The notes: generated by a model not told the origin, from the sequence alone. A stretch of 64,000 nt of DNA from Trichoplax adhaerens (GCF_000150275.1 NW_002060945.1:7183607-7247606); one strand, 5' to 3'; positions 1 through 64,000 are shown, counted from the stretch's first letter. Translations and numbers: made by a program.

Positions 1-138
1 TGATAGCCTTATTAAGAATTTTCATTACTGATTAAATTTACATCTTTAAAGTTACTATATGCATAAAAATAATTTGCATATGAAATTATTTGCATGTACC
101 TATGACTAATTCCTTTCATTAACTTAGATATGAAATAC

Positions 139-3100
139 TTATATTTTACAAGCGACTTGCGATTCGCTTGCATAAGTATTTTTGGGGCCAGATGAAGTTT
201 TACACAACTGTGAATTTCCTAACGGGTTGTCGGTGATAACGATGCATGGTAAAGATTTACTTATTTTAGCATCTCTAGCATTTTTTAGCGTATAGTGTTC
301 TTCTATTATTCCATGGGGTGATGTAATGTTCTCAAGACAAGTGTGACTTCCATTTTGACTCTTTAAATTCGACGTATCCGATATCGGATTTTCAGTGCAG
401 TGTTTGCTATCGCTATTATTCGCCTTAGATTCCTGATCGCGAAAGCAGCGATCATTCCTATCTGATAGTGTTGAATTTATATCTTTATCTACTTGTATCC
501 TTTCTACATCATGATCTTCTGTAATTTCTTCTCCCAATGTAATAACTTCAACATGTTCCGTATTTCTTCTATTATCTTTAAGCGCAGCTTGTGCACATTC
601 TTCGGAATGATAGTAAGACACATCTTGGAATGTGTCTGGTAAATCAGGAAGTAGTAAATCAATAATTGTTCGAAATTTTGGTCTCATTTTGGCTTGAAAT
701 CGGGTACATTTAGCCATAATATGGTACCTAATAGAGTGCATAGTATTTCAATACATCATAGACTTCATTAATTCAGATATTGTTTCATCATCAATATATC
801 CTAGTTTAATAGAGATAGCTTATAATACAGAATAAATGATGAATAGTATGCTTACAATTTATCAGAGCAGAACGGAGGTCTCTGTATGCTCCCACCATCG
901 AGAATATATCGAGCAACATCTTCATTCGACTTTCCTGGATAAGGTTGTTCAGCTAAGGTAGCAACTTCCCATAAAACAATTCCGTATGACCTATATTTAT
1001 ATTACATTTTAAAGTAATCCTTGAAGTATCTTATTTGGAAAGAAATTTAATTGTAGTTCCGCATATGTCTTAAGAATTTAAGCATATAGTCTGTAAATAC
1101 TTTAGTAATCGTAATATACCATAAAAGGTAGAAACGATACGAAAGATCACGTCATAAAGTATGTTTATGATAGCAAATTATACAGGATACTGTAGCGACA
1201 GATTTATTGATTTTAGTAATCGATCAAGGCTACGATGCAGGTTATTTTCGTTAAATCAATGCTATAATGGGATCATTACACGATATACAATTAGCATAAT
1301 CAGACTAACCATACGTCAGAAGCTGATGTATATACTCCATCTCTTATAGATTCAGGAGGCATCCAACGAATAGGTAGCATTCCTAAATGCAATAACATTT
1401 AACATATAATTATTAAAAACATTTTCGCCTAATTCCTATATTTTATAATAAAATGTAAGAATAAATAATACTATGTTATAGTTAACAGTACCTTTTCCAC
1501 CCTTACGATAGTAGTCGCTGGTATAAACATCACGAGTCATGCCGAAAATCTTTGAAAATACAACAAGATCAGATATTAGAAGGATAATTCTAAGCCAGAT
1601 ATACAGTCTGAGTGAGTCAAAAGAAACAGTGTTGACTATTTAGTTGTATACCTCCAATCTTCACAGTAAGATCCTCGTTAACCATACAATTTCGAGCTGC
1701 TAAATCCCTAATATTTAAGTAAACATAAAGATGCAAGAAACTATAACGAATCCAGGGTGATAAACGGTTTAATGCTTGCTTACTTTATTACTTTGTTTGT
1801 GTAAAGATATTTTTTATGCGCAAAAACAGCACAATAAAAGGGTTTGATGTGCGCGTATATGACGTACGTTATAATTTATTGGTTACGTTTTGGTAACTAA
1901 CCTATGCACAAACTTTTTGTCACCTAGGTATAACATTCCATCAGCTATTTCAGCAGCCATTTTATGAAAGTGGATATCAGAAGGTCGGTTTGGATTAGGC
2001 TTCATATACTAATGTAAGATTTCGTCGTATAAAAAGGCTATTGTTAGATAATAAATCATCATCCTTTCTGAATATACAAGTTGTACATCATACTCTATTA
2101 CTAAAATAAAACTTTAGAGAGTCCTCTTTAGCTAGAAAGTGCTTTAAATGCGAACTTTCCATACAGATCCATAAACGGAACAGTAATTTACAATCTGAGA
2201 GTTCCTTACGTAATCTGCACTGTCAGCGTCTTCACGAAGCGATCGTAAATAGTTCTTTAGGTCACCACAAGCCATTAACTCCATGATAACTAGAGGCGGA
2301 ATTCCTTGTGAAACGATACCCAGTAATCGAACTACATGATTGCAATCAAATTGCCTATTAAATAGAAAGTGCAATAATTGTTATTAACGCTTTTTATATA
2401 AAAATCATTACATCGCTTTTAAAACCTTATACGATATAAGTAAATACGTATATTTAAAATAATTACATTTATTACTATTTATCAACAAATATAATTTAAA
2501 TTTTACGTCATAATGCAGGCCTCATTTAAAAATTCTTGACGCTGTAGGAAGGTAGCCTTTTCGTTCACTGTCTATTTTACGATATAATACCAAGCATCAT
2601 CATCCAATTTTTATTATCGTTCTCTACTTAGTATTCTTTTATAACTGCAAATATGCTTTTAACTCCTATACCTTGACGGCTACTTTAGTTTTCGATTCGC
2701 CATGAATAATACCATGAGCTTCACCAAGATAAACCATACCGAACGCGCCTTTGCCTAGTTCCTTCAATAAGTTCACCTTATCACGTTCAAATTCCCAGAT
2801 AGCAGGAATACATGTTACTATTGATACAGTATATTAAAAAAGTTCCTTTAATACAAATTACGTATTTTAGTAAATTTCTTGCTTTCCTTAAATATTGGAT
2901 TAGATATAAACTCTTTAAAATTCAATACACTCACTCGTATTTGATTTAAAGTGTTATGTTATTTTATATTTACGATAAAATCTTACTATCTTCTTCATTC
3001 ATGTAGTTAGGATTATTCGATTCTATGAACTCCTTAGATTTTCTTTTAACTCTTAACAATAAGTAACTCTATTAATAATTAATAATGTAAATTATCTTAT

Positions 3101-6100
3101 ATAGAGATAACGAATATCTATTACCTTCTTGTATACCATACTGCTCCGCAGGCGACGATGATAGTGAAAATAACAGTACTAATAACAACGCTTATAGTAA
3201 CAACTTGATTTTGATCTTAAATAGAAGAATTAATGTACAATAGTACGATAAGTATCAGTTTAACTCGTTATTAGATATGTCATCGTAGTCTATATAATTT
3301 TGATATTTATGTGTAACGTATAGTTATAATACTGTATAAGGGTATTTAAGCATACGCTAGAGCTTTATACAAATGTGAAGTAATTAATGTTTCGTTAGGT
3401 TAAAATTGTTAGTAGATATATATTTAATATATATGTGATCAGTGTAATTACCGCCTAGTTTAACTAGTTCTATTGATATATTTCCTGCCCATGTACCATT
3501 ACCAGCTAACGATGTCGCCCTGACGTCTATAATATAATAACCGCTTCTGCCTAATTTGATGCTGTAACCGTTTGTTTCGTTATACTCAGAGGCAGGTATA
3601 CATCTTGATTCCAACTAATAGAATTATTTAACAAACCATTCGTGTGAGAAGTCTTTTATAGTTTTAAAAAATTTAACAAGTAACGATATATTGTAAAATA
3701 CGTATATATTACGAAGATAAAGTATATATAAGATGATAGAATTGGTACCTGATCGTGCTTAGTACCAGCCATGTAACGGGATTTATCGTCGAAACGATAA
3801 ATTCTGATCTCGTACGCTAAAATATGACCACCATTAGGATTGATTGGTGGACTCCACAACATTATAACTTCGTAACTTTCAGCGATTTTTCTGAATGATA
3901 TATTTTTTATATCATCTCTTGTAACTAATTTATCATTAACGATAATTCATTATCAGAATTATTAGTTACAATCATATAGTAACTACATAGTTCTGTAGCA
4001 TACAAATTCAAAAATAGTTATTTTAGACCAAACACTATATCAATATACAAGACAATACCTTCTGGTAGAGTTCTAACGTTATACAGATCTGTAGAAGAAT
4101 CTTGTCCAGCTATAGGACATTTACTGTTACATGGAATAATCTATAATGAAGAGAATAGAATAATATAATACACTGATATATACATCGAGTACACGAGATG
4201 ATTTATTTTATCGCTACTCGATGTTATTATAATGTAGTTACTGTAGATATACAAGTAATTAAGAATTATATCGATAGCTAGTAAAAGAATGGTATACAAT
4301 ACTTACTGTTATTAAGTATTTAGTAAACGGATCGAGATTGTGTAATATTATGTATGTATTAAGAATATGTTTTTCTATTACTGGAAGCGGGGACGGAGTC
4401 GATGTCGATGATAGTAATGGGGTAGTTGCGATAGTGACACTACTTAGAGTCGAATTTCTACTAGCAACGGTAGCGTTTTCTAAAGTGATATTCGTAGGTA
4501 TAATTGTAGTTGCCGCAGCCGCTTCGGTCGTCAATACAGTGGTTGCTATTTCGGAATGCACATACATATACAGAGATAAATAACAATTAGTGCTATATAT
4601 CGGTTAAGATACAAGTATATAAGAGCGAATAATACAGTAAGTTATATATTATACCAGTTGTTGATATTGTTATATTTGCTGTTGATACAGTGCTGGGGGC
4701 AGGTGTCTTTTGGTAGAAAGCTATTTTATTAAGGTACTCGAAGAAATTTTGATCTTCCCTTCGGATATCAGTAATATCAGCTTGATTTATACTTGTGGTA
4801 GCAGTAGACAAACATGGACAGCTATTGTTTGCGCTAATTGTAGGTGTAGTCTTTATGTCGATGCCAGGATTTACGACGATATTCGAATCCACATTGCCAC
4901 TATCGGTGCAAACTTTACTTGGTAATATATCTTCTGCTATTAGTTGTTCGTATATTACTTTATAAGTTATGTTAAGACCGTTAGGTGAAGATGGAGGATC
5001 CCATGAAATTCGGATTGATGATGGAGAAAGATTAATATATTCTACATTTCGAATCGGTGTCGGCTCTATAGTCGAGTTAAAATATTTTAATAATCGATAT
5101 TCAGTGTTAGTTATACTGTACGTGTAACTGTTTACTCAAACATGATACAAATATGAAAACGTACAAGTAGAATATTTAGTGTAATCAAATGAAATATATA
5201 GATATAAAGTAGAATATTAATTAGCTAGTGTATTTAACTTAAATTAACGTTCTGTCACAATGAAACTTACGTAAATCTGGTACAGTGTAATATTTAATAT
5301 TACTAATAGCACCGATATCGCTGATTGTTATGGTCTTAACATATACAGCATATATAGTATTCGCTTTCAAGTTCTTAATGGCGACAGTATTCTTGTCAGG
5401 AGCTATAATAATTTCCTGCCAACTAATCATATCCAAATTATATAATAGATATAAATAGATATTGTTACTTTATATGTGATATTTCTAATAATATTAATTT
5501 ATAACAATGTAAAGGATTGACAGTAGAATAGTTTTTAGATTGGGTAATCGTTAGTAAGACTTACACTTTAACTCCACAAGCATCAACGCCGTCATAAACT
5601 GTAAGATTAGTTGTAGTTCTGAAAATAAAATTGATTTCATATTTGTAGTTTGTAGAAATGTATAATATAGGCGTGTGTATTGGGTTGTTGTTACTTTAAC
5701 TTTCGTATAAGTATTGTACTTTGTCAGCTATTTTGTAATTTACTAATTCTAAATACTGTTCGGTGCAAGGATTGAATTTAGATTCTGTTAACTTACGTTG
5801 TTCTATAATACACAATATGATTTACTAGCATATTAGATCCTCCAAATTGATTGGAAGCAATCGGTTCCCAAGTTACATTTAAAGTAACTCGACGTCTATA
5901 ATAGTTACTGTTGCCGTTAAAAACGGTTATATTAATAGGATAAATGATACCTAAAATCATTCAAAAAATATATTCAGTTAACTAGCTTCTTTTACCCTAA
6001 GAATTCTGTATAAGTTTATGAAAATACTTAAGTACTCGCTTTCTATATTTGTTAGAGTTATAACTAGTAGTAAAACAGTAAATTTATTTAATTTTATACA

Positions 6101-9100
6101 CAGCTAGAAAACTTATTTTAGACATACATTGATTTTGATCTCCGTTAGTTTGTCTTGGTACATCTACGATAGAAGTTGTATTTTCTTGACCGATTTGTTT
6201 AGCTAATGTCATAATTTTGTTGTAGCACAGACGCGGATTGAAATGGAAGAAGAGTTTTCCTCTTTTGACTTGTAATTTATGCTGTGATCTCTCAGTCCAT
6301 AGATTTTCTAAATTTCGATTGTCAAATATAACAATCGCGTATCTATAGATGAGGTAGATTATGTTACTACACTATAAAATTCTATGAAACTTAAACATTT
6401 TATCGTATTTATTTTTTAGTATAAATAGCGAAGAAATACTTAAATAAGATTAATGTATTGTAATTACTCGTATACTGATAATTTTAGTTAATTTATATTT
6501 ATATCGTATTTTGTTGTATGATAAAATTAAATCCTTATTAACGAATAGAAATAGTAGATTACCCTTGTCCTGTTTTGTCAGCTCTTGCTAACTGTTTACC
6601 ATGAATAATTTTTAATCTCTTCAAAAATTCTAAGCTGACGATCGAAGGTGTACTAGAAATATCAAGATAGCCTTCGATTTCTTCGACACTGCTAAGAGCA
6701 TTTTCTAGTTCTTTTACTATATCTCCAGCTATATGTATATAAAAGATTATTTAAGGGTAAAATAACCGTTATGATAATGAAATGAAATAGTAATATTAGA
6801 AGTAGTTACCAGTATTAAAATAAAAAAGAATTGTATCAAACTACCAAGAAATAACTTACAGCCATAAGTAATTCGGATGATTAAGTTTCCCTTAAGTACA
6901 GTACATTCTCTTAAGTTTTGTAACTGATGATCGACGGATGATATTATAAGGTTTTTACCTTCTTTATCTTTTACTTCGCATTCTGAAATAGTAAAAGTTC
7001 TCGTTATTTCTTTATAGTAAATCATTATATATAGGTAGTCTGATGCTATATACATATTCGTATAACTTGTCATCTAAGGAAGATTTTGAATTACTTCATT
7101 AATAAATATATCTTGATTAAACTACATTATAGCTATGCATGTACAGTATTATCTAAATTAGTATGAGTATATGCGCATGCAATGTTTTTTATACCTCTCT
7201 TGCAAGCACTACAGACTGTACAAGTTTTACTCGATTCGTCTTCTATCCATCCTGTAGGACACTTTCTGACGCACTTATTTAAGTGGTGATAAGATCCTGG
7301 AGGACAGCGCTTTAAGCAATGACCTTCTATCTACAGAATTGGGATATAAATTGGGTGATATAGATATGGATTTGTTGAATTCATCATCATAAGATACACA
7401 TTAAATAGGTAACATATATTAAATATGATACGGTACGGCTTAATGAAGGATATTCAGTCAAGTGGCTTAGTATTGTAGCAGATCTATTGNNNNNNNNNNN
7501 NNNNNNNNNNNNNNNNNNNNNNNNNNNNNNNNNNNNNNNTGAAATGAAATAGTAATATTAGAAGTAGTTACCAGTAATAAAATAAGAAAGAATTGTATTA
7601 AACTACTAAGACATAACTTACAGCCATAAGTAATTCGGATGATTAAGTTTCCCTTAAGTACAGTACATTCTCTTAAGTTTTGTAACTGATGATCGACGGA
7701 TGATATTATAAGGTTTTTACCTTCTTTATCTTTTACTTCGCATTCTGAAATAGTAAAAGTTCTCGTTATTTCTTTATAGTAAATCACTATATATAGGTAG
7801 TCTGATGCTATATACATATTCGTATAACTTGTCATCTAAGGAAGATTTTAAAGTATTTCATCGAGTATGATACTGTATATGTATAATTGTATATAAACGG
7901 ATAAAGTGTGTATGAAAACATGATGCATAATATAGGTATAAGTGTATAGGTATAGGTAAACTATTTGTATATTTTTAGCAGCATATTTCTAAATCATCTA
8001 AGTTATATCTGGACGTTTAACATTTGTATACCTCTCTTGCAGTTATTACAGACTACGCAGGTTTTAGTTGATTCGTCTTCTGTCCATCCTATCGGACACT
8101 TTCGGACACATTTACGTGAATTTAAGTGTATATAATATCCCTGAAGACAACGTTCAAAGCAGTGGCCTTCCATCTACAAGGGTTGGCATACAAAAGTATG
8201 ATGATATAATTAGTGCTTCCATCGATTCTGTCATTAGAGGGCATTAACGCACAACGATAATTGCTCCGGATGTAACTAGTAGTTAAGCTATAATCAAACT
8301 GTTATTAACTTTAATTGATTAACTAAATAGATAAGAAACAGATATAAGGTATTACAGCTGATTTATCAGATTGTACCTCAAAAGTATCAATAGGGCATCC
8401 TGTCATACAAGTTCCATTGTAATTCTGATGCCTACATACATAGCAATCCTTTGCTGAAGGACCAGAACAACCACCCAAGCACTGAAAGTGGCAGCACTTT
8501 CCATTACTATCGCAGCCAGATTCACCACAGTTATCGCATACTATTTAATATAGATTAACAATTTAAATTTAGAAAGATATATAAAACAAAACCTGATTAT
8601 AACACTGTATAATGATGCTACCACAATTAATGCTTGTATATATAAGGCCTTTTACTAGTATAATTACGTAAGACTAGCTCAATAATCCGTCGCTTATAGC
8701 TGACGATATGAACCTCTTCGCACACAGTCCTAGTATGTACCCACTAATTTACTGCAGTCCCTTGCTGCATACAGTAACTAAAAGATTATCTGGGTATTAA
8801 CGTATGTAACTTACTAATTTGACAGTGTTCTGAATTCCAACAGTAGCCGTTGCATCTGCTAGGGCAAGAAGGACAATTTGCTCGTAAAGATTTAGCGATT
8901 ACTTTATCCGGTGAATCATTTGTTCCCATTAAGCTTGACCATTTGATAGTGCTATGATAGCACATCTCGCGGTTCTGTTGGATTCGGACATTGCCACGTT
9001 GGATTCTAGTAAGAGATGGTAATGCCATATCGAGCAGTTGGTTGTTAAAGTAGAAAAGTAAAGTAAATCCATAAAAGAATTGATTGCCACGTATTACACG

Positions 9101-11522
9101 AAGATTTGGGAACATTAAACTCAATGAAGTTAATTGTTTTCCGGCTACTAAATTAAATACTAGAGATCCGGTAATCTCGCGTAATTCAGGATAAGTGGTT
9201 ACATTGACCTCAGCTGGCGTGTTCATTCGATACATAATAATGAAAACTGATCCAATGTAAACTGTGCAACCTTTTAAAACATGGGCATCTCTGACAAATT
9301 TAAGCTGTAGACCATCGCCGGTAGGATCGTGGCAGGCTGTTTGAGAGAAAATAGCGTCAATACCATAAAGTCGCAGATTATATCTCTAATACAGTAGTGG
9401 TTTTGTTATAATTTGCAAGAGCTGTTACGTTATGCAATAGGATATCATACTTTAAAGTGTGTAGACAAATAAATAAATAAAATTTCATTAGGAATTGTAG
9501 ACAACTAAATTCGTAATTGAAATAATACAAGGATGTACTATGCACTTATAAGCACGATAAAATAGGCATAAGGAAATAGGAATTTAATTTATACGATAGG
9601 GAAATAGAATCAGTCGATTGAATACTTAAGCGATAGGGTTCGGTAACTGCAAGGTAATTGAATCAAGAAGCCGAAAATGATGCTTTGAGCATACATTACA
9701 AAATATTGTTAATCTGTCATGTATATAACATATATATATGTCAGATACAGAATAATGTAGTAACTAACACCGTTTATTTTATGCTTACATGACAAAGTGA
9801 GATTATTCTTTCATTCAATAGACTACTACTTTACTGTTGGTCTATATCTAGAGAACATGTAGGGTGCATAGGAAAAAAATTAATACACAATAATCCTTGA
9901 CTATTCAGCAGGCCTAAGAAAAATATATTATCGGATAAATTAATTGGTGGTCAAATTTTTGGCCTACTTTTTATTGTCAATAACTATAACTGATTTCTAA
10001 TACTCGCCTTAGCAACTAGTTAATTTTTTCTTCGACCTATAATTGACCTTTTCAAGCTTATGATTGGTTAAAATACAGTAATGGCGCAATATTTTTATTA
10101 CAAACTATACTGTAATTACACCGTACAGTCTGCTTGACGAGGATGATTTTATAGAAAAGAATTACTATACAATGAATACCTTACTATACAGTATGCTCGG
10201 TGTACACTGTACACTACAATACAGATAGTTTTAATAAACGTTTATGTATATTAATAATTTGGAATTAAGTGCTATAAATACTTGCTTTAAAAAATTATAA
10301 TGATATATGCTGGAATTGAAAGAATAATTGTAAGAATTGTTTATGAGCCTCATTATTAACTTAGTCATTTTCTAAGAAATAAAATGTGAATAATTTTTAA
10401 AATATAATTGTTTTCATTTATGGAAGTAGTGCATTCCTGCCTGAAAATTTAAATATATATGAGAATAAATATATCTATAATTACGATAATTGATTTTAGC
10501 GGCTTTCAGTACTGAATAATTATTTTTCAAAGTGAAAGAAACTGAAATTAATTTTAATTTCCCTTGCTCTGCTATTCAGCATAATAGCTCAAATCACGAA
10601 TTTTACTCTACTTGAACAGCTATAAGGTTTTACTGGTAATGCTATAATTCCTTCTAAGCATATTCTGATAGTTATTTTTATGTTAAAAATGTTGATCCAG
10701 TTGGAGAGCTAAAAAAGTCTAAAAATGCAGGTATAAAGTATCAATTTTAGTACCAAGTGTTACTACATTAATGTGGAACGTTCTTTCCTCAAGCAATCGA
10801 TTAAAGGGCTGGAAAAAGGGATATGATGCATTTATATAACATACAGAGCAGCTAGAGAACATTGCAGAATGGAGTAGAACTTATCGGCTTAATATCACAG
10901 TAATAAAGTTTAACAAACTTTTCACATTAATTGTATGATGACTTTGGTAGACGGACTAAATAGAAATGCTTGTACTTTGTGTGCTAAATTGTAAGGTACA
11001 TATATACGAAATGTTTCTTTCGTTGTATCACACAATGAACGTAATATTATATCTATCAATCGTAATATTTTAATCACAAAATAGAATGAGTGGTAGTTAT
11101 ATTTACTGTACTATACTTTATGGGTTTGGATAAAATCTTGATGATCTAATAGGAAGAAATTACGTTTTAAGACTAAGCTTATTACGTCATTGTATGTATA
11201 TTAGCTTTAAAATGTTTCATTTTAAAATGAGTACTTTAACTGATCTGATTGCTTAGTGGATAGGATAAAGGCAAAAAATAGAAAAAAAATGAATATAGCA
11301 GGTAAGAAAAATTGTTAAAAAATTTTACGAAAGCTACTATTAGTCTATATTGGTCATGTAGATGGTTGCGATAATTTAAATTGCAAACATCAAGCGTATT
11401 AAGAGTAATGGTATCTTGATTATGTCGTTACCTTTTGTAGGTATTAGACAATCGACCGCTTGTAGATTAATATAGGCGATGGTAATGAGAGAAATTAATT
11501 TCGCGACTACTGGATACTTCAT
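139..11522 (-). CDS. INSR: Insulin/IGF receptor-family tyrosine kinase, paralog 1 (InR-1), about 26 exons; +1 frameshift in the DFG exon as assembled
   Basis: Spliced by hand with GT-AG and consistent phases. Signal-peptide exon 11432-11522 ([25 protein letters not shown]). L1 exon 8815-9336 ([13 protein letters not shown]). Cys-rich exons 8377-8540 and 8032-8173 or 7195-7330. L2 exons (HFNPRLC), FnIII exons ([18 protein letters not shown]), TM exon about 3125-3215, juxtamembrane NPNY. Kinase motifs [47 protein letters not shown]. Last exon ends at stop 139. Confidence 0.93.
7195..7330 (-). CDS. InR-1 cysteine-rich exon 4, version b ([45 protein letters not shown])
   Basis: Intact 136-nt exon with AG/GT ends, phase 0 to 1. 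Same length as the InR-2 equivalent exon 22630-22765. Confidence 0.85.
7490..7539. other. Assembly gap (50 N)
   Basis: Run of N. Confidence 0.99.
8032..8173 (-). CDS. InR-1 cysteine-rich exon 4, version a ([47 protein letters not shown])
   Basis: Intact 142-nt exon with AG/GT ends, phase 0 to 1; 2 codons longer than version b. Confidence 0.85.
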
Positions 11523-12690
11523 CTTCTTCCAGAGAGTAATTTGATTTTATTCAAAATTTTGATATACGAGTACTCGTACGTTGTACAGAAGAAATTCTTC
11601 AGTGCTAACTTTCGATCATCTGGATATACGATTCTGGAGTATATAAAAAAAAGAATATCGCTATGAAAATTGTTGCTGTTATGTAGTAATCCTAAATGAC
11701 AGTAACAACTCTTGTAAGCATACAGGCTTACGTATACCTACGAGATGTTGTCTTAATCAGACATCAGATTTTAGGACTAATGGACTAATTTTCTATAAAA
11801 AAGTATGTAGAAGCAGGTTATAACATGTACAGTACTGTTCACTATCCAATTTATAATGCTTTATGACGTCGCCAGTACTTATCGTATTTATAACCTTTAA
11901 TGAAAGTAAAATCAAATTCATATTCTTATTAAAAGTACCTAGCATGTCACTCTTTTATCCTACTGTAAATTACCATACTACCGTCAATACGATTTCAGGT
12001 CGTTGTTTTTTCTAGCAATTGCAAACAGTTGCAGCCATAATACTGTATGCTCGTTTTTTTCTACACTACAGCATGCAGAGTACAGTATGATATTTTTTAC
12101 ATCTCATCAGGTAAACGTACGACATTACTACGGGATCTGTCAAGAATTTGTTTATTCATTCTTAGGGGTCTTGGAAATCGCCGCCATGGTCCCTTTTGAA
12201 CCTGTGATCTTATTTGTACACTTATGGATAGCATCTAGAAAAGATGGCTTAGTTGGCCCATTGTCGGGGGGCATTGGCTCTCTACAGTATCATCAATAAA
12301 TTGAGCGTTTTGTCTCCAATATTGTTATCTTTTTGGCATAACGAGTAAATTCAAACAAACTATATTGCCCTATTGGTACGTCATAAACTAGCTAGTCATT
12401 CTATATTTTTCATTATTTTTGTAATGTAATAAGGTACTACTTTAGAAATACCCGTACTTCACCAAATTCACTATCGATACTGCTGTCTTGTCCTTTAGCG
12501 TTATCTTGTTAATAATTACTAGTAGAACTCCTGCTCATGATACTTGACGTTCTGTGCAGTGTGGAATATACTGTATAGATCAATACAGTATAGACTATCA
12601 ACTTACAATTTTACCGATAGTTCTATTAAAGTATCAGAATTTTGAATAAGCACTGTAGCAAGATCTCCAAAAGCCAAACTATTTCCTTAT

Positions 12691-12813
12691 CCAGAGCCTC
12701 TGGACTTCTGCGATCAAGGCATCTTCGTTACGACGAAAGGTCCCCCACCCCAAAACATTGGGCTTATGGGTCAAAATTATTTTCTAAATAGGTGTGAAGA
12801 ATGATGCTGGCTG
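12691..12813 (-). mobile_element. Possible decayed Tc1/mariner transposase C-terminal fragment
   Basis: Minus frame reads QPASFFTPI*KIILTHKPNVLGWGTFRRNEDALIAEVQRLW, loosely like P.SPDLNPIEN.W ... F.N.D.L...V...W. Contains an in-frame stop; no TIRs seen. Confidence 0.25.
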
Positions 12814-15800
12814 GTTGGTGAGCAGTAGAACAACAGCGATCTCTAAATTACCAATTCATTTACGACTTACAGAATGATAACATTAGAGTAAATTTGTAAC
12901 CAAGACAATCTACTACGATACAGAACAGTGAAGTATCCCACGAACAAGTTGTACTAATGGATCACCAATTAAAAATTAGAGTTAACTTAAATCATCAAAA
13001 AGTAATTTCAATTCATTTGGCTGGAAATTATGCTATAATGGATTGTAATTGTCAATTTGCTAGTCGCACAGTATTTACAATAAGAGAAATATTTTTATGC
13101 GTCCAACTCACGTATCCGCAGATTTATAAAACTGTGCCTATTCGTTCAATTTCATCTCGACTCATTTTACGGTAGTACTCCATCAATTTCAGGCAGGACT
13201 AGGCTTGACATAAGGCCCCGCAGGTTTACGATGACTTCTTGCTATCCTTGGGTAGGGTATAAATGCTTAATCATATCATGCATTATGTATTCATAAACAT
13301 ATACTGTATACAGTATGCTGTGCGAGTGCAGCTAGTGAGCACTATACTGTATGTATGGAATAAATAAATAATAAAATTATATGTACATACACACGGTTCT
13401 GTACTGTACAGCAGAGGAATTAACCCTTTAAGAGAAAAAAAATTTCAAATTTTTTCATCACTCTAATTACGCAAAACATCAACTTTATTTTACTGTACTG
13501 TAGTGGAGGATGGGGGAAAATCCCAAAAGAATGTGCTGTTGGCTATCATGTTCAGTACAAGATAAGATAGTTCCAGATACTTACTTACCTGCACAGGACA
13601 AACATACAGTTTGTAAACCATATCTCAGACAGCTATTACACTCTTGTAAACAGGCCCGGATCCCCAACATTGCATTGGTTGAACACTTGAATTAGGATAG
13701 CGTTTTCTGCCCAATACTGAAACACGGAAATATTACAGCAACTCCTAAAATAGCGTTAGAGCAGTTATCACGGTACGAACTACCGTGAAGAAATAGCAAT
13801 CTAAATTTGGTTAATATAATATAGTGATAATATATTACAACTAGTTACTTACAGTAGGAATTAATTAATTATTAAATGTGTTACAGTAAATTTAATGCTG
13901 TGCTGTAATGTGTACTGTACTGAAATGATTCTGTGAATGGACATATTGTAGTCCGACTGTGAAAAATTAGTTAGTAGATGTTCTCACCTAAGTATTTTTA
14001 TAAGATGACTCGTGAATGTTAGCTGCTGTAGAAGGGTATATAAGCCCGTCAGATAGTTGAATAAAGCAGTTCTCAATTGTCTAGTTGAGTTTAACGTAGA
14101 ATCAAAGGCGTCTAAATTCTTATGAGGTAGTTAAAGGATACTGAATCCCGGAGACTATAGTAATTTAGAGATTTGTTTTACGTTATCCTTGTCACGAAGC
14201 TGGTTTGTGACAGTAGTAAAAATAAATTGCACAGATTGAACTGAGATATTTGTACTGTACCAATTTTCTCTATTTTTAATTTAAGAGTTCATCACCAGTG
14301 CCCAGTGCGGTGTATAGAAAAAGGCAGGACTAAAGGTCAGTCTTAAAATAATTAATTAATTAATTAATTAATAATTTTGAAGAAATTAATAATTTATATC
14401 GAGATAAACTGCTATTATGCTTTTCTTTTTTACTTATAGCGCACCAAGACCAAGGAGGGCTCCTTTTTCTGCCTTCAATTTCCTATGCGAACAATAATAT
14501 TGCACAACGTACAAGCAGATATTGCCACATGGAGCAGTGAAGCCGTAATAAGACCTTTTCACAATGTGATGGAACATCGAGGAATGTATTTCGTAAAATA
14601 ACGTTAGCTGTGGCACGTATAAACTTCATATTGTCTGTTATCGTCTCATTTAACTGAACCTAACTTTCAAAAATTTAATTCACAATCTATAATTATACGC
14701 TAGAAACTGAAACGAGGGACTAAGATATTTCCGCGACTTTAGTTAATGTAATTTTTCCCTTATCTTGATATCTTTATAACTTCTTTAGTACAGATTTCTC
14801 TTCTAACCACAGCAATAAAATGAAATGCATTATTATGCGTAGTACTATAGTATACTAGCTTATCATGCCAGCTTTTGATCAAGGTGAAGTCAAGGGTGCA
14901 CGTAAAAAGACAATTCTAGATAAAATGAATATTTGCTTGCTGTCATGTCAGCAGCACCTCGTATCAAGCAAAGTAAAATAAAGAAATAATATAGCATCCT
15001 TAATGTAATAATATTTATTTACGAATACTAATCTAAATTTATTATACGTACATGGCTAACCAAAGCTTTCGTATTAATTTAGGTTACAATTAAATCAAAT
15101 AAGTAGATTATTAACATTACAGCAATTACGAATAACATTTCTATAGAATAAATTTGCTTATATTGTTAACCAACAACTACAATTCAAGTTAAGAATTTAT
15201 TCCCGTTTACCCTATATCGCTAAGCACGTTATTGTATTCACAACGAGTTACCGGTACAATATATCAAGATAATAAAAACAATGATATATTGTGATTGCCA
15301 ATTATTGCCATAGCAGAAGCAATAGGGTTCAGTTCACATATCATCAAATGCATATTTACAACTTGTATTATATACTATATACTCTAATATATTAGAAGAA
15401 TATTGTAACAGATTAAAGAGCTCCATACAACGAATTAATTTTACTACCTATTTATAAGCTAAAGGAAATTGAAGATAGCAAAGAATCGAATAAAATAGAC
15501 CAATAAATGATATTAGATTAAAAATCTTAAAATAAAAGTTATAGGGAGCAAACAAAGCCTCCGGCAGCTGAGGTACGTAGTAAAGTATTTGCAATCAATT
15601 ACAGTAATGAATTAAAAATTTAGTTTATAATAATATATCCACGCCGGCAGTAATAACTTGGAGTGTTACAGTACACTAATTAAGAGAGCAATACATAAAT
15701 ACTATTTTCAGAAATTAGTTAAAAAATTTTTGTAACAAATAAGAGAAAAGCATTCAAATGCCTAGTGGAAACTAGGAAAATTTTATGCTAAAATTTTTAG

Positions 15801-15881
15801 CCCTTTTTATTAAATTAATGCAATGAAATCATAGATTTATTGCACTAGTTACGTAAGTAATCACATGGCTTACGTAGTGAA

Positions 15882-18800
15882 CTATAACTTGCTCACACGA
15901 ACATTTCTTGTACTACCAAATGTATGAGGTTTTTCACGCTCTCTTAGCGTATTATTCGTAACCACAACACACGGGGTAGATTTGCTAACTTCACGATTTT
16001 TGCCAAATTCTTGCCGCTGCAGTATAGTAGAATCACGGGATGCGGTAATAGTTTGAATAATAGAACCACTGCCATGCTGACTGTTTAAGACTTTCTTATT
16101 AAGTATTAAATTTTTACTGGAAATTTGATCGTTGCTGCTTTCACTGGTACTTTTTCTCGAGATACTACTGCTGCTACGGGTGGTACCTGATAAACTGTCA
16201 TATCTTTCGTTATTAATCGAGTTCGCACTGTTAGCAGTGTCTCTAATTTCCAATCCTAGTGCAGCTGCTCGTTCTTTCTCCGCATTTCTTGTCTCATCTT
16301 TCATTGCAGCTTCAGCGCACTCCTCTGAGTGATAATAGGATATTTCTTGAAAGGATTCTGGCAAGTCGGGAAGTAACAAGGCGATAATTTCTCGAAATCT
16401 TGGTCTTAACTTTGGCTGAAACTGCGTACACGCAACCATGAGGCGGTACCTAAGATAGTTAAAATATAATATTATGGACATTTGCTAAGATAAGAAAGGC
16501 AACGAGGATAGACATTAAAAATATATATAAAGCATTAAAATATAGATCATTTACAATTTGTCAGAGCAATAAGGTGGTCTTTCTAAGCCTCCACCATCTA
16601 AAACGTATTTTAAAACATCCTCATTCGACTTTCCGGGATACGGTTGTTCGGAAAGAGTAGCAATTTCCCAAAGTACTACGCCATAGGACCTTTAAAATTT
16701 TAATAGTAAAAGGCTAAATTAAAATTACGCCCGTATATTAGACCAAATATTTAATGTCTAACCACAGTTTGTAACAAAGAATATTTTGATGCATCTTACC
16801 ATACATCTGTTGCTGATGTAAAAACACCGTCTCGTAAGGATTCTGGTGGCATCCAACGAACAGGCAACATTCCTATATTCAAGTTATAATTCGCATTAAT
16901 ACTTTTAAATGTTATATAACTGATTCTATTGACGGTTTGTAAGGATACAATCGTAATAAAATAAGGACTCGTATTTTCATACCCTTTCCACCTTTACGGT
17001 AATAGTCACTGGCGTAAACGTCGCGTGTCATGCCAAAATCTGAGAGGCACGAAATGTTGAAATTTAAAATTAAGAAATTTTTTTACGTTATTAATAAACT
17101 CTTTAAGTATTTTAATTCAAACAATTAAGCAGTGTTCTTACCTCCGATCTTTACGATAAAATCTCCGGAAACCATGCAATTACGCGCCGCTAAGTCTCTA
17201 ATTAATACATAAGTAGTAAACTGGATATAAATTGCATAAATGACGATAACTACATAATATTTACTATTAATATTTCAAAACTGATGCTAAAACGTAGCGA
17301 CTTATAGTTGATTTCGTTTTAAAATAATAACAGAATATCAAGCCCTTACAAAGAATTCGTTCCTAGAAATAGATTAATTTTATACAAATTTGAAAACTAC
17401 GCGCAACCAACCTGTGTACAAATTTTTTATCACTTAGATACAACATTCCATCGGCTATTTCGGCCGCCATTTTATGAAATTGTACATCGGAAGGTCGGTT
17501 AGGATTGGGTTTCAAGTACTATACATTTTCAAAGGTCGTATAAATTGGAATAATTTTAACTCAAAATTCTTTATAAAATCTCATTAGATAATTTAATATA
17601 TGATTATACGTATACATGTATATTGCTGCCTACATAATCTGGGCTATCAGCATCTTCTCGAAGCGATCTTAAATGATTTTTTAAATCGCCGTTAGCCATT
17701 AACTCCATAATAACTAAAGGTGGAAGTCCTTGCGAAACGATTCCAAGCAATCGGACCACATGATTACAATCAAATTGCCTACGATTATCCCAACATAGGA
17801 CCAAAATTTAGTAAGTAGAGGAGCAATAATGTAATTATAGCATTTATGCATAGTATTTACGGATATGTGTGTATTCGTATTATATTATATCGCACTAATT
17901 AATAATTTGCAAATGTAATAGAAGGTGTGAAATATTACTTCATAATACAAGCTTCATTTAGAAACTCCTGGCGCTCTCGGAAACTAGCTTTCTCGTTCAC
18001 CGTCTACGATAAAAATGAAATAATCAATTACTATGATAATCATTTCTGACTGGTAAAATGGACTTTGTATGGTTAATATGGTTATCGATTGGTATACTTA
18101 ACTGACCTTTACAGCTACTTTTGTTTTTAGTTCTCCATAAATAATATCAGCAGCTTCACCAAGATATACCATACCGAACGCACCTTTACCTAATTCCTTC
18201 AATAGCGCTATTTTTTCACGTTCAAACTCCCAATCATCAGGAATATAAACTATAATAGTTACAATAGATAAGCATTAGTGATATGAAATAAATAGTAATC
18301 ATTCCGATAGGTTCATATGAAATTATCTCTTGTTACTTTTTATTAACTTAATGAATGAAAATATATATACAGTACGTATAGAAAACAATCTTACCATCTG
18401 CAGCATTCATATAATCGGGGTTGATTGATTCTATAAATTCTTTGTGCTTTTGCTTAAATCTGAGTAAATATTGCCAAGTTAATGAAGAGTTTTAGTATAG
18501 TTCATAAGGCAATAGTCTAATTTACCGTCTTCTTAGGTAGTACCATATCCCTCCACCGGCAGTTAGGATAACAAAAACTGCAGCACTAACAATAGAGGCT
18601 ACGGTAATGACCTGAGCTCGAGCTTCGAGTAATAAAGGAAGAGATTTAATTTTCCAATAAAGACATATGAAATATATAGTAATGCAGTAGGGTACCGTTA
18701 CATCATAAACTCATCATATACCTTACAGAAACTGCTTAGAATTTAGTCATTACTAAAATTTATTGTTTAGAGTAGAAAGTAATCAGTTGCGACATCACAT

Positions 18801-21800
18801 TTTACCTTCTATATTTATAAACTCCACTGAAATATTACCAGCCCAGGAACTGTTTCCAGCCAAAGATGTTGCTTTTACGTCAAAAATGTAAAAACCATAT
18901 CTACCTAACCCAATTTCATGACCGATTCCTTCACTATAATTTGCGGCATCTACACATCTGGATTCCATCTAAAGAGAGAATTATACGACGGTTTGTATAC
19001 ATGATCGCAAGTTTGTGATATTACAAAAATCAATATACTGTATACTGTACTACTAATTAAGCAAATCAAATATATAGTAAACAAGATAAATGCTGATACC
19101 TTATCGTATTTCAAGCCCCCGAGATACCGAACTTCATCCTCATAGCGAGTAATTCTAATCTCATACGCTAATATATGCCCACCATTTGGATTCACAGGTG
19201 TACTCCAATTCATTACTACGTCATAGCTGTTGGGAACTTTTACCACACTTACATTTTCAATTTGATCTCTTTTCACTAGAATCGTATGTAATCAATTTCA
19301 TCAATGAAATATATGCTATACCCTACATGACAAACTACAGACTGAATATATACTTACCATCAGGTAAGGTCCTGATATTATATAAATCGTAAGCGGAATC
19401 ATCACGAATAGAAGGACATTTGCTATTGCATGGAATTATCTATACGTAGAAAAGGTATATGGTTCCAATTATCATCTCATAATACACTGTATTTCTGTCG
19501 TCAACTAAGTCGAAGTTGATATCGGACATTACACACGAAATTTTACATAAAGAGTTAAAATTTCAACTTACCGTTACACTATATTTAGTAAAAGACTTTA
19601 AATTGTCCAACGTAATGTATGTATCACGAATTTGTTTAACTATAATAGGAGCAGGAGTCGCCTTAGGTGTTGATGTCGTTTGAACGGTAGACCTACTCAT
19701 AGAAACGGTAGTAAGTTCTGTTGTTGCTATGGTAGTTGGCATTGTAGTAGCTTTCGTGGTAGGTCTTGCAGTTGTCGCTATTCAAGAAAGAATTTTTTAA
19801 CAGAAAATATACCCATTAAAATGTACTTGGGGATATATTAAATCATGGCCAAAATGCAGAAAATAGGTAACAATAATACAATCATATCGAACATGATTAG
19901 CATACCAGTTGTTGGAGTCGGGGTTGTTACATTCGCAGTCGATACCGTAGTAGGTGCTGCCGTTTTTTTATAGAAAAAGAGTTGAGTAAGATATTCATAA
20001 AAATTTTGATTTTCACTTTGGATATCTTTAGCTTCAGATTGACTTAATGTTGGTACAGCAGTAGCTAAACACGGACAACTATCGTTTACAGCCACTGGAG
20101 GTGTAGGTGTTGCATCAACGATAGGTTTAATTACAAGGTTCGGGATGACAGTACCGCTAGCAGTGCAAACTTCTGTTGGCAAAATTTCTCTCTCTATACG
20201 CTGCTGGTACAATATTTTGTAAGTTAAGTTGAGACCATTAGGAGAAGACGGAGGATCCCAAGAGATTCGAAAGGATGACGGCGAAAGGTTGATGTATTCT
20301 ATATTTCTTATTTCCGTGGGTTCTGTAGGCAAATGATAATTTAAATATCTTAGGGAAAATATATACCATAACGGATAGATTGTTAATGTACTTAGAACTT
20401 GCCATAGTTATAAGTAGAATAATTTTAGATCAACAGTTAGATAGCATGTTAGAATTGGGCAATTCCATAATTTACTAACAAATACATAGTTTACACGTAC
20501 TAGCAATTAGCAATTCCTTTTACATGACAAAAAACAAAGAGCTCATAGAGTGTGTAATCTTGGTTACACGCTATACACGTATAAAGTGGCAAGCGAACTA
20601 CCATAATTAGAATCTTCCTTTGCAGCAAGTAAAGTGCATATATTACTACAACATCGTGTAGTGAGATTAATTTCAAGACTGGCGTAAGAAACCATTTGGT
20701 ACGCTAAATGGGTATATTATTAGTACAGTATACCATACTTACGCACGTCAGGCGATACGTAATATTTAATATCACTTATAGCTCCAACGCGGCTGATGGT
20801 TAAGGTTTTAACGTATACAGCGTATATCGTATTCGGCTTTAAATTTTTGATCTCAGTTTTGTTTTCTTCAGCGTCGACAATGATCTCTTGCCATCTATAA
20901 ATTGCATAATATAATGGAATAATAAAAACAAAGTACGACAATAAGAACACCAGCCAGTCATAAAACTGTTGATTATAATAATATTCTTATATTCAAGGTA
21001 AATTTGTCCGACATGTAAAAATTTAATAATTCGAGAGTAGTTACTATAATCTTAGCATACACTTTAACTCCGCACGCGTCAACACCATCATAAACGGTCA
21101 CGTTGAGGTTAGTCCTGAATGAGAGTAATTTGAAATCCTGCGTGAGTACATCGACACTAAAATAGCAAGTACTCCAATTAAAGGGTTTTCAAATTTGTAC
21201 ATTATTACTTACGTAGGCCGATAGTATACGATGTAGTTTACTAGCTTATTAGATCCTCCAAGTAGAAGGGTATCGATCAGCACCCACTCCACTTTTAAAC
21301 TAATTTTGCGGTAGCTATATCGTACCACAGGTTGAAATGTTGTAATATTAATCGGAAGAATGGTGCCTAATGCAACAACCATTAAAGAAAATTGTAAGAT
21401 TTTAAGCATACTCAGTAGGCAGTTATAGAATTTTGATCAATTAACACGGTATTAATGACCAAATAACATAAAAAAATGCTATGATTTATGCGGTGTTTGA
21501 CTTCCTTTACAAAAGTAGAAATGTTGATATCTGAAACCGTTACGAAAGACTGAGATACCCACATTGAATTTGATCTCCATTGGTTTGTTCTGGGATATCT
21601 AATGGCGACGTATTATTTTCTTGCCCGATTTCTTTGGCTAGTCTAACAATAAGGTTATGGCATAAGCGTGGGTTGAAATGGAAGAATAACTTCCCTCTCT
21701 TGACTTTTAGTTTATCTTCCGTTTTCGGTTGCCATAAATTTTCTAAATTCCGGTTGTCAAGCATAACAATAGCGTAGCTATGGAATATAAAGGTTATCAT

Positions 21801-24589
21801 ATAAATCGTTATCCATTTCTCGATTATTATTTTTCTACTGTTGTATTTAGTTTACGATACAGTATTGGGCAAGTAACCCTAAACATATAATTTTCACCGG
21901 TGAAACGAATTCAATACGATATCACTATGGCGGCGAAGTGAGTGTAATTTGTAAATGCATTTGCAGTCGAGCGAATTTTAGTTTACTTTCTTATCACTTA
22001 TCATTCACACTGGATGTAGCTTAATTACTGTTACATATATGCTATAGTAATGAAATAAGAAAACAATGTTTGGCGTACCCATTTCCTTCCTTATCGGTTC
22101 TGGCTAGTTGATTACCATGAATAATTTTTAGATTCTTTAAGAACTCTAAACTGACGATAGAAGGTGTGCTAGATATCTCCAAGTAACCTTCGATCTCTTC
22201 CACGTTGCTAAGAGCATCTTCCAATTCTTTCACAATATTTCCAGCTATCAATATGACAGTGTATCAATACAATATGGTTAAGAAACGGATTACAAACTGT
22301 TCAACCTTAATGTATCATGCGCACATATCATAAATTGTTATAGCAAGCACATATTTAAGCTTACAGCCATAAGTTATCCGAATGATCAGGTTGCCCTTTA
22401 ATACCGTACAGCGTTTCAGATTTTGTAACCGATGATCGATTGACGATATAACAATGTTTTGGCCTTCATTATTCTTCATATCACATTCTAGTTATAATAA
22501 TATTTCCTGGTTAATAGGAGAAGCCTTACGACACTTTTTGCTTAATATTAAATCTCGCTATAGCATGCTAATAATTTTAAAATTGTTTTTACTTTAAATC
22601 GGGCTATGATTAATATAAACATACTGTACCTCTTTTACATCCATCACAAACAATGCACTCTTTGGTCGCTTCAAACTCTATCCATCCTTTAGGACAACTT
22701 CTTATACAGCTAAGTTTATGACGATATGATCCTGCTGGACAATGCCTCACACAGTGTCCTTCCACCTATACAATAATATGATTTGGAGAATAGCACAAAT
22801 TTAAGGTTTTGGTACTCAATTTTTGTGTTTAGGTATGATTTATTATAACTAACTAGAACTTCAGTCGACTAAAAGAGGTTTACATAAATAATGCATAGTT
22901 TATAAATTACTATGATATAGAATAAGTTGCATCTGTATGCTTGGTATTGATACTGAATGTAATCAAGAATAAAAGTTATCACAGATGATATTAGTTCATA
23001 GAAACCGTAATTATTTTTCTCATTATTTAAAATTATTTTCTATCGCAATCGTTACCTCATAAGTGCCAAAAGGACATCCTGTCATGCAAGTACCATTATA
23101 ATTTTGGTGTTTACATACGTAGCAATTACTGGCTTGCGGACCAAAACATCCACCCAAACACTCAGCATGACAGCACTTGCCATTGCTATCGCAACCAGAT
23201 TCACCGCAACTATCGCAAACTATCGAATAAACCAACATTAGGATCAGTAAATTATGAATAAGTAGCAATTACAATGTATCAGATTAGCTAATACCTTCTA
23301 AGGAGATGCTAGGGTACAAGTACACTACGCTGTTATTTAATTGAGAATTTACTGTGTGTCTGTCAAGACTACACGAAAGGTCGAAAGCAATATTGAATTT
23401 ATTTATTGTTATACAGATCAAGATACTCTAAAATAAAAAACTGGCTGTAGTGAGTATAATATAAAGTAAAAAAGTACATAGACAGTACACAAAGTATCAT
23501 GAGCAAGGGAGGGGCTCTACAGTAGTAAATGTAATTTATTAATCAATCAACATACTGATTTGGCATTTCTGTGCATTCCAACAATAACCATTGCATTTAG
23601 CTGGACAAGTTGGGCAATTAGTCGGTAAAGTTTTTGTGATGACTCTATCAGGTGCATAACTTGATCCCATAACACTTGACCATTTAATAGTATTATAGTA
23701 GCACATATTCTGATTGTACTGGATTCTGACTTTACCGCGTTCGATTTTGGTGAGTGAAGGTAATGACATGTCTAGCAATTGCCGATCATAATAAAGAAGC
23801 AAAGTAAAGCCATAAAAGAATTGATTGCCACGGATTACTCGTAAATTTGGAAACATAAAACCAAGGGAGGTTGGATATTTGCCAGCTACTAAACCCATTA
23901 CTAGAGATCCAGTAATTTCCCGTAAATCAGGGAATATTGAAGAATTGATTTGTGCTTGTGTATTCATTCGATAGTTGGCAAAAAAAATTGATCCAACGTA
24001 GACCGTACAACCTCTTAAGATAGGAGCATCAACGATTTGTTTAATAATTAGTCCCTCGCCGGAAGGTTCATAACATACTACAAGAGAATAATAATAAATA
24101 AACTGAGTAAAGCCAGATCACTCCGTACTAAAGTGTAAAGTGAAGACAGAAGACCATTATCAATCAAGTTCTAAAGTGTTTATGAAACGATTAACTATTA
24201 CATGCCACCTACCGGTATATCATTACACACAAAAACAATAATAGAAAATATCTACAAATCAATCAATGCCGCAATATGCATAAAGTCTGATAAAGGTCCT
24301 TGGAATACTGTAGTTGAAATCAGTTTAATTCTGAATAAGTTCATAAAATATTTCACATAGACATTTATTGTTAATCTAAGTCACCACGGTGCACTGTGTT
24401 ATGTACAGGATAGATGAATGAACATAGATGGTATTACGCGTATTATGGTATCACGTGCGGAAAGTTGATTTCCTGTATCTTCGTCTTACCTTTGCTAGGT
24501 AGCTGACAATCAACCAAACCAATAGAACATATCAACCCAAGCGAAAGAAGCATCATGATATCTACGGTGATAAACTTCATTCTGGCCAT
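15882..24589 (-). CDS. INSR: Insulin/IGF receptor-family tyrosine kinase, paralog 2 (InR-2), about 26 exons, apparently intact
   Basis: Signal exon 24490-24589 ([28 protein letters not shown]). L1 exon 23556-24077. CR exons 23056-23219 and 22630-22765. L2, FnIII, TM (about 18526-18624), NPDY. Kinase motifs [39 protein letters not shown] (exon 16983-17039), RWMPPE. Stop at 15882. Intron positions match InR-1. Confidence 0.95.
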
Positions 24590-27192
24590 GATGAAGCTAT
24601 TCTTCAAGAGGCAAACCAATTACCGTTTACCCACTTCGAGAGCTTTTTAGGGATACTGTCATTCACTAATTGGGTAATTACCACATGTAGTGTTGATAGG
24701 AAAAGCAAAAAGTCCTTCGAAGCTAAAACTAGTCAGAAAATCACGTCAATCGATTAGTCACATACGTTACGAGTGTTAATAAAAAGCACAAATAGGTACA
24801 GTTTAGCAGGTTATTTTTGTCCATTTTGTCCTTTTATTGCTCTTGGCTTTTTCTATTTAATTAATTCAATTAAATAAATGAAGAATTGACGTAATGGACA
24901 TATCGTCCATCGCAGTGGTGTAAATGGTGTGCTAGCAAAAGTAAATATGAAGAGTGTCAATTTCTGACTTTTGGTTATAGTAAAAATGGCTTTGTAAAAT
25001 TGGAAATGATACAGTCCACTATCATTTTAAGCGGAGTTGAGTGTTACTGATCTCCAAAATAGTGATCAATCCTGTACATTAATACAGACGAATGACCAAA
25101 GCAGGGTGCGTTTAGGTATTTTCGAAGCTATTTACAGTTGGTGTTGACGCGTTTCCATACAGTACAATGTACTGTATTGGACAATACTACAGTACTGTGC
25201 TTTACAATATTCGGAGTCACTAAGTACTGTACTGTACTGTCGAGTTTGAATCGGGTTGTTTCAAACAGTTACCACAGCAGTCCATCAGCGCTGTGCCAAG
25301 CCGTGCATCTCAACCTTTACAGAGCAGTACTGTACTGTAGGTTTCCAGTCAGTGATAGGCAAGCCTCTAGTTTGTAGATTACAGTATACCAGTTCGAGAG
25401 AGATGACAACTAATTTTGGAAATGCTGTTTTTACTGAGCGTAACTGCAGTTTAGAGAGTTCTAAAACGTTCTTAAAAGACTGTTTTTACACTGATTGTAT
25501 AAAATCTAAGCAAGTAATAAATGTACGTGCACCGCACTACACTACACTACTACATCGCAATTTATCTCAATTGACGAAATGTCGAAGAATGATCGATCGT
25601 TTGCCGTAATCGTGGTATTAATCAGTAGAGTTAATAAGGACACTGTTATGTTCATATAGTTCTATTCATATACAGCAATAAACCGTAAAAATACGTTTTT
25701 AGAGAATGCAGACTAGGCTAGCAATCGAATCTAACTGTTTATTACAGAGGTGCTTGCGCGAATGTTAACGCATACGTAAATGTGAAAAGTATGATCCTAA
25801 GTTAGTAATACATTAAGTAGTGTGCTGTATTGCTATATACTTTGTACTATAATCCTAAACAGGTCTTGATCTTTTCTAAATTGGCCAAAGTAAAACGAAG
25901 TATCATAAAGAGTTCATATCAAGACTGATCGTCTGTCCTGACGAGCAGTTACGCGGAATATTTATATTTCTTGCTATCTGTTATTAAACATGGCAGTAGA
26001 TTAACCGATTAAATGCTTTTGCTAATAATTAATTATACATCATTATGATTATACATGTCGTAACGTGCGTACAAGGTACTAAATGTAAAACCCAGACGAT
26101 CAGTATCAACGGTTTTTGTTAATAAACCTTTTGACGTTTTCACTGAAAAAATATCCAGTATAGCGGTGTAATGTGCTTAATCATCATCAATTACTGTTGT
26201 CGACGAGTCATTCTAGTGCAATACGTAGAGATATAGAATATAATACTATATAATAAGATGAAATTTGATATGTACAATGCACTGTACTGTACTTCTACTC
26301 GTGCAGTACTGTATGTTTCGCGTTTATGACCTTACATGTAGCAAGCGCGCCTGGAAAAGTTGTAATTATTGGAAATATTTAGGACCGAATATGTACATTA
26401 TTTACTTCTATTGGTACACATATTACAGTATACAGTATTGTGAAGGAGTACACAACTAAAATTCTTCATTTTTAGTTGTCGTGAGTCGTGTCCAGCGGGG
26501 ACCGGAGACGCGTATTACATATACAGCAGATGCGTACAGTATAGCAATAATTAACAAATACTGTAAACTATGCCGTACTGAGTGTTGTGGTCTACACCCA
26601 AGACTTTTCAAGTATTGTATCAGGGATTGTATCGTATCGTCCAGTATTCGCATACCGGAGACTTCTATTGTACTACAAATTTCTACCACGTATGGAACTC
26701 GTAGCTACCTTAGACTGGCACTCATAGCAACAAAAAAGTCGAATGTAGGATCAATTTAGTCTTTCTAAAATTGATACAGTCTATTCGGAAAGAGTGACAT
26801 AAGCGCCAAGATCCTGTAAGAAAATGATTGACGTAAAAGTAGTCCAACATTTAGAGTATACAGTACTGTACAGTACTATCGAAGTTTGTCTCAATATCAT
26901 CCTTATTTTCATTGCTGTACTGTACGTAGTGTAGTTTGAAGAAGAAATCTGTGCTTACTGAGTACAGTTATTACGGAATTGGGATCAACATTGCAATATT
27001 TCATAGCTTCACTGGTGAAAAGCGTCCTATCTGAGGATCTATTTTATCCATGAATGCACTACTTTATTTATTAATAGTTACAGTATGATCGACTAAAGTT
27101 ATTAGTCCGTCTATAGAACTTACGTTCATGGGATTCCCTTATTTTTTTGCTTTAAGAATTTGATTTCGTTCTTGAGCAATCAACACATCAAC

Positions 27193-27445
27193 NNNNNNNN
27201 NNNNNNNNNNNNNNNNNNNNNNNNNNNNNNNNNNNNNNNNNNNNNNNNNNNNNNNNNNNNNNNNNNNNNNNNNNNNNNNNNNNNNNNNNNNNNNNNNNNN
27301 NNNNNNNNNNNNNNNNNNNNNNNNNNNNNNNNNNNNNNNNNNNNNNNNNNNNNNNNNNNNNNNNNNNNNNNNNNNNNNNNNNNNNNNNNNNNNNNNNNNN
27401 NNNNNNNNNNNNNNNNNNNNNNNNNNNNNNNNNNNNNNNNNNNNN
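27193..27445. other. Assembly gap (253 N)
   Basis: Run of N. Confidence 0.99.
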
Positions 27446-27588
27446 ACAGATCAAGATACTCTAAAATAAAAAACTGGCTGTAGTGAGTATAATATAAAGT
27501 AAAAAAGTACATAGACAGTACACAAAGTATCATGAGCAAGGGAGGGGCTCTACAGTAGTAAATGTAATTTATTAATCAATCAACATAC

Positions 27589-28625
27589 TGATTTGGCATT
27601 TCTGTGCATTCCAACAATAACCATTGCATTTAGCTGGACAAGTTGGGCAATTAGTCGGTAAAGTTTTTGTGATGATTCTATCAGGTGCATAACTTGATCC
27701 CATAACACTTGACCATTTAATAGTATTATAGTAGCACATAATCTTATTGTTCTGGATTCTGACTTTACCGCGTTCGATTTTGGTGAGTGAAGGTAATGAC
27801 ATGTCTAGTAATTGCTGATCAAAATAAAGAAGCAAGGTAAAGCCATAAAAGAATTGATTGCCACGGATTACACGTAAATTTGGAAACATAAAACCAAGGG
27901 AGGTTGGATATTTGCCAGCCACTAAACCCATTACTAGAGATCCAGTAATCTCCCGTAAATCAGGGAATATTGAAGCATTGACATGTGCTTGTGTATGCAT
28001 TCGATAGTTGGCAAAAAAAATTGATCCAACGTAGACCGTACAACCTTTTAAGATAGGAGCATCAGCGATTACTTTCATAATTAGTCCCTCGCCGGAAGGT
28101 TCATAGCATACTACAAGAGAATAATAATAAATAAACTGAGTAAAGCCAGATCACTCCGTACTAAAGTGTAAAGTGAAGACAGAGGACCATTATCACTCAA
28201 GTTTTAAAATGTTTATGAAACGATCAACTATTACATGCCACCTACCGGTATATCATTACACACAAAAACAATAATAGGAAATATCTACAAATCAATCAAT
28301 GCCGCAATATGCATAAAGTCTGATAAAGGTTCTTGGAATACTGTAGTTGAAATCAGTTTAATTCTGAATAAGTTCATAAAATATTTCACATAGACATAAT
28401 TTACTGTTAATCTAAGTCACCACGGTGCACTGTGTTATGTACAGGATAGATGAATGAACATAGATGGTATTACGCGTATTATGGTATCACGTGCGGAAAG
28501 TTGATTTCCTGTATCTTCGTCTTACCTTTGCTAGGTAGCTGACAATCAACCAAACCAATAGAACATATTAACCCAAGCGAAAGAAGCATCATGATATCTA
28601 CGGTGATAAACTTCATTCTGGCCAT
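27589..28625 (-). CDS. Second version (probable allele) of InR-2 exons 1-2: signal peptide plus L1 domain
   Basis: Exons 28526-28625 and 27589-28110, both intact. Differs from 23556-24077 at 14 amino acids. Confidence 0.8.
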
Positions 28626-31264
28626 GATGAAGCTATTCTTTAAGAGGCAAACCAATTATCGTTGACCCACTTCGAGAGCTTTTTAGGGATACTGTCATTC
28701 ACTAATTGGGTAATTACCACATGTAGTGTTGATAGGAAAAGTAAAAAGTCCTTCGAAGCTAAAACTAGTCAGAAAATCACGTCAATCTATTAGTCACATA
28801 CGTTACGAGGGTTAATAAAAAGCACAAATAGATACAGTTTAGCAGGTTATTTTTGTCCATTTTGTCCTTTTATTGCTCTTGGCTTTTTCTATTTAATTAA
28901 TTCAATTAAATAAATGAAGAATTCACGTAATGGACATATCGTCCATCGCAGTGGTGTAAATGGTGTGCTAGCAAAAGTAAATATGAAGAGTGTCAATTTC
29001 TGACTTTTGGTTATAGTAAAAATGGCTTTGTAAAATTGGAAATGATACAGTCCACTATCATTTTAAGCGTAGTTGAGTGTTACTGATCTCCAAAATAGTG
29101 ATCAATCCTGTACATTAATACAGACGAAATGACCAAAGCAGGGAGCGTTTAGGTATTTTCGAAGCTATTTACAGTTGGTGTTGACGCGTTTCCATACAGT
29201 ACAATGTACTGTATCGGACAATACTACAGTACAGTGTACTGTACTGTGCTTTACAATATTCGGAGTCACTAAGTACTGTAGAGTTTGAAACGGGTTGTTT
29301 CAAACAGTTACCGCAGCAGTCTGTGCCAAGGCGTGCATCTCAACCTCTACAGAGCAGTACTGTAGGTTTCCAGTCAGTGATAGGCAAGCCTCTAGTTTGT
29401 AGATTACAGTACAGTATACCAGTTCGAGAGAGATGACAACTAATTTTGAAAAATGCTGTTTTTACTGAGCGTAACTGCAGTTTAGAGAGTTCTGAAACGT
29501 TCTAAAAAGATTGTTTTTACACTGATTGTATAAAATCTAAGCAAGTAATAAATGTACGTGCACCGTACTACACTACACTACTACATCGCAATTTATCTCA
29601 ATTGACGAAATGTCGAAGAATGATCGATCGTTTGCCGTAATCGTGGTATTAATCAGTAGAGTTAATAAGGACACTGTTATGTTCATATAGTTCTATTCAT
29701 ATACAGCAATAAACCGTAAAAATACGTTTTTAGAGAATGCAGACTAGGCTAGCAATCGAATCTAACTGTTTATTACAGAGGTGCTTGCGCGAATGTTAAC
29801 GCATACGTAAATGTGAAAAGTATGATCCTAAGTTAGTAATACATTAAGTAGTGTGCTGTATTGCTATATACTTTGTACTATAATCCTAAACAGGTCTTGA
29901 TCTTTTCTAAATTGGCCAAAGTAAAACGAAGTATCATAAAGAGTTCATATCAAGACTGATCGTCTGTCCTGACGAGCAGTTACGCGGAATATTTATATTT
30001 CTTGCTATCTGTTATTAAACATGGCAGTAGATTAACCGATTAAATGCTTTTGCTAATAATTAATTATACATCATTATGATTATACACGTCGTAACGTGCG
30101 TACAAGGTACTAAATGTAAAACCCAGACGATCAGTATCAACGGTTTTTGTTAATAAACCTTTTGACGTTTTCACTAAAAAAATATCCAGTATAGCGGTGT
30201 AATGTGCTTAATCATCATCAATTGCTGTTGTCGACGAGTCATTCTAGTGCAATACGTAGAGATATAGAATATAATACTATATAATAAGATGAAATTTGAT
30301 ATGTACAATGTACTGTACCGTACTTCTACTCGTGCAGTACTGTATGTTTCGCGTTTATGACCTTACATGTAGCAAGCGCGCCTGGAAAAGTTGTAATTAT
30401 TGGAAATATTTAGGACCGAATATGTACATTATTTACTTCTATTGGTACACATATTACAGTACACAGTATTGTGAAGGAGTACACAACTAAGATTCTTCAT
30501 TTTTAGCCGTCGTGAGTCGTGTCCAGCGGGGACCGGAGACGAGTATTACATTTATAGCAGATACGTACAGTATAGCAATAATTAACAAATACTGTAAACT
30601 ATGCCGTACTGAGTGTTGTGGTCTACACCCAAGACTTTTCAAGTATTGTATCAGGGATTGTATCGTATCGTCCAGTATTCGCATACCGGAGACTTCTATT
30701 GTACTACAAATTTCTACCACGTATGGAACTCGTAGCTACCTTAGACTGGCACTCATAGCAACAAAAAAGTCGAATGTAGGATCAATTTAGTCTTTCTAAA
30801 ATTGATACAGTCTATTCGGAAAGAGTGACATAAGCGCCAAGATCCTGTAAGAAAATGATTGACGTAAAAGTAGTCCAACATTTAGAGTATACAGTACTGT
30901 ACAGTACTATCGAAGTTTGTCTCAATATCATCCTTATTTTCATTGCTGTACTGTACGTAGTGTAGTTTGAAGAAGAAATCTGTGCTTACTGAGTACAGTT
31001 ATTACGGAATTGGGATCAACATTGCAATATTTCATAGCTTCACTGGTGAAAAGCGTTCTATCTGAGGATCTATTTTATCCATGAATGCACTACTTTATTC
31101 ATTAATAGTTACAGTATGATCGACTAAAGTTATTAGTCCGTCTATAGAACTTACGTTCATGGGATTCCCTTATTTTTTTGCTTTAAGAATTTGATTTCGT
31201 TCTTGAGCAATCAACACATCAGCGACTACGGAGCTTTCAACTTTTTAGTCTTCACTCTTCAACA

Positions 31265-31548
31265 TACAGTACAGTACACTGTACGCTGGCGTTCTTGATT
31301 CAGTATTGTTTTTGTACAGTACAATATACTGTACATGCGACGCTCTTCGCGTAGTGCGCATGTGTATTGGACAGTACAGTACAGTATAGTACAGTACTGT
31401 ACTTGTGTTTTTACTTCACGATGCTGTACAGTACAGTACAGTACACTGTAGTGAGCTGTACGCAGGTTTGCGACGTTATACTGTACTGTACAGTACACTG
31501 TACATTGTACAGTACAGTATGTGGATGAGGTACTGTACACTGTACAGT
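31265..31548. repeat. ACAGT/ACTGT pentamer microsatellite cluster forming palindromic blocks separated by unique segments
   Basis: Six blocks such as TACAGTACAGTACACTGTAC and ACAGTACAGTACAGTATAGTACAGTACTGTAC. Confidence 0.9.
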
Positions 31549-34500
31549 TTAAGCAATGTTGTGCTGCGGAGGCTGCAGAGAATCAGATAGACGAAATTTT
31601 GGACACGATCGGATCCAATGCCTAAAACACTAGTGTCGTGTTGGGTACTGTACAGTTGTGCAATCATAAATGGATAATACTAATGATAATATAATTATGA
31701 ATTAGGAATACTGTACACTAGAAGTAATGGTAGAAGATTGAATTCCGATGTTGAATTCTTTTGAATCTTTTCAAAATTTTTATAATTGTTCGATGATAAA
31801 AAAATAATCATCATCCGTAACGCAAGGTAATCTTATTTAATAATATCGTTAAAATTTGAATGGGCAAAGCCTTTCGTCAAATGCGGCCACTCGTATTTAT
31901 GAATTGGTAATAGCAATTCTCTTAAAACGTATACTACATAATTGATGAAAGACGAACGTCGATAATTTTTATTTTTGGCCAGCTGCATAAGTTAGCGTTA
32001 CCTGCAGAGTGCAGACAGTCAATGGCGAGACGCATCATAAACCAAAAATTTTTTCGCTTTCAAAAATAATAAATATTAGATCCATAAAAATGTTTTTTTA
32101 AGTTGCAGACAATAATACCATCTCAATCTGGATACAGCGCAGCATGCGCCCAAATCCTATTTTGATTCCCTCTCACAAATGGATATGCTATAAAGTACAG
32201 TACAGTAAATGAGTTTTGAAATAAAGTACATACTGTAAATGTGAGAGCTACCTACAAAATTATAGCCAAGTTATCTCCATAAATGAACTTAACGTAGCAT
32301 ATGTGGACAATTATAATCATTATTTATACAATAAATTATTAATACTGGTCGATTATCGTTGAAATTTCAAGACCAATATTTAGGCTTTTACCGTGCGCTT
32401 CTAACCTGTTACGATTTATCGTTAATTGATAAATACAATCGACAGCCGTAAAGCTAATAACTTTAATCTTCATCTGCTATTATACTAAATTCAATGTTCG
32501 CACAGTATAAAATTAAAAAACTTCATGATAGTATGCTATGATCGTAACCTTTCTTACTTAGCATTTCTGTATACCGAAAAGTACAGAATTGCAATTCTTC
32601 AACTCTCGGTTTGTAAACTCTAGCTCATCTTGCATATGATGGATAGGAGAATAAAAGGCCTTTTTCCTACCTCTACGGTTTAATCTTGTTGGAATTATTT
32701 AGAAATGCATATGTCGGCAATGATGACCATAACCATTGTGAGTACCAAGTAGTAATTGGTACCGCCATCATGATTATCATAATAATCACTAATCACTGAT
32801 TAATGGATTATTACGGGGAGCAATCAGTTCTATAATTGTACTGTACATACGTGTAGAGTCTGCTTCATAGCCCCAAATTAATTTATTTTCTCAGTATAGA
32901 ATCATAACGATATGGCGTTGATTATATAGTATTTGCTAGCAAGTAATTATATTTCATTTTAGTATCACGACTACATCATCGGTCTGGTCTTCATGGTTGT
33001 ACTTGCTAATTGGAAACACTGTTCGACATGGTTGTGCAGATAATCTTCTATTGCAAAATATACACTGATCAAGGTAGAATACTGTAATAGATCATAATAA
33101 ATACACCATTTGTAGCGTACTGAATATTTTTTTATTCTGAATGATTCACTGCAAGCTTTCGTGAAATAAGATCAAATTACCATCATTTCAGTTAGGCCTG
33201 ATTCGATCACCATACTAAAGAATAAAATTGAGCTTTGAAAGCATCAATGCCGTAAAGTGCGATATTGTGTGCTTCTAGTCGTAACAAACTTTGCATAGAA
33301 ATGTAATCAGATATCGGACTAGATGTTTATAATTTTTCACGGCAATCGCAAATATAGGATGTTTATTAATTTATGAGTGCTTAACGTGTTACGATCGGTA
33401 AACGAAATATTTGAGAAGAGACAATGTAGCTCTACGTATTGTGCTTAAGGTAATACAGTATGACTGTTTTGATCGGATCATCATTTTAAGCTAGTACTAT
33501 ACGATAATAGTTTATCTATCAAAGCCAGATCATACGGTAGGATCTTTCAATTAGCCAATAATGCTTTATTATAGATATTAGGCGTTTCTTCTCTTTTTCA
33601 TATGAGTATTGTATTTTAGCAGTATTCAGGAAAGCTATCACATTAAGAAGTTGAAAACAACACGTGAAGCCAAATAACAATAACAATACCTTTTTAATTC
33701 GTATTCAGGGAAGTAATCGGTGCTATTTTGAAGCCCGTATTTGTCATCATGTTCAACTTTAGTGATAAAATAAAATATTAATTGTAAGAAAGAGTGAGAA
33801 CTTTTCCCTTACTTGTGATTCTGAAATTAATCATCATCGTCAAATGTTAAAACTAGTAAAAATAGCTATTACCCTAATAATTGTAATGTATTTGCTTACT
33901 TTGTCTTCTATTGACAGACATTGCGTTCTAGTAAACAGTCTAGTTCATTGAAACTATTGTTATTCTAAGTGATCTAAAATATGCAATAGGCTTTTTGTTC
34001 ATGATTATATACATCTAAAATTTCTGATAAATAGGCGTTGCGCTTAATGGCTTCTATAAATATAAGGTACAGATTTTGATCCTGTTATTAGTGGATAATA
34101 CTGAAATTAAGAGCTATCTTAAATAAATAAACGTATTAGATCAAAGTATCTTGAAAACTGGCATACCGTACTACCCATCTGAATGTTTAGGCAACATCTA
34201 CGTACAGTCTATGATCTATAGAACAGTATTGTCTAACGATCTGATGCTTTCGTTATTCTATTGAGTTACACAGCTAATAGCACAATACTTTTGCTATTCT
34301 ATCTCACAATCTATATTATATACGTACTCTATAAATATATTTATTTCTGGGAGTTATTCCACCTGATCTAATATTGTTTGGGTCACGATCCGTGGCAAAA
34401 CGCTGTTATTCTCATTGTATTAGTCGATCAGTAATTAAGCACGTTTGTTAAATATTTTTATTTTTTGCAGAAATATATTCACAAAGATAATTTTTTAAGG

Positions 34501-36334
34501 AGGGTCAAAGCACTCTATGATCGCAATTTATCCATGATTAGTACTGTCAGATGTATAAGTATGACAGTAGGACGATCATAGTACAGTGATACTAACTGGA
34601 AGCAAAAGTGTTTTCTCATTAAGGTCGTTAAATTGAAAATTTTATATTTAAGTGAATCGCGTATTATGTAGGCTGATAATATGCTCATATTTATTAAAAG
34701 ATAATGATTAAACGACTAATTCTTAAACGAAAAGCATTCCTTATGGATACATACATGCACAATATACGGTACAAGTATAACAGTATATATGACATAATAA
34801 TTTAAGCTTCTACCGTTCCTGTAGGTATACCCGTGTAGTGACTTTCTGTTAACATGTAAATACTCATAATATTCTTTTCGTATGTAGATAATTAAACAAT
34901 TTACAAATAATAAATTTATTCTTAGCTATTCCTTCCTAAATTTTTAGGAATAATAATAGTACAGATGGTGCTATAGTACTATCTATTCATCTAAATCAGA
35001 AGAAGTACCTCTGTACTGGCCGTACATATGTACAGTATTTTCGAAATCTACCGTTTTGTCTGTAAGGTACTATACTATACTGTAGATCATCAAGTTATAG
35101 TACAACCGCCAAAGGAGTGCAATACTATTAATATTCATCATCAATATCACCGTTTTTTTTTTCAATTCTTATAATAGTACGAGTAGTATGTTATATGCTT
35201 AGCTCAAGACTAAATTTATGATGTAGCCTTTTTATAGTTACTGAATTTAATTTCTTTTACGCCTCTGATATCTGATCATGTTTCGCTTGATAATTAAGCG
35301 ATTTGCTAAAGTGCACTAATAAAGCTCAAGTTCTAAATTACTCTAGATCAAATAAATTAAGCAATTTTAGTCATGAATATTTTTTTTAGATATCTACCTC
35401 AATGAATACTCGCATGTTACGTTATTGTCTAGAATAGTCCATGACAGCTGATAGATGAATGAATGGCCGGATTAAGCATGCTAACACAGGGTGCTATAAC
35501 CTAATCATTGCATTACATTGGACAATGCACAGTACAGTACAGTACAATCATTGATTGCTTACAAAGTAAGAAAAAAATTGAGCATGCTGGTTCGTGTTGG
35601 AAAGCTACGGTAATGTTAATGCTGATGCGATGCTCCAACACGGTATGCAGCCATGTGTTTATGTATGAAGCAATATTGAGCATAGTATCTTCCTATTGGT
35701 GTACACTGTACAGTCAAAATTTCATGATATGGGATTTTAGTAAAAAGTACTAGGTAAAAAGTAAGACGAAAAATTACATCAATTATTACTTGTTCAAAGA
35801 TTAAGTGATCGATACTTAAGTATCATGATCGTAAAATGTTCACACTGATATAAAAAATATCTAAAGATAGTCATAGTATTGTACTATACTGTACATGAGA
35901 CAATCTTCACAAAAGTTCCATTCACCAATGTATTGTCTACTTCTGCATCAACGAGGTAAAATATTATTTTACCTCGTCATTTATTTATTGGTAATTTCGA
36001 AATTTAGTAGTCCAAGTCTATGGTTTACCATGGTTTTAAAGCAGGTTTTACTAGGCTTTGCCAGACCACCTTGTCTACAGTACGGTACTGTAAAACGACG
36101 AGGGTATTGTACACTGTACATTGTAGACTAGTGCAGCCCATGCGTGACAATGAATGAATGAATGAAAGACAAAAATGTTCCTTCAAGTTTCAACGATACG
36201 CTCACGTACTCAACCGAGCCCAGTGTGTTGTAGTGTACGCCACGTACTGTACGCGTACTGGTACTGTTCGATTCCCTTTGGTTCTTGCCGCGTCAGATTT
36301 TAGGCTCATTTTTGGCGTGTGACTCACCTTGCAA

Positions 36335-36628
36335 CTGACTACAGTACTGTGTGCCGTACAGTACTGCACCATTATACTGTGCTGTACAGTATGTTATCAT
36401 CGTACTGTACAGTAGGTGGTAAACGATACCCATTTCAACGTCATTCGCGATTTCTCGTGCCGGTGAGTTACAGTACATTGCAACTGACTACAGTACAATA
36501 CACTACACTACAGTACAGTACTGTACAGTACTGTAGTCGTACTGGAATGGACTGTACTGTATGTTATCATCGTACGTAGGTGGTAAACAATACCAATTTC
36601 AACGTCATCCGCGATAGCTCGTGCCGGT
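36335..36628. repeat. ACAGT-rich cluster plus a 70-76 bp direct repeat (36389-36464, 36559-36628) upstream of SLC12 gene A
   Basis: GTATGTTATCATCGTAC...GTAGGTGGTAAAC.ATACC.ATTTCAACGTCAT.CGCGAT..CTCGTGCCGGT occurs twice, separated by ACAGT runs. Confidence 0.88.
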
Positions 36629-36810
36629 CGTATTTTGCTTTTAACGTTATGCGAAAATGAAACTAGAGGAGGAGTAACGCCGGCTTCAATGGTGATCGAA
36701 AATAGAAGGAAAATCGTTCCAATTTTCCATTGATACGGTGTAGAGCAATCGATTACCGGTAAAGTAAAGCCATCGTGCAGCTTGCCTTCATTTTTCGTTA
36801 ATATTACATC

Positions 36811-39800
36811 ATGCCTACGAAACTTTCCAATCTTAAAAATACGGACGATAAATCGAAAGCGTCCAAGTTTCGCGTTAGGGTCGTCAATTCCAATCCAGAA
36901 GCCAATGATAATTTACCGGTTACCAACCAAAATATTGATGTCTGTCAGGTCAAAATGGATTATGCGCCTGATACACGTCAGGAGGAAGCATGTACATCCG
37001 ATCTTCATTCCTGTATAAAATATCGTCAAGTAGATGAAGAAAAGGGTATGATGGAGAGTTACCAATCGAAACGAGGATTGAATACCGTTAGCCATAACAG
37101 TGGGCCACCTTGTCATTCATCGAAATTAGATTGTCGTAAATCCCGAAACGATAATTTGGAGGTCGCCTTCGATCTTTCATCTTGTGGTCATGGTAGTAAA
37201 ACCTCGAATAGCAAAAATGATTATAGGACAAATTATAGTGAATCCGCTCATCACATTGATACCTATAGTCCTTATTATACCACGGAAGCTTTGCCCATGT
37301 TAACATTTTACAAGCAAGCTACTACTCCCAATTCCAACTATGGAAGCCGACCAACGTTAGACGACCTTCATTGTCCAGATGTCAGTATGACTAGAATAAA
37401 TTCTTTTTTATAGCTATTATTTCATACACTTATTGTCATGTTAAAGAAAGTATAGTAGTATAATGTCGTCCATGCCGCTTGATATTCTTCGTACTTTCTA
37501 GTTATTGCTACTTCAATACCGATAGGAAAAAAACTTTGCAATCAATATTTATTCCTTATTTCCTTGCCTACAGTATACGATAGCGTTAGGAATAATGTCT
37601 TGTAATCATGATACCACATATTATAAATTGGTTAGAGCAAGTAATGGAGAATGGAACCAATTTTTCTTGAGTTAGAAACAAAGTTACTCGTATACAGTAA
37701 CGGTGATCTGCTCTGTCAATAAATTGCTGTTGAGGATAAGATTGCAATCGTAACAAGTAATCTCTGATTTAGAAAACTCCCGCGCGAGAAACTGAAACAG
37801 TGGCAACTCAAAAGTTGAAAACCAATGGAGTTGATGATGCATCAAAATTCGGTTGGATTAAGGGCGTCCTGGTATGATATTTTTTTTTAACTTAAATCTG
37901 ACTTTTATACATTGTCGCATCTGTTTCTGTGCGAATGTGATCCTTAAGTAAAGTAGTAATGTAAACTTCTTAAAGTGGACTTAAGACGGAAATGAAAAAG
38001 ATTTAGTACGACATTCAACTAGAAATAAGTCGTCACTTCTTGTATATACTCGTGCATATTGTAATATGGGCTACTAAGGATTCCTGTGGCTCTTGACTAG
38101 ACCCTAGTGGTCTCGGCTTTCCACATATTTGTATCAGTTACTTGTCAAAGCTTTAATTTTCCTAGCAATTCTTTATGCTTATACTTACCCACAGGCGACT
38201 TTGTGCATTTTGTGCACAAGGCGATCGCCTCTTTTTACACTCTTAAGTTAAAGGCAAAGTGATTGATTTAATTTATCATATTCTATGTTGTATGAAAAAC
38301 CTTCATAAAGAATGAATATGTTCTTTATTTCTTTGATTAATGATATCATTTATTCCTCAGTAGGTTGACTGAAACTATTGATAAACAATTACGATATAAT
38401 AACTTTATCGCCGCTGTTTACTCTGTTAATGCAGATTCGATGCTTGTTAAATATTTGGGGAGTTATGTTGTTTTCACGTCTATCCTGGGTAGTTGGCCAA
38501 GCCGGTCTAGGTAGGAGAACAAAATGGCAGTCAACTTTGTTATGATTAATTCAATTGAGCATGTTAATATAGCATTGTATTATGTTAACGTATTATGTGC
38601 AAGAGAATACCGTTGCCTTTCATGATATCAATAATGACAATTATTGCCATTTTATAATTCTTCAACGATTTTTTAACTCGTATTATATATTAGAGTTATT
38701 GTTTACATCAATTATGACGTCGATACAATAGCTTGTAAGTGATTTTGAAATCTGACAACAGTTTAATCTAGTATCAGCTTGCTTGCGATATGAAATTTGA
38801 ATTTTTTTATAGTTGGTTTGATATTGGTATTACTCATCTAGAGATATTCTTAATTCTTTGAATTTTTTATTTCTATATACAGTGCATGTAGAGGAATTCA
38901 TTTGAGAACATACAGTATATTCACTTACTGTTACGTGGAATTTATAATAGAATAATTTTTATTATATTGCTGTCCCATTCTCTACTGTACTGTAGGTCGT
39001 TATACGCTAGTGTGTAGAAATGGGGTTATACTAGGGGATTGATTCACGTATGATTACTATATATTTGGCTAATATGATTTAAGACCCCTATAATTGATAT
39101 ATTATTTTTAAAATTTTAAAGTTTTAGAGTTGATCACAGACTAATAAATAACAACATAGGCGTGTAACGTAACTGATACTGATTCATTGCCTTCGTGTTT
39201 TGGGGTTCATATGATAGGCTTCGCTTTGCTGATTATTCTTCTAGCGGCAGTAATAACTGTTGTAACTACTTTGTCTATGTCTGCTATTTGTAGTAATGGA
39301 GAAGTAAAAGGGGGTACGTAGTTATATAATTGGTATTTCTATAAATCTAAATTTATTAGAAGATATATTACTGTGATACTAGCTATTCAGTTATAAAACT
39401 TTATGTTCGTTTCTTTTGAAGGTGGTGCATACTACCTGATTTCTAGAAGTTTAGGACCTGAATTTGGTACTTTTTACGCAATTCGATTAAAATCGAACGA
39501 TATGTTAGCTAAATTATGCGCATGGATTAGTTATTTTACGTCCTTGTTCTGCGATATAGGTGGCGCTATAGGATTAATATTCTCCACCGCTAACGCTATT
39601 GGTGTAGCATTGTACATTGTTGGTTTTGCTGAAGCTGTGAGAGATTATCTAAAGGTAATTTGATGGAATCATCAATTAAAATTAAATTAGACTGAAGATT
39701 ATCTTATTAAAATTTCAAAAAATTTTTTTAAATACTTTATTATTCTTCCATGCATCCTAGGTTATAAACGTTGTCATAGTCGATGATCTTAATGATATTC

Positions 39801-42800
39801 GCATTATTGGCGTGATAGCAGCTACACTCATATTTGTTATCGTAATGATCGGCGTAGCATGGGAAGCCAGGGTAAGTTCGCGATATAATCATTGACGAAT
39901 TAGACATTAAAGTAAATTATAACGGTAGGAACTTTTAGTCCAATATATCAAAAGAAAATAATTAATATATAATTATGCATTATTACCTTATCATATAAGG
40001 CCCAGCTCATCTTATTTGTTTTACTGGTTGGAGCGATTATAAACTGTATAGTTGGTCCGATTATTTATTCTTTTACAATGCCCGAAGAAAAGCGTCTTCG
40101 CGGATTTACTGGACTAAACGGTAAGATGCCCATGCAATTATATTATGAATAACGATAGCAATGTTTCTTTACAGTAATGATCATATATTTTAGGGACTAC
40201 TTTCTTAGCCAATATGCCTTCGAAATTTTCACCCGGCGAATCATTCTTTACAATTTTTGCTGTTTTCTTTCCTGCTGCAACTGGTATCCTCGCAGGTGCT
40301 AATGTTTCAGCAATTTTAAAGGTAAAAACTACATACAGATAGAATATCTAACGGTGAAAATTAGAGTTGCTATTTACTTCAGAAGTAGTAAATGCGTAAT
40401 TTTACAGAATCCCTCAAAATCAATACCGAAAGGAACGTTATCAGCCATTTTGATCAGTACCATCACATATTTGGGTTTGGCTTGTCTATTTGCATCATCG
40501 GTCGTCCGATCAACCGCTTATGCTTCTGATGGTATTAACGTTGTAAACTGCACATTTCCGAATAGTTACGGACTTCTATGTGATTATCAGGTAATTAATT
40601 ATTTTTTTTTGCAGTGACGTGAAGGATACTTTCTAGTTTAGCAAGATTTCATTTCGTTACCTATTATGAAAAATTGAATTGATGTACTGTATTAAATCAC
40701 AGGTTGCAAGTATGATTTCTGCTTGGGAACCTTTAACTGCTGCTGGTAACTGTATATTCAATATTTTAAATGTGCTACAAATTAACCCTTGTAACACTAT
40801 ACGTATGACTAATCGAGTTGAGTAGTATTTCATTATCACTATTGTTAATAATCCATTAACATTTAACGTTACTATTATTCAAGGTATTTTTGCAGCTACA
40901 ATTTCTTCGGCTTTAGCAAGCTTGGTAGGAGCTCCAAATGTTTTACAGGTACACACGTGCTTTATTTAAATCGAATACGATCGATCTAATCATTTTAGTC
41001 TCATGATAAGGCTGTTGGGAAAGACAAACTATTTCCATACGTTAAAATATTTGGCGTTGGCTATGGAAAAATGCAAGAACCTCGTAGAGGATATGCACTT
41101 ACGTATGCTATATCGATGGCATTCATTGCCATAGGTATGGTACATGATACAACTACGTTATATTTACCTTATCTAATATAGATTTATGCTTGGAAAATAA
41201 TATATAAGCATACCGTTAGCTCTAATTTTCAATTTTTTGTTAGGAGACCTCAATGACATAGCTCCGATCATTTCAAATTTTTTTTTAATCGCTTATGCAT
41301 TAATCAACTATTCATGCTTTGACGCATCGCAAGCATGTTCACCAGGTACAGCAAATGTAGTCGGAAAAATTTTTATGAACCGTCTTTTACTTTCTTACAT
41401 TTTCTCTTTTTAACATGATAGTAATACTGTAATTTAATTAGTAAGTTGGATGATATTCATTGAAAGAAATTATTTAAATAATACTTTGATAGGATGGCGG
41501 CCATCATTCAAATATTATTCCAAATGGTGTTCACTTCTTGGCGCTGTGCTCTGCATTGGTGCGATGTTTGTAATTAATTGGTGGGCTGCCTTGATAACCA
41601 TTGGTTTCGTTGCTAGTTTATATAAATACGTTGATTATACAAAACCAGGTACATCTTGAAGCATTGATTTGATAGATACCTTTTTCAATATCTAAAATAG
41701 CTATTAATAACGAGAAACGATTTTACTGAAATATTTAGAGGTCAATTGGGGTTCGTCTGTGCAAGCCCGTCAATACGTCAGCGCATTAAATGCCGCATAT
41801 AGACTTAATGCGACTCTTGACCATGTCAAAAATTTTCGGTAGATATCAACTGTTTTCGTTGTTCAACATTTTGCCATGCTGTTGTAACTGAAGATAGCTG
41901 GTATTATTATTATCGATGTCTAGCCCACAGTGTCTTGTACTTTGCGGAAATATATCTGAAAGAAGAAATCTCGTTCAGTTTGCCTCGCACTTTACAACCA
42001 ACACTGGATTATTAATTTGTGGTATTATTCAGCCGGTATGAGTCAATATAATTCTTAAAATGTTTTTCTAGATAGCTTGAATCATTCTAAAACTATTGAA
42101 GAATATAAAGTGATAAATGATGATAATCAATTAGGAAAAGGCTCGAGAACGCTTGCAGGAGCAGTATGAAATCTTGCAGCAGATGAAAGTAAAGCTGAAC
42201 TCATTTCTCAATTATTTTATTATTTTAAATGAAAATTGTTATCAATCGTAACTGTAAATTAGTAGCACTAAATGAATGTACTATTTCATTGTAGATCAGA
42301 GCTTTTATTTCATCGGTGACCAGCAATGATTTACTTTCTGGTGCGAGATCGTTAATGCAAGCATGTGGTTTAGGCAAATTGTCTCCAAATATGATTCTGT
42401 TCGGATATATGGAAAATTGGAAAAATCGTCTTACTTTGGTGGACGATTATGTAAATATAATCCAGTAAGAAAAAATGTCATGTTTTCTGCTCATTTCTGT
42501 ACTACTTAGTTCATTACACTCGGAATAAAATTAAGAGAAATTTTAAACAATTTCTAGCGATGCGTTTGATTTAAATTTTGGGGTAGCGATATTTCGAAAT
42601 AAGAATAATATTTCCATGGTACCTAATAAAGGTATGTTGTACATTGTACAACTAAAATGGCATATACTAGTATTATTTTAATTATTTTTGTCTACACCTA
42701 TAATGTGATTTCTCTAAATCATGTTGAGACGTTTTAAATAAAATTTATATAAAATTTATTATGAAGCTGAAAACTCCACCCGAAATACTAACGAAAGTAA

Positions 42801-44185
42801 AAATGGTTTGGATGAAATCTTAACAGAAATGGTAAAACTTTCTCCAGATGATAACTTTACTCAATTAAAAGATAAACCCAAAAGAAAAAACGTAATTGAT
42901 ATCTGGTGGATTTATGACGACGGGGGTAAATAAATTATGGCTTACTACTTGTAATTCCGTTTGCAATTGTTAATATTCATTTTAGACATCGAGAATGCTG
43001 TAGTATTCCCATATTAGTTACATTGTAAAAGTTTTAATTTTGGTTTTGTTATAGGTTTGACTGTTTTGATCCCTTACTTACTAAGCCTAAGCAGATATTG
43101 GTCAAATTGCAAATTGAGAGTATTAACCCCTGGAAAGCCAGAGAGACTGCAGCTAACGATGATTAGGTAGTTATAGTAGTTAGACATTCGTAATTCTTGA
43201 ATTGAATCAAAGTAGTAGGAAATGTAATGAAATTTCGAACTCTGGCAAGTTCAACTTGTTGTGTGTACATTATTGCACGGATTAAAATGAAGTCCTAGGG
43301 AAGTTTTTGTAGAAGTTCCAATATCGATGTTACTGAATGATACCGTGTCCCAAAACGTCTAATCGCATACCATGCTATCTAGATGCTAGATAATGTTTGT
43401 GTAAAATTTTTGTGGAATAGACATGTATAAACAAATAGTAACTTGGAATGAGCTAATCGAGTAATGACTGACCATTAAATTATACGAATTTCGGTTGTTA
43501 TGTATACTACGAGTATTTTTATCTCCCTATGTTAAAAATAAGTTTCTTATTAACTTCAACCGTTGTGTCTGCCTCCCAATAGGATGGCAACTCTTTTGAA
43601 AAAGTTTCGCATAGATTATGAAAATGTAATTGCCTTGGGTGATATAAATGAAGAACCTTGTGAGGAGAGGTACAGTATTGAAATTGTGATAGTCAATAAT
43701 AATACGGACATACGTCGTATAATTGCTAAAGTTAATAACGTTTATATAATTTTAGCATATCCCTTTTTCGGGAACTCTCTGCTGACTGCGAATATTGTGA
43801 TAATAACTTGGAGCTGGATGATAAAGTAAGTTAAGATCGTTCATACTGAACTATTTCTATTGCATCGAACTAACTGCAAACTATTAATACCGTTAAACAG
43901 TCTAAAAGACACATCAAAATTGGCGAATTGTTATTGAAGCATTCTGCCGGATCAAATTTGGTAGTTATGTATGTATTATTTTATTATATTATCATTGAGC
44001 CTGATGTAAGACTTTTTAAACGAAATATGTTTTAATCGTTCTTTAGCACCTTACCTATACCTCGTAAGAATGTCTGTACCGCAACTAAATATATGAGTTG
44101 GTTGGAGGTTATATCTGGTTCACTAACTTGTCCGGTATTAATGATACGTGGAAACCAAACTAATGTTTTAACGTTTAATTCTTAA
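36811..44185 (+). CDS. SLC12A2: SLC12 cation-chloride cotransporter, NKCC/NCC clade, paralog A (multi-exon)
   Basis: Spliced motifs [109 protein letters not shown] and C-terminal [13 protein letters not shown] (TAA 44183-44185). The symbol denotes the family; exact orthology is not established. Confidence 0.93.
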
Positions 44186-46325
44186 GTAGTGATTATAGTT
44201 AAAAAATCGATACTAACACGAGAAGTATGAAATTTAAAACTTTCCTATCATATACTTCAATATCTCCTTAAGTTGCTTCTGCACAGTATATGCATACGTG
44301 TATGGTATTTCAACAAGATTAAGATTTAAAAGAATTCAAGATAAAAACATTAAGATGCTATTATGCTGTCTCAGATAGCTCGTTGTTCGTAATGCGATGC
44401 ACTATATCTTATTAGCGGATTTAAGTCAGTACTTTTAATTTTGCTGTGCAATTATCATTGTTATATTTTCATCAGACAAGCCTATCTGATATATAATTAT
44501 AATTGAATTTATACTGAAAATATATTTGCTGATTTGATAATGTATTGATACACATACCTTCCTGTCGTTCAAATCCTGTATTTACGTTTATACTGAATAG
44601 TCAAAAATTTTTACTTGTATTAAATTACAAAGTTTCAGTTTCACATGAAGACGATAAATACCACATGTAAGACTGCAATACATCGCTGTAATTAGTACTT
44701 ATATCACAATTTTTACGCAATACTCTACGCTGTATATTTAACATGTGGAAAGTTATACACGCTTCTATCCTATACGCGTATTGAATAATACAGTATATAG
44801 AAAATTTTGTGTCATCATTGGTGTGTAAAAAATCTTTTATATTTTTTTCCATTAACTGTAATTTCGTCTATTTGCAATTATAATTTTCATGTAACTATCC
44901 ACTCTAATATTGATCTTCTATTGAAATACCATGATAGAAGTAATAAAAATTGTTATCATTGCAGTTGACCGTGACGTACATTATGGCATAGGTTTTCGAA
45001 AGCTGTGGCAAAAGTATTGCAAATATCTAATGATATCTTTTATTGCTATACTAGAAGAGTGCTAATCTGTCCAGTGTAGTCGACAGAAGAGAAAGGAACA
45101 GGGCATGGACGAAAGCTGTAAAAAATGTGTAGGCCGACTTTTTTGCTAGTCATTTCAACTGTACTGACCATCGGTAATCGTAGGCTATACCGTACAGGAG
45201 CCTGCTCCAAATTAGCTGCCTGGCTGGTTTTGCATAGTACGGTGCAAAGTTACAGCTGCAGTTTATTGTTAAATGACTGCAAAAAAAAGTCGACCTCCAC
45301 ATTTTTTGCAGCTTTCTGCCGTATCCAGTCCCTCTCTTCTTTTTCGAGTAGTTGATTGCATACGTAGATGAGACCTTCGCAAAAATTTAATATTCTTATC
45401 CCCATCCCATCGTATTTATTACTGTATTTTCATATGATAGTCACACTCGCAGTAGCCCAAAATAAATCTATAACACCGGCTAGTGTGCTCGCTATCACAT
45501 TAAAAGTCATTGCCAACCTACTTTACAGCGCTAATTCCAATCGTTTATGACTTTAAATAAGTTTATTTTGCAAAATCGATATTAATTAATTAACTTCATT
45601 CATCTCAAGCCGCGCCCTCGACATCACCTGTGCACTCGTATAATCCAATTGACGTCATGTCGTACTGTGCAAAAATATTGTCATGTCTTTCCATTTCTTT
45701 TTGATCCTATGATACGACAGATTAATGAATAAAAACGCTCTCTTAATGAGATGACAGCTATATTGCACAGCTCTCCTTTAGACTTGGCTCTGTTTTGCCA
45801 ACACCCGGAGTACAGTATCCTTATTAAGGACTCTAGTATAGTGCAGTATCGTATGCTGTACCATGCAGCACTGCGCAGGCCCAACTATTGTATAACTAAT
45901 GTCACTAAAGTACGCTGAGGCAAAGATCTGTATTACTTATTTAAAGTTAAGTAACCGTACCTGCCTAAACCGCCAAACAGTCCCAATATATAAATTACAA
46001 TTCCTTTATTAGCGTTTCCAGCGGCGTTTTATTGAATCATTTCCTTGTCCTAAAAACAAATGAATCATTTGCTTGGGGCTCTATTAAACTGTAAGTAAGA
46101 CAAAAATTGAAACTATTCGATCTGCTGTTGATTGGCATATAAAAGTAAGCATCATCTAGACATATCTCTACTGTAGATACTCACTCGTAGCTGGGAGACA
46201 ATCGATGTTACACTAATCTAAAAAATGAATTAAGATTATGCCAACTTGCTTGACTCTAGGACACATTTAGGCAGGGAATTTGGCTAGATTGCCAATTATT
46301 AACTAATAACAACAGCTAGTAAAGC

Positions 46326-49300
46326 ATGGATCAAAAATCCGAGTTAGTCAACAGTAAATTTCGGGTTAAGAAGAATGTAATCATCGAATCAACCGAGGAA
46401 AATGATGATATTCGATCACATGCATCAAGTAACGCTGATGAACACCAGAAGACTCTTCAATTTACTGCCTTAAATAGTTCTTATTTCACTACGGATGCCT
46501 TACCTATGATGACGTATTATAAGCAAACGTTAACATCGCGTGATACACGTCGAAATCGACCAACTTTGCAAGATCTTCATGAGCCAAGAGTGGTAATAAA
46601 TGAATACTTTTAATCACTATATTGTATTGATAGCAGTAAACAACTATACCCAAATGGGTATAGATAAAATGAAATCATAAATTGTTTTCACTGTCAAGAC
46701 TGTAACAGAAATGGAAATCTTTTCCAAAATATTCACCGCCTTGATAGAACATATAAAGTTTTCTTTTCTATTTCTTTCTAGCAAGAAGAGTAGATGATGT
46801 AGAAAGATTATAATGATGGCAGTGCGATAGACTCATATTGTCAATGATTATTATTTTAGACGGTCAAATAACTACATCACTTTAATAATTCTACGGATTA
46901 AAATAGCGATGATATTGACAATTACTGTTAAGATTAAAGTACTGTACACAAATATACAATAGTGAAGAATAGGCTTGTGCGCATATACCTTTGGTGTTTT
47001 CGTACTGATAGAATATTCGATACACATAAAGAAGTGTAAATATGCCGCCGTTCTTGCTTGTGCTATTAAAAATTCGTCCGCTGTCTTGACTAAATAGACT
47101 ATACAAAACTGTCGATTGAATCTATTCATTATTAATCAGGGTACCAATGTTGAAGAAGGAAGGGTAAGAAAGATGGAGAAATCGAAATCAGTTGATGCTG
47201 GTGGCACACAACCGGAAGGTCCCAGTAAATTTGGTTGGATTCAAGGAGTTTTGGTATAGATTATAATTATCAGTAGTATAATATGCTAATTAGCAATTGG
47301 GCTAGACTCACTGATTTCAACACTTTAACTATTTGTAAGCAAATTTCGTTCAGCTAAGAGAAAAAAACTAGTGGATAACCTATCAGACTGTAATAACTCG
47401 ACTTACAAAATCGAAATCATATCGTACTGTAACTATCTAAATAGACAATGCCATCAATAGCAATAGTTAAACTGGGCAGCATGATGATGGTAATATCCTA
47501 TAGATTAACTTAACTGTGTCTGTCATTAATAAACAATTACAATTAACCGTTAAATTTATAGTTAAGTAATCCTTGATATATATTCAGAACTCTATAAATG
47601 TAGCACTACTACTGTAGAAACTATAAATTATGATCTTGAATAATATCTTAGCACTATTTAGCTTACCTATCTTTAAACTGATTCGGGATAACAAATAGAC
47701 ACATAACTTTAATTAGTTAACAACTGCAGTATAACTACATTTGTTAATTGGATACTTTTAGATTCGATGTTTGTTAAACATCTGGGGAGTGATGCTCTTC
47801 TTGCGACTTTCATGGGTTGTAGGTGAAGCTGGTATCGGTATGTTAATTAATTTATGATATATGTATTTAAATACTAAATATAGACGAGTTCGCGTATCAA
47901 CTCTTACCATCAGATGCAATATTGTGACTACATATGTCTCCTCTTAATTAAAGTACATGTCCTATATCTATTAACAATAAAACTGCAACTAGAAATAGAT
48001 ATGTAATGATTGTAGCACATTGTAGTATTTATCCTGCACAGTTTATTATGCAAATATAGTACTTACGATTTCTTGCAATATAAATATAACAACATATGTT
48101 CACTTACGATAGATACGAGTACAGTAATTCTACATTAAAAAGTATGTTCAACACCCATGTTACAGACTTATTTTTAACTTCGTTAATTATAATCATATTT
48201 AATTGCTACAGCGTAAAGTTTTCGTATGTACACTACAATTTACGCTGCATTTACAACTCAATCATCACTTACTGACGACAACAGTAAACCTTTTCATAAT
48301 AATTGCAACATATTAGCCATGATATGGAATATAGAGCGCTCTAGAAATACAATATTGATAAACCTGTATATATATTTCATGAAGGAAATTATGCCATACT
48401 TACGTGAACTATTACTGATACGACAATAAATTAAATACTCTTGCAGGATTTGCGTGCCTCATAATTCTATTAGCAGCAACAGTAACTACTATTACTACCT
48501 TATCAATGTCTGCTATTTGTAGCAATGGAGAAGTAAAGGGAGGTAAGTTCATACAAAGTATGATCATTGGCGGTTTAAAATCAAAATGCGTACTTACACG
48601 ATTGCAATGTGATCTACAGGTGGAGCATACTATTTAATCTCAAGAAGTTTAGGGCCGCAATTCGGTATTTATCAGATTTGTGTTGCAATTAATGTTTTCA
48701 ATATTTAAAAATTTCTAGAGATGATATCTCGTTATTAATAGTTAACTAACTAATTAAATAAGGTGGAGCTATAGGATTAGTATTTTCTGCTGCCAATTCA
48801 ATCGGCGTTGCTCTGTATATCGTCGGTTTTGCCGAATCAGTAAAAGATTACCTCAAAGTACGAAAATAAAAAATTTTGAACAATTTGAGATTTAAATGTT
48901 GATTTCGGACTTTAAAACTCCTTAATGGGGTACACATAGCTGATATAATGTCTTTCGTTTTGATGCAACTGTAGGCAATAAATATAACTTTAGTCGACGA
49001 GATTAACGACGTTCGTATAATTGGAGTCATTGCGGCCACAATCGTATTTGCGATTGCAATGTCAGGTGTTGCATGGGAATCGAAGGTGCGTATAGATATA
49101 TGTCAACGTAATAAAATACTTACATAAATATTATCATTCATCAATATTCACGAAAAATAGCTTCTGAGTGACTTCTATTTTATACTATTAATTTGCTTAT
49201 CTTATCTTGTGATATGCAATTTAGTCATGCACAAGTTAAAAATATTTATTACGCCTTGTCAATCTATTTTTTATTGACTTGTGCGCTACGATATTTTGAA

Positions 49301-52300
49301 TTTACATTTAGGCCCAGGTTATTCTGTTCGTTTTGCTGATTGCTGCTATCTTAAATTGTATTGTTGGCTCTATCATGTATTCATTTATTATGCCCGCTGA
49401 TAAAGTCGCTCGTGGATTCACAGGATTAAGTGGTATACTAATTTAATTATATCGTGCGGTTATACAGCTTCGCTATCTTGCTACTTCTGAGCGCTTAATA
49501 TTATGTGAACAAAAATTGTACCTGATTGGGTTGCTTTAATAACGTACAGTAGATTTCTGATATTTATCATATATGCATGTACGTATACTTGTATATTGAA
49601 TATTTCAGAATTATACGACGTTTTAACCAATATCTGACTTGATTAATTTTAACTATACAGCTGCCACCTTTCTTAACAATACCGCGCCGAAATTTTCACC
49701 TACTGAGTCATTCTTTACTGTCTTTGGAGTTTTCTTCCCAGCTGCTACTGGTATTCTCGCTGGTGCAAATATTTCTGCTAATTTAAAGGTATACTAAGGA
49801 AGATCTGAATATAAGATGTTGTAATTGATCATACGTCCATTTCGAAATAACCTTAGATCACAAATTATCATTTACACTATGTCATAAATTAACTATTTTC
49901 GATACTAGGAGCCGTCAAAGTCTATTCCGATTGGAACTTTATTAGCAATTTTGATCAGTACAATTGCTTATTTGGGATTAGCATGCTTATTTGGATCAGC
50001 TGTTGAACGATCTACGATATTTTCCTCGAGCAATAATACTTATTCATTAAACTGTACAGCGGGGTGTAGATATGGTCTTCGATATGACAATCAGGTAGTT
50101 TCTTGACTATAAATCTAAAGTGTTTACATTTGATATGACACGATATTGAACCTTTTGATGGAATACTACTATACAATGTAATACTATTTGAACTGGCTAA
50201 TTATTTACCGTCCTTTTAATACAAGAGAATTAATGAATACAATCCTAGTCAATACCTTCAACAGGTATCGAATCTTTTTAATGAAAATAATTGTCAAAAT
50301 GTTATCATCTAATAGGTCGCAAGTATGATATCTGGTTGGGAGCCTCTTACTGCTGCAGGTATTTTTCTTGACTATTTTATTTTATGTTTTGAACCTAAAC
50401 TTTGATGTACACTTATATCATTGAGCGTATGTAGATAAAATCTTGTTTGTTAAACGAATTCACACTTACGCGTTTACTTCGTACGCTATTTTATGGACTA
50501 TAATCAGGTTATTCTGCTATAGGTATAATGCGAGTATTTTGATATTTTGGTCCGTTTCGATCATATTGTACAAATTAGGTATTTTTGCAGCAACAATTTC
50601 GTCAGCTTTAGCTAGCATGATTGGCGCTCCGAATATTTTACAGGTATACAAGAGAACAATTCGTTAGATACTTGTGTGCATTCAGTATAATAAATCTAGT
50701 ACAATAGTAAATTAGTAAAATAAAGAAAATTTTTTGTTTCTTCAGGCAGTGGGAGCGGATAGACTATTTCCATATTTGGAGTTTTTTAGTGTTGGTAATG
50801 GTGAAAGAAATGAACCTCGCAGAGGAATTGCATTAACTTATATTGTTGCCTTGATCTTCATCGCTATTGGTACTGGATACTACATAATATTAATTAGTAT
50901 TATAAACTAGATGGAAATAATAATTTTATATTATAACATAATAATGAATATTAAGCAAATTCTTTTGTCGATGTTTCAGCTGAGTTAAACTATATAGCAC
51001 CTATCATTTCCAATTTCTTTCTGATCGCATATGCATTAATCAATTATTCATGCTTTGATGCATCACAAGCGCGTTCTCCTGGTATGCCCTTTTGTAAATT
51101 TAATAATAATATTTTGCAAGTTTTATGTTACAGACTTACAGTATGTAGTTCATAGCATAGCATAGCTGTCTCTGATTTTCACTTAGTTTAATGGCCTTTC
51201 TTATACATTGTATTAAAAATACAGACGCATTATATTATTATTCCCTAGGTTGGCGACCCTCTTTCAAATTTTATTCTAAGTGGTGTTCTCTTGTTGGTGC
51301 TTTAACATGTGTTGCAGTTATGTTTGTTATTAATTGGTGGGCGGCATTGATTACAATTGCAGTCGTTATTGGCCTCTACAAGTATATTGATTATTCGAAA
51401 CCAGGTGAAAAATAGCAACTCTTGCATGCTAATAAACAAATGAATGATCATAAATTTATATGATTTAATGCAGTATCTTATGTAAAATATTTTAGTTGTC
51501 AACTGGGGCTCATCTGGCCATGCTCGTCAATACATTAATGCGTTAGATGCTGCATATAAACTAAATACAACAGTCAGCCATGTCAAGAATTTTAGGTAAT
51601 TAGTTATAGGACTAGAAATTGTTCTAATATGTATTGTTAACGGGAAACAATTTTGTAACGTCGATGGATAATCTAGGCCTCAGTGTCTCGTGTTATGTGG
51701 AATTCCATCTGAAAGACTACCTCTTGTAAAATTTGCTTCGAATTTTACTAATAATTATGGATTACTAATATGTGGAAATGTTATGCAGGTAGGTGTAGTC
51801 ACCGTGTAATATATATACGCGTACTGTATATCGATGAAAGTAGATCGATTATTATGATGGCTTTCATGGGTCGCTGATCATAATGTCTTTCTTTCGATAA
51901 TTGTTACTAACACATATAACATAACCTTAGGAAAAGTCTAATACTGATATGAAAGATCAGTATAAAATTCTTCAAGAAAATAAGGTAATTTTGTTCATAA
52001 ATTACTAGAGATCGTTTAGTAGTAAAATGATTATACAAAGCAAAATCTTAATAGCAACTTATTATCTATAATATTTACTACTTGTCATAATTATAAACAA
52101 ATACTGTAACGGTTATTTAAAAAATTGTACGATGCTAACGATTCCTTGATGGTTAAACAGATTAAAGCAGTTGTAACAACCGTCACTAGCACAGACTTTA
52201 TCTTGGGTGCGAGAGCATTAATGCAAGCATCAGGTTTAGGAAAATTATCGCCTAACATGATTTTATTTGGATTCTTGGAAAATTGGCAGAATCGGGATGA

Positions 52301-54115
52301 TAGAATCGAGAATTACGTTGCAATAATACAGTGTGTGACATGAATTATGAATAGTTTATAGCCTTCATATCGTTAAAAATAGTAGTTTACGCAATGCCGC
52401 TTCTTATGTAACTGAAATATAAATCTTATATTAAACTTGTTGAACTGTTATAGTGATGCCTTCGATTTAAACTTTGGTGTAGCAATTTTTCGTGATAGAT
52501 TAGAGAAAGAAAAAGGTAACTATACAGGTCACATTCTATTCGTTATAGATTTACTTTTGTGCTTAATTACATTTATAACAGTTAACCATTAAAGTGAGAT
52601 ATCACTAATGGTATTGTTATCCGATAACAAAGGCGAAAACAACTTCGATAAGAATTTACAGGAGTCAGGAGAAGGTCTGTAATTCGGTTTATGCAGTATT
52701 TCATAATTGACAAGAAACATGTTACTAAAATGTAGCATAAATACCTTTCACATTGATAGGTGTACGTTTTTGCAGCAATCGAACTAAAGAAGGCAACAAC
52801 TTGGGCGGTGAAGTAGTAGACTTTGGTAGAGGTCAGTAGACATTAGTAACTAGCTATTTGTTTATGAGAATGGCTTAGCTAGGATTGATTACTCTACATT
52901 GTTAAAAGTAAACGCATTTTTTCTACTATTAGGCGTACTTTCTCATAATAAACCAGGAAAGAGTGACAGTAAATTAAGCAATAACTTTAAGGAGCTACTT
53001 AAGCAACCTGTAGAAGATAAGTACGTTCAGCTGAAGGAAGTTCGAAAAATAGATAGTGTAATTGATATATGGTGGATTTACGATGATGGAGGTAATAAAA
53101 TGTGTCTTTTTGCTAATGGTGATAGTGCACTAAGCAATTGTAGCTTGAATGTCGAATTTATTGAATTAATATCTGGTTTTTATTAATGGCTTCTCAATAT
53201 GTAACAGGGTTAACTATTCTAATTCCTTACTTGTTGAGCTTAAGTAAGCGATGGTCGAACTGTAAATTGAGAATATTCACACCTGGAAAACCGGAAAAAC
53301 TACGTGATACTATGATTGGGTTAATAGAATTTAGGACAATATAGTATAATTTTTTGAATACCAAAAGGACATTATTTTATAAACGATGTTATCATTGTTT
53401 AGCACACTCTAATATCGTATCCTGGATGTTGACTTGATAGGATGACTATACTACTAAAAAAATTCCGTATCGAATACGAAAATGTGATAGCAGTAGGCGA
53501 TATAAATGAAGAACCATCTGAAGAGAGGTAATTTTTTTCTTACGTTAGATTTTCTAGCCAATTACATGATAACGTAAATAATACTGCTATGATAAAATGT
53601 GTCTGAATTGGCATGTTACGTTAACTTTTTAGCATGTCAAGATTTTGTCAATCATTTCCTTCACTGGGACATATTTTTGGTAACTCTGATATAGAAAATA
53701 AAGTAAGTAAGCCAAGATAAGTAGTTGAAAAATAATTAATTAAAAATTTTAATGAAAAATTTTTTATCTTCCAATTTTATCAGACCAAAATACACATTAA
53801 ATTAAGTGAGCTATTAATTCGCCACTCTATGGAAGCTAGCCTAGTCGTTATGTAAGTCTAAGAGATTACTTTGCTTTATCGAATGTACATTGCGAACTAA
53901 ATAAACGTTTGCCTTTCGGGAATGTGAAGAAATATTCCAGCCGTATTGATTTTCTTTATTTTTCAACTCTACTCAGCACGTTACCAGTACCACGGAAAAA
54001 TTTCTGTCCCCCATCCGTATATATGAGTTGGCTAGAGACTATATCAGGCCCATTGCCTTGTCCAGTGTTGTTAGTTCGTGGCAATCAAACGAGCGTTTTA
54101 ACGTTTAATTCTTGA
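46326..54115 (+). CDS. SLC12A2: SLC12 cation-chloride cotransporter, NKCC/NCC clade, paralog B (multi-exon)
   Basis: Same motifs and intron positions as paralog A ([76 protein letters not shown]). Probable 5'UTR intron about 46091-46259. Confidence 0.93.
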
Positions 54116-55992
54116 AAATAATTTATGAACTAAGTTACAACTACTTGGGCAATCTCTGATGTTGTATAACAGTATATCGTATTCATTTTTTATCATGTTA
54201 GTAAATTATGATATTGACTTAATAGCGAACTTTCAATTGATTTTCATAGCGAAATTATAAATATTTATAAGTACCTCGTTAATGATACTCTGTTTTGCAT
54301 CGTAGAGATTAAATTTTCCGTTGAATCTTTTGATTTTCCCAATTTATCTCGCCAATAACCAATGCTTTACCATTAAATTACATTGTATTCTCGAATTTTT
54401 ATCTTCTACGTCTCTTTAGTTATTTTTTTTTCCGTGCTTTAGAAGATTATCATGTTACTTATAGGTGATTGCTGGTGTATAATTATATTCGTATATATAT
54501 TAGTAATATTACAAATGTATACGTAAAATTATGTGTATCCGTTCGCTGCACTGAAGAAATTTTCGTCTGCATTTTGATTAATTAACGCACATAATTTCCC
54601 TTCATGTAATTCATATCGATACCATTGGCTTAATGGACTAATTTAAATACCATGCAAATTTAATTAGTCTGTTACTTTCGTTCAAGTTAACCGTATTCTC
54701 TTAGGTGACGATTTCAGTTCCCTTCGGTACGATAATATTTCAAAACAAATGTGTATGTTATAATTTTGTTGAGCTGGTATTAGATATGAAGGGTATAATT
54801 AATTACTGAAAGTAATTTATTTAAATATATGTTACTTTTTAAAAAATTTTGAATTTGGGTAGATGTCCCCTGAAACTGAATCGCAACATTGATCGGTAAT
54901 ATGATATTTGTTATTTCAATCGCCCTATATCAATGTGCGCTCTGTATAGCAGATCGTATTTTGCTAAATATACATTGCTTTGGATGCAACGTTGGCTAAT
55001 TTAACTAATTATAACTATTACCAAGTAAATTACGATGTAAATTAATTACCGGAAATACGTTTTATGGATGGCATTTTAAAGTAAATTTTAATATGTATAT
55101 CTGTTAATTGTATATCAGTAAGATACAATAAGTACTATTGTACTTCTATTTGTCTTCATTTTCATTGTAAAGGGCTATCTTGGATATATCTATTTCAATA
55201 TTATTGCCAGATAAGTTTTCGTTGGTTTAATTGCGCCCTGTTTCCAAGGACTGTAACCAAGTTTACTTTTAATGATAGACGCAAAATAAAGGTTGTACAT
55301 TACCTCATTTTATCTTACTTTGAATATCTACGCTCAGAATAGTACAGTGCATAATAATTGAGGGATATATATAAATTTAGTACTACAGTTGAGTAATACT
55401 AAAATGACATGATCAGGAAGGGGAAACAATACCCGTTGCCTGCTTACTAAGAAAGTATTCAACGTTCTTTCATGTAAGCACAATTGTCTATATTCGTGGA
55501 TGCTATATTAACATCTATGCACTGCAACTGCAAAGTTCGTTGTTAAGTTTCAGCAGAGGATGTAAAAAGTATGTGAGTGCCGGTGATGTACACGTATAAA
55601 TCAAGTTACTATGTGTCAGATATACGAAGTTTCCTCAGATTATATCACATCGTTGCCGTATGAATACTTAGTGTATGGTATATATTCAATTAGATCAAAT
55701 CCCTTGATCCTAACGTATTGAGTATTACAATGTTTGAAAGTACAGTGCAATAGTTGAAAGTTGTTGTTACTTCTATCTAATTTTACTCTATAATCACATT
55801 ACACTAATTGAGGGATATAAAATAAATCAAATTAAGAATTCTCTCTAATGTTATATTTATTTTTAACACTTTGGATATCGTATGATCCTGCATTATTGAA
55901 TGTGAACTGTCGTTAGCTTAGATTGCAATGCTGCAGCACAGCATAGATGTCTATATGTTACAGTAATTCCGTGCTGCAAATTAGCTGCCAGG

Positions 55993-56061
55993 TTAGTTTT
56001 GCCGAACAAGAATACCCAAACTGTCTGAGTGTCGCGTCCCGTCCGGGACTGGAACTCTTTG
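55993..56061 (+). mobile_element. Possible decayed 3' end of a non-LTR retrotransposon ORF2
   Basis: Frame reads LVLPNKNTQTV*VSRPVRDWNSL, resembling the L..P..RT.....F..R..RDWNSLP terminus of CR1/L2-group ORF2. Very short match. Confidence 0.25.
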
Positions 56062-56674
56062 GGCGGACAGACATATGGCCAACTTTGGTCAACAGATTGT
56101 GCCAAACATTTCATTATGACACTACTTCAGTATGTAGACAGTCGATTCTGAATGGACTGATTATTTTTAAATTACAGTAGGTAATATTATATTGTATTGC
56201 ATTGCCTGTTCCTAAGCTATAGTAACTTTAGATCATGATAATCCATGTTATTGGAATTAATACGAGTGATTTAGAGAAAGAAACACGGAAGATCCATATT
56301 GAGTAACTATTTTGGGACATTTTCGATCGCATTTGGTATGAAAAGTCCGTCCACCCGAGGAGAGACTGTCCACTGTCCAGTCCAGGTGCAGGATATTTCT
56401 AGTAGTCTATAGTTTTGCATAGTATGGCATACGGTTACAGGCATAGCATATTGTAAAATGAGTGAAAAAAATGGTCGGCTTTTGCTTCTTTTGCTGCTTT
56501 CCGCCATGTCCATAATGATTATAATTCATTATCATGGTCAAGTCCTTTTCTCCTTTCCAGCTTTTGCAGTGGTCGTCGTCGTCCGTCAGTAGACCCTGTC
56601 TGTCACCAGCATCTACATTCTACAGTACAGTACATTAACTGCCATTGTTCTTGCTGCTGATTTAGAAAAGGGAT

Positions 56675-57000
56675 ACGCATGCGCATAGCTTATGCTAAGG
56701 GTTGCTGTCACGTGATGTCCCTGCCAGTACGTCCAGTTAGACCTGACGGTTCCGAACCGAACCTCGGACAGCCATCCGACGAGACACGACACCACCGCGA
56801 GTATAGTGCGCGGTGTTTACCTGCTGTCCTATACTGTACTGTGTACATGGTTCCACGATCTCCATACACCAAGCCATCAAGTCTGGACCAGGTGGGTTTT
56901 TGTGGACGTGAGCGTCAAACCACGGTACCCTAGTTTCGGCTAGCATTGCGCATGCGTCATTTGGCTTGAAAGTTTCTCCACGCCAGTTGTCAGCCATATT
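56675..57000. promoter_or_regulatory. Putative COX5A promoter with NRF1-like, E-box and YY1-like motifs
   Basis: TGCGCATGCGT at 56947-56957 and its reverse complement at 56675-56685. GTCACGTGA at 56707-56715. GCCATATT at 56993-57000. Locally GC-rich. Confidence 0.5.
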
Positions 57001-57023
57001 GCTTTTTTGAGCTCGTCTTCATC

Positions 57024-59385
57024 ATGTTTCGTCTTGCTCTTTCTCGGTTATCTAGTGCTAGCGGTCGTGCAGTTAGATCAACTTTGCCTACTGGTAACAA
57101 GCCGCAAGTCTATGGTAAATGATGACAATGTCTTGATTGCACTAGTCTAATTAAATGAATGTCCAAATGATGGATTGATTCCTTGATTGGCGGTATAAAA
57201 AAAACGCCAACTGCTGTATTGACATCAGTCGCCGTCTCCACCGCTAGTCTAGTCTATGCAATCGTTTATGAAAATCTTTCGAAATTCAAAGAGCTTATAG
57301 GGTTTATGACGATGTAATAGGTCTTTTTTCATCCTTCTCCTTCTAAATAGGAAATTGATTAGTAGCGTAGAGTAATGATGCATTTGTACTGTAGAGAGAG
57401 AGTGTATGGCGTTGTTTAGTTGAACTTGTTTGCTCGACTTTTCATACTAGCGTAAAAAGTGTAGACCGTCATTGCTACATAAAGAAAGCAATCCTTTCAC
57501 CTTGTGAAATACAACATCACTACTGTCCATTGAAAGCCTAGCTATAGATTACCCTGATTCTCAGATTTTACTCACTAAACGTGAAGGAAGGATGTTTTCT
57601 TGGTAGCGGAGTAGTGATTGACTGGCATATTGATGCAGTTACCGCAGATTAATAATTCATGTCGAAATGGCGGTATCGAATTGCTATCGTCTTGAGGAGA
57701 TGGCTCCTAAAGCAAAAATGATACTCGTGTAACATTCTTGTTGTTGGAATGGTGCCATAAGCGTTGGGTATTTCCATCCAAACGACCACTTACGTTACCA
57801 ACGTGACCATTCTATGCGTCCAATAAGAGTATTTTTATCTCCGAAATGGCACCAGTTCTGAATGTATCGTAAAGTCATATAATCTTTCTGTTTATGTTCA
57901 AAATTATAAAACATTGATATGTTGTTTGTATAAACTTACTGTACTGGTTTCAATGACTTGGCTAGCGCAATCGTTAAATTAATTTTTTCAGCGAGGAGAA
58001 CGATGACTTCAATCGATGGATTACGTTAACCCGCAGGCGGTGTACCAAGGCGTATTAAACAGTGTTACAGTAGACTGTTGCTTACTTTACAGCATGATCT
58101 TGTTTTGTCTGCTATACCTGCTGCTTAATTGGAGACTATGAACGATTTCAAAAACTCTTAACCTACTTTAGATTCTATCAGATAGGAAGATGATGCTACA
58201 AATGACAATAATTCCATTTAGGTCTTGGCCGTTGTAGACCTGAGGTACTGCAGTCTACTGTACTGTATATTGCAGAAATGCCAACGGCATTAGGTGAAAC
58301 AAAGTCTGATTGCACTTTTTGTCGACGCCTACTACTCCTGCTACTACGAATGCGTTAAACTGGATATCCGCGCCGCAATCCTTAACGGCGGTTCCCTATG
58401 ACAGCATTGAAAATCCACTTGTGCTTGTATTTCAGGCAGTCTTTTGCAATTGATAAAGTTATTGTAACCAAATAGGACTTTATTTGAAAGCTGCCTTAAA
58501 AAAATCACCGCTCAACCTGATCTTTGGTATTCTATATATTCAGCAACAATCAGTACCTAATAATACAGTCAATTTTACATGACCCCAACGCGCAACTAAT
58601 TTTTACAATCATTGTACACTATACTTTATTAATTCGAGACTCTGCCGTGACGGTGTTGTAGATTCATCCGTAGGTTCTTTTTAGCCTTATTTGAAATATT
58701 ATTAATTGCATAATATCCTGACTTTACCTGCAAATTAATCATGACATGCTTTGACATATCATCTGCAGTCTGACGTATTGTCTTTAAAATCTGTCATTTC
58801 TTCCTACATGTATCAACCCAACTAGTGTATATTACAAACTAATAGCCCACACCACCATGTAAAATTTCATTCTTCGCTAATCCATTTCATTTTTGTAATC
58901 TATCCAAATAGCTGCCGTTGCAAGTCAAAACTTACTACAACGACGTCTAATTGGTGCTGAAGTGGATTCTGAACCCGATGAGGTTTTCGATGCTCGTTGG
59001 GAAGCATTCTTTAAGAATGAAAACTTAGATAGAAATACTTACCGCAGAGGTTTAGATGAACTCTTTGGTTACGATTTGGTTCCAGAGCCCAAAATTTTAA
59101 ATGCTGCATTTAGGTATTGTAGACGTATTTTCTTGGACAAATAATTTATAATTGAACTGCTTATAGAAACTACTTCTTTCCATATAGACTAATTTCCTAT
59201 GCTATTTATTTAGAGCTGCTCGACGTTTAAATGACGTTGCTATACCAGTTCGTATCCTGGAGGTAGTTAAAGACAAAGCTGGTACCAACAAGGAAATCTA
59301 CCCATATATATTAGACCAGACAAGTGAAGTCAGAGCTGAATTAGGCATTAGTACACCAGAAGAGCTAGGAATTGATACTGCTTAA
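57024..59385 (+). CDS. COX5A: Cytochrome c oxidase subunit 5A, 3 exons (57024-57114, 58912-59113, 59214-59385)
   Basis: Arg/Ser-rich transit peptide [19 protein letters not shown]. Mature part [14 protein letters not shown]...[24 protein letters not shown]...[11 protein letters not shown]...[11 protein letters not shown] matches the COX5A family. Confidence 0.95.
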
Positions 59386-61717
59386 AAATAAAGAAAGTAA
59401 AAACTGTTGATTTAGCATGGTACGTTTTATTCAACTGTTATATAGCAAAGTGCTCTACACACTTAATATTAGACATTATTTGCAGTAGATTTAGAGACCG
59501 AGTGCCCTGATTTACTAATGATATGTAGTTAAAACGTTAGCAATGGCTGTGTCAATCACCTAACTAATGGTTAAAGCGTTTTGACGTAACAATACTGTAT
59601 ACAATAATATGCCTTATTCTATTCTAAAAACGTAGTTTTTATGCGAATTCAGAATTCTTGGTTATAAAAATTCTTACCTTGACACCTTAATGCTCTACAC
59701 TAGTCATTCATTACTCATAGTAAACCCTTTAATAATACTGCTGATACATTCGTTTGTAGGTCTATGATAGCTCTCTAGGTTTCGTATTTATATTATGACT
59801 CTTTCATTACTAATATTACTGTTCTTCTCATTTTTCAGAGGCCTGATACAATGGGTTACTTAATATATTAATTAAGGTGTTACTTTGTGTACAACCCCTT
59901 TTTGACTCTGTTAAATTGGCAGCCTAATATAACCTACTTCTTTACCTTGCTTATTTCAGTATAATGTAATTAAGAAAAATTGCTTTAAAAAAATAAAGTT
60001 ATCTTTTACCTTTTATTGATTTACGACTCACGAATTAACAGTAATAAAACAAATAGTGATTAAATGTCTTGATATCGTATTAGAAAAAATGAATACCTTG
60101 CGGCAGCTGGTATTGACTGTAGAGCAATTAGATTTAGATAATAATCGATCAGTATATCAACCAGCCAATATGGTAATGTCTATTTCCAACTTTTATCGCA
60201 GAGCATTAATCAATCATCTACCAGCCAAGATCTAAGGAATAGAATAAATTATTTTCCTGTATTGTAGAATCCACAATATCTTAGGCCCAATTGGACTGTA
60301 TATTTTAATTCAGATATTGGGAAGCAATGGAATGGAATACGATACAAATATTCAAGTTAACCTACTACATGGAAACCTAAAATGTCCGATACAAAACCGA
60401 CTATAATATTCATAGTCAAACCGACAAATATACAATAAATAAATTTTAAAATCGAACTCAGTAGTTTAGTTAGCAAGGTGGCATAGAAAATCGTATTACT
60501 GTTATATTGTACATTACAATTAGATTATAAATCAAGTCAGTGTTTTATAGGAAGTGGTACAGGTGACATTAATTTGTTAAAATTCGATTTTTAGACAGCA
60601 AATTATGCAATAATATACTGTACATTAGAGACAGATAAATTTCAAATCCAGTTAAAATGATTCTCATTATAAAGTCCTATTAGCAAATAGTTAATTTCTG
60701 TGAATATTATTTTGTATAGTAGTATTTGATCATTTCTCGCTACGATTTTCAATTGATAAGCTTCGGATATTGGTGGCTAAGTTGCGGCGGAAGCTGAATC
60801 CTTCTGTAACAATAATTATATCGAAAGCATGTCAGAAATCTTCAAATATCTCTAATAAAGTTCGATTTAGCTATTTATACATAAGCTGAAGCCTAGAGTG
60901 ATAAGTATTACAATCAGCATTTCAATAAAGTAATAGATTCAATAGAGCGATATTAAAATTTTTACTCTTACCCTTATTTTCGTATGTTGCTTCTTAATAA
61001 ATTCTAGTTCCTTCCTTAACATTTCCGCCATTCGCGGCATTTTATTTAAATACGTTCTCATCTACAATGCATTCATAATGAAAAGATGGCATTATAGATT
61101 GATTATAATTGTTATTTCTATATGCAGCAGTATCATCATACAAATGCGTATAATATCGATATCATATAAAATCGATAAAAAGAAATTTAAGTAGAATATC
61201 AGCATTATATTAATTCACCTAAAATTATCCTGATATGAGTAAAGTGTCGATTACAGCTTTTATGATATTTAAACATCAGCGTGAAATACTGCTATCGAAA
61301 GTTATAACAGCCTCTATCACTTCAGATCAAATATTAAGGTTAAATGTTGGAATTGTCATTAATAACTTTGAAATAGGCACTCAATTTATTTGTTAGAAAT
61401 AACTCGTCCTGTATCTAATTAAATTTCATTTTAAACGTAATATGACATAATAAATAGAAAAATTATAGTATTACTTTAAACAGAATGATGATGAATGTAC
61501 TGTAGGTGGTATTATTAAGGAAAATATTATAGGGGTTTTGAAGTAGAGCTTCACGTTGTATTTACTTAGTATAAAAATACTATAAGTCTATTTCCGTTTT
61601 CATATTCGATTAAAGATGGCAGTCTATGGATATATCGTATACGAAAAATTGCACTGCGATGTAAATTATGTAAGAATTAGGGCAATAACAAAAATTCTAC
61701 ATGCATTGATGTTGGCA

Positions 61718-62656
61718 TCAATCTATCTTTACCTCTTCCTCGTCATCGAATTCGATGCCATCGGCGACAAAGTTATTTAGACATTTTGATTTACCTTGTA
61801 TCCTAACCATACTACGATCAAGTAGGTGATTATTATGCTCTATTTCTTGTAGCATGTGAAAAAGGTTATCACAGTCGAAGGCCTGTGCTAATAACTGGCT
61901 ATTGAATATTATCTTTTTAGCTTTGGATTGTTCCCAAGTCGTATCGCGCCGATACTTTCGGCTACATGATGTTTGCCTTATTTTCGAAAAATAACTGTCT
62001 TCACCGATCATTCGATTAATAATGGATTTATCGTGCTTCTTTTTCTGACTTTCAGATTTATCATCTAGCATGTGGATAGAGTAACGTTCTTGCGCCAATC
62101 CGTTGATATTTTTATGTAGTCTACCCATTTTAGTTTCGTAATCTTTATTATTTTTAACCTTGGTGTGTTTACAATTAGTATTTCTGCTGTCTAGACTTTC
62201 GTCACGAATTCGGGTGTGAACAGTAGAGTTATTACTAGGTCGAAAATAGATTTTATTAACTGATTTACATAGCTCTTGGATACTGGGAACGTTCTTTTCA
62301 CGAAAATTTTCCGTATTTAAATGGGCCGAAAGTCGACGTAAATGGTTATTCGATGATTTATATCCATGATATTTACCCCATGTTATATTATTACCACTTA
62401 CAGTTAAATTGCCATCTTTTCTATCGAGATTAGAAGAATATAGATCAAGATTGATGCTCTGCTCAATTTCAATTCCAACTACAGGATAATTAGCAATCCC
62501 ATTTTGAGTTATAGCATTATCGTTATTTCCAATCAGTTTAACATCATTAGTTGTAGCATCACCGTTATTTCCATTCAATTTAACACCATTATTCCTAATT
62601 TTTGGTTCTGGAAAGGTAGCTTGGATGATTTCACGGATAACGCTTTCCTCCGCCAT
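61718..62656 (-). CDS. Uncharacterised 312-aa hydrophilic Asn/Lys-rich protein, single coding exon
   Basis: 939-nt open frame in about 30% GC DNA, starting ATGGCG. No recognisable domain. Contains an internal 14-aa tandem repeat. Confidence 0.6.
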   Translation of the reverse strand: MAEESVIREIIQATFPEPKIRNNGVKLNGNNGDATTNDVKLIGNNDNAITQNGIANYPVVGIEIEQSINLDLYSSNLDRKDGNLTVSGNNITWGKYHGYKSSNNHLRRLSAHLNTENFREKNVPSIQELCKSVNKIYFRPSNNSTVHTRIRDESLDSRNTNCKHTKVKNNKDYETKMGRLHKNINGLAQERYSIHMLDDKSESQKKKHDKSIINRMIGEDSYFSKIRQTSCSRKYRRDTTWEQSKAKKIIFNSQLLAQAFDCDNLFHMLQEIEHNNHLLDRSMVRIQGKSKCLNNFVADGIEFDDEEEVKID

Positions 62657-64000
62657 TTTAAGTTATTTCTTCTCGGGAAACATATTATCGTCCTTGTTTG
62701 GAATCGGTTGTAGTTGATTTTGCATGCAATGATTATAGAATTAGTTGATAATGACTTACTTGCCATTCAAGAGGCGAAAAAATTGATCAACTTTAATAAT
62801 CGTATTTCAGTAATTTGAGAAAGTAACATAGATAATACAGACAACTTCAAACTTTCCCATGATAAGTGATAACAATTTTTGTATCTAAACTACGAGCATC
62901 TACCTTGAACCTTTACACTGGCGTCATATTAAATGACCTTGCAAATATAAAGCACACTGTTCAGATCTCAGAATTGTCCACAAAGATGCTCTCCATATGG
63001 TTGAACAATGAAACAGTTTGTGAAACATGACATTGATTGGTATTTAAATTTAAAATGAATAATAATGGAATAAATTAATAATCGAAATTTTAATACAGTA
63101 GACATTCATCAATACTAAGTATAAGCTATAGCAATTATAATGATTATTGTACAATATTGTAAGCAGATTACTGGTGCAATATTTATTATCACCTGGTAAT
63201 TAATTATTTACGAACCATAAGCGCTCGTTAAAGTGATGCAAAATGAGCAACGGGAATAGTGCTAAGGAAATAAGTAATTAATATTTAATGAGCAGACTAA
63301 CTGCCCTAACATAAACGTTAGACTTCCAACGAACGACATGATATTAAACAAGATCTTTACTAGCAAACTTTATCAGTAGAATAGACAGCTCTATCTACCG
63401 TGGTTACTATAATTTATTCAGTCTAATATATTATGACTACAGACTAGGCCTTATGATGATCGAACGTAATAATGAAATCCTAACAGTAGTAATTAGTTTG
63501 TATAATATATTAGAAGTAGAAGTATACTTGTGATTGATATACCTGTAGACATTATATTTGTTGGTTAATATTTATGGTTTTTGTATAGTTGGAAGGCAGA
63601 TCAATAAGATTTTATGAATAGCGTTGGCAAATTCTACCCTATTGCATGAATTAAAGAAAGAATAAAAGATAGGTCAAGTACTACCAATAGCTACAACACG
63701 ACGCCATTACAAGTTAATTTGTGCTTAAAACAATTGAACAATCAAATAGACTCGAGGGTAAATAAAATCTAGCGCTTGGTACGTACATCAACTAAAAAGA
63801 GTAATCGAATAAATCGTTTCGTAATAATAGGCTATCGCATTGGAGGGCGAGATCATTAAATAGTACAGTAAATAAAGATATGTAAAAGCAACCATAGGAC
63901 GTCATAAATTAGCCTTAAAGTAATCAAGTACGAGTACACTAATATTCAGTTATTGCGAGATTGTTTTGCAGCTTGTGTAATCAAATGATGAAGTTTATGG

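Follow-up and report, generated by a model that had tools for sequence, protein, structure and literature searches.

Falsely duplicated segments are known from heterozygous assemblies of the Sanger era, in which both haplotypes of a region were left uncollapsed. In the reference genome of Trichoplax adhaerens, 703 scaffolds reach 2 kb or more, another 662 are smaller and 50 belong to the endosymbiont; its GC content is 32.7%, and N make up 10.8 Mb (PMC6057997). The animal propagates clonally, is highly heterozygous and shows a raised short-term dN/dS, and a hybrid origin has been proposed (PMC6057997, Kamm et al. 2018). Its alleles of SMAD6 and NK6 carry several replacements in conserved domains; the insulin receptor is not mentioned in that study (PMC6057997). 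The presumed species possesses four insulin-like peptides and three receptors (PMC12702675). In the human insulin receptor (INSR) and in IGF1R, the primary ligand-binding site is formed by the beta-2 sheet of the L1 domain together with the alpha-CT helix, and the residues N15, E97 and K121 affect insulin binding (PMC2577065, PMC8513149).

The locus described here lies in a stretch of 64,000 nucleotides from T. adhaerens with a GC content of 33%, referred to as the window. Like the false duplications mentioned above, it presents copies of 97% identity that end at a scaffold gap, along with small scaffolds that carry a second haplotype. It differs from the typical case in that the overlap includes the ligand-binding exon of a receptor, exposing both alleles. 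As in SMAD6 and NK6, several replacements fall into a conserved domain, and with 14 replacements in 173 residues they are denser than in these published examples. The gene, InR-2, shares fold family and gene architecture with human INSR and IGF1R; however, the identity between both L1 domains is low, the first 17 residues being left unaligned by HMMER, and ligand binding by InR-2 is putative.

InR-2 and its two L1 exons

The gene, InR-2, is an insulin-receptor-like tyrosine kinase and the middle one of three tandem genes. The features referred to below are the following (positions in the window unless a contig is named):

8816-9334, minus strand: L1 exon of InR-1, 71% (nucleotides) and 65% (amino acids) identical to copies A and B, used as outgroup
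16554-23268, minus strand: remainder of InR-2, stop-free pieces assigned by Pfam exon by exon
23413-27192, no strand: overlap unit A, end of the contig before the gap (self-BLAST, 97.1% over 3800 columns)
23556-24077, minus strand: L1-domain exon of InR-2, copy A (522 nt, phase 1-1; Pfam Recep_L_domain, E=3e-17; INSR L1 residues 23-165)
24490-24589, minus strand: signal-peptide exon, copy A, coding portion only (start codon ATG at 24589, splice donor at 24489); copy B at 28526-28625
27193-27445, no strand: scaffold gap, 253 N
27446-31225, no strand: overlap unit B, start of the following contig (3.78 kb; its first base aligns to 23413)
27589-28110, minus strand: L1-domain exon, copy B (522 nt, phase 1-1; Pfam Recep_L_domain, E=1.5e-16)
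L022:6658-8797 against L022:8848-10000 into L023, about 41 kb upstream of the window: second haplotype overlap

Downstream of L1, InR-2 continues with exons for a furin-like Cys-rich domain, two L2 exons, putative fn3 domains, a Thr-rich stalk, a transmembrane segment and a tyrosine kinase. The gene was searched exon by exon, and the exons were not joined into a spliced protein. The ectodomain order L1, Cys-rich, L2 was recovered in this way (Furin-like, E=1e-13; Recep_L_domain on the two L2 exons), and two exons matched fn3 with E=1e-4 and 2e-3, both under the Pfam cut-off for single exons. The kinase was represented by PK_Tyr_Ser-Thr on three exons, and the motif series DFG...YxxxYY...GGKG occurs in a stop-free piece at 16915-17082. 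We take the YxxxYY activation loop to be a mark of the insulin receptor family, and fn3 domains between L2 and the membrane separate this family from EGFR/ErbB. For the L1 exon alone, ErbB L domains score as well as INSR, and the family assignment therefore rests on the whole gene.

The tandem paralog InR-1 is located in the window at 141-9334 and InR-3 just upstream of the window; both are real neighbours on one contig. A word-based protein search returned three proteins that were 80%, 67% and 66% identical, the protein and contig look-ups excluding records of T. adhaerens and near relatives. Two scans of metagenome contigs for closer relatives or other lineages found none. Placozoan-like insulin-receptor genes were present on the contigs L006 and L028 (ENA ERZ23499115) and L027 (Logan SRR30664516), and the nearest relative of InR-2 among the sequences retrieved is an 80% identical ortholog on the ENA metagenome contig L006. 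In the tree, copies A and B form one clade with this ortholog, while InR-1, InR-3 and two other metagenome copies make up the sister clade. One metagenome carries both an InR-2 ortholog and a copy of the InR-1/3 type, indicating that the split between InR-2 and InR-1/3 is older than the split between the two species. InR-1 and InR-3 look like the result of a later duplication.

Some further features of the cluster were noted. InR-1 and InR-3 share a core of 4.3 kb, introns included, at 97.5% identity (window 2391-6713 against 12.6-8.2 kb upstream of the window start, L025-L026), which would reflect either recent gene conversion between the neighbours or assembly cross-talk. Outside the core, their 3' kinase and L1 exons are only 79-87% identical. 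The stalk exon (fn3/Thr-rich; 4596-5090, minus strand) holds about 30 differences between both genes (13.5 silent, 16.5 replacement), the ten other exon cores together 8. Two versions of an 'InR-1' Cys-rich exon exist, and the one at 6850-7489, before a 50-N gap at 7490, is 100% identical to the start of the small scaffold C820 (L005:1-640), which is scaffolded to an InR-3-type L1 exon. This version probably belongs to InR-3, which is gapped at that place, and the contig that carries it looks chimeric, joined via the near-identical core. A second tandem gene pair in the window, at 39160-44180 and 48460-54110 (plus strand), has exons of 75-85% identity and encodes cation-chloride cotransporters of the SLC12 type (Pfam SLC12, E=6e-15; AA_permease, E=4e-10).

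Copy A of the InR-2 L1 exon runs on contiguously into the remainder of the gene. Copy B follows 143 nt after the next contig begins, occupying nt 143-665 from there. Both are complete exons, bounded by AG at the acceptor and GTATGT at the donor site, and copy B has kept its reading frame, its cysteines and its splice sites. An ungapped alignment of the two shows 21 differences in 522 nt, and neither exon contains indels or stops. These differences amount to 6 silent and 15 replacement changes, the latter in 14 codons since codon 13 has two. In the order A/B, and with the numbering starting at the first Cys of the exon, the changes are I11M, Q13V (two nucleotides), V15A, R21K, N38H, Q42H, I43V, S45A, Y96F, R98Q, Y120N, Q122K, N123I and V145I, thus affecting about 8% of the 173 residues of the exon. 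The majority are conservative (I/M, V/A, R/K, I/V, S/A, Y/F, V/I), and S45A affects the unconstrained x of an N-x-S/T sequon, the sequon itself being present in all copies compared. Around the exon, the 143 nt of downstream intron (23413-23555) are identical, the signal exon, which is weakly conserved towards the ortholog contig, has a single silent Leu difference (at 24533), and the distal non-coding part (25536-27192) differs at 16 of 1657 nt, or about 1%. All of these counts agree with those of an earlier, sequence-only reading of the locus, and so do the four clusters of changes that it had listed, QYNQN/QNNKI among them.

The position of the copies relative to the gap is precise. Unit A is the final 3.78 kb of its contig, the alignment ending at 27190-27192 and thereby no more than 2 nt from the gap, and unit B begins at the first base past it (gap end 27445, unit start 27446). 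For the 300 nt on each side of the gap, a partner was found at the distance predicted by the overlap. Hence, the gap is bordered on either side by the end of a copy, the contig ends overlapping head to tail, which is the arrangement of an uncollapsed overlap. Overall, the units differ by 1.8% in substitutions, in blocks of 0-4%. The same 3.8 kb are thus present twice, once where a contig ends and once where the following one begins, which strongly suggests an unmerged overlap of two diverged haplotypes.

The pattern recurs in the neighbourhood. Among 6 gaps surveyed in 264 kb, two were flanked by clean overlaps, two by partial duplicates and two by neither. The second clean overlap, 41 kb upstream of the window, measures 2.1 kb with 59 substitutions (2.8%) and includes the final exon of a 7TM receptor of the secretin type and an exon of an APH-family phosphotransferase. 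In addition, the InR-3 L1 exon is present in a second haplotype on C820, a scaffold of 2.7 kb that differs from InR-3 by 1.4% in substitutions, and the divergence between A and B is within the allelic range seen in these two cases. Across the whole genome (105,631,681 bases in 1414 contigs), only five L1 copies of the InR type were present. The possibility that the N runs mask real sequence was ruled out, as the runs differ in length from the sequence they stand for, with 254 N in C820 taking the place of about 141 nt of exon; they are assembly gaps.

An identity of 97% is in this cluster not in itself proof of allelism, given that InR-1 and InR-3 share their core at 97.5%. Nevertheless, the two exons are in all likelihood haplotypes, that is, alleles, of one InR-2 L1 exon. 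The sequence-only reading had called them probable alleles, and the geometry of the gap, the second gap and the haplotype scaffold C820 now argue for this, allelism itself being read from the assembly. The assembler would have left the two diverged haplotypes unmerged, so that one contig ends in haplotype 1 of the 3.8-kb stretch and the following contig opens with haplotype 2. Placed next to each other across the 253-N gap by the scaffolder, both contigs would then make the 5' end of the gene appear to be duplicated in tandem, most likely as an assembly artefact.

Position of the changes on the L1 domain

The translations of both exons aligned to residues 23-165 of human INSR L1. Alignment with HMMER against human INSR (2hr7) placed Y96F at E97, R98Q at V99, Y120N at K121, Q122K at N123 and N123I at E124, and furthermore R21K at E24, N38H at T41, Q42H at D45, I43V at F46, S45A at D48 and V145I at V146. 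Residues 1-17 of the exon could not be aligned to human L1 by HMMER, either as a single sequence (phmmer) or as a profile. The first three changes map by hand alone, to I13, N15 and T18 or L17, with K12 as an anchor on R14. Of the equivalences that had been proposed from the sequence, those to E97, V99, K121, N123 and E124 are thus borne out by HMMER, and those to I13 and N15 come from the hand alignment only.

The binding surface of human L1 comprises 24 residues as determined by mutagenesis (PMC2577065), and 17 residues are insulin contacts as defined by structure (PMC8513149). The changed positions include three of the former (N15, E97 and K121; 3/14, hypergeometric p=0.40) and two of the latter (2/14, p=0.50). 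Based on this mapping by sequence alignment, enrichment of the changes at ligand-contact residues was absent, the numbers being at chance level. The earlier statement that many of the changes face the ligand was therefore too strong, most of them adjoining contacts instead. An AlphaFold2 model of L1, built from a 6-row alignment, had a mean pLDDT of 34.6 and was unusable for mapping in three dimensions.

We assume that the changes are located at the strand ends of the binding sheet, on the final residue in rungs 1, 4 and 5, and in the subsequent turns, among them the loop behind rung 2. If these strand boundaries hold, the changes would form a stripe along one edge of the binding face and not in its centre. 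The core of the face is invariant between A and B, for example at K12 (hand-aligned with human R14).

Constraint and selection on the L1 exon

We consider it probable that the two exons are alleles with nearly neutral replacements at weakly constrained positions on the rim of L1. Most of the 14 differences would fall where the strands of the L1 binding sheet end C-terminally or in the turns beyond, at rim positions that appear weakly constrained in every placozoan receptor copy compared. Nearly neutral replacements would have gathered at this rim on two old haplotypes, under weak purifying selection in a mostly clonal lineage. The main alternative, which the sequence-only reading had put forward, is that the alleles have been kept or driven apart by selection, balancing or diversifying, that acts on the rim of the ligand face, resulting in receptors that differ in ligand preference. 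We regard this as rather unlikely; the evidence that bears on both is given in the following.

The divergence of the exon exceeds that of its own flanks. Compared to 21 of 522 nt in the exon, the rest of the overlap differs at 45 of 3234 nt (Fisher's test, p=1.8e-4), and the exon also differs more than an adjacent block of 2.0% (p=0.022). The overlap is a mosaic in which blocks of 0% (23413-23642 and 25536-26055) occur next to blocks of 2-4%, and no 522-nt window outside the exon within it has more than 13 differences, so that the exon is its peak of divergence. Silent divergence is raised as well, with 6 of 114 silent sites in the exon against 29 of 1434 sites in the adjacent intron (p=0.04). 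Purifying selection predicts the opposite, and the higher divergence of the exon compared to the intron, at silent and at replacement sites, therefore counts against a near-neutral origin and speaks for selection.

A different picture emerged from the comparison with other exons. In the other haplotype overlap nearby, 522-nt windows carry 7-25 substitutions with a median of 15, and the divergence of the L1 exon is within this range. The 7tm_2 exon in that overlap has 7 replacement and 4 silent changes and the APH exon 3 of each, and the 15:6 of the L1 exon differed neither from these two (p=0.5) nor from all local controls pooled (p=0.2). In its ratio of replacement to silent changes the L1 exon is thus like the exons of the other overlap, which argues against selection. 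Two comparisons within the cluster count against near-neutrality. The L1 alleles of InR-3 have 0 replacement and 3 silent changes in 108 codons (Fisher's test against the A/B L1, p=0.04), and in the core of InR-1 and InR-3 the exons except the stalk exon hold only 8 differences in 507 codons, compared to 2.5% overall.

Between A and B, dN was 0.038 and dS 0.055 (Nei-Gojobori; 405.3 replacement and 113.7 silent sites). The resulting ratio of 0.69 is in line with the earlier estimate of a value that is high but probably below 1. Over longer periods the exon is far more constrained, with ratios of 0.09 towards the ortholog and of 0.16-0.23 among the paralogs. In a McDonald-Kreitman-type test, the 15:6 between A and B was compared to 39:67 fixed changes to the ortholog (p=0.007; saturation-corrected, p=3e-5), the polymorphism consisting here of the two sequences A and B set against one ortholog, not of a population sample. 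This result indicates that the replacements exceed what long-term constraint would allow; in the ratio of replacement to silent changes, however, the exon matches the control exons. A high short-term ratio is, in addition, general in this organism, as two sequenced lineages gave a genome-wide mean dN/dS of already 0.37 and a mean dS of 0.024 (PMC6057997), and the value for the exon is compatible with this mean. With a ratio of 0.37 and the dS of 0.055 of the exon, 8.2 replacements would be expected where 15 were seen (p=0.02), a value that is unstable as this dS consists of 6 changes.

The 14 codons are hot spots also in other copies. Among the other placozoan copies, they show 2.7 residue states on average compared to 1.6 for the rest of the exon (p=8e-4), and 11 of the 14 vary. 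Between InR-1 and InR-3, dN at these codons was 0.53 against 0.08 elsewhere (p=5e-6), which is 1.07 times the dS of the exon, and between the two metagenome copies it was 0.32 against 0.11 (p=0.009), or 0.64 times dS. A dN/dS above 1 was thus looked for in the exon, where the ratio was 0.69, and at the 14 codons in two independent pairs, and a clear excess was not found in either. The 14 codons behave like unconstrained positions, and their rate is about neutral and not above it. Along the sequence, they cluster more than is predicted by the variability of the sites (p about 0.01). Furthermore, the replacements at codon positions 1 and 2 are rich in transversions (5:8, against 38:13 for silent and non-coding changes; p=0.02, post hoc).

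In summary of these tests, the ratio of 0.69, the similar control exons, the roughly neutral behaviour of the hot-spot codons and the conservative nature of the changes favour a near-neutral origin, while the MK-type result, the clustering of the codons and the richness in transversions count against it. Selection is kept possible by this MK-type excess, the clustering, the raised silent divergence of the exon and the excess of transversions. It would also fit that the homologs of N15, E97 and K121 share the end-of-strand position in rungs 1, 4 and 5 (PMC2577065; PMC8513149), and that the animal has four insulin-like peptides and three receptors (PMC12702675). Against this stand, apart from the ratio below 1 and the missing enrichment at contact residues (p=0.4-0.5), the control exons (p=0.2-0.5), the near-neutral rate of the same codons in independent pairs, and the fact that the case is built on two sequences. 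Balancing or diversifying selection is neither needed by the data nor excluded by them, and as the cause of the differences, which the sequence-only reading had inferred it to be, it is not established. We thus infer near-neutrality, whereas the counts, the gap geometry, the identity of the domain and the codon hot spots were observed directly. An effect of the changes on ligand preference is possible.

Other origins of the two copies, and meaning of the locus

As an alternative to haplotypes, the 5' end of the gene, with promoter, signal exon and L1 exon, may truly be duplicated in tandem, which would provide alternative sets of first exons and two isoforms. The L1 exon is symmetric (phase 1-1) and intact in both copies, and either copy could be spliced in frame. 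Near-identical paralogous DNA does occur in the cluster, as in the core shared by InR-1 and InR-3, and the gap between A and B has 253 N, not 50 N as the other gaps. However, the lengths of N runs are unreliable, as illustrated by the run in C820. More importantly, the inner ends of the copies match the edges of the gap to within 2 nt, and in a true duplication the spacer would have to equal exactly the part that was not sequenced; the same arrangement is found at another gap. The ortholog contig has one signal exon and one L1 exon, which also speaks against a duplication, but it reaches only 2.3 kb upstream and is indecisive in this respect. Taken together, a true duplication appears very unlikely.

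That the extra divergence of the exon stems from gene conversion by a paralogous L1, from paralog reads or from errors near the contig end is extremely improbable: other parts of the cluster do show conversion or assembly cross-talk, and copy B is only 143-665 nt away from the contig start, but at the 21 sites neither copy tracks InR-1 or InR-3 along any tract, the derived state lies on A 7 times and on B 5 times where the paralogs agree, both paralogs have a third residue at 7 of the 14 codons, and the exon is free of indels and stops with the 143 nt nearest to the contig end being identical. Conversion from InR-1 or InR-3 was ruled out on these grounds, no tract being apparent in comparison with paralogs and ortholog and derived states occurring on both copies, and sequencing error is unlikely as the cause of the exon differences.

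With the two copies read as alleles whose replacements are nearly neutral, the locus is an ordinary, highly heterozygous one with a mildly interesting, fast-changing rim of L1, and replacement-rich allelic differences have already been described for T. adhaerens. Functionally distinct receptor alleles, maintained either as old haplotypes fixed in the heterozygous state in a clonal and possibly hybrid lineage or as a balanced polymorphism, with the differences on the rim (at the homologs of N15, E97 and K121 and in the turns next to them) shifting the preference among the four insulin-like peptides, seem distinctly unlikely to us. If they existed, the rim would be a specificity-determining stripe that has diversified among the three tandem paralogs, too.

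Taken at face value, the copies would lead to a mis-annotation of InR-2 with a doubled 5' end, and once the overlap is recognized, gene model and copy number are both corrected. At the same time, the overlap provides a phased view of a ligand-binding domain from an early-branching animal in its two allelic forms. About 8% of the L1 residues can vary from one form to the other, with the core of the binding face remaining invariant. The rim positions that change fast across the placozoan receptor copies are candidate sites of ligand specificity, and as such they may be of relevance to a system in which three receptors are faced with four peptides.
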